Shown here: one piece after another, positions 1-64,000 of the stretch
Position numbering within the stretch: position 1 is the stretch's first letter
How the letters are laid out: the number at the start of each line of letters is the position of its first letter
NCBI GenBank assembly: GCA_903832855.1
Contig: CAILDB010000014.1
Span: forward strand, 144 to 64,143
Direction: 5' to 3'
DNA length: 64,000 nt
From: an uncultured bacterium
Lineage (GTDB): Bacteria; Patescibacteriota; Minisyncoccia; Phycocordibacterales; GWA1-40-21
Notes under the pieces: generated by a model
The model's input: the letters and a program-made list of their open reading frames with translations, nothing else
Database searches by the model: none
What the model was told of the DNA's origin: nothing
Translations under genes and position numbers: made by a program

Positions 1-120
1 TATAATCTTCATAAATATTGTGCGACACGTTTTTTGTGTTAAAATTACTCCATGGAACTAACAAAAGAGATTATTGAAATATTTGCAAAATGGACAAAAT
101 TAAAAATCCGCATTCAAAAC

Positions 121-146
121 GGAGGCCACCCTTGCGGGTGGCCTCC
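121..146. other. GC-rich perfect hairpin (ggaggccaccc-ttgc-gggtggcctcc) in an AT-rich leader upstream of the recombinase; possible terminator of an upstream minus-strand gene.
   Basis: 11-bp inverted repeat read directly; T-rich on the minus side. Confidence 0.3.
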
Positions 147-220
147 TCGGAACTCCCTTGCGGAAGCAAAATGTACCTAAAGTATATCACCCATCAAATT
201 AAAGTCAAATCAAAAATATT

Positions 221-2530
221 ATGAACATTCAAGAACTCAAAAGACAATTTCTAGAATACATTGAAATAGAGCGTGGTCGTGCACTTAAAACTATTGAAAA
301 TTACGACCGCTATCTCACGCTATTTTTTGAACAGACAAAAATTACCGACCCAAAAGATATTACAAACGAAAAAGTTCGAGAATTCCGTGTCTGGCTCAAT
401 CGCAGTCCTGGCGCAAAAAGCTATCATCTCCTCGGTGAGTCTGCGACCCCTGGTGGAACAATGAGTCGAAAGACACAAAATTTTTATCTTATCGCCTTGC
501 GAGTTTTTTTGAAATTTCTCACTCGTCGCGGTATCACTTCCCTTTCGGCAGATAACATTGAACTTGCAAAAGTTGCTGAACGCACTGTGGACACTATTTC
601 TCCGACAGAATTAAAACGCCTTTTGGACGCGCCAAATAAAGAAGAAAATCCCGAACGCCGTGCCCGAGACAAAGCAATTTTGGAACTTCTTTTTTCTACC
701 GGCCTTCGTGTCTCCGAACTTTGCTCTCTCACAAACGATTTGGATTTAAAGATGGATGAATTTTCCATTCGCGGAAAGGGCGGAAAAGTGCGAGTGGTTT
801 TCCTTTCAGATGAAGCAAAAAGAGCGATAAAAGATTATTTGGTTTTACGAAAAGATATGTCTGACGCGCTCTTTACTCAAATTTCCGAGGACCCGTCCGA
901 AAATAAAGGTTCCGTCATTGCGAGAAGCAAAGCGACGAAGCAATCCAGAAAATTAAAGATGGATCCCGGCCTCCGCCGGGATGACAGAGAGAAAAATAAT
1001 CCGCACAACTTTTTAGACAAAAGAACCATCGCAAGAATAGTCAAACGCTACGCGACTATCGCTGGCATCACTCACAAGGTTACGCCCCACACTTTAAGAC
1101 ATTGCCTTCACCCCGACACTTTAATTTTTGTTCCTCATTCTGTCCTTTCTGCAAAAGATCTGATGAAAAGCAAAACCAAAAAAATAATTTCTATTGATTT
1201 TATGAAAATAAAAGATGAGTTTTCACAGATAACATCCAGAAGTACTCATTTTTCAGAAGATTTAACAAACATTTGGGCTGGAGGTTATGAAATATCTGTC
1301 TCCCCAGAACACAGGTTTTTTACATTAACTCAAAAGGGTATCGAGGAAATTTATACAAAAGATGTCAAAAACGGCGACTATCTCATGGGTATTAAAAAAA
1401 CTGGATTTAATAAACTTATAAAAGGAAGCAAAGCAGACATAGCATTGTGGAGATATATCGGATATATCCTGGGAGATGGCGTTGTTAGTGAAGCTAGACG
1501 TGGTGTAATTATTACCGATAAAAATATTAAATTTCTTGAATTCTATCAGAAACTCATAAAAGATGAACTGGGGTTTACTTCTCAAATTTATCCCCTTAAA
1601 CATTCAAATTCATTTACTTTATCTTATTACTCAAAATTATTTGTCGCTAAACTCAGAAAAATAGGCATAAATGGAAAAGCAAAAGAAAGAAGGGTCCCAC
1701 AATCTGTATTCAGTGCCAGCAAAGAAGAAATAAAATCTTTAATCGCCGGAATATATGATGCCGAAGGAAATGAAGGTACTGGTGGATTAAAATTCTTTTC
1801 TGCAAGCAAGATGTTTCTCAAGGATATTCAAATGTTACTATTGATAATTGGAATTGATGCTCATCTTTACGAAAGAAAAAGAAAAGTCAGATTACCAAAC
1901 ACAAACAAAATTATTAATCACACCATATACACGCTTCAAGTAATCCATAGGCCAGATCAACTATCTTTTAGAGAGAAAATCCCAACAAAAAAAAGGTTAT
2001 TCGTAGAAAATGAGTTTAATGGAGAAAAAATTCCAGTAAGAGAAATTTTGAAGGATATTTATCATAATATGCCTGATAAATGGCACAATTTTTCTAGATT
2101 ATTGAAAAAAAAAGAAGGGATAGATATATATAGATATATAGGAAACACGACAAAAATCGTTCCAAACAAGGAAACTCTCTCAACAATAATAAAATATATG
2201 GGAAAGGTTAAGGTAATAGATGCCCGAATCCAATTATTAAAAAAATTAGTTAGTAATAAAACGATTAAGTGGTTAAGAGTCAGAAAAATAGAGAAAAAAC
2301 GATACAATGCCGAAGTTTATGATTTTTCAGTTGCAAAGAATGAAAACCTGATTACTGATGGCTTTGTCTCTCATAACTGTTTTGCCACCGATTTGCTTAG
2401 TAACGGTGCCGACATCCGTTCCGTTCAAGCAATGCTCGGCCACGCCAACATCGCCACCACGCAGATCTACACTCATGTCACCGACAAACACCTCCGCGAC
2501 ATTCACAAGAAATTCCACAGTAAAAGATAG
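221..2530 (+). CDS. XerC/XerD-family tyrosine recombinase (N-terminal SAM-like domain), interrupted by an intein (1103-2377); the ~344-aa extein carries an in-frame repeat insertion.
   Basis: N-terminus [29 protein letters not shown]-extein [34 protein letters not shown] matches the XerD/XerC C-terminus. Catalytic HTLRH is immediately followed by the intein Cys. Confidence 0.8.
911..986. repeat. Composite palindromic repeat inserted in-frame in the recombinase extein (encodes [12 protein letters not shown]...[10 protein letters not shown]): a tccgtcattgcgag...gcaatccag unit plus the GC hairpin atggatcccggcctccgccgggatgaca.
   Basis: The same hairpin family recurs at 26447 and 56738. The cgtcattgcga unit recurs at 22492. 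Confidence 0.5.
1103..2377 (+). mobile_element. Intein (425 aa) with a LAGLIDADG homing endonuclease domain, inserted after the catalytic HTLRH of the recombinase.
   Basis: Block A: CLHPDTLIF. Block B: [17 protein letters not shown] motifs: [10 protein letters not shown] and [13 protein letters not shown]. Block F: AEVYDFSV. Block G: ITDGFVSHN followed by a +1 Cys. Confidence 0.8.
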
Positions 2531-2574
2531 TGTTTATGCTATAATACCTATATTAATAGCTAACAAATACAAAT

Positions 2575-2937
2575 ATGGACCAACAAAATCCAAATCAACA
2601 AGCCCCACAAACAGTAAATCAAAATATCGAGATAGATCACGACAAACTTTGGGGCATTCTCGCATATGTTTTCTTTCTTATTCCCCTACTTGCGGTGAAA
2701 AATCGCTCATCTTTTTTGAACTATCACATCAATCAGGGAATTATTTTATTTATCGTCGTGTGTGCAGGAAATCTCGGTCTTGGAATTTTACCTTGGTGGC
2801 TTGCGATGTTTACTTTATTGAAATTTGTTTGGAACGGTTTGTCTGTCGCACTTCTCGTCATCGGAATTATGAATGTTTTGAAAAGAGAGATGAAACCGTT
2901 GCCAGTCATTGGAAAACTTTTCAATTTTTTGAAATAG
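2575..2937 (+). CDS. Small membrane protein, DUF4870-like.
   Basis: WGILAYVFFLIPLL...FLNYHINQGIILFIV with two hydrophobic segments. Confidence 0.45.
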   Translation: MDQQNPNQQAPQTVNQNIEIDHDKLWGILAYVFFLIPLLAVKNRSSFLNYHINQGIILFIVVCAGNLGLGILPWWLAMFTLLKFVWNGLSVALLVIGIMNVLKREMKPLPVIGKLFNFLK

Positions 2938-2941
2938 CAAC

Positions 2942-3745
2942 ATGAAACTCATTTCTTGGAACGTAAACGGCCTGCGCGCCTTAGAAAAAAAAGATAAATG
3001 GAATCAGGTTTTTGAGTTTGATCCGGATATTATTTGTTTGCAAGAGACAAAGGCACATCCCGAACAACTTTCCGAAGGCGTCCGTTCCCCCGCCGGCTAC
3101 CACGCATTTTTTGATCATTCAAAAGTGAAAAAAGGTTACAGTGGCGTGGCAATTTACATTAAAGATAAACTTTTCTCCTCTGTCATTCCCGCGCAGGCGG
3201 GAATCCAGTTCCCTAAAATTGAATACGGCCTTGGAATTTCAAAATTTGACGAAGAGGGTCGCACACTCGTAGCATATTTCAAAAATTTTGTTTTAATAAA
3301 TATTTATTTTCCAAACGGCGGAGGCGGACAAGACAGATTAGATTTCAAAATGGAATATTATGATGAGTTTTTGAAATTTATAGAAAAGCTGCGCAAATCC
3401 GGCAAAAGCGTGATTTTTTGCGGAGATGTAAACACCGCACACAATGAAATCGACATCGCCCACCCAAAAGAAAATGAAAATCACAGCGGATTTATGAGAA
3501 TTGAAAGAGATTGGATGGACAAACTTGTTTCGCTCGGTTGGACAGATACTTTCCGCGCCTTGCATCCAAAAGAAATTAAATATTCTTGGTGGGATATGAA
3601 AACATTTGCTCGTGACCGCAACATCGGCTGGCGTCTGGATTACTTTTTCGTCTCGCCCGACCTCGCGCCAAAGGTCTCTCGTGCAGAAATCTTAAATAAT
3701 GTTTTTGGCTCCGACCATTGTCCAGTTTTGCTGGAATTGAAATAA
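2942..3745 (+). CDS. xth: Exodeoxyribonuclease III (AP endonuclease).
   Basis: MKLISWNVNGLRA...DIICLQETK...SDHCPV: canonical Xth/APE motifs. Confidence 0.85.
   Translation: MKLISWNVNGLRALEKKDKWNQVFEFDPDIICLQETKAHPEQLSEGVRSPAGYHAFFDHSKVKKGYSGVAIYIKDKLFSSVIPAQAGIQFPKIEYGLGISKFDEEGRTLVAYFKNFVLINIYFPNGGGGQDRLDFKMEYYDEFLKFIEKLRKSGKSVIFCGDVNTAHNEIDIAHPKENENHSGFMRIERDWMDKLVSLGWTDTFRALHPKEIKYSWWDMKTFARDRNIGWRLDYFFVSPDLAPKVSRAEILNNVFGSDHCPVLLELK
3182..3208. repeat. Palindromic unit gtcattcccgcgcaggcgggaatccag embedded in-frame in xth (encodes VIPAQAGIQ).
   Basis: Perfect 9-bp stem gtcattccc/gggaatccag-type; a related unit occurs at 22549. Confidence 0.45.
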
Positions 3746-3788
3746 AACCTTATTTAAAGCCCTATAATTATCTATCCACAATTTAAAT

Positions 3789-3817
3789 TTGCAATTATAT
3801 AATGGATACCATATAAT
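3789..3817 (+). promoter_or_regulatory. Sigma70-like promoter TTGCAA-17-TATAAT.
   Basis: Hexamers and 17-bp spacer read directly. Confidence 0.35.
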
Positions 3818-3823
3818 AGTCTT

Positions 3824-3925
3824 ACAAAGATTTGATGTTTCGAACTGTCACCGGATGGTGGCGTGGCTGGGACAACCAGCATAGAGCAACTTATCGGAGA
3901 GAGGCCCTTCGGGGCTTTTCTTTTA
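3824..3925 (+). ncRNA. Candidate ~100-nt small RNA or leader: GC-rich body ending in a UUCG-loop terminator.
   Basis: Promoter at 3789-3817; hairpin aggccc-ttcg-gggctt plus a T-run at 3902-3925. Confidence 0.2.
3902..3925 (+). terminator. Rho-independent terminator (stem aggccc/gggctt, UUCG loop, T-run).
   Basis: Read directly. Confidence 0.5.
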
Positions 3926-3944
3926 CATCCTTAAGATACATAGC

Positions 3945-3953
3945 TGTGGATAA
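3945..3953 (-). promoter_or_regulatory. Perfect DnaA box (TGTGGATAA = TTATCCACA on the minus strand), 30 bp upstream of the -10 of the LexA-MTase gene.
   Basis: Exact 9-mer. Confidence 0.5.
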
Positions 3954-3983
3954 CTTTGTATTGCAGAGTTTCTATTTACTTTC

Positions 3984-3989
3984 TATAAT
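3984..3989 (+). promoter_or_regulatory. -10 TATAAT only 6 nt before the ATG at 3996 (leaderless transcript).
   Basis: Spacing read directly. Confidence 0.35.
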
Positions 3990-3995
3990 ATATGA

Positions 3996-5495
3996 ATGGC
4001 AAAAGACATGCAAATAAAGGTGTTTAACTTTATTAAAAATTTTGAAAAGAAAAAGAAGTTTTCCCCTTCATTAAAAGAAATCTGTAATAAATTTAACTAC
4101 TCCTCTGTCTCGACGGCGTCCTTTCACATCAAGAACCTTCAGGATAGCGGATTTTTAGTTAGAGAAAAAGGTAAACCCAGATCAATAGAAACCTTTGATT
4201 ATGAAAAACTAATTCGCATACCATTTTTAGGTAAGATATCAGCGGGAAGACCAATAGAGAGAATGTCAGAAAGAGAGTTTATTGCTATACCACAAAGTAA
4301 AATTCCAAGAACAGGAAATATATTCGCACTTGAGGTGTCCGGCAATAGCATGATTGAAGAAAATATCAATGATGGAGATGTTGTACTAGTTAAAGAACAA
4401 AACGTGGCCGATAACGGGCAGAAAGTTATCGCCTTGGTTGATAATTATGAAACAACATTAAAAACTTTTTACAGAGAAAGAAATCAGGTAGTCCTCAAGC
4501 CAGCAAATAAAGAATTTGAGCCAATAATTATTCCAAAAACAAAACAACTCGAAATACAGGGGGTTGTCATTGATGTTATAAAAAATGAAGGCAATAAAGT
4601 CCCGGCTGAAAAAATAATCAAAAGATCAGACGAACTTCCCCTAAACAAGATAATCCTAAATGATGCGGTGGAAGAATTAAAAAGGTTACCAGACGACAGC
4701 TGTGATGTAATAATAATTGACCCCCCATATAATATAGGGAAAGATTTTGGAAATAACATAGACAAAAGAGAACTCAGTGAATATATAAGATGGTCAAAAA
4801 GTTGGATTGACCAATCTATAAGAGTGTTAAAACCTACTGGAACGATGTTTATCTATGGGTTTAGTGAAATTCTTGCCCATTTATCAGTTGAAATATCCAT
4901 AAACAAAAGATGGCTAATTTGGCATTATACAAATAAAAATGTCGCCTCATTAAATTTTTGGCAAAGAAGCCATGAATCAATAATTTGTGCATGGAAAGAT
5001 AAGCCTGTATTTAATAAAGATTCGGTCAGAGAGCCATACACGGAAGGATTTTTAAACGGCGCTGCTGGAAAAATCAGAAAAGGAACAGTGGGTAGGTTCA
5101 GCAGTAGTGGGCAAGAAACGGTTTACAAGGCACATGAAGGCGGTGCCCTACCCCGTGATGTTATCAAGATCCCTGCATTAGCCGGAGGAGCAGGAATGAA
5201 TGAACGTTGGTTCATTTGTAAGACATGTAATAAAATCTGCGAGCCTAGAAAATTAAAGGAACATCTTACGCACATTACTGAAAAACACCCGACGCAAAAA
5301 CCGTTAGAACTTTGTAGAAAATTAATTAAGTCAGCGATGCCTAACCAAAACGGGGTGGTATTGGTTCCTTTTGTCGGTTCTGGAGCCGAATGTGCAGCGG
5401 CAAAAGAATTAGGACAAAATTATATCGGATTTGAGATCAACCCAGATTATATAGAACTTGCTGAGAAAGTGATTTCCTCAACTAAAATTAAATAG
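3996..5495 (+). CDS. Fusion protein: LexA-like repressor (wHTH plus S24 peptidase with AG cleavage site, Ser in SGNSM, Lys in LKTF) fused to a beta-class DNA methyltransferase.
   Basis: The N-terminal ~200 aa align along the full length of LexA. C-terminal MTase motifs are DPPY (motif IV), HPTQKP and PFVGSGAE (motif I); motif IV precedes motif I, which defines the beta class. Confidence 0.7.
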   Translation: MAKDMQIKVFNFIKNFEKKKKFSPSLKEICNKFNYSSVSTASFHIKNLQDSGFLVREKGKPRSIETFDYEKLIRIPFLGKISAGRPIERMSEREFIAIPQSKIPRTGNIFALEVSGNSMIEENINDGDVVLVKEQNVADNGQKVIALVDNYETTLKTFYRERNQVVLKPANKEFEPIIIPKTKQLEIQGVVIDVIKNEGNKVPAEKIIKRSDELPLNKIILNDAVEELKRLPDDSCDVIIIDPPYNIGKDFGNNIDKRELSEYIRWSKSWIDQSIRVLKPTGTMFIYGFSEILAHLSVEISINKRWLIWHYTNKNVASLNFWQRSHESIICAWKDKPVFNKDSVREPYTEGFLNGAAGKIRKGTVGRFSSSGQETVYKAHEGGALPRDVIKIPALAGGAGMNERWFICKTCNKICEPRKLKEHLTHITEKHPTQKPLELCRKLIKSAMPNQNGVVLVPFVGSGAECAAAKELGQNYIGFEINPDYIELAEKVISSTKIK

Positions 5496-5499
5496 GTGC

Positions 5500-6195
5500 C
5501 TATTTAATTTTCTGATCTATTTTCCTTTTCTCCCCTTCAAAAGTTAATGGGGTAAAGACGACAAACCCATTTTTAAATCTCTCTAAATTTTTATTATTTG
5601 TAAAATCGGTGTAGGGTTTCCTCCACTCCCCTTTTTTTGTTTTGGGGTTACTAAAAATATCAGAAGGCGGTACAATATACAAAATATCAATAAATTCCCC
5701 CTCAAGTTTAGTTTTTGAAGCGTCTTTATCCCTTCTAACCTCCCTACTATGAGTTTCTTTTTTAACTTGGTAGTTTAGTTTATAACCTTTATAATTTATC
5801 CTAAAATCAGCCCCTTTATGATCTAATTCCTCACTCATTTCAACACTTTTTTCTCCAAATACCGATTCGGCGACATACCCCGCATGTATTTGAGTGATTA
5901 TACTTGCCCATGTTCTATATATTCTGGCTGGTAAGCCAAGATAAAAACATTTCTGGCACATCTGTATCTTTTTTCTAAAAGTTTCTAAATTGTTACTTAA
6001 AGTAGATTTGTATTCATTATAAAAATCATCAAAATTCAAAAACTTTTTATCATTCCAATAAACTTTATATAGAAAAGATATTGCCTGAATTTCTTTCGGC
6101 AAATCCATTTCTACTATTTTTATCGGACGAAATCTTTCTCTATAAGAACTAAGATCAACCGTTTTCAGAAATTTTGTAAATTTATCTAAATGCAT
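5500..6195 (-). CDS. Putative type II restriction endonuclease, convergent with and 4 bp from the MTase.
   Basis: Convergent R-M layout. DLSSYRERFRPIKIVEMDLP...LGLPARIYRTWASIITQIH...YQVKKETHSRE...KNGFVVF resembles, from memory, a TaqI-family endonuclease; this is not verifiable here. Confidence 0.4.
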   Translation of the reverse strand: MHLDKFTKFLKTVDLSSYRERFRPIKIVEMDLPKEIQAISFLYKVYWNDKKFLNFDDFYNEYKSTLSNNLETFRKKIQMCQKCFYLGLPARIYRTWASIITQIHAGYVAESVFGEKSVEMSEELDHKGADFRINYKGYKLNYQVKKETHSREVRRDKDASKTKLEGEFIDILYIVPPSDIFSNPKTKKGEWRKPYTDFTNNKNLERFKNGFVVFTPLTFEGEKRKIDQKIK

Positions 6196-6326
6196 GTTTT
6201 ATCTATGTATCGAAATCCTAGCACAATGTTACAAAAATCACAAAATTTGGCACCTATTTTAAAATTGCTTTACAAAAAAGCTAATGTATGCTATAAGTAT
6301 ATAAGAAGAAAACGCATCAATCCAAC

Positions 6327-6524
6327 ATGGAGAAAGAAATGAAAAAACCTGAGGACTTCTTGGCTTGGGCCAAAGAAGAATGGCCGAAAGCCTCTTCTAT
6401 CGCACGGGCGAGGATCAGTGCAAAGGTAAAAACACTCGAGAGACACGGAAGGATTGACTCGAAACAAGCGACCGCTTTTTTCGAAGCCATGAGGACCGCA
6501 AGAAAAGAGATGCGAAAGGGATGA
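6327..6524 (+). CDS. Small hypothetical protein (65 aa).
   Basis: ORF followed directly by a terminator. Confidence 0.4.
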   Translation: MEKEMKKPEDFLAWAKEEWPKASSIARARISAKVKTLERHGRIDSKQATAFFEAMRTARKEMRKG

Positions 6525-6557
6525 GGAGGCTGAATTCGTTCAGACCTCCTTTTTTTA
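6524..6557 (+). terminator. Rho-independent terminator (aggaggctgaa-ttcg-ttcagacctcct then TTTTTTT).
   Basis: Read directly. Confidence 0.6.
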
Positions 6558-6579
6558 ATGCTAAATCTGGAACTTATTT

Positions 6580-7572
6580 TTATTGACTTGCAAAAGTTTT
6601 CAGAATCGCCAAAAATTGTCCGCCATTCGCATCCAAATCAAATTCTTTACTAACAAGTCCTGGAATTCCTTTTGACATCGCTTCGAGCTTTGCTTCATCA
6701 ATTCCCTGTTCCCGGATTACTTCTTCAAAGGCTGCGAGACTAGCACCATAAACCTCTTTTGCTCTAGCGTTTCCAACTCTTTCCGCAAGTTTTATCAAAA
6801 AACGCATCTGGGCCAAGGCTTCTTTTATAAAATGAAATCTCAATGGGTTCTGGGAGGCCTTTTCTTTCACTACGGCATTTCCTTTATCACTTTCGTATGC
6901 AAGAAAATCTTCTTCTGCTTCTTTGAGTGCCTCTCCAGTACAAGATACAATCACTTTCGGCATTTTAAAATTTTTCAGTCTGATTTTTTTCGGTCCGTCT
7001 TTTGTTATTATTTCTGCTTCAAAATATTTCATTGATGGAATTCTCCCCTGAGTTATTTGGACTATTTCATCAAACATTTTTTTCTTTGCCTCAGTATGAG
7101 AAATAGTAAAGTCCACAGAAAAACCCAAACATCTGACGGATCTTTCATCCTCCACCACTTCATTTGGTGTCATCTGAATAGCCATATCTATACCACGAAA
7201 TAAATCATCATAAAGAGTAGGATTAATTACTCTTACATTATCCCCCATCCAACCAAGCTCCCTTATCGCTTGTGGAATCATAATTTCCACAAAGTCTGCG
7301 TCCATATCTGCTTCTCTCTGATGACCCTCAACGTCTTGCCTCTTTCTTTTTATACCCGCCATCTTTGCGTCAACCTTTGAAACATCGTCTCTCACTTCTG
7401 CTTCAGAAAATAAAACTTCTTGCTTGCCCTTAAATGTTTGAGTAAGACCAATAAAATTTGTTGGGTCAATTCTTTGATATTCCAAAGTTGATGTGACTTC
7501 TTCAATAAATTTTCGCAAGTCATGCATATCACTTCCCCCTTCAACATTTCCTGGTGTAAATTTTTCTTTCAT
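6580..7572 (-). CDS. Hypothetical protein (330 aa), no recognised domain.
   Basis: Long ORF with coherent codon usage. Confidence 0.5.
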   Translation of the reverse strand: MKEKFTPGNVEGGSDMHDLRKFIEEVTSTLEYQRIDPTNFIGLTQTFKGKQEVLFSEAEVRDDVSKVDAKMAGIKRKRQDVEGHQREADMDADFVEIMIPQAIRELGWMGDNVRVINPTLYDDLFRGIDMAIQMTPNEVVEDERSVRCLGFSVDFTISHTEAKKKMFDEIVQITQGRIPSMKYFEAEIITKDGPKKIRLKNFKMPKVIVSCTGEALKEAEEDFLAYESDKGNAVVKEKASQNPLRFHFIKEALAQMRFLIKLAERVGNARAKEVYGASLAAFEEVIREQGIDEAKLEAMSKGIPGLVSKEFDLDANGGQFLAILKTFASQ

Positions 7573-7682
7573 AATAGTTTAATTATAAAAAACATTTTAC
7601 AAAAAGACAATGTAAAAAGAATATTTGTTTACAAAATGTCCTTTATTTGTTGGCTTAAATCATAAAGGACATTATTAAAAAG

Positions 7683-7691
7683 TTATCCACA
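7683..7691 (+). promoter_or_regulatory. Perfect DnaA box TTATCCACA immediately upstream of a -35 element.
   Basis: Exact 9-mer. Confidence 0.5.
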
Positions 7692-7701
7692 GGTATGTCC
7701 T

Positions 7702-7730
7702 TTACATGTCTTTTATAAAAAAGGTATAAT
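7702..7730 (+). promoter_or_regulatory. Sigma70 promoter TTACAT-17-TATAAT.
   Basis: Read directly. Confidence 0.45.
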
Positions 7731-7736
7731 ACTAGC

Positions 7737-8005
7737 AGAGGTCAACCAGAGATTAAATTTGTGCAACTCAAATCCAATCTCCTATCTCAGGATGACCGTG
7801 TTCTTTCCAAGAGGTTTGGCCACCTCAAGAAAGGTTTGCAAAGTTAGGTCTTGTTTATCGCGCGGGGCGCGGTTGCGTTTGCCTTATTATTTTGTGACGT
7901 TATCGTCACTCGGGGCATCATCGCAGAAACAAAATCTTACTCGGCGTTCGCTTTCGCCGTCCGGTTTCACAATCGTGTTCTGGGCGGTTTTTTGTTGCTT
8001 TTTTG
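7737..8005 (+). ncRNA. Candidate ~260-nt structured ncRNA: GC-rich body in an AT-rich intergenic region, complementary 5' and 3' ends, T-rich 3' tail.
   Basis: Promoter at 7702-7730. Internal hairpins gcgcgggg/cgcgg and gtgacg-ttat-cgtcac. Ends with ggcggttttttgttgctttttt. ORF 7759-8019 is judged spurious. Confidence 0.25.
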
Positions 8006-8015
8006 TAAATAGGTC

Positions 8016-8423
8016 CTAAAGCACGATATCTTCAAGTATCTGTACTCTACCAACCCTTTTTTGCATAGAAACAAACACACAAACCACATCAAACTGCCAC
8101 TCCGTTTCATCTGAAACATCTGCCTCTAGGAGATAAGTCTGAATAGTACGGCTTAAACGCTTGATTTTCCAAGGGTGCATGTTATCTTCTGGTCTGAAAC
8201 CATCGTTTTCCCTATTCTGACCGGTATTTGAAACACTACCAAAGTTTTCCCGCGAAACACTTTTGACCTCAACAAAGTGTATTCTCCCTTGTTTTTCGGC
8301 AATTATATCAATTTCTCCCCATTTTTTACGATAATTCCTTAAAATAACACTAAATCCGTGTTTCATGAGAAACTTACAAGCAATTTCCTCACCGATTACC
8401 CCCAATTCGTTGTGTTTTGCCAT
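8016..8423 (-). CDS. yraN: YraN/UPF0102 family putative endonuclease.
   Basis: KGEEIACKFLMKHGFSVILRNYR..GEIDIIA...VEVK is the UPF0102 pattern. Confidence 0.6.
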   Translation of the reverse strand: MAKHNELGVIGEEIACKFLMKHGFSVILRNYRKKWGEIDIIAEKQGRIHFVEVKSVSRENFGSVSNTGQNRENDGFRPEDNMHPWKIKRLSRTIQTYLLEADVSDETEWQFDVVCVFVSMQKRVGRVQILEDIVL

Positions 8424-8676
8424 AGTTTTTACTTATTTTTGAACTATTTTAAGTAATTATAGCACCTTTTTGTTTTCATGTGTAACATTTTGGCAAAATG
8501 TTACTTAGAAACATATTTTGTATGTTTCGCGTGAAAACACCCAGAAATAAGGACATTTTTAAGACAAGTCCTATAATTTCAGCCATATTTATAGCCATAT
8601 TCCGTCAAAGACCCGCAAAAATGGCCTATTTTCTTAGACAAAGCAAAAACTGTCTTTAATCCACATATACACAGAG

Positions 8677-8685
8677 TTATCCACA
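8677..8685 (+). promoter_or_regulatory. Perfect DnaA box TTATCCACA; near-box TAATCCACA at 8657-8665.
   Basis: Exact 9-mer. Confidence 0.45.
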
Positions 8686-8786
8686 GTTTCACAAAAGCGA
8701 GTTTATTTAATCAGTGTTTCTCAGCGTAGGGGATTGGCAACTATTTAGAAGCGTGTTTATTTTTTGTCTTTTAGAATTTTTAACAT

Positions 8787-8799
8787 GGCGCCGGGAATC
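8787..8799 (-). repeat. 13-nt duplicate of the tRNA-Gly 3' end (GATTCCCGGCGCC in tRNA sense), 170 bp beyond the intact tRNA; possible relic att site.
   Basis: Exact match to 8970-8982 on the same strand. Confidence 0.5.
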
Positions 8800-8927
8800 T
8801 GTCACAGATTGTTTGCTCGTCGCCACTCGCAAACATCCGCGACCCCGACTCAATCATTTTTCTTGCTAGAAAAATAATTTCCGTCTTTCGATTCCCTAAA
8901 ATAACTAGTTTGGACTAGTTATTTTCG

Positions 8928-8966
8928 CCGCACAAAATAAAATGGCCTTTCGGCCTTTTATTTTGT
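8928..8966. terminator. Long perfect hairpin gcacaaaataaaatggcc-tttc-ggccttttattttgtgc abutting the tRNA-Gly 3' end.
   Basis: Read directly. Confidence 0.55.
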
Positions 8967-9036
8967 GCGGGCGCCGGGAATCGAACCCGAACCCAATCCT
9001 TGGCAAGGACTAGTTCTACCGTTAAACTACGCCCGC
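8966..9036 (-). tRNA. tRNA-Gly (anticodon GCC); CCA not encoded.
   Basis: Cloverleaf: acceptor GCGGGCG/CGCCCGC, anticodon loop TTGCCAA, T-arm GGGTTCGATTCCC. Confidence 0.85.
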
Positions 9037-9169
9037 ATGCTCACAGGAAACATTATACACGAGTTATTAAAAATTTCAAATTATATATTATGGGTAACAA
9101 CGGTGGTCACAAGTTTTTGCCTGCTGGCAAAACTCGCGACCCCGCCTCGGCACGTCTGCCTCCGGCTAG

Positions 9170-9213
9170 CACAGATGAAAAAAGAAGCTTCCTAGCTTCT
9201 TTTTTCATCTGTG
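9170..9213. terminator. Perfect 20-bp stem hairpin cacagatgaaaaaagaagct-tcct-agcttcttttttcatctgtg directly 3' of tRNA-Arg.
   Basis: Read directly. Confidence 0.55.
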
Positions 9214-9283
9214 CTCCCAGTAGGATTCGAACCCACAACAACAGTTCCGAAGACTGTTGTGATATCCATTTCACCATGGGAGC
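9212..9283 (-). tRNA. tRNA-Arg (anticodon TCG by fold; assignment tentative); CCA not encoded.
   Basis: Acceptor GCTCCCA/TGGGAGC, anticodon loop CTTCGGA, T-arm GTGGGTTCGAATCCTAC. Confidence 0.75.
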
Positions 9284-9343
9284 ATTATGCACAATCATAC
9301 CCTATATTAGCTAAAAATCAAAAAATGTAATAAAATAGGTGCA

Positions 9344-10873
9344 ATGAAATTAGTGAAAACAGTAAAAGAAAAACTTCAAGAATTTAAAGGAATACCAACA
9401 GAGGTTTGGGAAGTTTCAGAGAAACTCAAAGATGCTGGCTTTGAGGCCTATTTGATTGGAGGTTGTGTGAGAGATATTTTACTTGATATTGAAGCAAATG
9501 ATTGGGACATTACGACAAATGCAAATCCAGAACAAATTATTGCAACTTTTGAAAAAACTTTTTATGAAAATACTTATGGCACTGTCGGCGTGGTAAATGA
9601 AACAACAAAAAATGAGAAGGTGAGGGTAATTGAAGTGACTCCATACCGCTTAGAGTCAGAATATTCAGACAATCGCAGACCAGATGCCGTTATTTTTAGC
9701 CAAAATCTGGAAGATGATCTAAAAAGAAGGGATTTTACAATAAATGCCATAGCTTTGTCTCTTGAAAGTTTTGATGGTAAAAAAGAAATTTATAAAGGAC
9801 ATTTAGTTGATCTTTATAAAGGACAAGAAGACCTGGCAGATAAGATTGTGAGGACAGTAGGGGATCCGGACGAAAGATTTGCAGAAGATGGACTTAGAAT
9901 TTTGCGTGCTGTAAGAATTGCAAATTATATTGGTTTCAAAATGGATAAAAAAACGGAAGAAGCCGTCAAGAAAAATTCCGATCTACTTTCAAAAATTGCA
10001 AAAGAAAGAATCCGTGATGAATTTGTAAAAATAATTACATCACCTACACCAATGAAAGGAATTTTGAAATGCTTGGAGGTTAATATTTTGAGATTTATTA
10101 TCCCCGAACTCGAAAAAACCATAAGCATCGAACAAAAAGGCGCTCATATTTATGATGTTTGGGAACATTTGCTCAGAAGTTTGCAATATTCTGCAGACAA
10201 AAACCTTGCTTTGGAAATCAGATTGGCTGCTCTACTGCACGATATTGGCAAACCAAAGTCTAGAAGAGCAGGAGAAAATGGAGAAAAATGGACTTTCTAT
10301 GGCCATGAAGTTGTCAGCACCAGAATGTCTGAAAAAATTCTTACTGATTTAAAATTTTCAAAAAAAGTTATTGAAAAAACAGTCAAACTTATCCGATGGC
10401 ATATGTTTTTTGCAGACACAGAACAGATTACACTTTCCGCAGTGCGAAGAATTATTGCAAAAGTTGGTAAAGAAAATATTTGGGACCTTGTTGAACTGCG
10501 AACTTGCGACAGAATAGGCATGGGTAGACCAAAAGAAGACCCTTACAGACTCAGAAAATATATGGCAATGATAGAAGAAGCGATGAGAGACCCAGTATCT
10601 GTAGGGATGCTTAAAATTGATGGTAAAAAAATAATGGAAGTCACGGAGGAAGTGGCTGGCCCAAAAATCGGCTATATTTTACACGCTTTGCTCGAAGAAG
10701 TGCTTGATAATCCAAAACTAAACACTGAGGAATATTTGGAAGACAGAGCGAGAGATTTTGCAAAATTAGAAATAAAAGAACTTGAAAAAATCGGCAAAGA
10801 AGGCAAAGAAAAAAAAGAAAAAGAGGAGGAGAAAGAATTGGGGGAGATAAGAAAAAGACATTTTGTTAAATAA
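9344..10873 (+). CDS. cca: CCA-adding enzyme / tRNA nucleotidyltransferase with HD domain and a K/E-rich C-terminal tail.
   Basis: GGCVRDILL...DWDI polymerase-beta motif and LLHDIGKP HD motif. Confidence 0.8.
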   Translation: MKLVKTVKEKLQEFKGIPTEVWEVSEKLKDAGFEAYLIGGCVRDILLDIEANDWDITTNANPEQIIATFEKTFYENTYGTVGVVNETTKNEKVRVIEVTPYRLESEYSDNRRPDAVIFSQNLEDDLKRRDFTINAIALSLESFDGKKEIYKGHLVDLYKGQEDLADKIVRTVGDPDERFAEDGLRILRAVRIANYIGFKMDKKTEEAVKKNSDLLSKIAKERIRDEFVKIITSPTPMKGILKCLEVNILRFIIPELEKTISIEQKGAHIYDVWEHLLRSLQYSADKNLALEIRLAALLHDIGKPKSRRAGENGEKWTFYGHEVVSTRMSEKILTDLKFSKKVIEKTVKLIRWHMFFADTEQITLSAVRRIIAKVGKENIWDLVELRTCDRIGMGRPKEDPYRLRKYMAMIEEAMRDPVSVGMLKIDGKKIMEVTEEVAGPKIGYILHALLEEVLDNPKLNTEEYLEDRARDFAKLEIKELEKIGKEGKEKKEKEEEKELGEIRKRHFVK

Positions 10874-10874
10874 A

Positions 10875-11043
10875 ATAAAACCCCTACATCACGCAGGATG
10901 CAGGGGCCCACTCGGAATTCATACCTAATTAAGTGGGGGTCACTTAGGCATATAGTCCAACGGCGGCGGGGGGAGAGGTGGGTGTTGGCCTTTCGAAATA
11001 AACCATCTCTCTTAGCGGAACGTACAGAACGAACAAACTCCTA
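10875..11043 (-). ncRNA. Candidate ~165-nt GC-rich small RNA on the minus strand.
   Basis: Minus-strand promoter TTGACA-16-TACACT at 11050-11077. Perfect terminator hairpin cccctgcatcctgcgtgatgtagggg plus TTTTATTTT at 10872-10906. Confidence 0.3.
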
Positions 11044-11133
11044 TAAAACAGTGTAGCAGAACCACAGAAATTGTCAAGTATTCTTTTATTCCTAAAATAT
11101 TGTATATATGTCCATATAATGTATAATTTAATT

Positions 11134-11493
11134 ATGAAAATAGATACAAATAAATTTGAGAAAAAGTTGAAGGATGAATTGAATCTTGTTGAGACAGAAT
11201 TAAAAACTGTTGCAAGAAAAAATCCAGAAAATAAAAATGACTGGCAGGCAATTCCTGATGATACAGAAAAAGATAGTCCAGATGTAAATGAGGCAGCAGA
11301 TGTAATTGAAGAATTTGGAAACAACGCGGGAATTGCGGACCAACTTGAAATTAGATTAAATGAAATCAAGGACGCACTTGCAAGAATTAAAGACGGTACA
11401 TATGGAATGTGCGGTGTCTGTGGAGAAGAAATTCCTGAAAATCGACTTGAGGCAAATCCTGCAGCGAATACTTGTATAGAGCACGCAAAGTAA
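11134..11493 (+). CDS. DksA/TraR-family C4 zinc-finger protein.
   Basis: C-terminal CGVCGEEIPENRLEANPAANTCIEHA. Confidence 0.7.
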   Translation: MKIDTNKFEKKLKDELNLVETELKTVARKNPENKNDWQAIPDDTEKDSPDVNEAADVIEEFGNNAGIADQLEIRLNEIKDALARIKDGTYGMCGVCGEEIPENRLEANPAANTCIEHAK

Positions 11494-11501
11494 AAAATTA
11501 A

Positions 11502-13064
11502 ATGAGTTTTGCAAAAGTTTACAGCGCCCAAACCGTAGGTTTGGGCGCAAAAATAATTGATGTAGAGGTGGACTTATCAAAAGGTCTGCATTCTTTTTCT
11601 ATCGTCGGCCTTCCGGACAAAGCAATTGACGAATCAAAAGACAGAATTTCTGCTTCAATAAAAAATAGCGGATTCAAAGCACCAAAAAATAAAAATCAAA
11701 AAATAGTTATTTCACTTGCTCCGGCAGATATCAAAAAAGAAGGCCCATGTTTTGATACAGCAATGGCCATAGCATACCTGCTTGCAAGTGACGAGATAAG
11801 ATTTGACCCAGAAAAAATACTTTTTATTGGTGAACTTTCTCTTGATGGAAAATTGCGAAGGATTAGTGGCGTCTTGCCGATAGTCGCCGAAGCAAAAAGA
11901 AAAGGTTTTGAAGAAATTTTCTTGCCAAAAGAAAATGCGGTGGAAGGAGCACTTGTAGATGGTATCAAAATCTTTGGAGCAAACTCAATTACTGAAATAA
12001 TTGCTCATATTAATACAAAAGAAACAAAAGACGGCGAGGAAGTAAAAATTTTACCGCAAAAAATTGCAAAACAAATAAAAACAAAAGTTGAAGAAGCGGA
12101 AGATGAGACTTTGATAGATTTTGCAGATATCAAAGGTCAAGAAACAGCAAAAAGGGGATTGGAAATCGCTGCAGCAGGCAGACACAACATCGCAATGTTT
12201 GGGCCACCAGGCACGGGGAAAACAATGCTTGCAAAAGCTTTCCGCCACATTCTGCCTCCGCTTACTTTTGACGAAGTTTTGGAAATCACTTCCATTCATT
12301 CCATCGCAGGCACACTCAAAGAAGATTTAATGTCAAATCCTCCAATCCGTTCACCACATCACACAGCTTCATATGTCTCAATTGTCGGCGGAGGTTCCAC
12401 TCCAAAACCTGGAGAAGTCACACTCGCACACGGAGGCGTTTTATTTTTGGACGAATTTCCAGAATTTGATAGAAAAGTTTTAGAATCACTTCGCGAACCA
12501 CTTGAAGAAGGAGAGATAAGTATTTCTCGAGCAAAAGGTTCCACAACTTTTCCCGCAAATTTTATTTTAATAGCATCAATGAACCCATGCCCATGCGGAA
12601 ACTACGGCTCAAAAGGAAAAGAATGCATTTGCAGAGCTCAAGACATTGCAAGATATCAGAAAAAATTGTCTGGACCGATAATTGACCGTATAGATATGTG
12701 GGTGGAAGTCTCGCAAGTGGATTATGAAAAGCTCGGAGAAAAAACCGTGTCAAAAGAAACCGAAAAAATAAAATCGCGTGTGAAAGAGGCCCGAAAAATC
12801 CAAGAAAAAAGATTTGAAAAAACAAAAAGAAAAACAAATAGCGGAATGTCCTCAAAAGAAATTATAAAAGTTGCAAATGTCACCGACGAAGCAATGGAAA
12901 TCCTCAAATCCTCTGCACAAAAGCTCGGCCTTTCCGCTCGTGCCTATCATCGCGTCATCAAGCTCGCCCGCACCATCGCAGACCTAGAAAAAAGCGATGA
13001 AGTCAAAAATACTCACATCTTGGAGGCCCTCCAATATCGTCCAAAAAATAATTTTGCTTATTAA
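11502..13064 (+). CDS. comM: YifB/ComM Mg-chelatase-like AAA+ ATPase.
   Basis: MSFAKVYSAQTVGLGAKIIDVEVDLSKGL...GPPGTGKTMLAK. Confidence 0.85.
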   Translation: MSFAKVYSAQTVGLGAKIIDVEVDLSKGLHSFSIVGLPDKAIDESKDRISASIKNSGFKAPKNKNQKIVISLAPADIKKEGPCFDTAMAIAYLLASDEIRFDPEKILFIGELSLDGKLRRISGVLPIVAEAKRKGFEEIFLPKENAVEGALVDGIKIFGANSITEIIAHINTKETKDGEEVKILPQKIAKQIKTKVEEAEDETLIDFADIKGQETAKRGLEIAAAGRHNIAMFGPPGTGKTMLAKAFRHILPPLTFDEVLEITSIHSIAGTLKEDLMSNPPIRSPHHTASYVSIVGGGSTPKPGEVTLAHGGVLFLDEFPEFDRKVLESLREPLEEGEISISRAKGSTTFPANFILIASMNPCPCGNYGSKGKECICRAQDIARYQKKLSGPIIDRIDMWVEVSQVDYEKLGEKTVSKETEKIKSRVKEARKIQEKRFEKTKRKTNSGMSSKEIIKVANVTDEAMEILKSSAQKLGLSARAYHRVIKLARTIADLEKSDEVKNTHILEALQYRPKNNFAY

Positions 13065-14200
13065 AACGGATTCTTTGCTCCGCGAATTTCAAAGTGGACG
13101 TGGGGGCCGGTGGATTTTCCGGTGTTTCCGGAAAGACCTATGACTTGGCCTTGGGCGACATTTTCGCCAGTTGTGACTTCCACATCGCTCATGTGTCCAT
13201 AGACCGTCTGTGTGCCATTGTAGTGTGAAATAATAATATAACTTCCATAACCACCATTCCATCCGCTGGATCTCGCAAGAATTACTTGGCCAGAAGCTGC
13301 CGCCATTATAGGTGTGCCGACTGGTGTAGCAATATCGATAGCATTGTATCCATGCAAACCTTGTGTTTTTCTTCCGCCGACAATAGGTCTCAAGTAATAA
13401 CCGACATCATCTGGACCACTATAACCAGGAATAAGTCGGCTATTTCCTGCTGTTGAACCTGAACTTGACGGAGTTGATGCAACGGAACTTTCACCATCAG
13501 GAATAATAATCTGCTGACCGAGGGCAAGGGGCGCGTTTCTATCTAGATCGTTAAACTGAACGATTTCGTCTAGGTCGCCTTTGTATTTTTTGGCAATACT
13601 TTGTAATGTTTCACCCTTTGTAACGGCGTGAGTGATACCTGAAACAGGCAAAATAACGAGTTGTTGACCAACCTTCAATGTCTTGCTAGTCAAATTGTTT
13701 GCCCACACGATAGTATTTGCAGAAACACCGAACATTTTGCCGACAGAAGTAAGTGTGTCGTTTTGTCTCACAATATAGACACTAATCTGACCGAGGTTTT
13801 GACTTTTGTCTGCTTCAAGCACAGTTCCGGAGGGGCCATTTTCTGAAAGTAGGGCTTCACCGCTCACAATATTGATATCAGCCGTCTTTTGAGCATTTTG
13901 ACCAATAAAATTTGAGCTATCTAAAAGAGGGGTGTCTGTCGTGGCAAAAGAGAAGCCAGTAGATGAACTTGAAGGGGAATTGGTATCATAGGCGATTGCT
14001 TTTGAGTTGGTATTGGAAAAAATCTTTGTTATAAAAGAGAAAAATCCTGCTTGGACAGGATATGGGCTCATCATGGTAAACATAATTGGTAGCAAATAGA
14101 CAATAGACCACTTGAGATAAGTGGCTAAAAATAAGGACTTTTTGGAACCATTAGCCCTACGAGCAGGGGAATAATGGTCTTTTTGGGGGTTTGTAGACAA
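13061..14200 (-). CDS. LysM-domain M23 metallopeptidase.
   Basis: Two LysM repeats; C-terminal HxxxD/HVHFE M23 motifs (GTPIMAAASGQV...GPHVHFEI). Confidence 0.8.
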   Translation of the reverse strand: MSTNPQKDHYSPARRANGSKKSLFLATYLKWSIVYLLPIMFTMMSPYPVQAGFFSFITKIFSNTNSKAIAYDTNSPSSSSTGFSFATTDTPLLDSSNFIGQNAQKTADINIVSGEALLSENGPSGTVLEADKSQNLGQISVYIVRQNDTLTSVGKMFGVSANTIVWANNLTSKTLKVGQQLVILPVSGITHAVTKGETLQSIAKKYKGDLDEIVQFNDLDRNAPLALGQQIIIPDGESSVASTPSSSGSTAGNSRLIPGYSGPDDVGYYLRPIVGGRKTQGLHGYNAIDIATPVGTPIMAAASGQVILARSSGWNGGYGSYIIISHYNGTQTVYGHMSDVEVTTGENVAQGQVIGLSGNTGKSTGPHVHFEIRGAKNPF

Positions 14201-14343
14201 AATATGCTTATTATTAGGGCTTTTCTGCTGGTCTGTTTTACTAAATGGCTCTAATTAGCCATTTTTTCAGGATTTCTGTCGTTTCAGGCGTACTAATAAT
14301 GGTACCACCTACAAAGTTTCAGTCAACCGGCAAGTGGATGACC

Positions 14344-14352
14344 TGTGGATAA
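14344..14352 (-). promoter_or_regulatory. Perfect DnaA box (TGTGGATAA).
   Basis: Exact 9-mer. Confidence 0.45.
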
Positions 14353-14370
14353 CTATTTGGGTTAAAAATT

Positions 14371-14549
14371 CTAGGAAACTCAAATTCCTTTCTCACTAAT
14401 GGCTCCGCAATCTAGAAAATCATAGTCAACTTTCTATCGAAAAATTCATGAGTCGCATTCGCTCCGGCAGCCAGATGAATTTTTCAGAAAGTTTCCTTGA
14501 TTTTCTGATTGTTCCGCCAGAGCGTTCGAAAGAAACTTGAGTTTCCTAG
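14371..14549 (+). repeat. MITE-like ~180-bp element (Rep-B copy 1) with 22-bp terminal inverted repeats ctaggaaactcaaattcctttc / gaaagaaacttgagtttcctag and a central palindrome gaaaaattcat...atgaatttttc.
   Basis: Its inverted counterpart at 62030-62203 has a highly similar core but different outer arms. Confidence 0.6.
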
Positions 14550-14591
14550 AATTTTTTTCAGATATTTGCAATAATATGTTATATTTCTCTG

Positions 14592-16535
14592 GTGGATTAC
14601 TTAAATGGCCTAAATGAACAGCAAAAAGAGGCGGTTTTGGCCAAAGATGGGCCGGTTTTGATAATCGCTGGCGCTGGGGCAGGTAAAACCAAGACAATTA
14701 CCCACAGAATACTGCATTTAATCAAAGAAGGAGTAGCTCCAAGAAACATTTTGGCTATCACTTTTACAAACAAAGCAGCGAGAGAAATGAAAGAGAGGGT
14801 AGAAAAAATAATGAAAGAGGACAAAAGTTTAAATTTTCCTGTAAATACTTTTGAAAAGCCTTTTGTTAGCACGTTTCATTCACTCGGTGTTCACATTTTA
14901 AAAGAAAACGCGCGAGTTCTCGGGCTGACTAGAAATTTTTCAATTATGGACAGGCAGGATTCCACAAAAATTGTTAAAGATGTTTTGAAAAGTCTGGATA
15001 TTGACCCTAAACAGTTTGAGCCGGGGAAAATTTTAAATATTATTTCCAGAGAAAAAGGCGAGATTAATTCTCCAGAAAACTATTCGCAGACCGCAGGAAA
15101 AGGTTTTACGCTTTCAGGAGTTGTGGCAAAAGTCTGGCCAATCTATGAAACAAAACTTCGCGAAGAAAAAGCACTTGATTTTGATGACTTACTTTTGAAG
15201 GCATACTTACTTTTGAAAAATCACAAAGATATTTTGGAAAAATATCAGGAACTTTGGAAATACATCCACATTGACGAGTATCAGGATACAAATAAAGTTC
15301 AATACAAGACGGCAAGACTTCTAGCGGAGAAATACAAAAATATTTGTGTGGTGGGAGATGTAGATCAAAATATTTACAGTTGGCGCGGAGCTGACATTCA
15401 GAATATTTTGGATTTTGAAAAAGATTATCCTGATGCTGTGGTTATTTTACTTGAACAAAATTATCGTTCCACACAAACGATCCTCGCAGTAGCGAACAAA
15501 GTCATAGCAAAAAATAAAAATCGTAAAGAAAAAAATCTTTTTACAAAAAATATTGAAGGTGAAAAAGTATCTTTTTTCAAAGCAAAAAATGAGACAGAAG
15601 AAGCAAGATTTATTGCCAGAAAGTCAAAAGAACTAATAGAAAAGGGTACTGACCCAAAGGAGATTGCAGTGCTATACAGAGCCAATTTTCAGTCGCGAGT
15701 CATTGAAGAGGCGTTTCTGACAGAAAGCACTCCATACCAAGTTTTGGGGACAAAATTTTTTGATAGAAAAGAGATTAAAGATATTTTGTCGTATCTCAAA
15801 GCATCGCTAAATCCGGAAAGTTTGAGTGATATAAAAAGAATAATAAATGTGCCGACAAGAGGAATAGGGAAGGTGACTATTTTAAAAATTTTTGGCGGAG
15901 AAAAAGAAAAATTACCGGCAGGTGTGAAAGAAAAAGTGGACGCCTTTTTTATTTTGCTCGGCAAAATAAAAAAGGCGTCCGAGGATCTCAAACCCTCTGA
16001 TGTAATTAAATTTATCATCACAGAAAGCGGAATTGAAAAAGATTTGATGAACGGAACAGATGAAGAAAAAGAAAGATTGGAAAATATTAAAGAGCTCGCA
16101 ACCCTTGCCACAAAATACGACCATTTTATGCTCAGCGATGGTATTGAAAAACTTTTGGAAGAATCGGCACTCACTACAGATCAAGATTCTTTGGAGAAAA
16201 ATGACAATGCTGTAAAACTTATGACCATTCACGCATCAAAAGGTTTGGAATTTGAATATGTTTTTATCGCAGGGCTTGAAGAAGACTTGTTTCCACATCA
16301 GCCAATCGGAAAAGCGGAAAGAACTCCAGAGGAAGAGGAGGAAGAAAGACGACTTTTTTATGTTGCACTCACCAGAGCAAAAATAAAATTGTTTTTGACA
16401 TATTCTGAAACGAGAACTATTTATGGCTCGCAACAATACAATATGCCTTCCAGATTTTTTGCAGATATTGACAATGAGCACTTAGAAGAGGAGAATTTTG
16501 AATATAGAGAAAAAATAATTTATTTAGAATGGTAA
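14592..16535 (+). CDS. pcrA: UvrD/PcrA-family ATP-dependent DNA helicase (GTG start).
   Basis: LNEQQKEAVLAKDGPVLIIAGAGAGKT...ITFTNKAAREMKERV. Confidence 0.85.
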   Translation: MDYLNGLNEQQKEAVLAKDGPVLIIAGAGAGKTKTITHRILHLIKEGVAPRNILAITFTNKAAREMKERVEKIMKEDKSLNFPVNTFEKPFVSTFHSLGVHILKENARVLGLTRNFSIMDRQDSTKIVKDVLKSLDIDPKQFEPGKILNIISREKGEINSPENYSQTAGKGFTLSGVVAKVWPIYETKLREEKALDFDDLLLKAYLLLKNHKDILEKYQELWKYIHIDEYQDTNKVQYKTARLLAEKYKNICVVGDVDQNIYSWRGADIQNILDFEKDYPDAVVILLEQNYRSTQTILAVANKVIAKNKNRKEKNLFTKNIEGEKVSFFKAKNETEEARFIARKSKELIEKGTDPKEIAVLYRANFQSRVIEEAFLTESTPYQVLGTKFFDRKEIKDILSYLKASLNPESLSDIKRIINVPTRGIGKVTILKIFGGEKEKLPAGVKEKVDAFFILLGKIKKASEDLKPSDVIKFIITESGIEKDLMNGTDEEKERLENIKELATLATKYDHFMLSDGIEKLLEESALTTDQDSLEKNDNAVKLMTIHASKGLEFEYVFIAGLEEDLFPHQPIGKAERTPEEEEEERRLFYVALTRAKIKLFLTYSETRTIYGSQQYNMPSRFFADIDNEHLEEENFEYREKIIYLEW

Positions 16536-17320
16536 TACAAGCAAAAAAATCATTAGGGCAGAATTTCCTTAAAAACAAAGGGGTTTTGGAGAGAATTGTG
16601 GAAACAGGGGAACTTTCTGATGCAGATATCGTACTTGAAGCCGGGCCTGGGGAAGGGGCTCTTACAGAAAAACTTTTACAAAAGGGTTGTAAGGTAGTTG
16701 CTGTGGAAAAAGATCATAGATTAATTGATTTATTGAAAGAGAAATTTGAGAAAGAAATAAAAAGTGAGAAATTTAATTTGATTGAAGGAGATATTTTAGA
16801 ATTTTCGCCGGAAAAGAACGGCTTAACATCCGGAAAATACAAAATAATTGCAAATATTCCTTATTACATTACTGGACTTTTTTTGAGAAAGTTTTTGGAG
16901 ACAGAAATTCAACCGTCAAAAATTGTCGTAATGGTTCAAAAAGAAATTGCCGACAGAATTGTAGCAAAAGATGGAAAAGAAAGCATTCTTTCCATAAGTG
17001 TAAAGGCCTATGGCGAACCAAAAGTGATAATGAAAGTAAGCAGGGGAAGTTTTGACCCAATGCCAAATGTTGATTCTGCAATTTTAGAAATTTCAGATAT
17101 TTCAGAAAACTTTTTCACACAAAATGGAAAAAAAATAGACGAGAAAAAGTTTTTTGAGATAGTAAAAGCCGGTTTTGCTCACAAAAGAAAAATACTTTCA
17201 GCAAATCTAAAAGAAATACTCGGCGAAAATTTGCCACAAATTTTCGCCGAGCTAAATCTCTCTCCCAATGCAAGAGCAGAAGATCTAAAAATTCAAGATT
17301 GGATAAATTTAGCAAAGTAA
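16529..17320 (+). CDS. rsmA: 16S rRNA (adenine1518/1519-N6)-dimethyltransferase.
   Basis: KSLGQNFLKN...EAGPGEGALT. Confidence 0.85.
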   Translation: MVIQAKKSLGQNFLKNKGVLERIVETGELSDADIVLEAGPGEGALTEKLLQKGCKVVAVEKDHRLIDLLKEKFEKEIKSEKFNLIEGDILEFSPEKNGLTSGKYKIIANIPYYITGLFLRKFLETEIQPSKIVVMVQKEIADRIVAKDGKESILSISVKAYGEPKVIMKVSRGSFDPMPNVDSAILEISDISENFFTQNGKKIDEKKFFEIVKAGFAHKRKILSANLKEILGENLPQIFAELNLSPNARAEDLKIQDWINLAK

Positions 17321-17346
17321 AAACCCGCTGTTAGGCGGGTTTTTAT
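17321..17346. terminator. Bidirectional rho-independent terminator acccgc-tgttag-gcgggt followed by TTTTT.
   Basis: Read directly. Confidence 0.6.
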
Positions 17347-17381
17347 TTGCCAAGACAAGGACAGTCTTTGTTCGATTAGAA

Positions 17382-19427
17382 TTACCAATCAAAAAGTTCT
17401 TTTATACCCTGACCCAAAGCGGCCCCTCCAATAAGATAAAGGGCTCCAATAACTAAGCAACCGACTCCGCCAGTAGCCACACAAACCACACCACCAACAA
17501 CACCTGCGGCTATTGCAAGCCCAGTACTCAAACCAGGACTAAAACCACCACCTGACGGATTATTATTACTATTTGGATTTGCAGGATTCACTGGTGTGCC
17601 ATCCGCATTCATACATGCTGGCCCTGTTCCAAGTGGTCCTGATGCATCACCTATCCAAGGAGCACTCAACGCAGGGTTAGCTCCCTGACATATTCCACTT
17701 TCATCTGGTACCTCTCCACCAAGAATTGAGTCCCCAACACTTGGTAACGGTGGGTTATTTTCTCTAAAGGTTATATAGCCAGTGCCAAAAACAGGAGATC
17801 CCGCTTTGCTAGTCCCTATCATACTCCCAGGACTACAAGATTGAATAACTACGGCATAAAGTTTTTCGCCATCGCCGCCCTTATTTGTACACTCTGAAAT
17901 ACTCATAACCTGCCCACCAAATGCTATCGGTGATCCTCCTGCTTCAGTAAGAGGAGGGATTTCTTCCGCAGATGAAGCAAGAAATAATGTAGAAGTAGCT
18001 ATCATAAGATTCGCTGAAGGTGTCAGAGAACTTATCATATTTTGATTTAATGTTGCAATGGCCGCCGTCCCCGTCGCACAAGCGACAGTTATGGTCGTCG
18101 TTCCTTGATACATTGAAGGGTAGATACTCATAGTTGAACTCCCACTGGTCTCGGCAAGGTCTTTTTCATAAAAGCTAGCGACAGTAGAACTCGAGCTTCC
18201 CCTACAGGCAGTAAATCCTGTAGAAACCCAGCTAACTGTAGGATTAATGGGAGAATATGCACTTGAAAGAGTCGATGTAGCATAATTTTTCTTGCCATTT
18301 ATTGTTACACCCAAGCTCTTTGTAGTAGTGGCATTAGAATAATTTGAGATATTTAAAGTAGCAGAAGAAATCATAAGATTGGCAGATGGGCTAAGTGAAC
18401 TCACAAGATTTTGATTTAAGGTTGCAACCGCCGTTGTTCCAGTGGCGCAGGCGATAGTAAATGTTTCCGTACCTACCGCATTAGCAGGAAATGTAATTGG
18501 CATATAACCGCTTGTAGGAACAGTTACACCAGAAAAACCAGTCAAAATAGGATTCGTGGTGGCCTTACAATCAGAGAAGCCGACAGAACCCCAGCTAACA
18601 ATAATGCTAGAAGCAACAGCAGAAGAGGTCGTAGAATAATTACTTGCACCGTTTACTTGAATGACCACACTTTTGGCAGAGTTATCGGCTGGGTCACTGC
18701 TCCCCAAAACAACCGTGTTTGCACCATTATTTGTATTATTTGTGTTATTTGAAGGGGCACTTATCACCGTCATTGTAACACTATCAGAGACTAGACCGTT
18801 CGGGCCAACACAAGTCATTACAAACTCACCAGAAGTGACAACATTTGTGATAGAATCTGTTCCAAAAACTGGTTTAACTTGATTTCCTCCAGAAACACAG
18901 GAAGTCACATTGTGAGATGTCCAAATAATAGTTGCCGTACCTCCATGTCCAATTTGCACATTGTCATCTTGTCCATTTACCTTCAAATCCACACTTGGTC
19001 TCTGCGCTTCTGGAATATTTACATTTGTGACAATACTCAAAATAGCGTTAATCTTAGCCCTAGTTACTTCGTCCGTAATTCCTGTTGGCTCAAAATTATA
19101 GAGATTTTGAAATTTAATGAGTGCCGTCTTCGTTGCAGGACCAAAATAGGTAGTTTCATGGCCCGATGAGCCATTTCCCGAGGTGGCAACCACAGTATTC
19201 GGGTCAGAATTAAGCACTTTTTGCAAAAGAAGCACTTCTGGGTCAGTCATTCCTTGTTTTAACTCCTTGCTTATGCGTGTAGCAGAATTGGAAAGTGCTG
19301 CCCTGATGACAGACCTCGCAAGATCAGCTTTTTCAGGCGAAATAACACCAATTGTAATAAGCGTCTCAACAAAATCAATAAGTTCTTGAGAATTATCTGC
19401 TATAGCTACAGTTGAAGTTGAGGTCAA
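17382..19427 (-). CDS. Cell-surface protein with N-terminal peptidoglycan-binding (PG_binding_1-like) domain, an internal ~120-aa tandem duplication and a C-terminal Gly-rich TM anchor.
   Basis: LLLQKVLNSDPNTVVATSGNGSSGHETTYFGPATKTALIKFQ; repeats ...IACATGT.A.ATLNQN.ISSL.PSANLMI... Confidence 0.55.
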   Translation of the reverse strand: MTSTSTVAIADNSQELIDFVETLITIGVISPEKADLARSVIRAALSNSATRISKELKQGMTDPEVLLLQKVLNSDPNTVVATSGNGSSGHETTYFGPATKTALIKFQNLYNFEPTGITDEVTRAKINAILSIVTNVNIPEAQRPSVDLKVNGQDDNVQIGHGGTATIIWTSHNVTSCVSGGNQVKPVFGTDSITNVVTSGEFVMTCVGPNGLVSDSVTMTVISAPSNNTNNTNNGANTVVLGSSDPADNSAKSVVIQVNGASNYSTTSSAVASSIIVSWGSVGFSDCKATTNPILTGFSGVTVPTSGYMPITFPANAVGTETFTIACATGTTAVATLNQNLVSSLSPSANLMISSATLNISNYSNATTTKSLGVTINGKKNYATSTLSSAYSPINPTVSWVSTGFTACRGSSSSTVASFYEKDLAETSGSSTMSIYPSMYQGTTTITVACATGTAAIATLNQNMISSLTPSANLMIATSTLFLASSAEEIPPLTEAGGSPIAFGGQVMSISECTNKGGDGEKLYAVVIQSCSPGSMIGTSKAGSPVFGTGYITFRENNPPLPSVGDSILGGEVPDESGICQGANPALSAPWIGDASGPLGTGPACMNADGTPVNPANPNSNNNPSGGGFSPGLSTGLAIAAGVVGGVVCVATGGVGCLVIGALYLIGGAALGQGIKELFDW

Positions 19428-19626
19428 AGTTGTAGCACTTGCAGAAAGATAAAAAGCCGGAAAAGAAGTTACAAAAAAATTGCGATAAAAATAGAAACGA
19501 GAGTTTTTCTAAAATATAACATATAAATATGTGATTAATTTTTAATAAAAAATACGAAATATAACTGTTCACAATTATATCACAAAATCATTTGCAAGAT
19601 ACTAGCCCTGTTGATATAATTGCCCT

Positions 19627-20601
19627 ATGAATCTTGACAAGAAATATTTGCCATCAAGAAAATTTATTATTTCTCTTTCTACGGTTATTGCTTTGGTAAT
19701 TATTATTGTTGCTGTGAGATATGCTTGGACTGGGAAAAAAGAAACACTTGTTTTGGGTAATCAAGAAATAACTACTCAAGATATTGCAAATATTAAAACG
19801 ATTGATACCGATAATGATGGCCTCCCCGACTGGGAAGAGGCACTTTGGAAAACAGACCCCAAAAATCCCGACACAGACGGAGATGGCACCCCTGACGGTG
19901 CAGAAATAGACGCTGGCAGAGATCCTCTAGTTGCAAACACTGCAGGCCCAGGCAAGGAGCCGAATGATAAAATTGATCCAAAAATTATTGCTAGTAACAC
20001 TGCAGATGATGCAGAGTGGAACTCTCTGAACGAAACGCAAAAATTTGGAAGAATGCTTTTGTCGGATTATATTGCCGTGCAACCAGCTGATGGCTCTGCA
20101 CTCACCACAGACCAAACAAATCAACTCGTGCAAAATGCAGCTGCAAATACACCTGAGATACAACTTCAGCAAAAATATCTCATTGAAAATATTTCAATAA
20201 TTGATAATCCAACAGCAAAAGATATTTCAAATTATTCTACAGAATTTTATAAGATTTTTAATAATGAAGTAAAAAATAATTTATTATCAGAATTTTCTAT
20301 TTTGGACACATATGCTACCAATAATGATCCAAAAGTACTGAAGGGTTTGGATAAAATTATTGCATCCTACCAAAAATCCGCACAGGATATGATTAATATT
20401 AAGACTCCGGCAGAGATTGCTGATAGCCAATTATTATATGCAAATTCCTTGTATGACCTTTCTTCTCTTGCTACAAAATTAAAAGAAGCCGAAAATAATT
20501 CATTAATAGTGATAACTGCATTTAGTAAATATAGCGATGTTATAAACAATTTAAATCAAGCTCTTCAGAGTATTGGTTCGTATGTATCCAGAAATATGTA
20601 A
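19627..20601 (+). CDS. Membrane-anchored protein with thrombospondin-type-3-like Ca-binding repeats (DTDNDGLPDWEE...DTDGDGTPDGAE).
   Basis: N-terminal TM; Dx[DN]xDG repeats. Confidence 0.5.
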   Translation: MNLDKKYLPSRKFIISLSTVIALVIIIVAVRYAWTGKKETLVLGNQEITTQDIANIKTIDTDNDGLPDWEEALWKTDPKNPDTDGDGTPDGAEIDAGRDPLVANTAGPGKEPNDKIDPKIIASNTADDAEWNSLNETQKFGRMLLSDYIAVQPADGSALTTDQTNQLVQNAAANTPEIQLQQKYLIENISIIDNPTAKDISNYSTEFYKIFNNEVKNNLLSEFSILDTYATNNDPKVLKGLDKIIASYQKSAQDMINIKTPAEIADSQLLYANSLYDLSSLATKLKEAENNSLIVITAFSKYSDVINNLNQALQSIGSYVSRNM

Positions 20602-20644
20602 CGCAAGAAAATTAATTATTTATTTGATATAATATATAAGTAAA

Positions 20645-22468
20645 ATGTTGAAAAATAGATTTAATAAAAAAGTTATCTCAGGAATTCTAATAACAGCGAT
20701 TGTAGCGATAAATTTTTCATTTATAACTATTCCACAAAAAGCAAAAGCGAATGGGGAAACCGTGGTACAACCTGTATTAATACCTCCAACTGGGGTAACT
20801 GGTCTTCCTGTTTCAGATTTTACTGTACAGGCACAAAATTTTCAAAATCACGCAGAGGCATTCATGGTACAAGTGGCAGACAGATTTGCAAGAACTATAG
20901 CAAAGGTTTTTATACTCACTCTTGCTCAACAAATTGCAGATTGGATTGCGGGTGGATTTCAAGGTAACCCTTCTTTTTTAAATGATCCGGCCAGATTTGC
21001 AGTGAATATTACAAACCAAACTATTGGCGAATTTATTTACAATGACCCATCACTTAGTTTCCTATGTAAACCATTTCAACTTCAAATAAAACTTTCTCTA
21101 GCAATACAACACAGAAAATTTTATCAGACAGTTAATTGTACTTTGACTGGAGTAGTAAATAATGTAACTAATGCCATCATGGACCCTTATAATGCATTTA
21201 AAAACGGCGACTTTATAGGAGGAGGAGGGTGGGACTCATTTCTCGTAATGACTACAGACCCGAATGCTACACCCGAAGGGGCATTCCTCACAATGAGCAG
21301 TGAACTTGACGCGAGAATACAAAATAAACAAGGAGCTCTTACCAAGGAACTATCGCAAGGTATGGGATCTTTATCATTTAAAAAATGTACAGAGACAAGC
21401 TACGCGGTAACCAAAACACCCGACGGTATAACAGAAAGACAAGAAGTCGCCGGCAGTCAAAGAGAATATACAGGTAACCCTTTCTATGATCAATCCACTA
21501 CGACAACATCTTACACAAGTGCAGGTGATAATCAAGTAAATAATTGGAATAGTCTATGGGATACATCGTACACATACGAAGGAACAGACAAAGTCACGGA
21601 CTGCAAAACCACAACCCCAGGTGCCTTGATTGCCTCCAACTTATTTTCTTCAAGTCAATCCGGTCAAAGGATGGGCGAATTTCAAGCGGTTGTAGGTGAT
21701 GCAATGGACATAATAATAGGTGGCGTATCTACACTTGTAGTGTCGACTGCTCTAGCAAAAATAAGAGAGGCCTTTTCTGGTAGTACTCAAAATTACGCTA
21801 GCATAGATCAAATAACTGCAGACCTGCAAGCTCAACAAGCACAACAGGCGGCCTACAATGCGACATATAATAGTGGGGGAAGTTTAGGAGGTGGCACAAT
21901 TAGTGGTGGTTCTATTTATACTGACTCATTATATACACAAAGAAATAGCGCAATAGAAGCAATAAATAATCAGATAGGTTATGAAACAGTGTATCAAACA
22001 ACTCAAAATCATATTCTTAATTATCTAAATAATATAAGGACCCTTTTTGTTCAATTGCAGGGATGTTATAACACAAATAGCGGTGCTGGTGACGGACAAA
22101 ATGGTCTGAGAGCTAGTGCAATACAATCGGCTGTCCTAAATGCGATAGACGGACAGATTAATCCTTCAACAGGAAGTTATCTTTTTGCATTAAATGTTAA
22201 TGTGATAAATAATCATATCGCAAGCTCCACAGCAAATGGCTCCAACCTAAGTGCTCGGCTAACAGCAGTTCAAAATGCTACTACTGCAACACAAATCAGC
22301 AGCCAATTAAGCGGTCTGGGTAATGCTCCTTTCCATTCATCTACAGAAGCTGTAAGCACAAGTAATGCTGATTCCATTTATGCTTGGGCAACGACAGGGG
22401 TAATTGGTAATTACAATAACCAGAATGTTTGTTCAGCCACGATTCCTGCATACACGGGTAGTGAGTAG
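20645..22468 (+). CDS. Secreted hypothetical protein (signal peptide; Gln/Asn/Thr-rich).
   Basis: N-terminal signal MLKNRFNKKVISGILITAIVAINFSFITIPQKAKA. Confidence 0.5.
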   Translation: MLKNRFNKKVISGILITAIVAINFSFITIPQKAKANGETVVQPVLIPPTGVTGLPVSDFTVQAQNFQNHAEAFMVQVADRFARTIAKVFILTLAQQIADWIAGGFQGNPSFLNDPARFAVNITNQTIGEFIYNDPSLSFLCKPFQLQIKLSLAIQHRKFYQTVNCTLTGVVNNVTNAIMDPYNAFKNGDFIGGGGWDSFLVMTTDPNATPEGAFLTMSSELDARIQNKQGALTKELSQGMGSLSFKKCTETSYAVTKTPDGITERQEVAGSQREYTGNPFYDQSTTTTSYTSAGDNQVNNWNSLWDTSYTYEGTDKVTDCKTTTPGALIASNLFSSSQSGQRMGEFQAVVGDAMDIIIGGVSTLVVSTALAKIREAFSGSTQNYASIDQITADLQAQQAQQAAYNATYNSGGSLGGGTISGGSIYTDSLYTQRNSAIEAINNQIGYETVYQTTQNHILNYLNNIRTLFVQLQGCYNTNSGAGDGQNGLRASAIQSAVLNAIDGQINPSTGSYLFALNVNVINNHIASSTANGSNLSARLTAVQNATTATQISSQLSGLGNAPFHSSTEAVSTSNADSIYAWATTGVIGNYNNQNVCSATIPAYTGSE

Positions 22469-22709
22469 GTTAGTTGTTTAAGTTTTTTCCGTCATTGCGA
22501 CCCCGTACTTGATACGGGGGAAGCAATCCAGTCATTCAGTTCCGTCATTCCCACCGTTCTTTTCCCCCGTTTGTCATCCCGTTGAAGGTCGTGAGCTTGG
22601 GTTGGGACCCAAGCGCAAGATCGGAGCGCGACGGCGCGAGATGGGCCCTGCAGGCTTTTCAGCAGAAAAGCACTGTGGGGATCCATCCAATAATTCCAGA
22701 TGAATTTTT
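22469..22709. repeat. GC-rich island of at least 5 small palindromic units (cgtcattgcga, cgtcattccc and gcttgggt-tggg-acccaagc-type hairpins, cgcgacggcgcg, gcttttcagcagaaaagc).
   Basis: Units related to those embedded in the recombinase and xth. ORFs 22492-22722 and 22509-22703 are spurious. Confidence 0.5.
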
Positions 22710-22733
22710 TTGAGCCGCTCAAAAAAATTCATC
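22699..22733. promoter_or_regulatory. Perfect 17-bp inverted repeat with 1-nt spacer (gatgaatttttttgagc c gctcaaaaaaattcatc), 25 bp upstream of the VirB6-like start.
   Basis: Read directly; it contains the recurring motif ccagatgaattttt. Confidence 0.4.
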
Positions 22734-22757
22734 CATCACAAAACAAAAAAACAAATA

Positions 22758-25181
22758 ATGAAAAAAATAACGCAAAAAAACTTCTTCACATCCACCACAT
22801 TCAAGCTTTTCATTGCATCCGCAATGATGCTCGGAGTTTTTTTGTTGCCGGTGAAAATAGCTGTGAATAATTCTGGGGTCGGTGTTTCTGTGCAGAAAAC
22901 TTTGGCGCAAACTACTTTAAGTATCGACCAGCAGCTGGTAATTTTGGAAAATTCTACTTCTTTGACTCCCTATCAAAAATGCATAGTAAGAGCTATGATA
23001 AACCATCCTATATTAAGTCGCATACCTCAATGGAATGTATTTAATGCGGCCACTTGCAGTAAAACCGTGAAGGCTGTAGCAACTGCTACAATAAGTGGTG
23101 CTTTGGGAATACCTACACTAGTAATGGCATTTATCTTTTGGCTTATAAGAGCCATTGTAGGATGGCTAGCTACAATTTCGGCACGGCTTTTAGATTATTC
23201 AATAGTAGTAGCAATTGGTTTTGATTATACTACCGCGGTATCTGGAATAACAAAAGTATGGACGCTCATTAGAGACCTTTGTAACATTTCTCTTGTCTTT
23301 ATATTACTTTATGCAGGAATAATGCAAATAATTGGCTTTGCAAAAGCAAATACAAAACAAATAATTATTAATGTTGTTATTGTCGGATTATTTTTAAATT
23401 TTAGTTTATTTTTTACAAGAGTCGCTATAGATGCAAGCAATATTGTTTCAACCGCTCTTTATAATCAAATCGTAACTATAAGTGGTTCAACGAATTTCTC
23501 TGCGTCATTAATAGATGGACTAGGCATCAGTGCTGTTTTATCAAATAACACTATATCAACTAGTGATTTAGGTAACTTAAATCTCGTTTCAGCTATTACA
23601 AACATAAGTGTAATAATATCTTTTGTCCCTCAAATTATACTTTTTTCTATAATTCTCTGGGCTTTTTTATCGGTTGCTTTTCTTTTTATTGGTAGAGTAG
23701 TGATGGTTATAATTTTAATGGCCATATCACCAATAGGATTTATAGGGTTAGCTATAGGTCATCTTTCAAAAGAACTTGAGGATGCTTCTATTTGGTGGAG
23801 AAAGCAACTTTTAAATCAAATGTTTGTTATACCAATATTTTTGGTTTTTCTGATTATAATTATGAGCCTATGTTCAGTTGCAGGTAAGATCGCTCTCTCT
23901 TCGGATGTTATACTGTCAGCACTTAAATCAGGTACTCTTGATTTTTCTGCATATCTCATCTTTTTCATATTAATTTTCTTACTAACCAAAGCTGTAAGTA
24001 TCGCCAAAAAAACAAGCGGGGCAGTCGCCGAATTTGGAAACGGGATGGTAGGAAAACTTGGAGGAATGGTGGTGGGGGCTGGTCTTACAGTCGCTACTGG
24101 AGGAGGTGCGTTCTTGGCTAAAAGCACAATAGGAAGAGCTGCATCAACTATTGCAAGTGGAAAAGGAAGAATCGGGGGTATGCTAAATAAAGCTGCTAAT
24201 AATGGAAATACTTTAGCACAATGGACAATAGGTGGAGCAAAGAAAACTGCGGGAGCGGGTTTTGATGTTAGAAATACTGCGGGTGGAGCTTGGTTTAATA
24301 AAACAACAGGTATAAATGCAAATACAAATATTCTAGGGACGGGAATTGGTCAAGCACAAAAAGGAGGGTTCACTGATGCACAAAAGAAATACAACGAACA
24401 ACAAGTTGAATATGCAAAGAGAGCATCTCAGCTTACAGACGCGGACAAAGACAAAGCGACAGCAAAAGTAGAAGAAACCAGAATAAATCTCGGTGGAGAT
24501 ATACAAACATTAACGCAAAAACTAACGGGATTGGCGACAGACAAGACAAGACTGGAGGCAGAAAAGGCAAGTAAAGAAACAGACAAAACGAACATCGAAA
24601 CATTAATCGCCGGGCTAAAAGCACACGATGGAGATATCGATTTTAAAACTGGGAAAAAGATTGATAACACTGCGGCAATTAAACAAAAAGAGGATGAAAT
24701 GAAACTAAAAGAAGCAGAGATAAAACAAAAAAGTGCCGAGATTGATGAAAAGATTTCAGATATAAAAACTAAAACTGCAGAAAAAAAGAAAAAAGAAGAC
24801 GAATATACAAAAATAAATAGTGTTGATGGTCATCGAGAAGCCCAGGAAAAAGAAGAGAAAACTATTTCCAAAGAAAAGATGAGAAACTATGCTGACAATG
24901 TAGAAAATGGGCAAAATGCTTCGCGCATATCACTAAAAACTGGTTTTGTCAGTAGAAGTCAAATGAGCGCAACAGCAGAAGGAATAAGAAAAGCTATTGG
25001 TGAAAAAAGTTTAACAGAATTGATAGGTGAAAAGGCAATTGAAGATGAAAAGAAAAAGCAGGCCGCTTTGGGCTCTTCTCCTGCACCAACCCCAGTTCCT
25101 CCGACTCCTGTAAGACCAGTGACACCCCCTCCATCACCAAGACCAACACCGACGACCCATTCCGTTCCACCAACTCATTAA
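22758..25181 (+). CDS. VirB6/TrbL-like polytopic membrane protein with a Gly-rich segment, Lys-rich coiled coil and Pro-rich C-terminus.
   Basis: At least 6 TM helices, then the ...PAPTPVPPTPVRPVTPPPSP tail. The ORF track starts it at the TTG at 22710. Confidence 0.4.
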   Translation: MKKITQKNFFTSTTFKLFIASAMMLGVFLLPVKIAVNNSGVGVSVQKTLAQTTLSIDQQLVILENSTSLTPYQKCIVRAMINHPILSRIPQWNVFNAATCSKTVKAVATATISGALGIPTLVMAFIFWLIRAIVGWLATISARLLDYSIVVAIGFDYTTAVSGITKVWTLIRDLCNISLVFILLYAGIMQIIGFAKANTKQIIINVVIVGLFLNFSLFFTRVAIDASNIVSTALYNQIVTISGSTNFSASLIDGLGISAVLSNNTISTSDLGNLNLVSAITNISVIISFVPQIILFSIILWAFLSVAFLFIGRVVMVIILMAISPIGFIGLAIGHLSKELEDASIWWRKQLLNQMFVIPIFLVFLIIIMSLCSVAGKIALSSDVILSALKSGTLDFSAYLIFFILIFLLTKAVSIAKKTSGAVAEFGNGMVGKLGGMVVGAGLTVATGGGAFLAKSTIGRAASTIASGKGRIGGMLNKAANNGNTLAQWTIGGAKKTAGAGFDVRNTAGGAWFNKTTGINANTNILGTGIGQAQKGGFTDAQKKYNEQQVEYAKRASQLTDADKDKATAKVEETRINLGGDIQTLTQKLTGLATDKTRLEAEKASKETDKTNIETLIAGLKAHDGDIDFKTGKKIDNTAAIKQKEDEMKLKEAEIKQKSAEIDEKISDIKTKTAEKKKKEDEYTKINSVDGHREAQEKEEKTISKEKMRNYADNVENGQNASRISLKTGFVSRSQMSATAEGIRKAIGEKSLTELIGEKAIEDEKKKQAALGSSPAPTPVPPTPVRPVTPPPSPRPTPTTHSVPPTH

Positions 25182-25192
25182 ATTAAATAATT

Positions 25193-25960
25193 ATGGACGA
25201 TAAAGAAATACAGGACATCATAGCCGAGCAAATGAAAAAACTTCCTACCGATGTGAAGGATGCGGTTTTTTCGGTGGATTATAGTGCAATATTGGACCAG
25301 ATTACGAGGAAAAATCGATTACTCATAGATCAAGCAGGGAAGCTAGAAGTGGAAACCACTCTTGTAATGGTAGGGCTTGAGCCACTTGTGGATTACAAGA
25401 AAAATTTGATGAAAAATCTGGTGGTGGATGAAAAAGAAGCGAGTGCAATAGTGGCAGATGTAAATGAACTTATATTTAAAAAAATTCGCGCATCACTTCA
25501 AAAAATAAATGAGGAAATGGAGATGGACGAAACGCTGGAAGAGCAGGAAATTCAAAAAGAAAATGTCCTTCAGGGAATTGAGGACCCAAGTAAAATACCT
25601 TTGAGAGAAGGGACGGTTTCCATTAGTTCTCTTGCTTCAAATAGTGGAAGGCCAACGACAGAAACAGAAATTTTTTCTAAAGGAGTTGAAATTAACACAC
25701 CAATAGACAATAATGTTTCTGCGATGAGGCAAATTCCACCGGCTCCCAAACCCCCGCTTCTTCTTACAAACACACTTTCCGCAAATCCTAAAAGGCAAAT
25801 AGATGATGTGATAGCGGAGAAGATGAGTGGAGCTACCAGTTTGCCAAAAGAAAGTATTCGTATGGAAGAAGTGAGCAAAATTCCACAAAAGACAGAACTT
25901 AAGCCCGAGCCAAAACCAGAGTTCAAAAAATTTGACGCTTATAGAGAGCCGATAGAATAG
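25193..25960 (+). CDS. Hypothetical protein (T4SS-like cluster).
   Basis: ORF in an operon-like array. Confidence 0.45.
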   Translation: MDDKEIQDIIAEQMKKLPTDVKDAVFSVDYSAILDQITRKNRLLIDQAGKLEVETTLVMVGLEPLVDYKKNLMKNLVVDEKEASAIVADVNELIFKKIRASLQKINEEMEMDETLEEQEIQKENVLQGIEDPSKIPLREGTVSISSLASNSGRPTTETEIFSKGVEINTPIDNNVSAMRQIPPAPKPPLLLTNTLSANPKRQIDDVIAEKMSGATSLPKESIRMEEVSKIPQKTELKPEPKPEFKKFDAYREPIE

Positions 25961-25969
25961 AAAAAATAA

Positions 25970-26434
25970 ATGCAATTTCAAACACCACAGTTTATAGAAG
26001 TTGAGGACAAAATTTTTGCCCGATTAACTTTCAAGCAAGCTATTTACATTGGCGGTGGTGGGGGAATGGCTTTTACTGCCTTTTATTTTATTCCTTTTAA
26101 AATAATTTCTATTCCTATCGCTCTTGCATTTGCTATTTTCGGATTAATGCTTGCTTTTTACAGGCCAAATAACCGCTCTTTTGTCTTTATGCTCCAATCC
26201 GCATTTTATTATTTCACAAATAGCCGTCTTTACATCTGGAAAAAGAAAGAAAATATTCCAGTGCATACTGGTTTGGAAGAAGGCGCAAGAAAGACAACCC
26301 CTTTATATATTCCCAAACTTTCTGACAGTAAATTAAAAGACCTGACATGGAGTTTGGATATTAAAGAGTCGCTGAATCCTGTCACAAGAGACAAAAAGCC
26401 GGATGGTAGGGTGCTGGGTGGGGAGAGAATATAG
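25970..26434 (+). CDS. Small membrane protein (2 TM), possibly VirB3-like.
   Basis: GGGGGMAFTAFYFIPFKIISIPIALAFAIFGLMLAF. Confidence 0.35.
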   Translation: MQFQTPQFIEVEDKIFARLTFKQAIYIGGGGGMAFTAFYFIPFKIISIPIALAFAIFGLMLAFYRPNNRSFVFMLQSAFYYFTNSRLYIWKKKENIPVHTGLEEGARKTTPLYIPKLSDSKLKDLTWSLDIKESLNPVTRDKKPDGRVLGGERI

Positions 26435-26446
26435 AAAACAGAGGGG

Positions 26447-26474
26447 ATGGATCCCGACCTGCGTCGGGATGACA
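26447..26474. repeat. GC hairpin repeat atggatcccgacctgcgtcgggatgaca (family with 958-986 and 56738-56765); the stem carries a compensatory g/c to a/t change.
   Basis: Compared directly. Confidence 0.55.
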
Positions 26475-26489
26475 GACGGGGACATTTGC

Positions 26490-26570
26490 AAACAGCCACG
26501 AAGTAAAGTTTTTTACAAACGTCCCTGGCCGGACTTGGGACGTTTTAAAGAACTTTATGAAGTGGGTGCT
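26490..26570 (+). repeat. Short variant of the GTCCCTGGCCGGACTTGGGAC palindromic repeat family.
   Basis: Core gtccctggccggacttgggac flanked by aaacag...gaagtggg. Confidence 0.55.
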
Positions 26571-26613
26571 TGCAAACAGGATATTCAAATAATTTTTATG
26601 ATATAATATAAAA

Positions 26614-27267
26614 ATGCCGGAAACAAAAACAACAGCACGGGCAACACAGGACTTTGTTCCTATCAAAGAAATTCGTGATGGGGTTATTATTTTGAAAGAT
26701 AATTCAATGCGAGCTGTGATAATGGTTTCATCTATCAACTTTGCTTTGAAGTCCGTGGAGGAGCAGGAGGCCGTGATATATCAATTTCAAAATTTTTTAA
26801 ACTCTTTGGACTTTTCTATTCAAATTTCCATTCAGTCAAGGGAGCTTGACATCAGGCCCTACCTAGCCCTACTTGAAGAAAGATACAAAGGCGAGCTTAG
26901 CGACCTTATGAAAATACAAATCAAAGAATACATTGCTTTCATCAAGGCCTTCGTGGAACAATCCAGCATTATGACCAAAACATTTTTCATTGTAATTCCT
27001 TTTGCACAAACACTCATCACACCTTCTTCAAATAATATTGTGAGTAATCTTTTGGGCAAGAAACAAGCGCCAAGCGCACAGGCAGGCGGACAAAATGATA
27101 CATTTATAGAAAACAGAACTCAAATAGAACAGAGAATTGGTGTGGTGCAAAGCGGACTTATCAGATGCGGACTCAAAAGTGTAGAGCTCGGCACAGATGA
27201 GATAGTAGAATTGTTCTACAAGATTTTCAATCCGGGGGACTTAGAAAAACCAATCGTAAATGCATAA
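26614..27267 (+). CDS. Hypothetical protein immediately upstream of the VirB4-like ATPase (possibly a split N-terminal domain).
   Basis: 9-bp gap to the next gene. Confidence 0.4.
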   Translation: MPETKTTARATQDFVPIKEIRDGVIILKDNSMRAVIMVSSINFALKSVEEQEAVIYQFQNFLNSLDFSIQISIQSRELDIRPYLALLEERYKGELSDLMKIQIKEYIAFIKAFVEQSSIMTKTFFIVIPFAQTLITPSSNNIVSNLLGKKQAPSAQAGGQNDTFIENRTQIEQRIGVVQSGLIRCGLKSVELGTDEIVELFYKIFNPGDLEKPIVNA

Positions 27268-27275
27268 ATAACAAT

Positions 27276-29105
27276 ATGGGATTTTTAAATAATTTATTTG
27301 GTAAAAAGGAGAAAAAGCAAGATGAATTAACATCTTTTTTGCCTCAAGAAATATATGAGGCGGGCGTTTTGGAGTTGCAAGACATTATTGCACCATCGGC
27401 ACTTAAAATTACTCCAAAAGAATTAAATCTTGGAGAAAAAATAGTCCGCACATTTTTTGTCATTTCATATCCGAGATTTTTGACAGAAAGTTGGTTTGCA
27501 CCTGTCATAAACTTGGATAAAGTTTTTAATGTTTCCATTTTTGTCCACCCGATAGACACTGCAAAAATTTTAAAGACATTTCAGAAAAAAGTTGCAGAAG
27601 TTCAAAGCCAAATAAATGACAGAGAGAGAAGGGGACTTGTTCGTGACCCCGTTCTTGACACCGCATATCAGGACTTAGAGGGCTTGAGGGACAATCTTCA
27701 GCAAGCTCAAGAAAAACTTTTTGATGTGGGCCTTTACATTACAATTTATGCAAACAACGAGGAGGAATTAAACAAATTTGAATCGGAAATCAAGTCCATT
27801 TTGGAGTCACGACTCATCTATGTCAAGCCAGCACTTTTTCAGCAAGAGCAAGCATACAAAAGTGTCCTTCCTATCGCCACAGACCTTCTTGAAATTCATT
27901 CCAAACTCAACTCTTCTCCACTTTCAAGTATTTTTCCTTTCGTTTCTTTTGACCTCACATCAGACAAAGGAATTCTTTATGGAATAAACAGACACAATTC
28001 TAGTTTAGTTATTTTTGACAGATTTTCTTTGGAAAACTACAACTCTGTGACTTTTGCAAAAGCAGGTGCAGGAAAGTCGTATGCCACGAAGCTAGAAATT
28101 CTCCGCAGTTTGATGTTTGATATTGATGTGATGGTTATTGATCCTGAAAAAGAATACGAATTCCTTGCAGAGGCAGCAGGCGGAAAGTCCTTTTCTATTT
28201 CTTTAAACTCTGATTCACACTTAAACCCATTCGATTTGCCGGTGCCTAGAGAAGATGAATCATCGGCAAATGTATTGAGATCAAATATTATAAACCTCGT
28301 CGGACTTTTCCGACTAATGCTCGGCGGACTTACACAAGAAGAAGATGCTATTGTGGACAGAGCAATCGCAGAAACATATGCATTGAAAGATATCACACCG
28401 GATTCTGATTTTTCAAATATTGAGCCACCTTTGCTCTCTGATTTTGAGCTTGTGCTTACCGGTATGAAAGGTGCAGAGTCAGTAGTTCAAAAACTTTCAA
28501 AATATACGAGAGGTACTTGGGCGGGATTTCTCAATAAATCTACAAACATTGATATTGACCATAAATTTATTGTTTTCTCTATCCGAGATATGGAGGATGA
28601 GCTCAAGCCGGTTGCAATGTACCTTATTACTCACCATATTTGGAATGCAGTTAGAAAAAATCTAAAAAAGAGATTACTGGTCATAGATGAGGCGTGGTGG
28701 ATGATGAAGTCCGAAGACACAGCATCTTTCCTTTTCAGTATGGCAAAAAGAGGAAGAAAATATTATCTCGGTCTAGCCACTATTACGCAAGATGTGGACG
28801 ACTTTTTGCGTTCTCCTTATGGTCAGCCAATTGTCACCAACTCTTCAATTCAAATTCTTCTCAAACAATCGCCAACTGCCGTGGATAATTTGCAAAAAAT
28901 GTTTAATCTGACAGATGAAGAAAAGTTTTTGCTTATTGAGTCAGATGTGGGGGAGGGAATGTTTTTCGTAGGCTCAAAACATGTCGCAATTAAAATATAT
29001 GCTTCTTATACAGAAGACCAAATAATGACTTCCGATCCTTCGCAAATTCTCGCCATCAGAAAAGCCAAACAAGAATACAATGTAGCAAATGGTTTGATGG
29101 GGTGA
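27276..29105 (+). CDS. VirB4/TrbE-like conjugation-type ATPase.
   Basis: Walker A FAKAGAGKSYAT; Walker B LLVIDEAWWMM; 609 aa. Confidence 0.6.
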   Translation: MGFLNNLFGKKEKKQDELTSFLPQEIYEAGVLELQDIIAPSALKITPKELNLGEKIVRTFFVISYPRFLTESWFAPVINLDKVFNVSIFVHPIDTAKILKTFQKKVAEVQSQINDRERRGLVRDPVLDTAYQDLEGLRDNLQQAQEKLFDVGLYITIYANNEEELNKFESEIKSILESRLIYVKPALFQQEQAYKSVLPIATDLLEIHSKLNSSPLSSIFPFVSFDLTSDKGILYGINRHNSSLVIFDRFSLENYNSVTFAKAGAGKSYATKLEILRSLMFDIDVMVIDPEKEYEFLAEAAGGKSFSISLNSDSHLNPFDLPVPREDESSANVLRSNIINLVGLFRLMLGGLTQEEDAIVDRAIAETYALKDITPDSDFSNIEPPLLSDFELVLTGMKGAESVVQKLSKYTRGTWAGFLNKSTNIDIDHKFIVFSIRDMEDELKPVAMYLITHHIWNAVRKNLKKRLLVIDEAWWMMKSEDTASFLFSMAKRGRKYYLGLATITQDVDDFLRSPYGQPIVTNSSIQILLKQSPTAVDNLQKMFNLTDEEKFLLIESDVGEGMFFVGSKHVAIKIYASYTEDQIMTSDPSQILAIRKAKQEYNVANGLMG

Positions 29106-29118
29106 GGTGTTATGCCTG

Positions 29119-29164
29119 CCCCGTAGTGAATTTGATGGCAAATTCTACTACTGGGTGTTATAAT
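29119..29164 (+). promoter_or_regulatory. Palindromic motif ccccgtagtgaatttgatggcaaattctactactgggtg fused to an extended -10 (TGtTATAAT), 10 nt before the ATG.
   Basis: Same motif at 50498-50528 and 53330-53400. Confidence 0.5.
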
Positions 29165-29173
29165 TAAAAAAGA

Positions 29174-30184
29174 ATGAGTAAAAAAATCTTTACATTTTTT
29201 GGTCTTTCTATAGCTTTGACGGCGGTTTTGATAATTCCTTCTTTTTCTTTTGCTCAGACAGCAAGTTTGCAAAATATTACAAACTCCTCTCTCTCAATAT
29301 CACCTAGCAACCCAAAATTTGGAGATACTGTGACGGGAACTTTAACAAATGTTTACAAAAATTTAAATATTGCAACTATTTCTTGGTATGTAGATGGAAA
29401 TTTAAAGAAAGAAGGGGTTGGAATAACAAGTTTTTCTTTCGGTTTATCCAAAAAAACAAATGCGGTGACAATAAAAGCAGTGATAAGTTCCTCAGATTTC
29501 AATGATACGGTCACACAAAAGATTCAGCCAGCAGATGTTGACCTCGTCTTTGAACCACAGTCATATGCGCCATATTTTTACAAGGGTTCACCTCTTTTTA
29601 TCACAATGGGAACAGTCAAAGTTCTGGCAATTCCAGTAATTGTAAAAGATGGAGTGAAAATACCTGCGTCACAACTCACTTACACTTGGAATTTAAATGG
29701 AATAATAAATGGCGACGCATCTGGCAGAGGCAAAAATACTTTTGTTTTTAGTGGAAATGGAATTGATGATGAAGGAGATGTGGAAGTAACCGTGACAGAT
29801 GACAGCAAAAAAATAACAGCTGATAAATCAATGTCTATTTCGGCCTCAAATCCAAGTATTATGATCTATGAAGACAATCCTGCTTATGGATTATTTTGGA
29901 ACAATGCCCTGACCGGAAATGTAAACATTGGTTCAAAAGAAGAAATAGATATTATGGCATACCCGTTTAATTTTGATGTGAAAAGCGCAGATGATTCAGC
30001 TTTGACTATGGATTGGACTGTAAATGGGCAAAGCTATACTGCGCCGGTAAAGAAAAATGCTATTGCTCTCAAACAAGTTGCTTCTTCTGGTTCCGGTAGC
30101 GCAAATGTTGGCTTGAGTGTGGCAAATAACGCCAGAATATTTCAATTTGGAAGTTTTAATTTTACATTAAGTTATGCAAAGTAG
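29174..30184 (+). CDS. Secreted hypothetical protein (signal peptide).
   Basis: N-terminal signal MSKKIFTFFGLSIALTAVLIIPSFSFAQT. Confidence 0.5.
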   Translation: MSKKIFTFFGLSIALTAVLIIPSFSFAQTASLQNITNSSLSISPSNPKFGDTVTGTLTNVYKNLNIATISWYVDGNLKKEGVGITSFSFGLSKKTNAVTIKAVISSSDFNDTVTQKIQPADVDLVFEPQSYAPYFYKGSPLFITMGTVKVLAIPVIVKDGVKIPASQLTYTWNLNGIINGDASGRGKNTFVFSGNGIDDEGDVEVTVTDDSKKITADKSMSISASNPSIMIYEDNPAYGLFWNNALTGNVNIGSKEEIDIMAYPFNFDVKSADDSALTMDWTVNGQSYTAPVKKNAIALKQVASSGSGSANVGLSVANNARIFQFGSFNFTLSYAK

Positions 30185-30632
30185 AAAAAACAAAAAAATA
30201 TTAGCAATGATTTCTTTCTTGTTTGTTTTTTATGCAACGGTGCCTTTTGTTTTTTGTTTTGCACAAACGGATACTGGCTTAACATCACATTTACAGGATA
30301 TAGATGGTGGTAAAAAACAGTATGTACCATTAGAACAAACCGCAATTAATGCAGCCCTTGGTACAACAGGAAACCCGACCTCGGATCTTGCCACTTTTAT
30401 AAAAGCTGTCTATAATTTTGGGGTTGCTGCTGCTGCCGCCCTTGCCGTCCTTATGATTGCTTGGGGTGGAATAGAATATATGACAACCGATGCTTTTTAC
30501 GGTAAAAGTGAAGCAAAGGGTAAAATAACTGGTGCTCTCTGGGGACTTCTTCTCGTTCTTTCATCATATTTGATTCTTTGGACAGTCAACCCTTCTATAT
30601 TAAATATTCCAGCATTTTTACAAAGTAATTAA
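30174..30632 (+). CDS. VirB2/TrbC-like pilin candidate (signal peptide plus two hydrophobic helices).
   Basis: FGVAAAAALAVLMIAWGGIEYM and ITGALWGLLLVLSSYLILWTV. Confidence 0.4.
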   Translation: MQSRKNKKILAMISFLFVFYATVPFVFCFAQTDTGLTSHLQDIDGGKKQYVPLEQTAINAALGTTGNPTSDLATFIKAVYNFGVAAAAALAVLMIAWGGIEYMTTDAFYGKSEAKGKITGALWGLLLVLSSYLILWTVNPSILNIPAFLQSN

Positions 30633-30641
30633 AATTAAAAA

Positions 30642-31895
30642 ATGGACAAGAAAAAATCAATAATTTTAATACTCGGAGGAATAATAGTTATTTTAATAAT
30701 AGCTCTTTATTTTTATTTTAGAACTAGCACGGTCGCACCAGTTCCCGTAAATAATATACCAGACACTTCCACCGGTTTTGGCAACACATCTGCAAACATA
30801 AATACTTCAAATGGAAATGGTTTTGGTACTTCCTCAAATTCTTCTGGCACTTTAGTAAATAGTTCAACGACTCAAGCCCAACTCAAACAAATTTTTAGTG
30901 AACCAAATGCTGGAGCTGTAATATTTAAATCAGGCGGTGAAGAAAAAATTCGTTTGGTAGAAAAAAGCAATGGTCACATACAAGAGGCGAGCTTCGTTTC
31001 AAGTCAGGTGGTAAGAATTAGCAATACCACAATACCCAAAATATATGAAGCGCTCTGGGACAAAACAGGTGGAAAAGTGGTCTTGCGATACATAAAAGAT
31101 GAAACAGGAAAAATGCAAACATATTCCGCAAAAATAAATGTTTCCACTTCTACATCAAATGAATCCGTTGGCATTATTTCCGGAACATTTTTACCAGAAA
31201 ATATCCGCGAGCTTTCGGTAAACAAAAATATTTCTAAAGTATTTTACTTAATGGAAACGTCAAATGGGGGCTCTGCTGGCTTTACTGCAAACCTAGATGG
31301 CACCCAAAGCAAGCAGGTTTTTTCTTCCGAATTAAAAAACTGGAATATCGGATGGGCAGGGGACAACACTCTCTCGCTTTTGTCACGACCAAGTTATACT
31401 TTGAAAAATATTTTATTTTCTCAAAATGCTTCGGGTGGAAGTTTAGAAAAAATCATCGGCAATATGTATGGTATGACAACCCTTGTGGGAGATAATGGAA
31501 ATAAGGTGGTTTATTCTCAAAATGTGCGAAGTGTGCCAACTCTTGGATATTATAATGTAAAAACAGATGTAGATAATAACCTTTCTCTTAGCACAATCGC
31601 CGATAAATGTGTCTGGAGTAATGTGAGTGCAAATATCGTGTATTGTGCTGTTCCAAAGACGATGCCGAGATTTTCTTATCCTGATGACTGGTATAAAGGG
31701 AAGGTCTCTTTTTCTGATGATTTCTGGCAAATAAACTTGGATAATAATACAACAACCTTACTTTATCAGACGAAAGGCAATGAAAATGTAGATGCGACCA
31801 ACCTAATAGCAAGTGCAAAAGACGATTACATTGTATTTACAAACAAAAAAGACCTTTCTCTCTGGTCTTTCAAAACTTCTCCTCAAACAAACTAA
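30642..31895 (+). CDS. Membrane-anchored, S/T/N-rich extracellular hypothetical protein.
   Basis: N-terminal TM IILILGGIIVILIIALYFYF. Confidence 0.5.
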   Translation: MDKKKSIILILGGIIVILIIALYFYFRTSTVAPVPVNNIPDTSTGFGNTSANINTSNGNGFGTSSNSSGTLVNSSTTQAQLKQIFSEPNAGAVIFKSGGEEKIRLVEKSNGHIQEASFVSSQVVRISNTTIPKIYEALWDKTGGKVVLRYIKDETGKMQTYSAKINVSTSTSNESVGIISGTFLPENIRELSVNKNISKVFYLMETSNGGSAGFTANLDGTQSKQVFSSELKNWNIGWAGDNTLSLLSRPSYTLKNILFSQNASGGSLEKIIGNMYGMTTLVGDNGNKVVYSQNVRSVPTLGYYNVKTDVDNNLSLSTIADKCVWSNVSANIVYCAVPKTMPRFSYPDDWYKGKVSFSDDFWQINLDNNTTTLLYQTKGNENVDATNLIASAKDDYIVFTNKKDLSLWSFKTSPQTN

Positions 31896-31916
31896 TGGCA
31901 AGGTCAGACCTTGCCA
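31896..31916. terminator. Bidirectional terminator hairpin tggcaagg-tcaga-ccttgcca between convergent genes.
   Basis: Read directly. Confidence 0.5.
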
Positions 31917-31923
31917 TTAGAGT

Positions 31924-32391
31924 TTAGTCTTTTACGTATTTTATTACTATTCTTCTAGAAAGTCCTTCGCCAACTGACTCGGTTTTTATATTTGCTTGTC
32001 CTGTAAGCACGCCGTGAACTACCAATCTTTCATATGATGACATTGGCTCCATTTCTACATCTACTTTCATATCTTTAGCTCTATTTGCAAGCATTATGGC
32101 TTGATTTTTTAGTCCCAAAATTTTACTTGAATGATAATCGTTTATATCAATAGCAAAAGTCGAAATAATCTCTTCTGTTCCTGCCTTTTTGGCAACCATT
32201 TTCTTTATCAAAAGGAAGAGTGCATTAAATGTTTCACCGTCTTCACCAATAAGAAGTCCGGACTCTTTTGTTTTTATGACAAAAATCTTTTTATTTGTTA
32301 TTTCATCAAATGTTTCTTCTATGGAATCAAAGGAAACACCCATACCTTTTACCATCTCCTCTATTATTTTTTTTATTTCTTCGTTTGTCAT
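31924..32391 (-). CDS. jag: Jag/KhpB (R3H RNA-binding) protein.
   Basis: Position after yidC; KH/R3H-like sequence ...RLVVHGVL... Confidence 0.65.
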   Translation of the reverse strand: MTNEEIKKIIEEMVKGMGVSFDSIEETFDEITNKKIFVIKTKESGLLIGEDGETFNALFLLIKKMVAKKAGTEEIISTFAIDINDYHSSKILGLKNQAIMLANRAKDMKVDVEMEPMSSYERLVVHGVLTGQANIKTESVGEGLSRRIVIKYVKD

Positions 32392-33146
32392 ATTATTTTT
32401 GTTTTTAAATTATTTTCTGTTGCCATCTTTCCCCTCATATAAAACTCCTGTGCAACGGAGAAAAGGTTGGTAGTGATAAGATATATGGCAACTACGGCAG
32501 GGAAGCTGTTTGCGATAAAGAACATAAATACTGGCATAATGTATTTCATCTGGAAGCTCATGCTCTTTGCCAAATCCTCGCCCATACTTGGCTTTTTGTT
32601 TGGGTCTTTTTTAACAGGTTTTGTGGCGGGAACAGAAACTTGTATCTGCCAAAACTGTGTAAGTCCAGCAATAACAGCTAAAAGTGTGCTCTTGGCCATT
32701 GTGTCTATACCAAAAAAGAACATATTTACTGAGTTTGGCTCTGCCACAAAAGGATAGAGAATACTGTGGTCTATTTTGGGCAAACCGCCATTAAGAAAAA
32801 CATAATAAAGAGCAATAAGGACTGGCAACTGAAGGAGAATAAGCCCAATGCTTGCAAAAGGATTAACTTTCTTCTCTTTATAAAGCTTCATAATCTGAAC
32901 CGACTGCTCTTGTTTATTATCTTTGTATTTTTCTTTTATTGCCTCAATATCTGGCTCAATAAGCTTCATTTCAATCTGGGTTCTAACTGCCTTTTTTGAA
33001 AGGGGGAAGAGGATAACTCGCACGATGAAAGTAACGACAATTACGGCAAAACCAATGGAGAAATATGGAAAAGCACCGAGAATAGCTACCATAAAGTTAT
33101 AGATAGGAATGTAGAAGAAATTTTGAAAGGCAAAATGTATCATCAC
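32388..33146 (-). CDS. yidC: Membrane protein insertase YidC (reduced).
   Basis: 5 TM; conserved rnpA-yidC synteny; VIVVTFIVRVILFPL. Confidence 0.8.
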   Translation of the reverse strand: MMIHFAFQNFFYIPIYNFMVAILGAFPYFSIGFAVIVVTFIVRVILFPLSKKAVRTQIEMKLIEPDIEAIKEKYKDNKQEQSVQIMKLYKEKKVNPFASIGLILLQLPVLIALYYVFLNGGLPKIDHSILYPFVAEPNSVNMFFFGIDTMAKSTLLAVIAGLTQFWQIQVSVPATKPVKKDPNKKPSMGEDLAKSMSFQMKYIMPVFMFFIANSFPAVVAIYLITTNLFSVAQEFYMRGKMATENNLKTKII

Positions 33147-33179
33147 TAGATAATAGCAGATAAAGCCAAATATTCAAAT

Positions 33180-33521
33180 TTAAAAAAGTTTGTAAGTGTG
33201 TTCTAAAATTTTGTTTATTTCTAGAGCTACTTCGGAAAAACTTAGGGTGGGGGAGTTCTTTTTTGCAAGAATGACCGAATCAAACGACTTTTGGAAGGAA
33301 TTTTTTATAAATCTCTCAATAACTGATGTAATTCTCCTTTTTAATAGATGTCTGCCGGATGATTTCTTTTCGATTTTAATTGGGATTACTACTGCAAACC
33401 TTTGAAAAGAAAACTTGTTTGGCAAAAACTTCGCATAGAAAAAATCTGTATGAAAACTTTTGCCGGATTTCATAATCATTTCCATTTCTTCACGAGGAAC
33501 TCTAAATTTCTTAGATAACAT
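33180..33521 (-). CDS. rnpA: RNase P protein component.
   Basis: Start abuts the rpmH stop; basic ~113-aa protein. Confidence 0.75.
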   Translation of the reverse strand: MLSKKFRVPREEMEMIMKSGKSFHTDFFYAKFLPNKFSFQRFAVVIPIKIEKKSSGRHLLKRRITSVIERFIKNSFQKSFDSVILAKKNSPTLSFSEVALEINKILEHTYKLF

Positions 33522-33656
33522 TTAGACCGTTACTTTTTTTCTACCTTTCTGTCTTCTTCTCTTAATAGTATTTCTGCCAAATTTTGAGCGAGATCTCACA
33601 AGAAAACCGTGAACTTTTGCTCTTTTCCTCTTTTTTGGTTGATATGTTACTGACAT
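33522..33656 (-). CDS. rpmH: Ribosomal protein L34 (44 aa; absent from the ORF track because it is under 60 aa).
   Basis: Translation [44 protein letters not shown]. Confidence 0.9.
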
Positions 33657-33705
33657 ACAGACAATATAGCGTATTTAAAAAAGTAAGTCAAATTTAATTT
33701 TTTAA

Positions 33706-33788
33706 AAACAGACCCGCAACAAAGTGTCTAAAAAGTGTCCCTGGCCGGACTTGGGACACTTTTAGGCATTTTGTGAAGGGGATGGTTT
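33706..33788 (+). repeat. GTCCCTGGCCGGACTTGGGAC-family palindromic repeat (83 bp), near-identical to 58842-58925.
   Basis: aaacagacccgcaacaaagtgtctaaaaagtgtccctggccggacttgggacacttttaggcattttgtgaagggg. Confidence 0.6.
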
Positions 33789-33818
33789 AAAAAAATTAAT
33801 CGTAACTATTAATAAAAA

Positions 33819-33827
33819 TTATCCACA
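33819..33827 (+). promoter_or_regulatory. Perfect DnaA box TTATCCACA upstream of dnaA.
   Basis: Exact 9-mer. Confidence 0.55.
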
Positions 33828-33907
33828 TTTTATAAACATCTTATGAACATATTTTTGTTTTTATGGATAGTCCTTTTGTTTATAATTCAGTATATAATAA
33901 CTAAGAA

Positions 33908-35248
33908 ATGTTAGACAACAAAACACTTTGGAATAATGTTCTCGCGGGGATGGAGCTTGATTTATCAAAGGCAAATTTTAGTATGTGGTTTAAAGAAACA
34001 TACATACAAAAGCAAGAAGACGGGACTATTTTTCTTGCCGTCCCAAATGTTTTTGTAAAGGATTGGCTTTTTAATAAATACCATAAAGATATTTTGAAAA
34101 ATTTGAGAAATTTTGGCGAACATATCCGAGCGATACAATATACTATTGCAAAAGAAGAGTCTAAACATGTAAGCGGGGAAGTAAAAGTGAATATAAATCA
34201 CAACGAGCTTCCTTTGAACGATTTTTATATTAATAAAGAAGATAATCTAAATCCAAAATATACATTTGAAACATTCGTAGTCGGACCTTTCAATGAGCTC
34301 GCTCACGCCGCCTCTCAAGCAATATTAAAAAATCCAGTTGTCTACAATCCTCTTTTTATTTATGGAAGCACCGGCCACGGTAAGACACATTTGATTCAAG
34401 CTGTTGGAAATTATATTAAGACCGCTGACCCGACAAAGAAAATCTTTTATATGACATCGGAAAAATTTGTGAATGATTATTTAAATGCACTAAATAATGG
34501 CAGTGTAAATAATTTTAAGGAAAAATACAGAAAATATGACCTACTTATCATAGACGACATCCAATTTTTATCAAAAAAGGATAAATCACAGGAAGAATTC
34601 TTCCATTTATTCAATAATTTTCATGATAGTGGCAAACAACTTATTTTTTCATCGGACAAACACCCGAATTTTATTCCCGATATAGAAGACCGTATAAAAT
34701 CAAGGTTTAATGCAGGCATGATTGTGGAAATACAAAAACCGGACTTTGAATCAAGAATACAAATATTCAAAAAGAAGGCTGTGATGATGAATTTATCCAT
34801 TTCAAACGATGTTATAGAGCACCTAGCCTATTCTATTGAGGGAAACATAAGAGAGCTCGAGGGGGTTTTAAATATTATTCTTTGTCAGACACAACTAAAA
34901 AATAAAGAATTAAATATAGGCGAAATCAAGGAGCTTATTAAAAATACAGCGAAACCAAAAAAAATAAGGTCACCCAAAGAGGTAATAAAAACAGTTGCAG
35001 AATTTTATGGACTAAAAGAAGAAGAAATTTATGAAAAGGGTAGGAAGAAAGAGATAATAAAACCAAGACAGGTGGTAATGTATATGTTAAGAGAGATTTT
35101 AGACATTTCTTTTCCGTCAATTGGTGATAAAGTAGGGAACAGAAATCACTCCACGGTCATTCACTCTTACGAAAAAATTAAAAATGATATGAAAACAGAC
35201 GCCGAGCTTGCTGGAGAGATAAATCAAATACACGCAATGCTTAAATGA
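33908..35248 (+). CDS. dnaA: Chromosomal replication initiator DnaA.
   Basis: GSTGHGKTHL Walker A; box VII and the C-terminal DNA-binding domain (...REIL..SFPSIG..). Confidence 0.9.
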   Translation: MLDNKTLWNNVLAGMELDLSKANFSMWFKETYIQKQEDGTIFLAVPNVFVKDWLFNKYHKDILKNLRNFGEHIRAIQYTIAKEESKHVSGEVKVNINHNELPLNDFYINKEDNLNPKYTFETFVVGPFNELAHAASQAILKNPVVYNPLFIYGSTGHGKTHLIQAVGNYIKTADPTKKIFYMTSEKFVNDYLNALNNGSVNNFKEKYRKYDLLIIDDIQFLSKKDKSQEEFFHLFNNFHDSGKQLIFSSDKHPNFIPDIEDRIKSRFNAGMIVEIQKPDFESRIQIFKKKAVMMNLSISNDVIEHLAYSIEGNIRELEGVLNIILCQTQLKNKELNIGEIKELIKNTAKPKKIRSPKEVIKTVAEFYGLKEEEIYEKGRKKEIIKPRQVVMYMLREILDISFPSIGDKVGNRNHSTVIHSYEKIKNDMKTDAELAGEINQIHAMLK

Positions 35249-35466
35249 TGGGGATAACCTGTGGAAAACACCCGGAAAAACTGTGAGTAAAGATACGACT
35301 TATCAACAATAAAAATTATTTTAAAAACAATAGAAAAAGTATCCACATTTAAAACACAATTTAACAAAAAATAGTTACTTAAATAGGTTGCAAAATAATG
35401 ATATAATGAGATATACACAAATAAACAACAATAGTAGTATAAATTCTCTATAATAAAAAAAATAAT

Positions 35467-36570
35467 ATGAAAATAGAATGTATAAAAGAAAAATTACAGA
35501 TTGCTGTTTCAAAGACCGAAAAAGTTTCCGGTAAAAACCTTACACTTCCTGTTTTGTCTTGTTTATTATTTGAAACCAAAAAAAACCAACTTCTCATTAA
35601 ATCCACCAACCTTGATCTTGGAATGGAGATTTCTATCCCAGTGAAAGTGATAGAAGAGGGAATTGTGGCTATTCCGGCGCAAGTTTTGAATAATTTTCTA
35701 AACAACCTTGAAGATGACAAGTCTATTACGATAGAAACGGTTGAAAACAACAATGTAAAAATTCATACATCTACAAATAAAGCGATGATAAAGACTATGG
35801 CACAAGAAGATTTTCCTACAATTCCGGTAATAGATGGTGATAAGAAATTTAAAATAAATTCCAGAGATTTGATAAAAGGTTTGAGATCCGTTTCATACAG
35901 TTCCTCGGTTTCTACTATAAAACCCGAACTTTCTAGTGTTTATGTTCATTCAAATGACGAAGAAATTGTTTTTGTCGCCACAGATTCCTTCAGACTTGCA
36001 GAAAAGAAAGTAAAAATTAAAAAGCCACTTGATTTTGGTTCAGTATTGATCCCATTTAAAAATGCAATTGAGATAATGAGAGTTTTTGATGGTGTGGATG
36101 ACGACATAGAAGTGAGTGTTACAAAAAACCAAGCATCTTTTGTATATGACGGTATGTATATTGTCTCTAGGGTTGTGGACGGAGCTTTCCCTGATTACAA
36201 ACAAATTATTCCAAAAGAGTTTAAAACCCAAGCAACGGTTTTGAAACAAGATTTAATTAACACCTTAAAATTATCAAACATTTTTTCCGACAATTTCAGT
36301 CAGATAAATGTAAAAATCACCCCAAGAGATAAAACTTTTGCTATAAAAACAAAAAATTCAAATGTTGGTGAAAACACAAACAACATTGAGTCGGTTTTGG
36401 AAGGTGAAGATGTGGAAATAAACTTTAACTACCGTTACATCCTAGACTGCCTTTCTTTTGTGGATTCAGATAGTGTCATCTTGTCATTTAATGGCTTAAC
36501 AAGGCCAATGGTTATCCGTGGTACATCCGACAAGTCATTTACATATCTCGTAATGCCTATGAACAGATAA
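35467..36570 (+). CDS. dnaN: DNA polymerase III beta sliding clamp.
   Basis: MKIECIKEKLQIAVSKTEKV...; three-domain length 367 aa. Confidence 0.85.
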   Translation: MKIECIKEKLQIAVSKTEKVSGKNLTLPVLSCLLFETKKNQLLIKSTNLDLGMEISIPVKVIEEGIVAIPAQVLNNFLNNLEDDKSITIETVENNNVKIHTSTNKAMIKTMAQEDFPTIPVIDGDKKFKINSRDLIKGLRSVSYSSSVSTIKPELSSVYVHSNDEEIVFVATDSFRLAEKKVKIKKPLDFGSVLIPFKNAIEIMRVFDGVDDDIEVSVTKNQASFVYDGMYIVSRVVDGAFPDYKQIIPKEFKTQATVLKQDLINTLKLSNIFSDNFSQINVKITPRDKTFAIKTKNSNVGENTNNIESVLEGEDVEINFNYRYILDCLSFVDSDSVILSFNGLTRPMVIRGTSDKSFTYLVMPMNR

Positions 36571-36824
36571 TGTTAAATATCTCTGGTTTTTTTGATAAAT
36601 TTTTACAACTTTCTGCGACAAACGATTTTTTAAAGAAAACTGTCGCAGACGCTATTTTTTCTGTGACCGGATTTCAGCTTGATTTAAAAGACATTGAAAT
36701 ATCAGGCAAAAAAGCAAAAATAAAACAATCACCCGTCCTAAAAACCGAACTTTTCCTGAAAAAAGAAAAAATATTGCAAAAACTCTTGGAACTGAAGAAT
36801 GAGACAACTAAAGAAATATCTTAA
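36570..36824 (+). CDS. DUF721/DciA-like small protein downstream of dnaN.
   Basis: Synteny; pattern ...ISGKKAKIKQSPVLKTELFL... Confidence 0.4.
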   Translation: MLNISGFFDKFLQLSATNDFLKKTVADAIFSVTGFQLDLKDIEISGKKAKIKQSPVLKTELFLKKEKILQKLLELKNETTKEIS

Positions 36825-36825
36825 A

Positions 36826-36992
36826 GGAAAATGAGATTAAAAATTTTGTTAGGGGTGGCGATCCTGTTCCTTTTGAACTGACTTGGGAGGCTGACTGAGC
36901 CGAGCACGAGGAATTTTTTAGCAAAAAAATATCCGTGCAGTTCAAAAGGAATAGGTCGACAGGACCCCGTGAAATTTTTAATCTCATTTTCC
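36826..36992 (+). repeat. Family-1 structured palindromic element, copy 1 (~130-bp core), nested in the perfect outer palindrome ggaaaatgagattaaaaattt / aaatttttaatctcattttcc between convergent genes.
   Basis: Core nearly identical to 40831-40950. Confidence 0.6.
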
Positions 36993-36993
36993 T

Positions 36994-39522
36994 CTAATTC
37001 GTATTAAACAAAATAGTTTTTTCTGCTTTATTATAGACAGTGTCGGAGACGATGACTTTCAGCTCGTTATTTATTGGTTTTAAATTATTTGTTTCGCTTG
37101 GGACAAAGGAAATGTTGAAAGGAACATTTTTTGATGTGCCGAGATACTGACCATTTAGATAAAAATCAGCTTTTGCTGGGGCGTATTTAGAAACCACAGA
37201 AACTATCGGAGTCATTCTTTGGTCTTTGTTATAAATAGTATTTTCTGTCGGAGCGAGGAAAGTTATTTGTGGAAGGTTCGCCACTGTATGCACATCATCT
37301 GTTTGTGTTGGCTTTGTACTTGGTGTAATAGGGTTTGATAAAAGCCATTTTTGCACTGAATATTCCCAGTGCGAATATTGCATATCATCGTTTGGGTTTG
37401 CTAGTGCCGGACCGAGGGGATTATTTTTATCTACCCAGAATAATAACGAATGAATGTTCGTAACAGATTTTTCTACTCTAGTTTCTGGCGGAGTCAGGTC
37501 TGTCGCAAGTTTGCCGGAAATTTTGTCTATAAAATAAGTTTCATTTCCTTGCCACAAACCACGAAGAACGGGTTTAAGGTTTTGATCTGTCTGCGGAGGA
37601 GTAGGGAATTGTTCCACAGGCATATTTGGTAAAACCGTGTCCATAAAAGCTCTCCACATTGGAGCGATAATCATACCCGCCACCTTTTTTTCCATCGGAG
37701 AGTTATCATTGTTTCCTGCCCACGCGCCCACTGCCAAACTTGGCGTGTATCCGACTATCCAAACATCTTTGTAATCGTTTGTGGTACCGGTTTTTACTGC
37801 AACTGGTCTGCCAGGAAAATAAAGTGGAGAATTTTCTCCGTATGCGGGGGTTCTCGCGATATTATCTGTCAAAATATCAGAAATCTCTGCAGCGATATTT
37901 CCATCAAGAACGCTCACAGACCTTGGTTTATAATTTTCTATTATATTTCCGTTTTTATCTGTGACTGAAATTATAGAGACATAAGGGTTTCTTACTCCAT
38001 CATTTGCAAAAACGCCGTATGCGCTAGTAAGATCAAGAGGCGAGACCTCTCCACCTCCGAGGACGAGTGTGAGACCATATTGATCTGGATTATTTGATAA
38101 AGTTGTAATCCCCATATCCTGCGCTATTTTGATTGAGTCCCTTATTCCAGTAAGATAAAGCGTTTCTACCGATGGAATATTTCTGGATTGTGCAAGAGCG
38201 TCCCTTAGGGTCATTGGGCCAAGATAAAGTCCGTCATAATCGTCTGGCATATAACATTGCTTTGGATCACCGGATGGATTTATTGGGTTTCCGTCAGGAG
38301 TACAAGTGCTTTGGAATTCTGTCGGAACATCAAATAAAACAGTATCTGGAGTGTAACCTTTTTCAAAAGCAGTCGCATAAACAAAAGGTTTAAATGTAGA
38401 ACCCGGCTGTCTGTTTGCTATAGCAACATTGAAGTTTCCGTCTATCGCCTTATCAAAATAGTCACGAGAGCCCACCATTGATAAGATTTGCCCTGTTTTA
38501 GGGTCTATGGCCACAAGTGCCGCATTCTCTGCATTGAAAGCCACCTCATTTTTTAGGGCATATTCTTTGACCACGGCTTCAGCTTTTGTTTGCATATCAT
38601 AGTCTAGGGTTGTGATGACCTTATAGCCATTTACTGCTACCGCCTCTTCTCCATATTTATTAGTTAGATATTGTTTTACAAATTCCACAAAATGCGGAGC
38701 TCGAATACCAAAAGGATCTCGGGGTTGAAAGACAACCTTCTCATTTTTTGCTGAAGCGAATTCTTCTTTCGTAATAAATTTATTGTCTAGCATTTTTTGT
38801 AGAACAAGATTTTTTCTTATTTCAAGTCGTGCCATATTGTTGCCATATGGAGAATAAAAAGTTGGTGCTTGTGGTATTGCTGCGAGATATGCCGCCTCGG
38901 CGAGAGTGATATCGGCAGAACTTTTTCCAAAAAACATACGGCTTGCTTCTTCCACACCATAAATATTTCCTCCATAAGGGGTTTCATTTAAATAGACAGA
39001 AAGAATTTGATCTTTGGAATAAATTTGTTCTATTTTTAGGGAAAGGTAAAGTTCTTTGATTTTTCTTGCGATACTTTTGTCTGTCGTTAGAAGTGTGTTT
39101 TTTACAACCTGCTGAGTGATAGTAGAGCCACCTTGTGCATATCCTCCAGAAAAGAAGTTTGCTAAAGTTGCTCTGATCAAAGAAGTAATTCTTATGCCGT
39201 GATGACTATAAAATTCTGCGTCTTCAATCGCGACTGATGCGTTTTTAATATTTCTTGAAATTGTGTCAAAAGGTACTGCAGTTCTCTTGGTTCCTTGGTT
39301 GACATCATAAAGGAGAATTTTGCCGGTTCTGTCATAAATTTTCGTTGATTCTGCCACTTTTCTTGTCTCAAAAGAGTCCAAATCAGGCATTGTGAGAGTG
39401 GAAAGCCAGAAGGCGAGGATGCCGACAGTCAAAAAACCAAGAGTTAATATTCCAAAAACAGCTATTTTTATCCACTTCCTTGTTTTTTTGTGTAGGCGAA
39501 GATATTTTTGCTTGATTGTCAT
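36994..39522 (-). CDS. Class A penicillin-binding protein (transglycosylase plus transpeptidase).
   Basis: GT motif EDAEFYSHHGI; TP motifs STFKP and KTGTT. Start placed at MTIKQKY, excluding the upstream extension that overlaps tyrS. Confidence 0.8.
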   Translation of the reverse strand: MTIKQKYLRLHKKTRKWIKIAVFGILTLGFLTVGILAFWLSTLTMPDLDSFETRKVAESTKIYDRTGKILLYDVNQGTKRTAVPFDTISRNIKNASVAIEDAEFYSHHGIRITSLIRATLANFFSGGYAQGGSTITQQVVKNTLLTTDKSIARKIKELYLSLKIEQIYSKDQILSVYLNETPYGGNIYGVEEASRMFFGKSSADITLAEAAYLAAIPQAPTFYSPYGNNMARLEIRKNLVLQKMLDNKFITKEEFASAKNEKVVFQPRDPFGIRAPHFVEFVKQYLTNKYGEEAVAVNGYKVITTLDYDMQTKAEAVVKEYALKNEVAFNAENAALVAIDPKTGQILSMVGSRDYFDKAIDGNFNVAIANRQPGSTFKPFVYATAFEKGYTPDTVLFDVPTEFQSTCTPDGNPINPSGDPKQCYMPDDYDGLYLGPMTLRDALAQSRNIPSVETLYLTGIRDSIKIAQDMGITTLSNNPDQYGLTLVLGGGEVSPLDLTSAYGVFANDGVRNPYVSIISVTDKNGNIIENYKPRSVSVLDGNIAAEISDILTDNIARTPAYGENSPLYFPGRPVAVKTGTTNDYKDVWIVGYTPSLAVGAWAGNNDNSPMEKKVAGMIIAPMWRAFMDTVLPNMPVEQFPTPPQTDQNLKPVLRGLWQGNETYFIDKISGKLATDLTPPETRVEKSVTNIHSLLFWVDKNNPLGPALANPNDDMQYSHWEYSVQKWLLSNPITPSTKPTQTDDVHTVANLPQITFLAPTENTIYNKDQRMTPIVSVVSKYAPAKADFYLNGQYLGTSKNVPFNISFVPSETNNLKPINNELKVIVSDTVYNKAEKTILFNTN

Positions 39523-39592
39523 TCTCAAAATGATACCACAAAAATGAAACCTTAGACAGGACAAAAAACTTTTCTTGTGATATATTTTAGGG

Positions 39593-40807
39593 ATGAAAAT
39601 AGACACAGATGAGAAAAAAATAGATGAATTATTAACCCGCAGTGTTGTTAGTATTCTTCCGTCTAAGGACGATTTTAAAAAACTTTTATTAAGTGGCAAG
39701 AAATTAAGGATTTATGTTGGTGCAGATGCTACTGGAGCAAAGTTACACATAGGACATTCAACTAATTTTATGATTCTGGAAAAGTTTAGACAACTTGGCC
39801 ATGAAGTGATTATTTTATTCGGAGATTTTACTGCAAAAATTGGAGACCCTAGTGGTAAAGATAATGCTAGAAAACCACTGACAGATAATGAAGTCAAACA
39901 AAATCTAAAAACATGGGAAAAACAGCTAGGCAAAATTATAAAAATCAGTCATTTTAATAATGGAGCAAAAGTTGTCAGAAATAGTGAATGGCTTTCAAAA
40001 ATGAATTTTTCCGATGTAGTAAAATTGGCTTCAAACTTTACTGTTCAGCAAATGATGGAGAGGGATATGTTTCAAAAAAGATTGGAAGAAAAGAAACCTA
40101 TTTATTTGCATGAATTTTTTTATCCACTAATGCAAGGGCAGGATTCTGTGGTCTTGGATGTGGATGTAGAAATTGGGGGCAACGACCAAACCTTTAATAT
40201 GCTTGCTGGGCGAACCTTACAAAAAATTGCAAGAAATAAAGAAAAATTTGTGATGCCAACTACATTATTAATTAATCCTAAAACTGGGAAAAAATTGATG
40301 AGTAAGAGTGAAGGGAATGTAATTGGTTTGGATGATGAGTATAATGATATGTTCGGTAAGGCAATGTCCTTGCCAGACGAAACAATCATTTCCGTTTTTG
40401 TTGATTGTACTTATGTCTCAATGGAAGAAGTTGAAAAAATAAAAAAAGAAATGGAAAGCGGGGCCAATCCGCGAGACGCTAAGCTAAAATTAGCAAAAGA
40501 AATCGTGACTATTTATCATGGAAAAGATATGGCTGAAAAAGCCGAGCAGAATTTTATAAATACTTTTAAAAAAGGCGGATTGCCAGAGAATTTAGAGGAG
40601 GTAAAAGTGGTAGCGGGGGAATTGCTAGGCAAAATTCTTGTTTCAGGAGGGATTGTTTCTTCCAACACTGATTTTAGAAGACTCGTGGGAGAAGGAGCGG
40701 TCTCTGATGTAGTATCTGGAGAAAAAATAGAAAAAGTTGACTTTAAAATTGAAAAAAGTATAGTAGTGAAAGTCGGAAAAAAGAGGTTTGTAAAAATTGT
40801 TATTTAA
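39593..40807 (+). CDS. tyrS: Tyrosyl-tRNA synthetase with C-terminal S4 domain.
   Basis: HIGH (KLHIGHS) and KMSKS (KLMSKSEGN). Confidence 0.8.
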   Translation: MKIDTDEKKIDELLTRSVVSILPSKDDFKKLLLSGKKLRIYVGADATGAKLHIGHSTNFMILEKFRQLGHEVIILFGDFTAKIGDPSGKDNARKPLTDNEVKQNLKTWEKQLGKIIKISHFNNGAKVVRNSEWLSKMNFSDVVKLASNFTVQQMMERDMFQKRLEEKKPIYLHEFFYPLMQGQDSVVLDVDVEIGGNDQTFNMLAGRTLQKIARNKEKFVMPTTLLINPKTGKKLMSKSEGNVIGLDDEYNDMFGKAMSLPDETIISVFVDCTYVSMEEVEKIKKEMESGANPRDAKLKLAKEIVTIYHGKDMAEKAEQNFINTFKKGGLPENLEEVKVVAGELLGKILVSGGIVSSNTDFRRLVGEGAVSDVVSGEKIEKVDFKIEKSIVVKVGKKRFVKIVI

Positions 40808-40812
40808 GATCT

Positions 40813-40961
40813 GATAAATCAAAAAATTTTGCTAGGGGTGGCGATCCTGTTCCTTTTGAACTGACTTGGGAGCGCGACTGGCGCGAGCACGAGGAATTTT
40901 TTAGCAAAAAAATATCCGTGCAGTTCAAAAGGAATAGGTCGACAGGACCCCGTGAAATTTT
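40813..40961 (+). repeat. Family-1 element, copy 2, nested in a different perfect outer palindrome gataaatcaaaaaattt / aaattttttgatttatc.
   Basis: Inner small stem gcgc/gcgc versus ggct/agcc in copy 1 (3 compensatory pairs). Confidence 0.6.
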
Positions 40962-40981
40962 TTGATTTATCCTATAAAAAG

Positions 40982-40990
40982 TTATCCACA
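40982..40990 (+). promoter_or_regulatory. Perfect DnaA box TTATCCACA.
   Basis: Exact 9-mer. Confidence 0.45.
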
Positions 40991-41079
40991 GTTTTATTAC
41001 TTTTACCATTTGCAAAAAAAATATAATATTAGAAAATATACATAATGCTCAAATATGAGCGATTAAAAAAATATAAATA

Positions 41080-41331
41080 ATGAAAAATAAAGATAAAAGT
41101 AAAACAAGAGGTGAAGAAATAGATGGTGTTAAAGAAAAAGAAGATGGTGATGAGGAAAAAGTAAAAGAAACAAATCCAGATGTATTAGATGCGGCTTTTG
41201 AGGCAGAGGTTCCAGTCGTGGGGACAGAAGAGGTAGGTGAAGTGGGAGAGGATGCCGAGGGACTTGCGATTGATGATCCAGAGGATGATATGATAGATTC
41301 AGGAGATTTTAGAGTTTTGAATGAGTGGTAA
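41080..41331 (+). CDS. Small acidic (D/E-rich) hypothetical protein. The strand choice is uncertain against the overlapping minus-strand S/P-rich ORF.
   Basis: Purine-rich on plus; low complexity. Confidence 0.3.
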   Translation: MKNKDKSKTRGEEIDGVKEKEDGDEEKVKETNPDVLDAAFEAEVPVVGTEEVGEVGEDAEGLAIDDPEDDMIDSGDFRVLNEW

Positions 41332-41338
41332 CAGGTGT

Positions 41339-41471
41339 AGGAAAAGACGCGAGAAAATTTTTCTAACAGCCTCTTCGCAAAGTACTTAAAAACGTCCCAA
41401 GTCCGGACAGGGACGTTTGTAAGCACTTTGCTTCGCGTCTGTTTTAAGAAAAATTTTCTCGCGTCTTTTTC
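41339..41471 (-). repeat. GTCCC...GGGAC-family repeat in reverse orientation, nested in the outer palindrome aggaaaagacgcgagaaaatttttctaacag / ctgttttaagaaaaattttctcgcgtctttttc between convergent genes.
   Basis: Reverse complement matches 58842-58925. Confidence 0.55.
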
Positions 41472-41473
41472 TT

Positions 41474-41971
41474 TTACTTAACTCTACTTGTTGCAAAAAA
41501 AGTCAGCCCTATCGCTATCGCATCATACTCATCGTCATGTTTAATTTCTTTTTCTATTTTCACCAATCTTTTTACCATCTCCGTAATCTGAATTTTATCA
41601 CTTTTTCCATATCCCGTCACTGCAATCTTTACCGCCATCGGCGAATATTCGTAAATTTCTAAACCATTTCTTTTGCCTTCATACATTATCACCCCACGAG
41701 CTTCTGCGACCTGCATCGCAGATTTCTGATTTTTTGCAAAAAATAAAGTTTCTATCGCGAGCCTCTCCGGTTTGTATTTTTTAATCACTTCTTCCAACTC
41801 TTTTCCAATCAAATTTAATCTTTCACTATGAGGCAATTTTGCAGAAGTCTTGAAGCATTCCGAAAAAAGCAATTTTTCTTTGCCATTTTCTTTTTCAAGG
41901 ACTGCCACACCGAGCCTTTCATATCCCGGATCTACCGCTATAATTCTAGTTATTTTTGTGATATTTGACAT
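41474..41971 (-). CDS. ruvC: Holliday junction resolvase RuvC.
   Basis: IIAVDPGYERLGVAV...DEYDAIAIGL. Confidence 0.85.
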   Translation of the reverse strand: MSNITKITRIIAVDPGYERLGVAVLEKENGKEKLLFSECFKTSAKLPHSERLNLIGKELEEVIKKYKPERLAIETLFFAKNQKSAMQVAEARGVIMYEGKRNGLEIYEYSPMAVKIAVTGYGKSDKIQITEMVKRLVKIEKEIKHDDEYDAIAIGLTFFATSRVK

Positions 41972-42051
41972 AAGTTTTGTGTTTGCTATACTGTAACTCT
42001 ATATGGCCTTCGGGCTCGGAACCGCTTTCGAAAGAAGGCGGTTTCATATTT

Positions 42052-42456
42052 TTACTCTTCCATATCTATTATTTCCTTCATCATTTTTTTTATTTCTAAA
42101 TAATCTTCTCCTTTAATATACCCCATTTTATCTATCAATCTTTTACTGTCTATTAATTTTATCTGAGAAAGATTTGCAGTATTTCTAACTTTCAATTCTA
42201 AAATCTTAAAACTATAATAATATTTCCCTTTTTTATTTTTTGTCGTTAAGGGCAATGCCCAAAATGTTTCTGCATTAAATTTTTTAAATATCAAAACAGG
42301 TCTCTTAAATTCCTCGTGCTTTCCATCTTGTTCATATCCAACATTAAGACCCAAATGACACCACCACACTTCTTTTTCTCTAAAAAAGATATCCTTCATA
42401 TCTTTTTCGTCGATAACTTTTTTCCTATTATTCCACTTATCAAACTCTTTTTGCAT
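42052..42456 (-). CDS. MazF/PemK-family toxin-like protein (orphan; no adjacent antitoxin ORF).
   Basis: EVWWCHLGLNVGYEQDGK...KRPVLIF...SQIKLIDSKRL pattern. Confidence 0.45.
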   Translation of the reverse strand: MQKEFDKWNNRKKVIDEKDMKDIFFREKEVWWCHLGLNVGYEQDGKHEEFKRPVLIFKKFNAETFWALPLTTKNKKGKYYYSFKILELKVRNTANLSQIKLIDSKRLIDKMGYIKGEDYLEIKKMMKEIIDMEE

Positions 42457-42584
42457 AATAAAAAATATTATATCACAAAACCAATGGCTTTTTGTTTTAT
42501 GATTATTTTGATATGATAAATATACAGTGGCTTTGGCCTTGCCCTCTTCGGAGGGAGAAAGTAAAAAGTACCGAAAGGTTCCGA

Positions 42585-42612
42585 GAAACCCCGCTAATTA
42601 ATTAGCGGGGTT
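42585..42612. terminator. Perfect palindromic hairpin ccccgctaatt/aattagcgggg.
   Basis: Read directly. Confidence 0.45.
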
Positions 42613-42620
42613 TCGATTTT

Positions 42621-43151
42621 CTACTCCGCATTCGTATACACATCCTGCACCTCATCGTTTTCTTCTAGATCGTCAATTAGTTTTTCTAGTTTCGGTTCAT
42701 CTTCTTCGGAAACAGGGGTCGTCATTTTTGGAGTCCATTCACCATCTTTTTTTTCAAATGCCCAAGATGCACTTCCTGGAGCGGCGAGGGAAGAGCCATT
42801 TTCCGAAAGAATATGTTTTACTTCTCCAGCAGCTTTGTTTCTGTTGTCGGTAAGAGCTTCAATAATAATTGCGACTCCACCAGGACCATATGCTTCATAA
42901 GTTACGGATTCCATTTCCGCACCGCCTTTTTCAGATGCTTTTTTGACCGCTCTATCAATACTGTCGTTTGGCATATCTATTGACCTCGCTTTTTCTATTG
43001 CAGAACGAAGTTCAGGAGAATTTACATCACCTTTTGATTTTCTTGAGGCAACCGAAATCAGCTTTACCATTTTTGAAAAAACTTTGCTTTTCTGTGCATC
43101 ATTTTTTGCTTTTAGCCTCTTAATTTTAGAAAATTTATTGTGTCCGGACAT
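42621..43151 (-). CDS. YebC/PmpR-family regulator (reduced; lacks part of the middle domain).
   Basis: GHNKFSKIKRLKAKNDAQKSKVFSKMVKLI... Confidence 0.7.
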   Translation of the reverse strand: MSGHNKFSKIKRLKAKNDAQKSKVFSKMVKLISVASRKSKGDVNSPELRSAIEKARSIDMPNDSIDRAVKKASEKGGAEMESVTYEAYGPGGVAIIIEALTDNRNKAAGEVKHILSENGSSLAAPGSASWAFEKKDGEWTPKMTTPVSEEDEPKLEKLIDDLEENDEVQDVYTNAE

Positions 43152-43258
43152 AATAAGAACATCTTATCAGAATTGTGGATTTTTTCAATGCAAAATAATA
43201 ATAACTGTGCTATTCTTTGTTTTAGAAAATAGTCCTTTACATCAAACAAGGGGGTGTT

Positions 43259-43714
43259 ATGAAGTCGCGTTTTATTGTTGATAGTTTCCGCCTATGGATA
43301 GATTACGGTTGGTATCATCGTTTGGCTATAGTGGCCATTTTTCATTTTAACAGGCAAATCACTTATAAAGAGGTTCGCCAAAGAATGAAAAGAGTTGGTT
43401 TCCATCCTGGAAATTACAACTGTCTTGTCGCTGCTTGGCGAGCTAGGCAGGTTCTCCCAAACGCGGTGATCGTCGCTCCGGCTACGAAGGATATTGTAGA
43501 CGGAACTGCTAAATCTCCATATTTTTGGATAGCAGATGAAGAGATTTCTTTGGATTATGTTTACCGATATGGACGCCCGGAAATTTGGCAGAAACACTGG
43601 CATTTTTTTGCCGTAAAATGGATAGGTAAGCCAGAGTCATATCCTCTTCCTGTCCGGTCAAGTCCTGATTTTTGGAAATTAGTTGAGGGGATGAAAAGGA
43701 CAATAGTCGTTTGA
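43259..43714 (+). CDS. Hypothetical protein with higher GC; possible Cys/His papain-like fold (NCLVAAW...HWHFF).
   Basis: ORF plus a strong terminator. Confidence 0.4.
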   Translation: MKSRFIVDSFRLWIDYGWYHRLAIVAIFHFNRQITYKEVRQRMKRVGFHPGNYNCLVAAWRARQVLPNAVIVAPATKDIVDGTAKSPYFWIADEEISLDYVYRYGRPEIWQKHWHFFAVKWIGKPESYPLPVRSSPDFWKLVEGMKRTIVV

Positions 43715-43721
43715 AGTCCGA

Positions 43722-43754
43722 GGGCGGTTCGTTGCGAACCGCCCTTTTCTTTTT
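43722..43754 (+). terminator. Strong rho-independent terminator gggcggttcg-ttgc-cgaaccgccc plus a T-run.
   Basis: Read directly. Confidence 0.7.
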
Positions 43755-43832
43755 CAAATTGACAAAAAATATTCCTGCGAGTATAGTTAATAACGGAAGA
43801 GGACACTAAATAATGTTAGTAAGGAGATTCTA

Positions 43833-44051
43833 ATGATACATGCAAGCACATTACTCAACAAGTTGTTTGAGGCGGGATGGAATGAGTGTGAAATTGAGGA
43901 GGCCTGTTCCGAAACATCCGATCTTTTTGCCCAACTTCATGAAGTGAAGATGGGAAATGCCAAGATCGTGACGAATGAAGATTGGGAAGAATTCATTACC
44001 TTTCGTTCGCGCAGTCAGTACAGTCGTGAAGATGGGCGAAGGTTTCGATAA
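43833..44051 (+). CDS. Small acidic hypothetical protein (72 aa).
   Basis: ORF followed by a sister terminator. Confidence 0.35.
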   Translation: MIHASTLLNKLFEAGWNECEIEEACSETSDLFAQLHEVKMGNAKIVTNEDWEEFITFRSRSQYSREDGRRFR

Positions 44052-44074
44052 ACATGCGTGAAGTAGTATGATAA

Positions 44075-44111
44075 GGGCCGGTTCGCGGAGCGAACCGGCC
44101 CATATTTTTTT
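44075..44111 (+). terminator. Strong terminator gggccggttcg-cggag-cgaaccggccc plus TTTTTTT.
   Basis: Same ggttcg...cgaacc design as 43722-43754. Confidence 0.7.
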
Positions 44112-44113
44112 CT

Positions 44114-45196
44114 TTATTTCTCCAAATCCAACCCCAGAAGTTTTTTGCCAATATGTTTCCTTGCTCTATCCGTAATCACGCGTCCGCGAGAAGTTCTTTC
44201 TATGAAACCGAGTTGAAGTAAGTATGGTTCGTAGACATCTTCTATCGTCGCTTGCTCTTCGGAAAGGGCGGCAGCAAGAGTATTGAGTCCTACAGGCCCG
44301 CCATTAAATTTATTTTCTATCGTTTCAAGCAAAGTTCTGTCCGAAGCACCGAGCCCGACATCATCAATACCCAGAAGATTGAGTGCTTCCATCACCATCG
44401 CCTTGGAAAGTTTTTCTCCGCGAATTTGTGCAAGGTCACGACATCTTTTTAGAAAATAATTTGCAGTTCTCGGCGTGAAGCGACTTCTTTTTGCAATTTC
44501 TTCTTTCGCTTCTTTTTCAATTTCAACTTTTAATATTTTTGCAGAGCGATTTATGATTTGTTCTATCTCATCATTTGTATAAAACTCCAATCTGAAGACT
44601 CCTCCAGAAAATCTGGAGCGAAGTGGCGCAGAAAGTAATGCAATTCTAGTAGTCGCGGCAATCAAAGTGAAAGGCGGTAGGTCAAGTTGTATCGTTCTCG
44701 CCGATGGCCCCTTGCCAATAATAATATCAAGGTTGCCCGACTCCATAGCAGGGTAGAGAACCTCTTCAATTGCTTTGTTGAGGCGATGAATTTCGTCAAT
44801 AAATAAAATATCACCCGGTGAAAGGTTCGTAAGTATGGATGCGAGGTCACCAACCTTTTCTATTGCAGGCCCAGATGTACTTTTGAGCTGAGAAGACGTT
44901 TCTTTTGCAATCAAATGAGCGAGAGTAGTCTTTCCAAGTCCCGGCGGACCATAGAAAAGTAAATGCTCTGGTGGATGTTTCCTCTGTGAGGCCGCGGTGA
45001 GTAAGATTTTTAAATTTTCTTTGATGTTTTTTTGCCCTATGTATTCTGCCCAAGTAGTGGGTCTTAAAGTCTGGTCTAAAAAGTTGGCATCAGGGTTTTT
45101 AGGGCTTAAAACCTCGCTATTTTCGGTATCTTCTTTTTTTATATCATTTTTGCTTGACATAGGGTTAAAATATGCTATACTTGACACAGAGGCCAT
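44114..45196 (-). CDS. ruvB: Holliday junction helicase RuvB (start possibly at internal Met 13).
   Basis: LFYGPPGLGKTTLAHLIA; the RuvB sensor and winged-helix domains continue to the C-terminus. Confidence 0.85.
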   Translation of the reverse strand: MASVSSIAYFNPMSSKNDIKKEDTENSEVLSPKNPDANFLDQTLRPTTWAEYIGQKNIKENLKILLTAASQRKHPPEHLLFYGPPGLGKTTLAHLIAKETSSQLKSTSGPAIEKVGDLASILTNLSPGDILFIDEIHRLNKAIEEVLYPAMESGNLDIIIGKGPSARTIQLDLPPFTLIAATTRIALLSAPLRSRFSGGVFRLEFYTNDEIEQIINRSAKILKVEIEKEAKEEIAKRSRFTPRTANYFLKRCRDLAQIRGEKLSKAMVMEALNLLGIDDVGLGASDRTLLETIENKFNGGPVGLNTLAAALSEEQATIEDVYEPYLLQLGFIERTSRGRVITDRARKHIGKKLLGLDLEK

Positions 45197-45237
45197 TTTT
45201 GTTGGGCCTTTTTGTTTCTTTTAGAATTTTTTGAAAG

Positions 45238-45403
45238 TGGAGAGCATAAATCTCTAAACAATTGAATCTCGCAAGAGTATTTACGAATTTGTTTTCAAGG
45301 ACATTCTGGTTTTAATCTTCGGATTACTGCTGGGGTTATCCTTAAAGCCAAGTTTAACTTTACACGCCAAGTTTAAAGTATTGTTTAGAGATTTCTGCTC
45401 CCG
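45238..45403. repeat. Element bounded by a 21-bp imperfect inverted repeat (gagcataaatctctaaacaat / attgtttagagatttctgctc) with an internal direct repeat ccaagtttaa.
   Basis: Read directly. Confidence 0.35.
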
Positions 45404-45489
45404 ACTCTATTAATTTCAATGTCCTACTTTTCCAATACTATTCTCTTGTAAAATAAAATCAAGCAACTTAAAAAATTAAAGAACACTTC

Positions 45490-47166
45490 TTACCAATCTT
45501 CAAGGTCAACCACTCGGCGGAGTTCGTCTAGAGAAGTAACCCCTTGCAAAATTTTAATTACTCCATCCTGACGCATATCCAAAAGATTTTGCTCAAGTGA
45601 TGCTTCTTTTACTTCTCTTTCACTTGGATTTTCTATAATAACTGCCTCAACTTTTGCTGACATTAGGATGGTTTCGCAAATTGCAATCCTGCCTTTGAAT
45701 CCTTGATGACATTTTTCACATCCGACAGCTTCCCACGCTTTTTCTTTTTGAATATCTGTCAAATATGTTTGATCTGTAATTGAAGCGAGGACCCTTTCAA
45801 ATAATTTTTTCTCATCACCGGACAAAACTTTTTCTTTTTTACAAAATGGGCAGAGTTTTCTGAGAAGTCGCTGAGCCATAGCCACATTTAATGCAGAAGA
45901 AATAATTTTTGGATTTACACCGAGGCCAATAAGACGGGGGAATGCACCCGCAGCACTATTTGTGTGCAAAGTGGAGAAGACAAGGTGGCCGGTATTTGCG
46001 GCGTCTATCGCAGTGTTTGCAGTTTCCTTGTCACGAATTTCTCCGACCATTATTACATCAGGGTCTTGTCGCAAAGCAGAGCGAAGTCCGGAAAGGAAAG
46101 TGTAGCCTTTGTCATCTTCTACTTGTGTTTGCACGACTCCTGCAAGATGGTATTCTATCGGGTCTTCAATCGTAATTATTTTTACTTCGGAACTATTTAT
46201 TTTTTTCAAAAATGCATACAAAGTGGTCGTCTTACCGGAGCCAGTAGGACCTGTAATGAGAAGCATTCCGTTTGGTCTTTCTATTTGTTCAATCAAAGCT
46301 TTCAAAGTCCTCGGATGAATACCAAGTTCTTCAAGTGGTACGGCGATGGTCTTTGGGTTTAGAAGTCGCATGACAATTGACTCGTTGTAATTGCCCGGAA
46401 GAATGGAAGTTCTAATTTCAATATCGCTATCTTTTATTTTTATGGAAAATCTTCCGTCTTGTGCTTCATCTTTTACATTTAATTTTAATCCGGAAAGTAA
46501 TTTAATTCGAGAAAGTAGCAAATTGTAATTTTCTGGACTAAGTTCAATAATATCCACAAGCACACCATCTAGTCGGTATCGCATTCTTACATTTGTTTCT
46601 GACGGCTCAAGGTGAATATCGGAAGCAGAAAGTGAGAGAGCACCTGCGATCATTATTTCCATTATTTTGGAAATTTTGTAAGTTTGTTTTACGCCGAGCA
46701 AATTATCAATTTCTGTTTTGACATCAGCGAGTGTTTTTATTTTTGCTGTAAGAGCGAGAATTTGTTCATCGGAAATATCAAATGCACCTGCTCGGCTCTC
46801 TGAAGCATATGAAAGATCTTTGTATCTGCCCCATGCTTTTTCCAAACTAGCTTTTGAGACCATAAAGACGACGGGTAGATAGCCATCTTCAGAAAGTTTA
46901 TTTAACAAGGCAATAGTTTTTTCGTGATTTGGGGAAAGGACAGCAACCTGAATTTTTTTATTCACTTCTTGGAATACAGCGGTGTTTGTCTCTCTCGCAA
47001 GTTCTTCGGGGATGATTCTGAGTGCGTCGGTATTGATAGGAATAGGGGCGAGGTCAAGATAACCAATACCATACCTAGAAGCTAGAAGCTTGGCAACATC
47101 TTCCTCTTCTCTTTTTCTGAGTTCGTCTATCCTCGCATTTTGTTTTGTATCATCAAAATCTACCAT
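45490..47166 (-). CDS. pilB: Type IV pilus / T2SS assembly ATPase PilB/GspE (paralog 1).
   Basis: LITGPTGSGKTTTLYAFL; CxxC tetracysteine motif. Confidence 0.8.
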   Translation of the reverse strand: MVDFDDTKQNARIDELRKREEEDVAKLLASRYGIGYLDLAPIPINTDALRIIPEELARETNTAVFQEVNKKIQVAVLSPNHEKTIALLNKLSEDGYLPVVFMVSKASLEKAWGRYKDLSYASESRAGAFDISDEQILALTAKIKTLADVKTEIDNLLGVKQTYKISKIMEIMIAGALSLSASDIHLEPSETNVRMRYRLDGVLVDIIELSPENYNLLLSRIKLLSGLKLNVKDEAQDGRFSIKIKDSDIEIRTSILPGNYNESIVMRLLNPKTIAVPLEELGIHPRTLKALIEQIERPNGMLLITGPTGSGKTTTLYAFLKKINSSEVKIITIEDPIEYHLAGVVQTQVEDDKGYTFLSGLRSALRQDPDVIMVGEIRDKETANTAIDAANTGHLVFSTLHTNSAAGAFPRLIGLGVNPKIISSALNVAMAQRLLRKLCPFCKKEKVLSGDEKKLFERVLASITDQTYLTDIQKEKAWEAVGCEKCHQGFKGRIAICETILMSAKVEAVIIENPSEREVKEASLEQNLLDMRQDGVIKILQGVTSLDELRRVVDLEDW

Positions 47167-47216
47167 ACTGCAAATATGATAACATTTTTTGCCTAAAAGC
47201 TTCAATTTTTTAGTGC

Positions 47217-47245
47217 TTGACAAAAAAGATGAAAGGGTGTATAAT
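47217..47245 (+). promoter_or_regulatory. Consensus sigma70 promoter TTGACA-17-TGtTATAAT followed by RBS AGGAGGA.
   Basis: Read directly. Confidence 0.6.
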
Positions 47246-47265
47246 GGTATGTAGGAGGATCTGAA

Positions 47266-47499
47266 ATGAAGAAAATTTTGATTGGACTGTTCTTTCTGGT
47301 TTTGGGGTTTTGGAACACTGGGTGCATAATGTCTTGTAACAAGAATTTCTTTAATGAAATTCGAGATAATGCGCCACCAGTTCCATCTTATGTTATGGAG
47401 CCACCACACTATGATGTCATTACTGTGGTGGTGCCCCCGACGACATATCGTCAGGGCGAGAGGCAATATCGTGTTTATGGAAGGGGATATTACCGGTGA
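47266..47499 (+). CDS. Small secreted protein (77 aa); GC-rich gene with its own promoter and terminator.
   Basis: Signal-peptide-like KKILIGLFFLVLGFW. Confidence 0.45.
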   Translation: MKKILIGLFFLVLGFWNTGCIMSCNKNFFNEIRDNAPPVPSYVMEPPHYDVITVVVPPTTYRQGERQYRVYGRGYYR

Positions 47500-47504
47500 T
47501 GACA

Positions 47505-47536
47505 GGGCGCGCTTGCAGCAAGCGCGCCCTTTTTCT
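47505..47536 (+). terminator. Strong terminator gggcgcgcttgc-a-gcaagcgcgccc plus TTTTT.
   Basis: Read directly. Confidence 0.7.
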
Positions 47537-47554
47537 TTGCCTCCATTTTTGTTA

Positions 47555-47999
47555 TTATGCCCCTATGAGACTCATTAGCAAAAGTCTAGAAAACACCGAA
47601 GAAATTGCAAAAGATTTTGTTGAAAAACTTTCCTTTGGTGTTCACGAAAACGCTTGCGTTGTCGGCCTTTACGGTGACCTTGGTTCAGGAAAAACAACTT
47701 TTACAAAATCTGTGGCAAAAATTCTTGGTGCAAAAGAAAATATTACTAGCCCGACTTTTGTTATTGAAAAAATCTATAATATTTCGCATCTTTTTTTTAC
47801 AAAACTGATTCACATTGACGCCTACCGACTTGAATCGGCCGAAGAACTCCAAAAACTTTCTTGGGCAGAAACTTTGGCAAATGCAAAAAATCTTATTTTA
47901 ATAGAATGGCCGGAAAATGTTTTAGAAATTCTGCCAGAAAATCATATGAAAATTAATTTTAAATTTGTTTCGGAAAATGAAAGGGAAATAGAGATTTAA
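47555..47999 (+). CDS. tsaE: tRNA t6A biosynthesis protein TsaE (YjeE ATPase).
   Basis: VVGLYGDLGSGKTTFTK...SPTF. Confidence 0.75.
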
Positions 48000-48033
48000 A
48001 ATTTCAATACTTTTTTGTGATAAGATAGCGACT

Positions 48034-50472
48034 ATGGAGAAAGGGAAAAACAAAAAATTAGTACTACTTGATTCTCACGCGATAATTCATCGTGCGTATC
48101 ACGCATTGCCGGATTTTGTCTCAAGCAAGGGTGAGCCGACGGGGGCTTTATATGGGCTTTCCACAATGCTTCTTGCCATAATTACCGAACTTAAACCGGA
48201 CTATATAGTGGCTTGTTTTGATTTGCCAAAGCCGACTTACAGACACGAAGCATACAAAGAATACAAAGCGGGTAGAGCGAAGACAGATGAAGGTTTAATT
48301 TCTCAGCTAAAAAGGTCTCGTGATATTTTTACTGCATTAAATATTCCGATGTATGATAAAGAAGGTTTTGAGGCGGATGATGTTATTGGCACGATAGTTG
48401 AAGAAACAAAAAAAGATAAAAATTTGGAGGTGGTGATTGCGTCTGGTGATATGGATACGCTTCAGCTCGTGGAAGATGGCAGAGTGAAAGTTTACACTTT
48501 GAAAAAGGGAATTAAAGACACGATTATCTATGACGAAAAAGCAGTGGTGGCAAGATTTGGATTTAAACCGAGACTTTTGACGGATTACAAGGGCCTGAGA
48601 GGTGATCCATCGGATAATATTATCGGTATAAAAGGAATTGGAGAAAAAACGGCGGAAATTCTTATACAAAATTTCGGGACAATTGAAGAAATTTACAAGA
48701 AAATAAAAAAAGACAAAAAAGCCTTTAAAGATGTAAAAATTACCGACAGAATTGTAAAACTTCTAGAAGATGGTGAGGAAGAGGCAAACTTTTCCAAAAT
48801 GCTTGCGACTATTAGGCGAGATGCGCCAATCAATTTTTCTCTTCCAGAGAAAGAATGGAAAGAAAATTTTGATGATTCAAAAATAAAGACGCTTTGGGCA
48901 GAACTTGACTTTAGGACGCTTGGTTCGCGTTTAGATGATGTTTTGAAGGACAAAAAGCCTATGGCAAGGTCTGACCTTGCCATAGGCAAGGACTTGGAGG
49001 CTTCGTCTCCAAGTGGACTATTTGCAAGTCCGCAAGACCTTGAGAAGCAAAAGGAACTTTTTATTGCCACATGGCTTTTGAATTCAAATACGACGAACCC
49101 TACTTTGGAAGATGTTTTGAACCTTACTGGTACAAAAGATTTGGATGAAGCTGAGAAAATTTTGATGAAGGACCTGAAAAACAAAGGATTAGAGAATGTT
49201 TATGAAAAAATTGAAAAGCCACTTATTCCTATAATTGAAAAGATGGAAAAAATGGGTGTGAAAGTGAATAAAGAAGAAATAAAAACTCTTTCGACAGAAT
49301 ATCACAAAGTTTTGGCAGAAAAAGAAAAGCAAATTTGGAAACTTGCAGGGACGGAATTTAATGTGAACTCTCCAAAGCAGATGGGGGAAATACTTTTCAA
49401 CAAACTTGGACTCAAAGCGAAGAATCAAAAGAAGACGGGAAGTGGTGGACTTTCTACAAAAGAATCGGAGCTTGAAAAAATGCGTGATATGCACCCAATA
49501 ATTCCTCTTATCTTTGACCATCGCGAATTACAAAAACTTCTTTCCACTTACATTGATGTTATCTCTGAAATCCTAGATGAAAAAGATAGATTACACGCAA
49601 AATTTTTGCAGACAGGCACGACGACAGGCAGAATGTCTTCGCAAGAGCCAAATTTGCAAAATATCCCGACAAAGAGCGAGCTTGGCAGAAATGTCCGAAA
49701 AGCTTTTATCGCCGAAAAAGGTTTTAAACTAGTTTCTTTTGATTACTCACAAATTGAAATCCGTATCGCAGCCTTTCTTTCCGGTGATGAAAAACTTTTG
49801 GAAATTTTTAGAAAAGGTGAAGATGTACACACTGCAGTTGCATCGGAAGTTTTCGGTGTTCCGCCAGAAAAAGTGGATAAAGAAATGCGAAGACGGGCAA
49901 AAGTAATAAATTTTGGAATAATGTATGGAATGGGCGTGATGGCACTCAAGCAAAATATAAATTCAACGCGAGAAGAAGCACAGAGATATTTGGACGAATA
50001 TTTCAAAAAGTTTTCTGGCCTTGCGAGGTATTTGGATAGTGTGAAGGCCGAAGCCGAGAGAAATGGCTTCACAGAAACACTTTTTGGCAGAAGAAGATAT
50101 TTTGAAGGGATGAAATCGCCACTTCCATATATCCGTGCAATGGCAGAAAGAATGGCTATAAATGCGCCTATTCAGGGAACCGAAGCGGACATCATTAAAC
50201 TTTCAATGATAAAAATTGATGAATTTTTGCAAAACCCTAAATCGTTCGGAAACGATCGGGCGCAAGGAAAACTAACAGAAAAAGTTCGCCTAATTTTGCA
50301 AGTTCACGACGAACTCGTGTATGAAATTGAAGAAAATCTCGTCGAAAGCATTTCAAAAGAAATAAAAAATATAATGGAAAATGTTACAACTCCAGAACAA
50401 ACAAAAGGCGTCATCTGCCAAGCCGATGTTTCGGCGGGGAATAATTGGAGAGATATGGAAAAAATAATCTAA
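48034..50472 (+). CDS. polA: DNA polymerase I (5'-3' exonuclease plus polymerase domains).
   Basis: Motif A DYSQIEIRI; motif B RRRAKVINFGIMYG; motif C QVHDELVYE. Confidence 0.9.
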   Translation: MEKGKNKKLVLLDSHAIIHRAYHALPDFVSSKGEPTGALYGLSTMLLAIITELKPDYIVACFDLPKPTYRHEAYKEYKAGRAKTDEGLISQLKRSRDIFTALNIPMYDKEGFEADDVIGTIVEETKKDKNLEVVIASGDMDTLQLVEDGRVKVYTLKKGIKDTIIYDEKAVVARFGFKPRLLTDYKGLRGDPSDNIIGIKGIGEKTAEILIQNFGTIEEIYKKIKKDKKAFKDVKITDRIVKLLEDGEEEANFSKMLATIRRDAPINFSLPEKEWKENFDDSKIKTLWAELDFRTLGSRLDDVLKDKKPMARSDLAIGKDLEASSPSGLFASPQDLEKQKELFIATWLLNSNTTNPTLEDVLNLTGTKDLDEAEKILMKDLKNKGLENVYEKIEKPLIPIIEKMEKMGVKVNKEEIKTLSTEYHKVLAEKEKQIWKLAGTEFNVNSPKQMGEILFNKLGLKAKNQKKTGSGGLSTKESELEKMRDMHPIIPLIFDHRELQKLLSTYIDVISEILDEKDRLHAKFLQTGTTTGRMSSQEPNLQNIPTKSELGRNVRKAFIAEKGFKLVSFDYSQIEIRIAAFLSGDEKLLEIFRKGEDVHTAVASEVFGVPPEKVDKEMRRRAKVINFGIMYGMGVMALKQNINSTREEAQRYLDEYFKKFSGLARYLDSVKAEAERNGFTETLFGRRRYFEGMKSPLPYIRAMAERMAINAPIQGTEADIIKLSMIKIDEFLQNPKSFGNDRAQGKLTEKVRLILQVHDELVYEIEENLVESISKEIKNIMENVTTPEQTKGVICQADVSAGNNWRDMEKII

Positions 50473-50497
50473 ATTTGCTGCACCTCCAAAATTTTTT

Positions 50498-50528
50498 GAT
50501 GGCAAATTTTACTACGGGGTGATATAAT
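50498..50528 (+). promoter_or_regulatory. Half-palindrome motif gatggcaaattttactacggggtg plus extended -10 TGaTATAAT, 7 nt before the ATG (leaderless).
   Basis: Same family as 29119 and 53380. Confidence 0.5.
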
Positions 50529-50534
50529 TTTCCT

Positions 50535-51392
50535 ATGTTAAATAATAATTCAAAAGAAATCACTCAAATCGCTTTATTTAAAAAGAAAGAAATAAGAAAG
50601 AAAATTTATAATGGTGAATGGTGGTTTGTGATTAATGATGTCATTGAAGCTTTGACTGATTCAGCTGACCCCGCACAATATTTTAAACGCATGAAAGAGC
50701 GTGATTTAGAATTAGATAAATTAGTTAGTCAAGGGGGGGTACAATTTGTACCACCCCTTATGCTTGAGTTTGAAACTAGTGGTGGTACACAAAAAATGTA
50801 TTGCTGGCATACAGAAGGGATGTTTCGCCTCGTCCAATCAATCCCATCTCCTAAAGCTGAGCCCTTTAAACGCTGGTTGGCAAAAGTCGGCTATGAAAGA
50901 GTTCAAGAAATTGAAAATCCGGAACTGGCTACAAAAAGGACGCGAATGCTTTATAAGCTGAAAGGATATTCCGATTCTTGGATAGAAAAAAGAATGCGGG
51001 GTATTGCAATTCGTGAAGAATTGACCGATGAATGGCAAAATAGGGGAGCAAAAGAAGAAAAGGATTATGAAATATTGACAGCAGAAATTTCCAAAGCAAC
51101 TTTTGGTATAACACCGACTGAATACAAAAAACTCAAAGGTCTTAAGCGAGAAAATTTGCGTGATCATATGGATGATTTTGAACTCATTTTCACAATGCTT
51201 GGAGAAAGGTCAACGACTGAAATTCATCGCCAAGAAAAATCTGTTGGTGTGCCAAAATTAAAACAAGATGCTCACCGTGGCGGAAGAGTTGCCGGAAACG
51301 CCAGAAAAGAATTGGAAAAAGAGCTCGGGCATTCAGTAGTTTCTAAACAAAATTATATTAAAAATCCAGAACACAGAAAAAGGTTGAAATAA
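50535..51392 (+). CDS. Bro-N domain protein (phage antirepressor-like).
   Basis: EWWFVINDVIEALT... is the Bro-N signature. Confidence 0.55.
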   Translation: MLNNNSKEITQIALFKKKEIRKKIYNGEWWFVINDVIEALTDSADPAQYFKRMKERDLELDKLVSQGGVQFVPPLMLEFETSGGTQKMYCWHTEGMFRLVQSIPSPKAEPFKRWLAKVGYERVQEIENPELATKRTRMLYKLKGYSDSWIEKRMRGIAIREELTDEWQNRGAKEEKDYEILTAEISKATFGITPTEYKKLKGLKRENLRDHMDDFELIFTMLGERSTTEIHRQEKSVGVPKLKQDAHRGGRVAGNARKELEKELGHSVVSKQNYIKNPEHRKRLK

Positions 51393-51417
51393 AAATTATT
51401 TCTGATATATTTACCAT

Positions 51418-53253
51418 ATGGAAAATTACGAAAAACATCCCTTACATCTCAAAATCCCCGAACTTCAGCAGAGCGAAGAAGTTGCCGAAGCAGTAGAAAA
51501 GCAAGAACGCCTGACCGGCGAGGATTTACCGAACGACCCCAACGAAAGAATAGAAGCGTATATGGATCGTTTGGAAAACATCTTTCTCAATCCAGACGAA
51601 CGAGTTCGCGAGCGTAATCTTGAAATGCTCCGCCCTGCCATCTATGATGCTCTCATCATCAAACCCGAGCAAGTTCCAGAATCATATTTTGAACTTCAAC
51701 AGCAAGTAGCTCGTGAACGAGGCCAACCCGTGGAAACAATTCCTCAAAACGTCCGTGAACAAATGATAGATACTGTCATTGAAGACCAAAGACACTCCTT
51801 GGATCAATGGATGGAATATTTGACATCGGATGATGTAGCATACCCGACATGGTTTAAATATTTTGTTTGGAGAAATGTTGTCAAATTATCGCAATTTGAT
51901 AAGACACTTGGAAAATTCAAAACAAGAACGGATTCTACAGTCGCTCCATATCCCGATATCTATCGTGCACCACTTGCAAAAATCCTAGACATTTACGAAC
52001 AAGTTGCGGGAGATAACAGTAAACTCAAAGACCCACAAATTCAAGTCGAATTTTCCAAAAGATTTCCCAAATTATATGCTGAGTTTATCAGTGAGTCATT
52101 AGCCGTTACCATTGAAAGCAAGGAACAAATCAAAGGTAAATGGATTAAATACAATAAAGGTAATCAAAAAGAAGCGGATAAACTTTTTGATTCTATGCAA
52201 GCTAAAGGCACAGGTTGGTGTATAGAAGGTCGCACTACTGCCAGAAACTATGTTGAACAAGGCGACTTCTATGTCTATTATACATATGACAAAGATGGTA
52301 ATCCAATTCAGCCAAGAATTGCTATACAAATGAACGGTTCTGAAATAGGGCAGATTCGAGGAATCCAAGCTCATCAAGAACTAGAGCCAATAATGAGCGA
52401 TATTCTAGACGAAAAACTAAAAAGTTTTGGTCCAGAAGCCGACAAATACAAAAAGAAATCGACTGATATGAAGCACCTCACCGAAATAGACAACAAGACA
52501 AAAGCAAATCAACCACTTACAAAAGACGAACTTTTCTTTCTATATGAAGTCAACGCAAGTATCGAAGGTTTTGGCTATGCTAAAGACCCCCGCATTGAAG
52601 AAATACGAGACAAAAGAAATATCAAAGAAGACCTGCCAATTCTTTTTGATTGCACACCAAATCAAATCGCCACAACTCCGGAAGAACTTACTGCAGACAC
52701 AGTTGCATACATCGGCCCTTGGACTCCAGTTGTATTAAATCAACTCCCAAAAACCGTCAAACATATTTACGAGAAATTTCCTGATCAAAAAGCTTTCTTA
52801 AAAGAAATTACCCCTGACCCGGAAATTAATTCTGCCGATACTGCCATCGCCAAACTAGAAGCCGAGGGCCACACAATGGGTGATTACGGAAAAGATATGC
52901 TTGCAAAAGTGAATTGGGCAGAACAACTCAAATCTTCCTACGAAGTCGTCTCTTTCACGGTCGGAGAACTCTTCGATGACAGAGATGTCCACACATATGC
53001 CGATATCAAATCAAAAGCCCAAGAACTTGGTCTTGACCTTGTCCCGCAAGCTCTTGCCCCCTCTATTCGTTTGAATTATCCAAAGGATGGTGAATGGACA
53101 AATATTGCAATGAATGCAATACGCGACCGCGATGGCTACCTCAGGATTTTCCACTGCAACGGGCGTGGCTCGAAGTCGTGGCTTGGTCTCAGCAGCGGTC
53201 GTGACGACGGCAGGTGGCACGACGGCAGTCGCTTCTTCTTTGTCCGCAAGTAA
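51418..53253 (+). CDS. DGR target (variable) protein; the C-terminal ~45 aa form the variable region.
   Basis: The C-terminus ...RDRDGYLRIFHCNGRGSKSWLGLSSGRDDGRWHDGSRFFFVRK matches the TR-encoded ...RDRDGNLRIFNCNRNGSKSWLDNNNGRDDNKWNDNNRFFFVRK. Higher GC than neighbouring genes. Confidence 0.8.
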   Translation: MENYEKHPLHLKIPELQQSEEVAEAVEKQERLTGEDLPNDPNERIEAYMDRLENIFLNPDERVRERNLEMLRPAIYDALIIKPEQVPESYFELQQQVARERGQPVETIPQNVREQMIDTVIEDQRHSLDQWMEYLTSDDVAYPTWFKYFVWRNVVKLSQFDKTLGKFKTRTDSTVAPYPDIYRAPLAKILDIYEQVAGDNSKLKDPQIQVEFSKRFPKLYAEFISESLAVTIESKEQIKGKWIKYNKGNQKEADKLFDSMQAKGTGWCIEGRTTARNYVEQGDFYVYYTYDKDGNPIQPRIAIQMNGSEIGQIRGIQAHQELEPIMSDILDEKLKSFGPEADKYKKKSTDMKHLTEIDNKTKANQPLTKDELFFLYEVNASIEGFGYAKDPRIEEIRDKRNIKEDLPILFDCTPNQIATTPEELTADTVAYIGPWTPVVLNQLPKTVKHIYEKFPDQKAFLKEITPDPEINSADTAIAKLEAEGHTMGDYGKDMLAKVNWAEQLKSSYEVVSFTVGELFDDRDVHTYADIKSKAQELGLDLVPQALAPSIRLNYPKDGEWTNIAMNAIRDRDGYLRIFHCNGRGSKSWLGLSSGRDDGRWHDGSRFFFVRK

Positions 53254-53257
53254 CTCT
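53118..53257 (+). repeat. DGR variable region (VR).
   Basis: ~140 bp aligned to the TR; 19 of 20 mismatches, including all inside the cgcgaccgc...gtccgcaa core, fall at positions where the TR has A; one off-A mismatch in the terminal gtaactc/atcactc tail. Confidence 0.85.
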
Positions 53258-53329
53258 TTTTTCTAATATCTTTTACCTTATATTATCCCTTTTTCCTTTT
53301 AACTTTTTTCTTTTAAAAATTTTGTGATA

Positions 53330-53400
53330 CCCCGTAGTGAAATTTGCCATCAAAAAATTCTCTAATTTTTTTAAAAATAATGGCAAATTCTACTACGGGG
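53330..53400. promoter_or_regulatory. Split palindrome ccccgtagtgaaatttgccat-N29-atggcaaattctactacgggg between VR and TR. The right arm is followed by a -10-like gataagataat and points into the TR.
   Basis: Arms are perfect reverse complements. Confidence 0.5.
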
Positions 53401-53630
53401 TGATAAGATAATACAGAAAGTAGGCGAATATGTCGGCGATTACGGTTTCCGACTGCCGAAATTAGTATCCATACATCGAGAGTATCCGTGATCAAGGTTT
53501 CGGGTAGAGTGGTGTATGAAGACCTTCAAAAAATGAAGTTACTTGGTTCGGAATCTAGGGCATTTATAAATGCCGAATTCGATTCAATCCTGAGAGTATT
53601 CAAAGGGTGGTGGTATAGGAGGGTTCCGAA

Positions 53631-53770
53631 CAAACGCGACCGCGATGGCAACCTCAGGATTTTCAACTGCAACAGGAATGGCTCGAAGTCATGGCTTGAT
53701 AACAACAACGGTCGTGACGACAACAAGTGGAACGACAACAATCGCTTCTTCTTTGTCCGCAAATCACTCA
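53631..53770 (+). repeat. DGR template repeat (TR), AAC/Asn-codon-rich; it gives rise to the spurious ORF 53488-53871.
   Basis: Offset +513 from the VR; adenines mark every VR difference. Confidence 0.85.
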
Positions 53771-54121
53771 TTTCTCTCTCGCTTTTGCGAGAGAGTTTTG
53801 TTTTAGTGTTCTTCCAAGCCAACCACCGAGTTCCTTACCTATTTCATTTGTTCTTTCCGAAAGCCAGATGAATTTCTTGTCTTCAAGAGATTTATTTTCC
53901 CAAAGAATGAGCAAAAAAACATTTAATGTGTTGATTTTTCTGATTGCTAATCTGATGTAGGGGGCTTTTTCTTCTTGTGACAGAAAAGTGGCGATAGCTA
54001 CCGCCTCTATTATGTCAGTAAATAAATTATCTACCTTTTGACCGAGAGTGTGCCTGTGGTTTTTCGGCAATATCTGATAATATTCATACCAAAACTTGTA
54101 AACGGTTTTGATTTCTTGCAT
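53768..54121 (-). CDS. avd: Avd-like accessory variability determinant (four-helix-bundle, IVS-protein family), encoded on the strand opposite to TR and RT; its stop overlaps the TR 3' end.
   Basis: YKFWYEYYQILPKNHRHTLGQKVDNLFTDIIEAVAIA is a typical Avd/23S-IVS pattern. Start placed at ATG 54121 (MQEIKT); the ORF track extends to a TTG through the poly-G run. Confidence 0.65.
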   Translation of the reverse strand: MQEIKTVYKFWYEYYQILPKNHRHTLGQKVDNLFTDIIEAVAIATFLSQEEKAPYIRLAIRKINTLNVFLLILWENKSLEDKKFIWLSERTNEIGKELGGWLGRTLKQNSLAKAREK

Positions 54122-54140
54122 TATCGGCAATAATTTTAGT

Positions 54141-54151
54141 GGGGGGGGGGG
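54141..54151. repeat. 11-nt G homopolymer in the 50-bp divergent avd/RT promoter region.
   Basis: tagtgggggggggggcttt read directly; exceptional in a ~35% GC genome. Confidence 0.6.
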
Positions 54152-54170
54152 CTTTATAGTTGTCTTTTTT

Positions 54171-55175
54171 ATGTCCAAAATTAAATTCGTTCATAAGTAT
54201 GAAGATATCATAAAAACAGAAAACCTGCTAGAAGCATGGAAGGAATTTTTGCGTGGGAAAAAGAAAAAAGATGATGTGCAGATTTTTGAAAGAAATTTGA
54301 TGCAGAATATTTTCTCTCTTAATGCGGATTTGAAAACGAGAACCTACGAACACTCCAAATATGAGGCCTTTAATATCTCTGACCCTAAGCCAAGAACAAT
54401 TCATAAAGCGAAAGTTAGAGATAGACTTTTACACCACGCTATTTATAGATATTTATATCCATTTTTTAATAAAACTTTTATTGCCGACTCTTTTTCTTGT
54501 CGTCTGGATAAGGGAACGCACGGAGCAATAAAAAGATTAGACGGATTTTATCTAAAGGTCTCAAAAAACAATACAAAACAGGTCTGGGTTTTGAAATGTG
54601 ATGTTCGCAAGTTTTTTGATTCCATAAACCACGAGATTCTCTTAAATATTTTGGATTCATATATTGAAGATAAAGAAGTCACAGAGCTTTTAAGAAAAAT
54701 AATATCCAGTTTTTACAAAAAAGAAGTTGGTGTGGGGCTACCTCTCGGAAATCTAACCTCCCAGCTTTTTGTGAATATCTATATGAACATTTTTGATCAA
54801 TTCGTAAAACACAAATTGAAAGCAAAATGCTATATCAGATATTCTGATGATTTTGTTATTTTGTCGAAAAACAAGGAATGGCTTGAAAGTATTTTGCCAA
54901 AAATTACCGACTTTCTTAGCGAAAGACTCAAACTTTCTTTGCATCCAAACAAAGTATCAATCAAAACATTTTCTTCCGGCACGGACTTTCTCGGCTGGGT
55001 GAATTTTCATAATCACAAAGTACTTAGAACGAGAACAAAAAAGAGAATGTTTAGGAATATTTTGGCGAAGAATTTCAAAAAGGAAGTGGTGCAGTCGTAT
55101 TTGGGGTTGTTGAGCCATGGAAATACAAATAAAATAAAAAATAATTTGTTGAGGCAAATTCCAGTTTCCTTTTAA
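54171..55175 (+). CDS. DGR reverse transcriptase.
   Basis: RT motifs PKPRTIHKAKVRDRLLHHAI, CDVRKFFDSINHE and YIRYSDDFVIL (YxDD). DGR-diagnostic GLPLGNLTSQ (IGxxxSQ). Start at ATG 54171. Confidence 0.85.
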   Translation: MSKIKFVHKYEDIIKTENLLEAWKEFLRGKKKKDDVQIFERNLMQNIFSLNADLKTRTYEHSKYEAFNISDPKPRTIHKAKVRDRLLHHAIYRYLYPFFNKTFIADSFSCRLDKGTHGAIKRLDGFYLKVSKNNTKQVWVLKCDVRKFFDSINHEILLNILDSYIEDKEVTELLRKIISSFYKKEVGVGLPLGNLTSQLFVNIYMNIFDQFVKHKLKAKCYIRYSDDFVILSKNKEWLESILPKITDFLSERLKLSLHPNKVSIKTFSSGTDFLGWVNFHNHKVLRTRTKKRMFRNILAKNFKKEVVQSYLGLLSHGNTNKIKNNLLRQIPVSF

Positions 55176-55203
55176 AGGGCGGGTTCAAATTGAACACCCC
55201 CTT

Positions 55204-55232
55204 CCAGTTGTACGATAATTTCGTACAACTGG
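55204..55232. terminator. Bidirectional terminator, perfect 12-bp stem ccagttgtacga-taatt-tcgtacaactgg.
   Basis: Read directly. Confidence 0.6.
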
Positions 55233-55245
55233 AATTATTAACTAC

Positions 55246-56286
55246 TTATTTTACTTCTTCCAAAAATTTTAGGACTTTTTCGTTGACAAGGATCATTTCT
55301 ACATAAGCTTTTATTCTTTCAGGTGGAACATCTTTGTAATGTTCCTGCATATGCTTGCTTTCCTTTTCCACATCTTCCTTTGGTGCCTCTATTTTTTCTT
55401 CAATAGCTATTTTGTTTAAGATAAGCTGAAGTTTGGCTCTTTTTTCTGCGTCGGGAGTCCATTCTTTTCTCAAATCTGCCCAGGTTTTCTTTGTGTGTTT
55501 GAGATAATCTTCGGTTTTTATTCCTGACTTTTTAATATCATCTTCAAATTGCGCCTGCATTTTATCAAGTTCGCTTTCAACAAGGATTTTTGGCATTTTT
55601 ATTTCTGATTTTTCTGTAATTCCATCAAGTACAAGCATTCTTCTCTTGTCTTGAGCTCTCCTTTCTTTTTCTTTCAAAATGTTTTCCTTCATTTTATCTT
55701 TGAAGTCTGCGACATCCTTAAAAGCACCAAGTTTTTTTACAAACTCATCATTAATTTCAGGAAGTACGGGTTCTACTTTAGGTTCGCCTTCTTTCTGAGG
55801 CACAACAAACATTTTTCTGATTTGTTCTATGGTTTCTTCAATTTCTTTTTCTTCCACAACAACTTTTTCTGCAGGTTTTGAATTTTCTTTGGAAGCGATT
55901 TTTTTGTAGTCAGGCAACTTTACTTCTGGGGAAGTAGTAACGACAATTTTTATCTCAACCGGCGCACCAAGTGCAATTTTTGTAATAGAGATATCCGGTC
56001 TGCCCAAAAAGTTTGGAACATTTTCAATAATTAGCTCAATCAAGGATGAATCAATGGCGATTTCCACAGCATTTTCTAGGATGGCCATTTCACCAACCTT
56101 TTCTTTAATAACTTTTTCTGGAATATGACCTGGCCTGAAGCCTGGCAAAGAAATCTTTTCACCAAGGCTTTTAAGGGCCTTTACTTTGTATTCCTCAAGA
56201 TTTTCCGCTGATATTTCAGCAATTATCTCCACTTCGCAATTACCGGCATCTTTCTTACTTTTTGTCGTAAATATATTTTTATTCAT
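55246..56286 (-). CDS. tig: Trigger factor (reduced).
   Basis: GFRPGHIPEKVIKEKVG motif. Confidence 0.8.
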   Translation of the reverse strand: MNKNIFTTKSKKDAGNCEVEIIAEISAENLEEYKVKALKSLGEKISLPGFRPGHIPEKVIKEKVGEMAILENAVEIAIDSSLIELIIENVPNFLGRPDISITKIALGAPVEIKIVVTTSPEVKLPDYKKIASKENSKPAEKVVVEEKEIEETIEQIRKMFVVPQKEGEPKVEPVLPEINDEFVKKLGAFKDVADFKDKMKENILKEKERRAQDKRRMLVLDGITEKSEIKMPKILVESELDKMQAQFEDDIKKSGIKTEDYLKHTKKTWADLRKEWTPDAEKRAKLQLILNKIAIEEKIEAPKEDVEKESKHMQEHYKDVPPERIKAYVEMILVNEKVLKFLEEVK

Positions 56287-56322
56287 ATTGTGCTAGTCTA
56301 TATTAAATTTTGAAAAAGTAAA

Positions 56323-56463
56323 CTAGAAAAAATAGAAACCTCGTAGCAAAATGCTTTTGAAATGCCTTGGGAGGAGCGGCTGGCGACGGACAGAGAAAAT
56401 TTCTAGCAAGAAATTTTCGTGCATTTCAAAAGTTTTTTGTGGAGAGGTTTTTATTTTTTCTAG
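56323..56463. repeat. Diverged third member of the family-1 structured element (gcttttgaaatgccttgggagg ... cgtgcatttcaaaag), nested in the outer palindrome ctagaaaaaatagaaacctc / gaggtttttattttttctag in the tig upstream region.
   Basis: Shares ttttgaa.tg.cttgggagg and cgtgca.ttcaaaag with copies 1 and 2. Confidence 0.45.
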
Positions 56464-56472
56464 TCTTTCCCT

Positions 56473-56724
56473 CTATAATTTACTTGCACTAGTAGCAATA
56501 TTGTCCAAATTCATGCTATTTAGATCGCTTTTTATGCTGTTTAGGTCATCTGAAGTGTTTGTAATTTCGGCAGTCGCCGCTGTTTGCATTAACGCTCTTT
56601 GTTCTGCCATCCTTTGATTGTAAAAATAAAAACCACCAGTAACAAGAACTATTACGACTATGATAATAGCCACGATAGCTCCGCTTCCGTCGTCCACTTT
56701 ATTTTTTTGGATTTCGTTATACAT
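56473..56724 (-). CDS. Small single-TM protein (83 aa).
   Basis: GAIVAIIIVVIVLVTGGFYFY TM segment. Confidence 0.4.
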   Translation of the reverse strand: MYNEIQKNKVDDGSGAIVAIIIVVIVLVTGGFYFYNQRMAEQRALMQTAATAEITNTSDDLNSIKSDLNSMNLDNIATSASKL

Positions 56725-56737
56725 TTTGTTTTAGTGA

Positions 56738-56777
56738 ATGGATCCCGGCCTGCGCCGGGATGACAATCAGAATTGTC
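56738..56777. repeat. GC hairpin repeat atggatcccggcctgcgccgggatgaca plus adjacent hairpin gacaat-caga-attgtc.
   Basis: Family with 958-986 and 26447-26474. Confidence 0.55.
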
Positions 56778-56782
56778 AATTT

Positions 56783-57481
56783 TTATTCTGTTGAAGTAGC
56801 TTCTTTATTTTGCCCTGGCTCTATAGAATTTACAACATCTACTAAGGCAGAGTGAGCTTCTTTTATAAGACTTTTTATTTTTGCAATATCTTTTTTCAAT
56901 TGATTGGCAAGGGTGTCCGTGGAAGAAGCATTAATAATTTTTGTATTTAGTGTGGTTGTAGAGTATTCTGCTCTGAAATTACTCACAGATATTTTTACCG
57001 TGTTTATTTTTTCGTACGCTACGGCGAGAAGATCTTTGGCTGTGGCTACATCTACTGTACCAGAAGCTTCAAATTTTTCTAATCTTGAATTTATTCTTGA
57101 ACTCAAATTATCAAGATTTTTAATGGTTATCTCAAAATCTTTTAATGCGCTCATTTCTACCTTAGCTATCTTTTCTTCTGCTTTTTGATCCTTCAATTCT
57201 TGAACTGCCATCTTTATTTCTGTCTTTTTGCCTTTGATTTCCTCCTTTAGGTTTGTCTTATTTACGGTAGCAAAATTTTTCGCTTCTTGTATTTTGTTTT
57301 GCACATCTTGCCTCGCTTGTTGCATTTCTTGTATGGCCTTTTCCTTTTCTGCTTTTATTTCTTCTCTTTTGTCTTTTATGCTAGAAGAAGCCATGTCTTC
57401 TGGACTGGTGGTTGCCTCCTGTGCCGAAATAGAACCGGCAAATAGGATTGATAAAATTGACATTAATATTATTTTTTTCAT
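56783..57481 (-). CDS. Secreted coiled-coil protein (signal peptide).
   Basis: MKKIILMSILSILFAGSISAQ followed by K/E-rich heptads. Confidence 0.5.
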   Translation of the reverse strand: MKKIILMSILSILFAGSISAQEATTSPEDMASSSIKDKREEIKAEKEKAIQEMQQARQDVQNKIQEAKNFATVNKTNLKEEIKGKKTEIKMAVQELKDQKAEEKIAKVEMSALKDFEITIKNLDNLSSRINSRLEKFEASGTVDVATAKDLLAVAYEKINTVKISVSNFRAEYSTTTLNTKIINASSTDTLANQLKKDIAKIKSLIKEAHSALVDVVNSIEPGQNKEATSTE

Positions 57482-57554
57482 ATATTTTTTTGTAGGCTTT
57501 TTGAGCCTAAGTATTGATTATAGCACAGAAAGTACAGATTACAAAATACAAAAA

Positions 57555-57581
57555 GGCCCCGAAAATCTGATTTTCGGGGCC
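57555..57581 (-). terminator. nusA terminator ggccccgaaaatc-t-gattttcggggcc with a T-run on the minus strand.
   Basis: Read directly. Confidence 0.65.
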
Positions 57582-57603
57582 GGTTTGCTTCCTTTTTTTC
57601 CTT

Positions 57604-58812
57604 TTATTTCTTGGTTTCCTCTGGCACTTCTTCCACTACTTCCTCTTCAACATATTCTCCTTCAACTGCAATAATATCTATTTTCCAACCGGTAAGCTTG
57701 GCAGCGAGACGGACATTTTGACCACCTTTTCCGATGGCGAGAGATTGCTGATCGGCAGAAACTTCCACTGTAGCCTTCTTTTCTTTGTCGTCTATTTCCA
57801 CGCTCAAAACTTCGGCAGGTGAAAGTGAATCCGCAATAAATTTCTTTTGATCAGCCGACCATTCTATAATATCTATTTTTTCTCCACCAAGTTCGCTTGT
57901 AACTGTAGCAACGCGAACACCTCTCTGCCCAACCATTGAGCCTACAGGATCCAAATGTTCATCTTTTGTTGCAACGGCGATTTTTGTCCTCGCACCAGCC
58001 TCTCTTGCGATAGCTTTTATTTCCACAACTCCGGTGGCGATTTCTGGTGCTTCAATTTTAAATAACTCTTCCAAGAATTTTGGATGAGATCTAGAAACTC
58101 TGAGGAAAATACCTTTTGGAGTTTCTTCCACTCTGTACAAATATGTTCTGATTCTGTCTCCGGCTTTGTATCTTTCACCCGGAATTTGCTCTTCAAAAGG
58201 AAGCACAGCTGTGGCTCTACCCATATCTACATAGACATTTCCTCTTTCAATTCTTTGAACTGTTCCTGAGACAATAGTGCCTTCTTTTTGGCCGTACTCT
58301 TTGAAGACAGAAACTTTTTCTGCTTCCCTTATTTTTTGAATGATAACCTGCTTTGCAGTCTGTGCAGCAATTCTTCCATAGTCGGCTTTTTCTTCGAGAG
58401 GGAATATGAGTTCGTCTCCGATTTTTGCATCTTTTTTGATTTTCTTTGCGTCTGCAAGGAAAGTGTGATGTTCAGGATTGTAGTAAACGGGTTTGTTTGG
58501 GTCGTTTTCTATCTCCGGTTCAAATCTTCCTTCGCCTGACTTTCTGAAAGCATTTTCTTCTTTTGGTTCATCTTCTTTTTCTTCACGAATAATCACGCTG
58601 TCTTTGTCTACGACATTTTTGACTTGGAAAAATTCCATTTTTCCGGAATTTAGGTCAATCTTAGCTTTGATTATTTGACCTCTTTTCCCGTATTCTTTTT
58701 TGTATGCGGTGGCAAGAGCCATTTCTATGGCCTCTATCATCTTTTCTTTTGGAATACCTCTCTCTTGTTCCATTTGCTCTATCACCGAATTTATAACTTT
58801 TAGATCTATCAT
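57604..58812 (-). CDS. nusA: Transcription termination/antitermination factor NusA.
   Basis: NTD plus S1 plus two KH domains; MIDLKVINSVIEQMEQERGIPKEK. Confidence 0.85.
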   Translation of the reverse strand: MIDLKVINSVIEQMEQERGIPKEKMIEAIEMALATAYKKEYGKRGQIIKAKIDLNSGKMEFFQVKNVVDKDSVIIREEKEDEPKEENAFRKSGEGRFEPEIENDPNKPVYYNPEHHTFLADAKKIKKDAKIGDELIFPLEEKADYGRIAAQTAKQVIIQKIREAEKVSVFKEYGQKEGTIVSGTVQRIERGNVYVDMGRATAVLPFEEQIPGERYKAGDRIRTYLYRVEETPKGIFLRVSRSHPKFLEELFKIEAPEIATGVVEIKAIAREAGARTKIAVATKDEHLDPVGSMVGQRGVRVATVTSELGGEKIDIIEWSADQKKFIADSLSPAEVLSVEIDDKEKKATVEVSADQQSLAIGKGGQNVRLAAKLTGWKIDIIAVEGEYVEEEVVEEVPEETKK

Positions 58813-58826
58813 AGTGTTTGTTGCGA

Positions 58827-58939
58827 GCTGAATTTTTTGGAAAACAGACGCGAAGCAAAGTGTCTAAAAAGTGTCCCTGGCCGGACTTGGGACACTTTTT
58901 AGGCATTTTGCGAAGTGGATGTTTTCCAAAAAATTCAGC
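58827..58939 (+). repeat. GTCCC...GGGAC-family repeat (core 58842-58925) nested in a perfect 20-bp outer palindrome gctgaattttttggaaaaca / tgttttccaaaaaattcagc.
   Basis: Core near-identical to 33706-33788. Confidence 0.6.
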
Positions 58940-59019
58940 AACGCGATTAATTTAATAAAACGAGTTCGCCGTAAGCGAACTCTGAATATCCCTATATTAT
59001 CAGATAGTGAATTTTTGTC

Positions 59020-59033
59020 AAATGTGGTATAAT
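59020..59033 (+). promoter_or_regulatory. Extended -10 tgtggtataattt, 12 nt before the ATG. The identical 13-mer precedes pilB paralog 2 at 62213-62225.
   Basis: Exact shared 13-mer. Confidence 0.45.
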
Positions 59034-59045
59034 TTGTCCATTCTT

Positions 59046-62018
59046 ATGAACAAAAAACTTATTTTTCTTTTCTTCTCGATTTGTTTGGTTCTTTCTGTTT
59101 TTTCTTTTGCAAATATTGCGAAAGCCCAGCCAGCAGGTCAGCTAGAAGTTTATGTAAAAGATTTGACTCTATCAAAAACTGAGTACAAAGCGGGAGAGAC
59201 GGTTTCTGGAAGCTTTACATTGTGGAATGCGAGAGATATGACAGTCCCAAATGTGCATTATGTCATTTTGCTGATGGGAAATTACAAAAATTCTTTGCCG
59301 ACTACTCAATATGACATTACTTCTCAACTTGGTTCATTTTTCCTTTCGTCAAAAGAAAAAAAAGTTGTTAATTTTACATACAAACTTCCTGAATCAGTAA
59401 GTGGAGACGGGCTTGGACTACAAGTTCGTGCAGTTTTGGATACTGGTGCATCCCTCGGCTGGGCTGATGCAATGATAAAGGTGACTGGAGGCACGGGGAT
59501 AGCGACAATTAAAACCGCGAATATTAAAATTAGTAAAAATATTTTTGGGTTGCAAGAAGGTCCTGTAATTTATGAGAATAGCACAGGAACTTTGAATATT
59601 ATTTTGAAAAATGACACAGCGAAAGAAATTCAGGTAACACCCGATGTCAGTATTTACGACAGGTCGGAGTCAAGAGGAATTTTGGGTAATTACAAACAAG
59701 CAAAAATTTCTATTTCTCCAAAATCAGAATACACATTTACTTACGAACTTCCTACTTTTAATTACACTCCCAAGGTTTATGTCGGCAGGGTAGAATTTAA
59801 AGATGATAGTGGGGTAGAAAGAGCACCAAAAGTGGATTTTAGATATATTGTTGGTGGGGATATTGCGACAATAAATAGTATATCTGCCGACAAAACATCT
59901 GTAGGAAAAGGTGAAACGGTTATTTTGGATGTGAATTATTCAGGTTCGCCGTTTGATATTTTGACAGGTAAAACACTTGGAACGGCGGGTTTTTCTGACT
60001 TTGATTTGAAACTTTTCAATCAAAAAGATATTTTGGTTGGCGAATATTCCGACAAAGCCGATTTTAATAAAAATTCCGATATTCTCCTTACATTAAATAC
60101 TACAGGAAGTGCCACAGCCCTTCGGGCGGAAATGTCCGTAACAAAAAACGGAAAAGTTTTGACGAAATATAGTACAAATCTCTCTTCCGATTATGAACAA
60201 AAGAAAAATGAAACCGATTGGAGTGGTTATTTCTCCGCAAAAACAATTCTCGCAATTTTATTAGTTTTGATTTTAATAATTTCTCTTATTTTTATAAAAA
60301 CTATTTTTAAAAATAAAATTATTCTCGCTTTGGTTTTGCTAATGATTATTGGGATAGTAATAACCTTATTTTTTGTAAATAAAACAAAAGCATGGGTGTT
60401 GGATAGTTGTAGTGGTACATGGGACGACAGAGATCTTAAATGTTATGGTTCTGGAGATGCACAAATATATGATGTTTTTGTAAATTCGCCTTTACCCTAT
60501 GATCCATCTGGCTCCAATTATGTGCCAGGTCAGCCATATTATTTACTGATGTCAGCGACAGCCAATGCTTGCAGTAATCATAGAAGAGATTTCCAGATTT
60601 TTTCTGGTACATTGGCTTCAAATATTATACATAGAGAAGGAGAGGTATGCACTAGCAATTGTAGTAATGTACCAATGACTTTCTCTAGCCTTTCGCTCGG
60701 GCCTTTTTATGCCCCAGCAATAATTGGAGCGCACACGATAAATTTTGAGGCGGATATCGCTGGATATGCAGATAATAATTTTGCCACACTAAAAGGTCAT
60801 CAAGATTTTTCAGTTGTATCTCTGCCTGCCCCGACAGTTATTGCTACTGCTGGATCTAGTTGTTCTAGCGGAATACATCTGTCATGGAATGCTGTAAATT
60901 ATGCAACGAGTTACAAGATTTTTAGAGATGGGGTTTTGATTTCTACGACTTCAGCCACATCAACAAATGATACTGGCATAGACCCAAGTACTCGATATAC
61001 TTATACGGTGAAGGCATCAAATTCTGTTGGAGATTCGGCTTTATCAAATACAGTTAGTGCTACATCTGCAACTTGTCGTGTTGATAGTGGAAGTAGTCCA
61101 AATCCTGTGAGTGCAGCATCAGTCCTTTCTGCCGGTACCTGTGGAGGAAAAATTAATATTTCATGGGCCACTGTTCCGTACGCCACTTCTTATCAGGTAT
61201 TTCGTGATGCTTCCACGACGCCATTTATTACAATTATCTCGCCAACTAATTTTCCAGCTACATCTACGGTGGATATTATAGCGACAAGCACCCCCCATTT
61301 TTATCAAGTTCAGGCATTTGGTAATTTTGGAAGCTATTCTGTAATTTCATCCTCATCTAATGCCACGACATCTACAGGTTTATGTTTGGATCAAATTACA
61401 ACTCGTTGTTATACAAAACAAAATGGAAGTGAGACAAATACACCCCTAGCTACCTCCACTTATCCTGTAACTTGGAAAGTGGATGTCCTTACCGGCGGTA
61501 TGTTATCATATAATTATCAGTGGAGCGGATCTGTTTCTGGTAGTGGTCCTTCGTCTAGCACAATCTATTATTTGGGTCCGAAGGACGTTAATTCTTTTGG
61601 TACAACCTCAACAGTAATAGTTTCATCCAATTATTTATATCATAGGGAAGCGACTACTTCTTGCTCAATAACTGTTTATAAAAGTTTCAATAATTTGGAA
61701 AATATAAGATGTTCTGTTTCTCCTACAAATAATGCAAGTTCAACTTATGTAAATAAATCTATTTCGTGGAATGCAGTCGCGCCAATTTCCCCAGCGTTTC
61801 CTTTATATAATATAAAATATTCTTGGACTGGAGACGATGAGTTTTCGAGTTTTGGTAGTTTACCAACGAGTACAAAAATTTATACTACACTCGGAATAAA
61901 ACATGCAAGTGCTACTATTACAGGAACAGATGACATTGGTGCTCTATGGACCGGGGCATGTTCTACTTCTACAAATATTACTTTGGAAGCTGGGGCGGGG
62001 GGTTCTGTGGAGCATTAG
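59046..62018 (+). CDS. Large cell-surface protein: signal peptide, mid-protein TM segment, two fibronectin-III-like repeats.
   Basis: Fn3-like ...SWNAVNYATSYKIFRDG... and ...SWATVPYATSYQVFRDA... Confidence 0.55.
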   Translation: MNKKLIFLFFSICLVLSVFSFANIAKAQPAGQLEVYVKDLTLSKTEYKAGETVSGSFTLWNARDMTVPNVHYVILLMGNYKNSLPTTQYDITSQLGSFFLSSKEKKVVNFTYKLPESVSGDGLGLQVRAVLDTGASLGWADAMIKVTGGTGIATIKTANIKISKNIFGLQEGPVIYENSTGTLNIILKNDTAKEIQVTPDVSIYDRSESRGILGNYKQAKISISPKSEYTFTYELPTFNYTPKVYVGRVEFKDDSGVERAPKVDFRYIVGGDIATINSISADKTSVGKGETVILDVNYSGSPFDILTGKTLGTAGFSDFDLKLFNQKDILVGEYSDKADFNKNSDILLTLNTTGSATALRAEMSVTKNGKVLTKYSTNLSSDYEQKKNETDWSGYFSAKTILAILLVLILIISLIFIKTIFKNKIILALVLLMIIGIVITLFFVNKTKAWVLDSCSGTWDDRDLKCYGSGDAQIYDVFVNSPLPYDPSGSNYVPGQPYYLLMSATANACSNHRRDFQIFSGTLASNIIHREGEVCTSNCSNVPMTFSSLSLGPFYAPAIIGAHTINFEADIAGYADNNFATLKGHQDFSVVSLPAPTVIATAGSSCSSGIHLSWNAVNYATSYKIFRDGVLISTTSATSTNDTGIDPSTRYTYTVKASNSVGDSALSNTVSATSATCRVDSGSSPNPVSAASVLSAGTCGGKINISWATVPYATSYQVFRDASTTPFITIISPTNFPATSTVDIIATSTPHFYQVQAFGNFGSYSVISSSSNATTSTGLCLDQITTRCYTKQNGSETNTPLATSTYPVTWKVDVLTGGMLSYNYQWSGSVSGSGPSSSTIYYLGPKDVNSFGTTSTVIVSSNYLYHREATTSCSITVYKSFNNLENIRCSVSPTNNASSTYVNKSISWNAVAPISPAFPLYNIKYSWTGDDEFSSFGSLPTSTKIYTTLGIKHASATITGTDDIGALWTGACSTSTNITLEAGAGGSVEH

Positions 62019-62029
62019 TTTTAATCCAA

Positions 62030-62203
62030 GCAAAAGCAAAACACTTTTCGAACGCTCTGGCGGAGCAGTCAGAAAATCAACGAGATTTTTAGAAAAATTC
62101 ATCTGGCTGCCGGAGCGAATGCGACTCATGAATTTTTCGTTAAAAATTGAGTATGATTTTCTAGATTGCGGAGCCTTTAGTGAGAAAAGAGTTTTGCTTT
62201 TGC
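62030..62203 (-). repeat. Rep-B MITE-like element, copy 2 (reverse orientation) with different terminal inverted repeats gcaaaagcaaaacactttt / aaaagagttttgcttttgc.
   Basis: Core is the reverse complement of 14385-14545. Confidence 0.6.
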
Positions 62204-62239
62204 TTGGATTTTTTTGTGGTATAATTTACAGAGAACAAA

Positions 62240-64000
62240 ATGCTTAACGAAGAAACACAATTAAAAGAGTTCATTATTGATTCTGGTCTTGTGACGAGAA
62301 CCGAATATGATGATACTGAAAATGAAGCCAAAAAAAATGGCAATAATGAAAAAGTTGGCAATTTACTTGTGAGTTACGGTAAACTTTCCGAAGATGATCT
62401 AAGGAGAGCCACCGCATATGTCTATGGCATTCCTTTTATTTCTTTAGCAAATCAAAAGATTGATTTTGCCACACTTTCTCTTATTCCCGAACCAGTGGCA
62501 AGAAAAAATAATATTATCGCCTTCAAGAAAAATTTTGATTCTTTGGAAGTTGCGATGCTAGATATTCAGGATCTTGCCTCCATCGAATTTATAAAAAAGA
62601 AAGTAGGACTAAAAATTTTATCTCGCCTCACCGATTCTGATTCTATTAAAAATGCTCTCCTTCAATACCAAAAGTCCTTGAAGGCCGAGTTTGGCGATAT
62701 GATTCAAAAAGATGTTTTGTCTTTGAAGAGTGTTGAGGCCTTTAAAACAAGTAAAAGTTCTCTGGAAGATGAACTCAAAAAGATGGCAGAAGATTTGCCT
62801 GTGGTTCGTATTGTGGACACACTTCTCAAGCACGCAGCTTTGCAAAATGCTTCCGATGTTCATATGGAATGTATGGAAAATCAGTTTCTCGTGCGATACA
62901 GAATTGACGGAATTCTCCACGATGCGATGGTCTTACCAAAAAATGCGTCTACAAGTATTACTGCGAGAATTAAAGTTTTGGCAAATTTAAAACTCGATGA
63001 AAAGCGTCTGCCTCAGGACGGAAGATTTAAAACAGATATAAATGGCGAGGCCGTTTCCTTTCGTGTCTCTGTTCTTCCGACATATTATGGTGAAAAAACC
63101 GTGATGAGACTTTTGCGAGAAAATCTTTCTGGATTTACTCTTGAGTCAATGGGTTTTCACGGGGAATGTTTGGAAAAAGTTTATGAAGCGACGAGAAAAG
63201 CAAATGGAATGATTCTCACCACTGGTCCGACTGGTTCCGGTAAAACAACGACTTTGTATTCAATTTTGGAAATATTAAATACTGTCGATGTGAATATTTC
63301 TACAATTGAAGACCCGATTGAATACCAAATACCAAGAATCAATCAAACACAAGTTAAACCGGAAATTGGTTTTACTTTTGCAAACGGACTTCGTTCTCTC
63401 GTCAGGCAAGATCCAGACATCATAATGGTTGGAGAAATCCGAGATAATGAAACAGCTTCTCTTGCAGTCAACGCCGCTCTTACCGGTCACTTAGTTTTAT
63501 CTACTTTACACACAAACAGTGCTGCCGGGGCAATTCCGCGACTTCTAGATATGAAAATAGAGCCGTTTTTGCTTGTTTCTACTATCAATGTTGTCTTGGC
63601 GCAAAGACTTGTCAGAAAACTAACTGCAAAAAGAGAAAAATATTTTCTTACAAAAGCAGAGTTGGATACTCTTGGAAAAAGAGTTGATCTAAACAGTGTT
63701 TTATCTTCTTTAAAAAAAGAAAACATCATTGGAAAAGATGATACTTGGGATAAAATTCCTTTTTATAAATTGAAATCTCCGGATGATGAGGCCGAAGGTT
63801 TTTCTGGAAGAATAGGAATTCACGAAGCATTTAATATGACTTCTACTATCAGAGAGCTCGTGATGAAAGGTGCCACAACTCAGGAGATTGAAGCGCAAGC
63901 AAAAAAAGAGGGAATGATGACGATGCTTGAAGATGGTATTTTTAAAGTAGTTCAGGGGACTACTACGATAGAAGAAGTATTAAGAGTTGTTTCAGAATAA
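62240..64000 (+). CDS. pilB: Type IV pilus assembly ATPase PilB/GspE (paralog 2).
   Basis: ILTTGPTGSGKTTTLYSIL; N-terminal GSPII-like domain. Confidence 0.8.
   Translation: MLNEETQLKEFIIDSGLVTRTEYDDTENEAKKNGNNEKVGNLLVSYGKLSEDDLRRATAYVYGIPFISLANQKIDFATLSLIPEPVARKNNIIAFKKNFDSLEVAMLDIQDLASIEFIKKKVGLKILSRLTDSDSIKNALLQYQKSLKAEFGDMIQKDVLSLKSVEAFKTSKSSLEDELKKMAEDLPVVRIVDTLLKHAALQNASDVHMECMENQFLVRYRIDGILHDAMVLPKNASTSITARIKVLANLKLDEKRLPQDGRFKTDINGEAVSFRVSVLPTYYGEKTVMRLLRENLSGFTLESMGFHGECLEKVYEATRKANGMILTTGPTGSGKTTTLYSILEILNTVDVNISTIEDPIEYQIPRINQTQVKPEIGFTFANGLRSLVRQDPDIIMVGEIRDNETASLAVNAALTGHLVLSTLHTNSAAGAIPRLLDMKIEPFLLVSTINVVLAQRLVRKLTAKREKYFLTKAELDTLGKRVDLNSVLSSLKKENIIGKDDTWDKIPFYKLKSPDDEAEGFSGRIGIHEAFNMTSTIRELVMKGATTQEIEAQAKKEGMMTMLEDGIFKVVQGTTTIEEVLRVVSE

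Follow-up and report, generated by a model that had tools for sequence, protein, structure and literature searches.

The window, a 64-kb stretch of patescibacterial DNA, carries between polA and tig (50498-55232) a target gene ending in a repeat termed VR, a second copy of that repeat termed TR, an avd gene in reverse orientation and a reverse transcriptase (RT) gene. A preliminary description had recognised a complete diversity-generating retroelement (DGR) of target, VR, TR, Avd and RT here, and this was borne out by every test run; the arrangement recurs in about 40 related CPR loci. The polA and tig flanks were correctly named in that description, and its open reading frames were recovered as described, including the RT motifs and the target end.

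The target gene (51418-53253, + strand) encodes 611 aa and belongs to a very large unannotated family. It consists of a conserved N-terminal module of about 410 aa and a C-terminal domain that contains VR and ends in RFFFVRK. Neither a signal peptide nor a transmembrane segment is evident at its N-terminus, and the protein is apparently cytoplasmic. The function of the N-terminal module is unassigned, in agreement with the earlier view of a target without assignable function. [quoted passage not shown] The closest systems include the CLec-fold variable proteins of other DGRs (Mtd and TvpA, 2y3c) and CLec domains of the FGE/EgtB type.

VR (53119-53250, + strand; target codons 568-611) and TR (53632-53763, + strand) align without gaps over 132 nt at an offset of 513 and form the biggest direct repeat of the 6-kb region. 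A search of both strands of the window returned VR itself as the single VR-like copy. All 20 of the 20 mismatches in this core fall at TR adenines (13 A to G, 4 A to C and 3 A to T), which upholds the adenine-specific homing signature proposed earlier; 20 of 42 adenines are changed as compared to 0 of 90 non-A positions. Over 53119-53249, with 19 of 41 adenines changed, the adenine specificity has a Fisher p of about 7e-12. Eighteen of these 19 lie at codon position 1 or 2, and the twentieth changed adenine, at 53250, silently turns AAA into AAG at the third codon position. At the codon level, 15 codons differ between the two repeats, with 13 amino-acid changes and 2 silent ones. The preliminary tally of 19 of 20 mismatches at TR adenines captured the pattern but was slightly off in number, since the span it used (53118-53257 against 53631-53770) has 23 mismatches, 21 of them at TR adenines. 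With its 42 adenines and 12 in-frame AAC/AAT codons, TR allows about 1e23 protein variants. An IMH-like 3' boundary (53229-53264, + strand) comprises the invariant block CGCTTCTTCTTTGTCCGCAAG followed by VR-specific sequence, and alignments place its IMH*-like counterpart in TR at 53742-53777. Among 25 aligned loci, VR ends in CGCAAG at 24, while TR ends mostly in CGAAAN or CGCAAN; comparison of related loci revealed no conserved hairpin after VR.

The RT gene (54171-55175, + strand) encodes 334 aa from its ATG, and its reading frame is open further upstream to a TTG at 54108. The protein matches RVT_1 (7e-25) and phrog_1423 (3e-104) and contains the motifs IRYSDDFVIL and LPLGNLTSQLF. Its best PDB match is 8ub7_A, which we infer to be the Bordetella phage bRT, with an E-value of 6.6e-47; group II intron RTs reach 5e-22 and a retron-type RT 1e-21. 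In that alignment, LGNLTSQLF is matched with IGSLTSQLF and YSDD with YMDD. The phage relatives of the RT are known DGR phages. The profile and structure-database searches thus favour DGR RTs, as the preliminary description had it, over those of group II introns or retrons. The avd gene lies on the opposite strand (53768-54121, - strand; 117 aa from an ATG at 54121), divergent from RT, and its stop codon overlaps the 3' flank of TR. Its product matches three DGR Avd models, namely NF033474 DivGenRetAVD (1e-14), PF22296 bAvd (7e-9) and phrog_3206 "Avd protein of DGR" (8e-13), although the Pfam and NCBIfam scores are under the curated cut-offs (36.6 vs 40 bits and 54.8 vs 80 bits, respectively). 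In public contigs it is called as a 117-aa Avd with PF22296. An Avd between TR and RT had been noted correctly, but its inverted, minus-strand orientation had been missed.

[quoted passage not shown] The RT does have sub-threshold matches to group II intron, Drt and retron models. However, every match to a non-DGR RT model is far under its cut-off (146.7 vs 300 bits, and lower), searches for intron RNA domains and for retron msr/msd found none, and ordinary mutation does not fit differences confined to adenines. The same A-only pattern is repeated in dozens of loci. The A-only mismatches, their recurrence across loci and the structure-database match of the RT effectively refute this explanation, the chance of which we regard as negligible.

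Adjacent RT and Avd genes were found at about 40 of the 80 genome loci that carry a target homologue. In these approximately 40 CPR loci, avd is always divergent from RT and TR abuts the 3' end of avd. The mismatches in related loci are almost all at A, with examples of 23 of 24, 19 of 19, 21 of 21 and 24 of 24. CPR DGRs are well documented, and the B3 architecture, TR-(avd)-RT, accounts for 90% of them (Wu et al. 2018, PMC5758913). Clade 2 of the CPR DGRs is described as cellular, with targets that lack known domains (Roux et al. 2021, PMC8144416). The locus shares with these systems its gene order, the reversed avd, the CPR host and the chromosomal location, as well as a target without recognisable domains or transmembrane segments and A-specific VR/TR mismatches at the 3' end of the target. 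As nothing sets it apart from the published definition of CPR DGRs, it is a member of that group. We propose, with a probability of about 0.93, that the locus is a chromosomal DGR of CPR bacteria (Patescibacteria) in the B3 layout of target/VR, TR, reversed avd and RT, which would operate by the mechanism below from a TR RNA gene and possibly under a G-tract switch. By analogy with the Bordetella phage paradigm, TR would be transcribed, and an RT-Avd complex would copy the TR RNA into cDNA, misincorporating opposite template adenines. The cDNA would then replace VR and recode up to 24 codons in the CLec-fold tip of the target.

The data support, in part by inference, a discrete and self-contained RNA gene around TR (53401-53804). 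Its parts would be a -10 box, a leader of about 220 nt with five covarying helices, TR, a short duplex between the leader and the 3' flank of TR, and a U-run preceded by a 9-bp tetraloop hairpin. The putative promoter is an extended -10-like box (53401-53409, + strand; TGATAAGAT) that aligns with TGnTATAAT/TAnAAT across the 24 aligned related loci; a simple sigma-70 scan missed it because there is no -35. The structured leader (53413-53631, + strand) was defined with RNAalifold and a covariance model and contains helices P1 (53433-53452), P2 (53470-73/53515-18), P3 (53483-53506), P4 (53546-57/53621-31) and P5 (53587-91/53604-08). RNAalifold gave 39 pairs, 33 of them with compensatory changes. 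In the pair test, 95.4% of cells were paired and the covariation score was 0.69, as compared to 36-50% and 0.11-0.17, respectively, in slid controls. At several pairs G-U predominates, in keeping with the TR-sense strand. In this window, 3 of the 11 P4 positions are non-pairs. The covariance model, R1, gave the window a score of 162 bits (E 9e-46) and matched exactly once per TR at 47 places and at 31 metagenome places; 22 of the genome copies and the 31 metagenome copies were outside model building. The leader has no match in Rfam, nor do the RT-n Rfam motifs match at this locus.

Downstream of TR, a 3' module (53768-53804, + strand), defined by a terminator scan, covariation and a duplex test, looks like an intrinsic terminator. 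It begins with a U-rich strand (53768-53773), which is followed by a 9-bp stem capped by a UUUU tetraloop (53774-53795) and then by the U-run TTTTGTTTT (53796-53804). The hairpin was called by the terminator scan and its stems covary in 25 loci. The U-rich strand pairs with an A-rich leader strand (53528-53538), and cognate strands paired better than permuted ones (0 of 5000 permutations), a result inflated by shared ancestry and A/U-rich composition. In the Bordetella phage BPP-1 DGR (mtd-avd-TR-brt), whose DGR RNA spans the 3' end of avd, TR and Sp, an Avd-binding stem-loop lies just downstream of TR (Handa et al., preprint 10.1101/2023.10.23.563531). [quoted passage not shown] The 3' hairpin would be the counterpart of the Avd-binding stem-loop of other DGRs; it probably also ends transcription ahead of the antisense avd, which is convergent with the TR RNA. 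In contrast to BPP-1, the hairpin here is followed by a U-run and then antisense avd, a large conserved structured RNA lies 5' of TR, and the target looks cytoplasmic rather than being a phage tail fibre. Two related loci, L007 and L015, have kept the target and TR RNA in a neighbourhood that lacks both RT and avd, in line with an autonomous RNA gene. The promoter, terminator and transcript ends of the TR RNA and the role of its leader are assigned here from sequence features.

The 49-nt spacer between the divergent RT and avd genes contains a poly-G tract, G11 (54141-54151, + strand), the sole tract of G≥8 or (GA)≥5 in the window. The tract is followed by a -10-like TATAGT and lies 19 nt before the RT ATG; the upstream extension of the RT frame runs through it. 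Of 56 related loci, 54 have poly-G or (GA)n, both homopurine on the RT strand, in the avd/RT spacer, with lengths of G7-G18 for the former and 10-43 nt for the latter. In this strain, the tract is G11, G12 or G13 in otherwise identical contigs, where G12 was deduced from gene coordinates (12 contigs) and G13 occurs in L001 and L305. These length differences suggest that a hypermutable G-tract may act as an on/off switch of the mutagenesis machinery. In Haemophilus, a (TA)n tract between the divergent hifA and hifB genes makes for a phase-variable promoter. A poly-G tract in the Neisseria porA promoter is likewise phase-variable (PMC3639595). The spacer resembles these promoters in its perfect mono- or dinucleotide repeat within a short divergent promoter region, in the -10-like hexamer after the repeat and in length variation between otherwise identical genomes. 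It differs in its CPR host and in that it would control a mutagenesis machine instead of a surface antigen. In some clades, moreover, the tract seemingly falls within the RT reading frame or immediately precedes the ATG; since its position relative to the RT start codon varies between clades, no single switching mechanism fits all. Homopolymer length differences of this kind could also be short-read assembly errors.

Almost as probable as not, in our estimate, is that the homopurine tract is a fixed functional element with length differences due to assembly noise, such as a purine-rich ribosome-binding or 5'-UTR element for RT or an H-DNA-forming homopurine-homopyrimidine element in the divergent promoter. 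The RT ATG of about 13 loci is 1-4 nt past (GA)n with a GAGG-like sequence before it, as for a ribosome-binding site, and the homopurine strand is the RT strand for both repeat types. Two other strains have invariant tracts (G8 in 3 contigs and G10 in 4), and near-identical (GA)n loci have equal lengths. However, perfect repeats of 7-43 nt far exceed the needs of a ribosome-binding site, and their wide length range between relatives does not suit a fixed element. About 22 loci lack any start codon between the tract and RT homology, and the reading frame there crosses the tract, which would then be coding. G11 versus G13 is the sole difference between this locus and L001 over 15.8 kb, and G9 versus G18 (L113 and L155) is atypical for a sequencing error. 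In the searchable CPR DGR papers, no mention was found of such an avd/RT homopurine repeat or of a structured leader 5' of TR.

The exact 611-aa target, VR included, is present on 53 public contigs. Its 90% cluster holds one other sequence, which differs at one residue outside VR. Because every public copy has the same VR, there is no sign of present activity. A genuine DGR that is now silent or decayed would account for this, with VR fixed after past diversification and the machinery off, either for good or while the G-tract is in an OFF phase; G11, G12 and G13 would all exceed a normal promoter spacer if the tract lay between -35 and -10. We consider this rather unlikely. The RT, avd and target genes are intact, the catalytic YSDD is present, and so are the elements of the TR RNA at the 162 bits given above. 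Minority VR variants would be invisible in assemblies, which are consensus sequences, and many of the contigs may stem from related samples.

Upstream of the target lies a Bro-N domain gene (50535-51392, + strand; PF02498 1e-12, phrog_15286 5e-81), a neighbour rather than a part of the DGR. It had been linked to the cassette, for which a higher GC and acquisition from phage had been suggested; none of these proposals held. The GC of 50498-55232 is 0.381, equal to its flanks (0.38 and 0.37) and to be compared with 0.372 for the window; only VR (0.61) and the TR RNA (0.445) are GC-rich. None of the 80 genome loci and 30 metagenome loci of the DGR lineage has Bro-N. The cassette as a prophage remnant that carried in Bro-N and the DGR together is therefore very improbable, even though Bro-N, besides the phage family matched above, has relatives on small faecal contigs labelled "Bacteriophage sp." (40-45% identity). 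The region has no phage DNA match and has housekeeping genes as neighbours (polA, tig, nusA and tsaE), the leader model has 0 matches in 80 viral loci, and the RT is 55-67% identical to CPR chromosomal homologues as compared to at most 39% to phage RTs, in a CPR clade described as cellular (PMC8144416). A 31-nt inverted repeat (50490-50520/53329-53359) does bracket Bro-N and the target, but it is a genome-wide motif. The 20-nt motif concerned, GGCAAATTNTACTACGGGGT, has further copies at 50501 (upstream of Bro-N), 29137 and 33970, and forms an inverted pair at 53329-53401 with 22-bp arms and a 29-nt spacer. Related DGRs do not conserve this pair, the right-hand copy of which abuts the -10-like box of the TR RNA.

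A repeat comparison of the region showed that the final ~140 nucleotides (nt) of the 611-aa target gene (51418–53253, + strand) occur again 513 nt further downstream. The variable repeat (VR) spans 53119–53250 (+), corresponding to codons 568–611 of the target, and aligns without gaps to the core of the template repeat (TR) at 53632–53763 (+). All 20 mismatches in this core fall at TR adenines, which are replaced in the VR by G (13), C (4) or T (3). Thus 20 of the 42 TR adenines were changed as opposed to none of the 90 non-adenines (Fisher p ~7e-12, computed on 53119–53249, where 19 of 41 adenines differ). The preliminary description had counted 19 of 20 mismatches at adenines; when the stretch it aligned was tallied again, the adenine pattern stood but the count became 21 of 23. 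Of the 19 changed adenines that were tabulated, 18 lie at the first or second codon position; the twentieth, at 53250, is a silent third-position change. With 12 AAC or AAT codons, the TR permits 24 variable codons, or about 1e23 proteins. The 3′ boundary appears similar to the IMH/IMH* arrangement, with an invariant block followed by tails specific to the VR and to the TR. Of the 25 aligned loci, 24 have a VR that terminates in CGCAAG, and the TRs mostly have CGAAAN or CGCAAN. No conserved hairpin or cruciform of the BPP-1 type followed the VR in the 25 loci scanned, and no second VR in trans was detected on either strand of the 64-kb window. A C-type-lectin fold is predicted for the variable domain by modelling, in agreement with what had been proposed for the target C-terminus.

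The TR is followed by the avd ORF on the reverse strand (117–136 aa; 53768–54121, or to 54178) and by the reverse transcriptase (RT) ORF on the forward strand (from an ATG at 54171 or a TTG at 54108 to 55175). Assignment of an RT to the DGR clade was based on an [I/L]GxxxSQ motif, a YxDD motif and a closer match to DGR RTs than to those of group II introns or retrons. The RT of the window matched RVT_1 and the phage RT family phrog_1423 (3e-104). Among solved structures, its best match by far was 8ub7_A (E 6.6e-47), compared with 5e-22 for group II intron RTs and 1e-21 for a retron-type RT. In this alignment LGNLTSQLF lies over IGSLTSQLF and YSDD over YMDD, and both the similarity scores and the motifs place the enzyme with the DGR RTs, as the preliminary description had expected. 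Nine entries contain this 328-aa RT, which is presumably the bRT of the Bordetella phage studied by cryo-EM. The Avd ORF matched DGR models over their full length (NF033474, 1e-14; PF22296, 7e-9; phrog_3206, 8e-13), with scores under the curated cut-offs of Pfam (PF22296) and NCBIfam (NF033474); it had no match among PDB sequences. A 127-aa ORF across the leader and TR (53488–53871, +), called as a gene in a public contig (L001, 12071–12454), is almost certainly a false gene, since the TR is coding-like. The order TR (53632–53763, +), avd (53768–54121, −) and RT (54171–55175, +) is that of the CPR architecture B3, whose core order is TR-(avd)-RT with avd on the reverse strand (Wu et al. 2018, PMC5758913). 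With adenine-only mismatches, a DGR-type RT, an Avd and a VR at the 3′ end of the target, the locus is a complete DGR, as first described, and a member of the known CPR B3/clade-2 DGRs. As a DGR, it adds a further case to a CPR system that is already well documented.

The target itself belongs to no family in Pfam, NCBIfam or PHROGs and has no solved relative by sequence, and none of 42 target homologues had a Pfam match. More than 671 full-length relatives were found at 50–70% identity, all from Parcubacteria, Microgenomates and other CPR MAGs. A library of 1.84 billion proteins contained 7214 representative members of the family at E ≤ 1e-3. Conservation is strong over the N-terminal 560 residues (GTGWC, QPRxAI, GFGYxxDPR), and the final ~45 residues are hypervariable around a W/F scaffold. 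Many relatives have just the N-terminal ~410 residues in common and differ in their C-termini. The locus therefore serves as a clean and complete reference for a very large, entirely uncharacterised target family with a conserved 410-aa N-terminal module.

Related loci were surveyed by scanning one genome per species, which yielded 80 loci with a target homologue. RT and Avd adjoin the homologue in about 40 of the 80; in roughly 20 loci with at least 5 kb on both sides, the target homologue has no DGR. Avd is always divergent from RT in the related loci, the TR always abuts the 3′ end of avd on the RT strand, and the TR-(avd)-RT order is the same in every related locus that has an RT. The module lies downstream of the target as in the window, or is inverted upstream or downstream of it. 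In about 40 related loci, nearly every VR/TR mismatch is at an adenine. One locus, L029, contains a tandem duplication of avd, TR RNA and target (6175–13253): the two targets are identical, as are their VRs, and avd, TR RNA and a G14 tract are each present twice, but the RT only once. In many metagenome loci (L101, L106, L118, L149 and others), target and TR RNA point away from each other, and only about 60–80 nt separate the target start from the leader start; given this short gap, the two may have a shared bidirectional promoter region.

A phage origin of the cassette had been suggested from its supposedly higher GC content and from the Bro-N gene preceding the target (50535–51392, +). The GC content equals that of the flanks, and no phage DNA match to the region was found. 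The flanking genes are polA, tig, tsaE and nusA, which confirms the polA and tig neighbours noted before. Neither Bro-N, polA nor tig is a conserved neighbour across the related genome and metagenome loci. Phage acquisition is thus unsupported, and a prophage or phage-borne DGR was rejected in view of the missing phage DNA match and the housekeeping flanks. The Bro-N gene, which does have phage relatives, is an independent neighbour of the DGR. The phage relatives of the RT are DGR-bearing phages with at most 39% identity.

The exact 611-aa protein, VR included, was found on 53 contigs, all consensus assemblies, with a single VR sequence. The only other protein in its 90%-identity cluster has a difference at residue 275, which is not part of the VR. 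At the consensus level, neither the 53 contigs nor the 90% cluster of two showed the VR to vary within or between populations. Past diversification is thus shown but present activity is not; this lack of heterogeneity bears on activity and not on the identity of the element as a DGR.

The non-coding stretch upstream of the TR was aligned from 25 loci. It contains a conserved region of ~220 nt, the leader, preceded by an extended −10-like box, TGnTAnAAT, at 53401–53409 (+). RNAalifold predicted 39 pairs, 33 of them with compensatory double changes. A covariance model of the leader matched 47 times in 81 sources, once for each TR and in every case immediately 5′ to it, including 22 copies outside the building set; the window scored 162 bits (E 9e-46), and 31 further matches came from metagenome contigs. 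In the 47-sequence alignment, 95.4% of cells were paired versus 36–50% when the partners were slid, and the covariation score was 0.69 versus 0.11–0.17 in controls, with no shuffle reaching the observed values. At several pairs G-U predominates, as would fit the TR-sense strand. The RNA flanking the TR was unmatched at the gathering threshold in Rfam 15, including RT-1 to RT-19 and the RT-10/Sp motif, and at E ≤ 10 the interval 53260–54200 gave just chance miRNA-like matches on a palindrome at 53303–53420. In viral contigs, 80 loci matched a 16-mer, all by chance, with no covariance-model match among them. A check for the leader beside other target families gave the same RT, Avd and target family in 30 of 30 metagenome loci where the contig sufficed, a test that is biased because its seed pattern was taken from this lineage.

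Directly 3′ of the TR, a terminator scan identified a hairpin with a 9-bp stem and a UUUU tetraloop at 53774–53795 (+), whose stem covaries in the 25 loci and which, together with a U-run, extends to 53804 (53774–53804, +). An Avd-binding stem-loop just downstream of the TR, also with 9 bp and a tetraloop, has been described in 207 of 278 Avd-type DGRs (preprint 10.1101/2023.10.23.563531). The hairpin at 53774–53795 matches this stem-loop and may bind Avd; with its U-run it also looks like an intrinsic terminator ahead of the antisense avd. An A-rich leader segment (53528–53538) is complementary to a U-rich stretch between the TR and the hairpin, and the G-C and U-A positions of this duplex shift together between clades. 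Cognate pairs beat permuted ones in 5000 of 5000 permutations, a test weakened by shared ancestry and low sequence complexity. The topology resembles the published duplex of upstream and downstream segments termed "cPRT Stop".

The spacer of the Bordetella element is the RT-10 motif of Rfam (PMC5737381). In the commonest CPR architecture, antisense avd takes the place of a Bordetella-type spacer. Our best guess is that the leader supplies the functions given by the 3′ spacer in the Bordetella element. The TR template would be an autonomous structured RNA gene of ~390 nt made up of leader, TR and hairpin, and the spacer functions (primer positioning, stop duplex and protein grapples) would largely have moved to the ~220-nt leader 5′ of the TR. 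Such a permuted DGR RNA might be able to sit apart from RT and avd. Two loci, L007 (3109–5441) and L015 (26–2339), have target, leader, TR and hairpin, with 15 of 15 and 16 of 17 VR/TR mismatches at A, respectively. RT and avd were not found within 6–7 kb of either, and secD/secF, or mnmA and alaS, follow directly. A TR RNA without nearby RT or avd fits an autonomous RNA gene; at these two loci the RT either acts in trans from elsewhere or was lost. If it holds, the covarying leader provides a direct, testable model of template recognition by RT-Avd in the commonest CPR architecture.

The 49-nt spacer between avd and RT contains a G11 tract (54141–54151), the only tract of at least eight G or at least five GA units in the 64-kb window. 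A homopurine tract was present at this position in 54 of 56 loci with both genes, as poly-G (G7–G18) in 28 and as (GA)n (10–43 nt) in 26. In 1.14 Mb of loci there were 69 such tracts, all but about nine of them at the avd/RT position. The window and L001 are identical over 15,824 nt save for G11 versus G13; L305 also has G13, and G12 is implied by gene coordinates in 12 further contigs. Among near-identical sets, the tract was polymorphic in three (G11/12/13, G9 vs G8 and G9 vs G18) and invariant in five, and homopolymer error is possible in these comparisons. The position of the tract relative to the RT start varies between clades. About 22 loci have an RT frame that stays open across the tract and no start codon beyond it, so that the tract would be coding there; in about 13 an ATG lies 1–4 nt after (GA)n; and in the clade of the window a −10-like hexamer separates the tract from an ATG that lies 13–22 nt downstream of it (41 nt in L011).

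It is possible that the tract is a fixed purine-rich or H-DNA-forming element and that the length differences are assembly noise. No (GA)n length differences were seen between near-identical loci, and no variation was found in two other strains (G8 in three contigs, G10 in four). The most attractive reading of the conserved position and polymorphic lengths is a phase-variable switch. The (TA)n tract of hifA/hifB is one example of phase variation by a repeat tract. The poly-G tract in the porA promoter is another (PMC3639595). In this DGR lineage, a hypermutable poly-G or (GA)n in the control region between the divergent avd and RT may turn the hypermutation machine itself on and off stochastically. 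If this holds, phase variation may gate targeted hypermutation, which could also explain the static look of most assembled VRs. We tentatively propose, with a probability of about 0.3, the joint reading that the homopurine repeat switches hypermutation stochastically and that the TR RNA is an autonomous, permuted RNA gene of ~390 nt. A full-text search of the DGR literature, short of Paul et al. 2017 (Nat Microbiol 2:17045), found no description of the leader RNA or the repeat tract; both are lineage-wide features. The Avd proteins of close relatives (P0272–P0318) were called at lengths of 115 to 159 aa, and we suspect that gene callers may extend the N-terminus through the tract, read as poly-C (poly-G), in some frames. 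The PPPP of the window, from a TTG at 54178, is an example of such an extension. If so, the repeat tract also affects avd annotation.

A 20-nt motif, GGCAAATTNTACTACGGGGT, occurs five times in the window versus 0.01 expected: at 29137–29156 (+), 33970–33989 (+), 50501–50520 (+), 53329–53348 (−) and 53382–53401 (+). The copies at 29137, 50501 and 53382 directly precede a TGnTATAAT-like −10 box, ahead of an unknown gene, Bro-N and the TR RNA, respectively. Partly palindromic itself, the motif makes up a 22-bp inverted pair that lies between VR and TR; this repeat (53329–53401) was rejected as a DGR feature, as the motif occurs genome-wide. It was not seen in related DGR loci and could represent a genome-specific operator or promoter element. 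At 3837–3894 (+), the window matches the DUF3800-IX RNA motif with 39.9 bits (Rfam gathering score 36.8), a structured RNA without assigned function. By its gene content, the window also carries a type-IV-secretion-like cluster: a VirB4/TraG-like ATPase, a T4SS pilin-like gene and unknown genes are present at 27276–31895 and 33908–35248, upstream of dnaA, whose proximity suggests that the window is near the replication origin.

Follow-up and report, generated by a model that had tools for sequence, protein, structure and literature searches.

The window, the 64-kb stretch of DNA analysed here (37% GC, near the figure of about 35% that a preliminary description had given for the genome, if slightly above it), contains a diversity-generating retroelement (DGR) of the ordinary CPR type. 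Its target gene (51418..53253, plus strand, in the list of open reading frames) encodes a protein of 611 amino acids without a Pfam match, relatives of which adjoin related DGRs. The variable repeat (VR, 53121-53250, plus strand) lies at the 3' end of this gene and was delimited by alignment with the template repeat (TR, 53634-53777, plus strand). Homology between the two extends over 144 nt (53634-53777 against 53121-53264), with adenine-specific differences up to 53763, which places the TR proper at about 53634-53764. Twenty of the 22 mismatches, including all of the first 19, fall at TR adenines, most mismatches affect codon positions 1 and 2, and the adenine-specific pattern is also present in 27 related loci. 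The VR is the same in all eight assemblies compared from the window's population; in the related lineages P0081, P0078 and P0117 it varies among assemblies.

The accessory gene avd (53768..54121, minus strand, from the open reading frame list and profile matches) encodes 117 amino acids from the ATG at 54121. Its product matches Pfam bAvd PF22296 (E 1.3e-8) and NCBIfam DivGenRetAVD NF033474 (E 1.9e-13) over the full length, in both cases with a score under the curated cut-off, and 75 index blocks of public assemblies contain a call of the same 117-amino-acid product. The minus-strand position of avd and its stop codon at 53768-53770, within the 3' end of the TR/VR homology, both agree with the preliminary description. 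The reverse transcriptase gene (RT, 54171..55175, plus strand) encodes 334 amino acids (RVT_1, E 6e-25) that include LGNLTSQ, the [LIV]GxxxSQ signature of DGR RTs. Its homologues number more than 8000, the top-listed ones coming mostly from Patescibacteria MAGs, and no relatives of the locus were found in the viral contigs searched. The avd and RT start codons are divergent, as had been stated, and are separated by 49 bp (54122-54170) rather than by 50.

The architecture of this locus had been called unusual, but it is that of type B3, TR-(avd)-RT with avd on the reverse strand, which makes up 90% of the CPR DGRs in the set of Wu et al. (2018; Nucleic Acids Res 46:11; PMC5758913). In the window the TR is followed by a reverse-strand avd and then by RT on the TR strand, and avd lies on the minus strand in every relative whose tblastn match showed avd upstream of RT. 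The full order and orientation of target gene with VR, TR, reverse avd and RT are the same as in B3, and the CPR/Patescibacteria hosts, the adenine-specific TR/VR differences and the Avd accessory protein are common to both, leaving no difference at the level of architecture (PMC5758913).

The TR seems to be part of an RNA of its own. An extended -10 promoter (TGATAAGAT, TGnTAnAAT-like; 53401..53409, plus strand) is predicted upstream of it, with a putative start near 53416. This promoter is of the same style as most promoters in the window; a TGnTAnAAT-like box occurs at the matching place in the five closest relatives (CTGATATACT in L023, ending in TATACT), and sequence conservation among relatives starts immediately after the box. 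The segment that follows (53416..53633, plus strand) is a conserved 5' domain, identified by RNAalifold and covariation, that carries the conserved motif GATTCAAYCCTGAGAGTATTCAARGGGTGGTGG and, on the same strand, the predicted helices P1 (53547-53556/53621-53631), P2 (53560-53564/53570-53573) and P3 (53587-53591/53604-53608). Nineteen of its 22 RNAalifold pairs show compensatory changes, and 90% of cells are paired, compared with 37-53% in slid controls; none of 500 shuffles reached the observed values. No family matching the TR-flanking RNA was found in Rfam. Beyond the TR, antisense in the last avd codons, an intrinsic-terminator-like hairpin (CTCTCTCGC-TTTT-GCGAGAGAG, then TTTTGTTTT; 53774..53805, plus strand) appears to end the DGR RNA. 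Nearly all relatives have a comparable hairpin with other stem sequences and a T-rich tail, with partial alignment support. From promoter through 5' domain and TR to terminator, the DGR RNA would measure roughly 390 nt. A long-range pairing of the conserved GGGTGGTGG 5' of the TR with CCAACCACC downstream was considered and rejected, as it showed no covariation; the conservation of CCAACCACC comes from its coding for the Avd GGW motif.

Adjoining the predicted TR promoter, and about 76 nt downstream of the VR, is an inverted repeat (53329..53401) with 22-nt arms that are 91% complementary, which may correspond to the VR-side hairpin or cruciform of other DGRs. A second copy of its 3' arm, together with the promoter next to it, lies at 50490-50531, upstream of a Bro-N gene. 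This gene was considered as a conserved DGR neighbour or regulator and dropped, as it adjoins only one other locus.

The real finding at the locus is not its architecture but a run of 11 G at the avd/RT junction (54141..54151, plus strand), a simple sequence repeat (SSR) that had been reported previously and is confirmed here. It is the only G/C run of at least 8 in the window, the next longest being a G7 at 50733, and composition arithmetic at 37% GC leads to an expectation of about 0.001 runs of its length. As had also been pointed out, the TTG-initiated open reading frames at 53768-54178 (minus strand) and 54108-55175 (plus strand) both read through it. As a perfect homopolymer of more than 8 units the run is of a length that can slip, and like the repeats of SSR contingency loci it is placed in a promoter or 5' coding region.

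The same junction was surveyed in 39 lineages whose RTs are 47-100% identical. A simple repeat is found in 34 of them. In 29 lineages, the most distant with an RT of about 47% identity, it is G8-G13 read on the RT-sense strand, and in five it is (GA)n, (TC)n or (TG)n; the other five have no repeat at this position. The 323 kb of fetched loci contain 57 G/C runs of at least 8, all at the avd/RT junction except for eight copies of a second run in P0081, which lies directly against a perfect TATAAT belonging to the next gene, and one run within the L019 RT. Wu et al. (2018; PMC5758913) do not use the word 'promoter', and no mention of a repeat tract at the avd/RT junction was found in that paper. 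A literature search for DGRs together with homopolymer, poly-G, SSR or phase variation returned nothing relevant; its coverage did not extend to Paul et al. (2017, Nat Microbiol), the principal survey of CPR DGRs, which may mention such a tract.

The length of the repeat differs between closely related assemblies in three lineages. In the window's population, eight assemblies that share the same RT and Avd proteins differ only in the run over 7 kb of alignment (G10 once, G11 five times, G12 once and G13 once). At the level of contigs G12 is the commonest form in this population, since the 345-amino-acid RT form that requires it occurs on 26 contigs and the 334-amino-acid form on 15. In P0081 the run ranges from G8 to G11 among nine assemblies (NCBI, JGI and Logan), the only other variable sites being the VR, one SNP and the second G-run, and in P0078 four assemblies have (TC)15, (TC)17, (TC)19 and (TC)22. 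No length variation was seen in five other lineages represented by two to six near-identical assemblies each: P0117 (G10 in six), P0052 (G10 in three), L008 (G10 in three), L015 (G9 in two) and L035 ((GA)8 in two). Short-read assemblies are somewhat noisy, for technical reasons, in the lengths of homopolymers.

It is very improbable that the run is real but functionless and that its length differences are purely technical, arising from slippage in sequencing or assembly. The polymorphism of the window's lineage and of P0081 does lie at homopolymers, where short-read errors concentrate, and the second P0081 run varies too. Such an origin is hard to reconcile with a run kept in 29 lineages, with a dinucleotide repeat in P0078 that differs by up to 14 nt, which is atypical for base-calling error, and with the repeated recovery of one length elsewhere (six assemblies at G10, three at G10); nor does it sit well with the recovery of G12 on 26 contigs and of other lengths on 15. 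The earlier suggestion that the run might be an assembly artefact is refuted as regards its existence. Its description as a substrate for slipped-strand phase variation is upheld by a repeat that is conserved, replaced by other repeat types at the same site and polymorphic in length. Three of the four parts of the earlier interpretation fail, while the slippage substrate, its central part, stands.

On the RT side of the run, a predicted -10-like hexamer (TATAGT, 54155..54160, plus strand) begins 3 nt after the last G and ends 10 nt before the RT ATG. Among 31 lineages, 19 have a -10-like box 0-9 nt after the repeat, compared with a background of 26% (p = 3.5e-5). On the other side, a putative -10-like hexamer for avd (TAAAAT, 54133..54138, minus strand) is found 2 nt from the C-run and 11 nt before the ATG at 54121; it is not clearly conserved in relatives, and its spacing to the ATG fits the near-leaderless promoters of this genome, in which -10 boxes stand 7-12 nt before the ATG. 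A scan of the avd/RT gap with a consensus promoter returned no promoter, and by eye no -35 element could be recognised at a constant spacing across the run, so that there is no worked-out route from run length to RT promoter strength. The run was also considered as a mimic of a Shine-Dalgarno sequence; this was rejected, as the genome does not use such sequences (4 of 43 genes) and the distance from run to ATG ranges from 10 to 27 nt.

These elements bear on how the locus is transcribed. The preliminary description held that a TR-RT transcript must run antisense through avd, which is not supported, the TR having its own predicted promoter, covarying 5' domain and terminator and RT its own -10-like box. 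The locus would instead comprise three transcription units, namely the target gene with the VR, a separate structured DGR RNA, and the divergent avd and RT. A role of the run in RNA, within a long TR-avd(antisense)-RT transcript where it would pair with the C/U-rich TR flank or act as a processing or priming signal, is barely credible. The TR and RT share a strand and the TR terminator could leak, which is all that speaks for it, whereas the TR has its own conserved, predicted promoter and hairpin/T-run terminator and the -10-like box of RT lies downstream of the run, so that the run would fall outside the RT mRNA. Inspection of related loci revealed no candidate pairing partner that changes with the repeat type.

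In two lineages the repeat lies within coding sequence. In P0078 the ATGs of avd and RT stand side by side, and the avd product begins MNKNNSAGDI(ER)n before continuing into the Avd core, in frame only at n = 15, in one of four assemblies; in the other three the gene caller found no start giving the full core and called products of 40-84 amino acids. In L019, (GA)6G9 inside RT truncates the protein at 216 amino acids, and G10 restores an RT of 355. In the window, alternative in-frame starts for avd are a TTG at 54130, a TTG at 54178 (G11 only) and an ATG at 54194 (G10/G13). At G12, the commonest length, avd has no upstream start, so a translational switch on avd is not supported in the window. 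More broadly, 13 of 28 loci have an avd frame that stays open as far as an upstream start, compared with 10 and 8 for the other two frames, and the observed lengths of G-run lineages are in frame with an upstream avd start in 12 of 28, no more than the 13.3 expected by chance. A run inside the avd reading frame, first considered for all lineages as a poly-proline idea, is accepted only for the (TC)n lineage; for the G-run lineages these counts speak neither for it nor against it. An RT start upstream of the run is rejected for most lineages, the closest relative (L001) having a stop right after the run in the RT frame; such a start is possible in L011, where a GTG abuts the run, and in the window at G12, where an in-frame GTG at 54139 would add MGGGGFIVVFF. 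The run shifts gene calls, giving an RT of 334 or 345 amino acids and, in the (TC)n lineage, an avd of 40, 84 or 142, so that pipelines for DGR annotation will split these genes or call them wrongly.

The run could also be a fixed promoter or DNA-structure element rather than a switch, its length variation being an unavoidable and unselected by-product. Such an element, a G-rich tract prone to form non-B DNA with promoters back to back on either side, might provide an extended -10 with its G at position -14, serve as a binding site for a regulator or take up the supercoiling that divergent transcription produces. We consider this unlikely while giving it some weight. The homopolymers are all G on the RT-sense strand, with 0-6 nt between them and a -10-like box downstream, and their lengths span a narrow range (8-13), a counterpoint to a switch that also fits a sequence-specific role; five lineages show no variation, and the second run of P0081 abuts a TATAAT. 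Across lineages, by contrast, only the repeat nature of the tract is kept and not its sequence, even if (GA)n, (TC)n and (TG)n are likewise capable of non-B structure. A fixed element accounts poorly for the repeats of P0078 and L019, which lie inside coding sequence and have frame-dependent products, or for the five lineages that manage without any tract. Long perfect runs, moreover, decay unless selected for.

The best explanation, to which we assign a probability of roughly 55%, is that the junction tract is a contingency (phase-variation) repeat gating the expression of Avd and/or RT. The G-run would gain and lose units by slipped-strand mispairing. On one side it directly precedes the putative RT -10 box, and on the other it reaches or enters the 5' end of avd, so that changes of length would be expected to switch Avd and/or RT levels or to adjust them. 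As the canonical avd and RT ATGs lie outside the run, any effect would be exerted through promoter geometry, the 5' leader or alternative in-frame starts. Adenine mutagenesis of the target gene would in turn be turned on and off in a random, heritable and reversible manner within the population. We infer that length changes may alter expression in the window's own lineage, and that switching would be under selection. As a wider and more tentative proposal, held jointly at slightly less than even odds, the TR of these elements would belong to a structured RNA not described before, which would have a promoter and a terminator to itself, and the SSR would be ancestral to the B3 core, making diversification phase-variable.

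Unrestrained mutagenesis of a target gene is costly; with phase-variable machinery only a random, reversible fraction of cells would pay the cost of mutating the target protein. If the contingency reading is correct, a stochastic repeat switch on Avd or RT offers a simple control for a very large CPR branch of DGRs, one mutation-prone element gates another, and phase variation, so far mostly studied in small-genome pathogens, becomes part of the biology of CPR bacteria as well. The DGR RNA defined for this clade by its conserved 5' domain and its terminator could guide reconstitution experiments.

In the Bordetella phage BPP-1 DGR RNA (avd-TR-Sp), segments flanking the TR are needed for cDNA synthesis (PMC6182149; bioRxiv 10.1101/2023.10.23.563531). 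Both RNAs hold the TR within a longer molecule with structured segments on either side, a likeness of organisation. Unlike that of BPP-1, the RNA of the window seems to be transcribed separately, from a promoter of its own to a terminator of its own. Its 5' domain does not code for protein, whereas the corresponding part of BPP-1 is the 3' end of avd, and on its 3' side it has a terminator-like hairpin that lies antisense to the 3' end of avd.

The repeat itself resembles established cases of SSR phase variation. The divergent promoters of Haemophilus influenzae hifA/hifB vary in phase through a TA repeat. SSR phase variation also involves poly-G in the porA promoter of Neisseria meningitidis (PMC3639595) and the poly-G/C tracts of Campylobacter (PMC8355987). 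The DGR repeats have in common with these systems a homopolymer of 8-13 or a dinucleotide repeat, a placement either next to the -10 box of a divergent promoter region or within the first codons, and length polymorphism between otherwise identical genomes, with frame-dependent predicted products in two DGR lineages. The likeness, read from sequence alone, differs from the known loci in its hosts, which are uncultured CPR bacteria, and in the genes concerned, which form the core of a targeted-hypermutation system instead of encoding surface or restriction-modification functions.

A complete diversity-generating retroelement (DGR) lies at 51418-55175 of the window. Its target is a plus-strand ORF of 611 aa (51418-53253) with the variable repeat (VR) at its end, and repeat comparison places a 144-nt copy of the VR, the template repeat (TR), 513 nt downstream of it at 53634-53777. 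With the downstream copy as TR, 20 of the 22 TR/VR differences fall at TR adenines, the first 19 without exception. The accessory variability determinant gene (avd; 53768-54121, minus strand) matches NF033474 (E = 1.9e-13) and PF22296 (E = 1.3e-8) over its whole length, both with scores below the curated cut-offs. The reverse transcriptase (RT) gene is on the plus strand (54171-55175; RVT_1, E = 6e-25) and encodes the DGR-type motif LGNLTSQ. Between the avd and RT ATGs, which are 49 bp apart, runs a G11 (54141-54151), the only G/C run of at least 8 in the 64-kb window (37% GC). These coordinates and profile matches confirm what the preliminary description had observed: the DGR parts, the minus-strand avd, and G11 in the divergent gap. 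The sole other G/C run of at least 7 is a G7 at 50733-50739, in Bro-N coding sequence (codons QGGV). A 127-aa plus-strand ORF across the TR (53488-53871) is the VR reading frame as copied in the TR, continuing into antisense avd; its annotation as a gene in a public assembly (L047, 2316-2699) is almost certainly an artefact.

The order of these parts had been called unusual. It is that of architecture B3, TR-(avd)-RT, where parentheses mark the reverse strand (Wu et al., 2018; PMC5758913). The RT has over 8000 homologues with E < 1e-30, and those at the top of the list come mostly from Patescibacteria MAGs. Among the RT-bearing loci fetched for comparison (19 genome and 27 metagenome), avd is on the minus strand directly upstream of RT in every locus with a tblastn avd match upstream of RT. 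The architecture of the window's DGR is normal for its group and already known.

The claim that a TR-RT transcript must run antisense through avd gives way to a different picture, as a conserved promoter, 5' domain, and terminator mark the TR as a probable unit of its own. An extended -10 box (TGATAAGAT, 53401-53409) stands ahead of the 5' domain and TR; each of the five closest relatives has a TGnTAnAAT-like box at the equivalent site, and conserved sequence starts immediately downstream of it. This promoter style is shared by most genes of the window. Most ORFs have a TGnTATAAT-type -10 box 7-12 nt upstream of the ATG, and a Shine-Dalgarno-like sequence precedes only 4 of 43 long ORFs, a pattern that suggests near-leaderless mRNAs throughout this genome. 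The 5' domain extends ∼215 nt from promoter to TR (53416-53633), with an equivalent region in the related loci L001-L046. For an alignment covering its last ∼115 nt (53520-53647), RNAalifold predicted 22 pairs, 19 of them with compensatory changes (17 lineages). Paired cells amounted to 90%, against 37-53% with partners slid, the covariation score reached 0.62 whereas no slid control exceeded 0.23, and none of 500 shuffles matched the observed values. Helices P1 (53547-53556/53621-53631), P2 (53560-53564/53570-53573), and P3 (53587-53591/53604-53608) form part of this conserved domain together with the motif GATTCAAYCCTGAGAGTATTCAARGGGTGGTGG. The strongly covarying domain matches no Rfam family and is probably the 5' part of this clade's DGR RNA.

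Directly 3' of the TR and on its strand, a GC-rich hairpin and TTTTGTTTT (53774-53805) resemble a terminator. An equivalent hairpin with another stem sequence, then a T-rich tail, is found at the same site in nearly all relatives, though the alignment backs this only in part because loop lengths differ. The hairpin overlaps the last avd codons on the opposite strand, so that the 3' ends of the DGR RNA and the avd mRNA would overlap convergently. Because of this promoter, structured 5' domain, and terminator, the DGR RNA is most likely a discrete transcript of ∼390 nt (roughly 53416-53805). The terminator also makes it unlikely that the G-run acts at the RNA level in a TR-RT co-transcript.

Downstream of the VR lies a 73-nt hairpin (53329-53401) whose 3' arm and adjoining promoter (ATGGCAAATTYTACTACGGGGTGATA...) are duplicated at 50490-50531, upstream of the Bro-N gene (50535-51392). 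The duplication might represent an operator or promoter module common to both sites, or the hairpin might be a VR-side cruciform. Bro-N was not borne out as a conserved DGR neighbour among related loci.

The avd/RT junction was available in 39 lineages. In 29 of them the RT-sense strand carries a run of G8 to G13, and in five a dinucleotide repeat occupies that site: (GA)10 in L012, (GA)8 in L035, (GA)5 in L038, (TG)7 in L032, and (TC)15-22 in P0078. The repeat is absent in five (L019, L041, L045, L046, and P0031). Across 323 kb of fetched loci there are 57 G/C runs of at least 8; outside the junction they comprise only a second run of lineage P0081, in eight copies, and one run in the RT of L019. 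The junction run is retained over deep divergence, with RT identity down to ∼47%. Its conservation in 29 lineages and near confinement to the junction dispose of the suggestion that its existence is an assembly artefact. In P0031, eight assemblies (L057-L064) have an identical, repeat-free junction, with avd called from a TTG that lies, on the opposite strand, 21 nt into the RT coding region; this lineage is a possible natural repeat-free control.

Run length varies between assemblies of one lineage. Eight assemblies of the window's population, obtained from different samples, agree in their RT and Avd proteins and differ in a 7-kb alignment solely in the run (G10 in one, G11 in five, G12 in one, and G13 in one). 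The protein collection lists this same RT, extended by MGGGGFIVVFF, on 26 contigs, against the 334-aa form on 15. Only G12 brings the GTG at 54139 in frame and produces this extension, which makes G12 the most frequent length and the window's G11 a minority state. In P0081, whose RT is 63% identical, nine assemblies (NCBI, JGI, and Logan) have G8 once, G9 five times, G10 once, and G11 twice; over 4 kb, variation is otherwise limited to the VR, one SNP, and the second G-run. The four P0078 assemblies carry (TC)15, 17, 19, and 22. No length variation was seen in five further near-identical assembly sets. Homopolymer lengths from short-read assemblies are technically somewhat uncertain; this does not apply to dinucleotide repeats that differ by as much as 14 nt. 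A purely technical origin of the run and its length differences leaves both the conservation and the dinucleotide variation unexplained. The second P0081 run (L065-L072), also polymorphic (G7-G10), lies ∼28-37 nt past the RT stop (e.g., L065, 2554-2563) and abuts a perfect TATAAT 6 nt upstream of the ATG of the next gene, which encodes a PG_binding_1 protein; an Lcl_C/DUF1566 protein is encoded after it. The arrangement suggests that putative promoters with a G-run occur more than once around the DGRs of P0081.

At the avd end of the junction, the conserved N-terminus of Avd reads LP[IV], then a hydrophobic residue, x, and K. The avd ATG of repeat-free lineages lies 6-8 codons upstream of the LP[IV] core; in repeat-bearing lineages the repeat takes its place, and about half of these have no ATG, GTG, or TTG between repeat and core. 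P0078 is a clear case of frame dependence: the start codons of avd and RT adjoin (CATATG), and translation of avd gives MNKNNSAGDI(ER)n ahead of the core, in frame only at n = 15, where the gene caller finds an Avd of 142 aa. In the remaining three assemblies, which are out of frame, it gives only 40-84-aa fragments. Across the G-run lineages, the observed length puts an upstream avd start in frame in 12 of 28, which is not above chance (13.3 expected). In the window, G11 is in frame with a TTG at 54178, G10 and G13 with an ATG at 54194, and G12 with no upstream avd start. The canonical avd ATG (54121), preceded by a -10-like TAAAAT (54133-54138), is on the near side of the run. Because the run leaves this ATG outside and G12 lacks an upstream start, any effect in the window's lineage would more likely proceed via promoters or leaders, or via the G12-specific RT extension.

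Towards RT, 19 of 31 lineages have a -10-like hexamer 0-9 nt beyond the repeat (background 26%; p = 3.5e-5, indicative only as the lineages are related), and the RT start codon follows 7-12 nt after the hexamer. The window has the arrangement G11-CTT-TATAGT-10 nt-ATG. L019 (Candidatus Taylorbacteria), without a junction repeat, has a compound (GA)6G9 inside the RT ORF (1213-1234); its RT is frameshifted at the assembled G9 and stops at 216 aa, and G10 gives a 355-aa RT.

The most economical reading is that of a contingency repeat, i.e., one for phase variation, on the DGR core, which would make core expression stochastic. The main rival regards the repeat as a fixed element, of promoter or DNA-structure type, set between the two divergent promoters; changes in its length would then be a by-product. 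The G-runs keep to one strand and to a narrow range of lengths, some lineages show no length variation, and the second P0081 run abuts TATAAT, all of which favours such an element. The substitution of other repeat types and the two cases within coding sequence argue against it. The phase-variation substrate proposed earlier thus stands as a conserved, length-polymorphic repeat, and its effect on avd and RT expression in the window is one that we only infer.

A literature search that did not include the main survey of DGRs in CPR bacteria (Paul et al., 2017) found no work that connects the core genes of DGRs with phase variation, poly-G, or any repeat tract. Separately, both the DGR architecture and phase variation by simple sequence repeats are already known.
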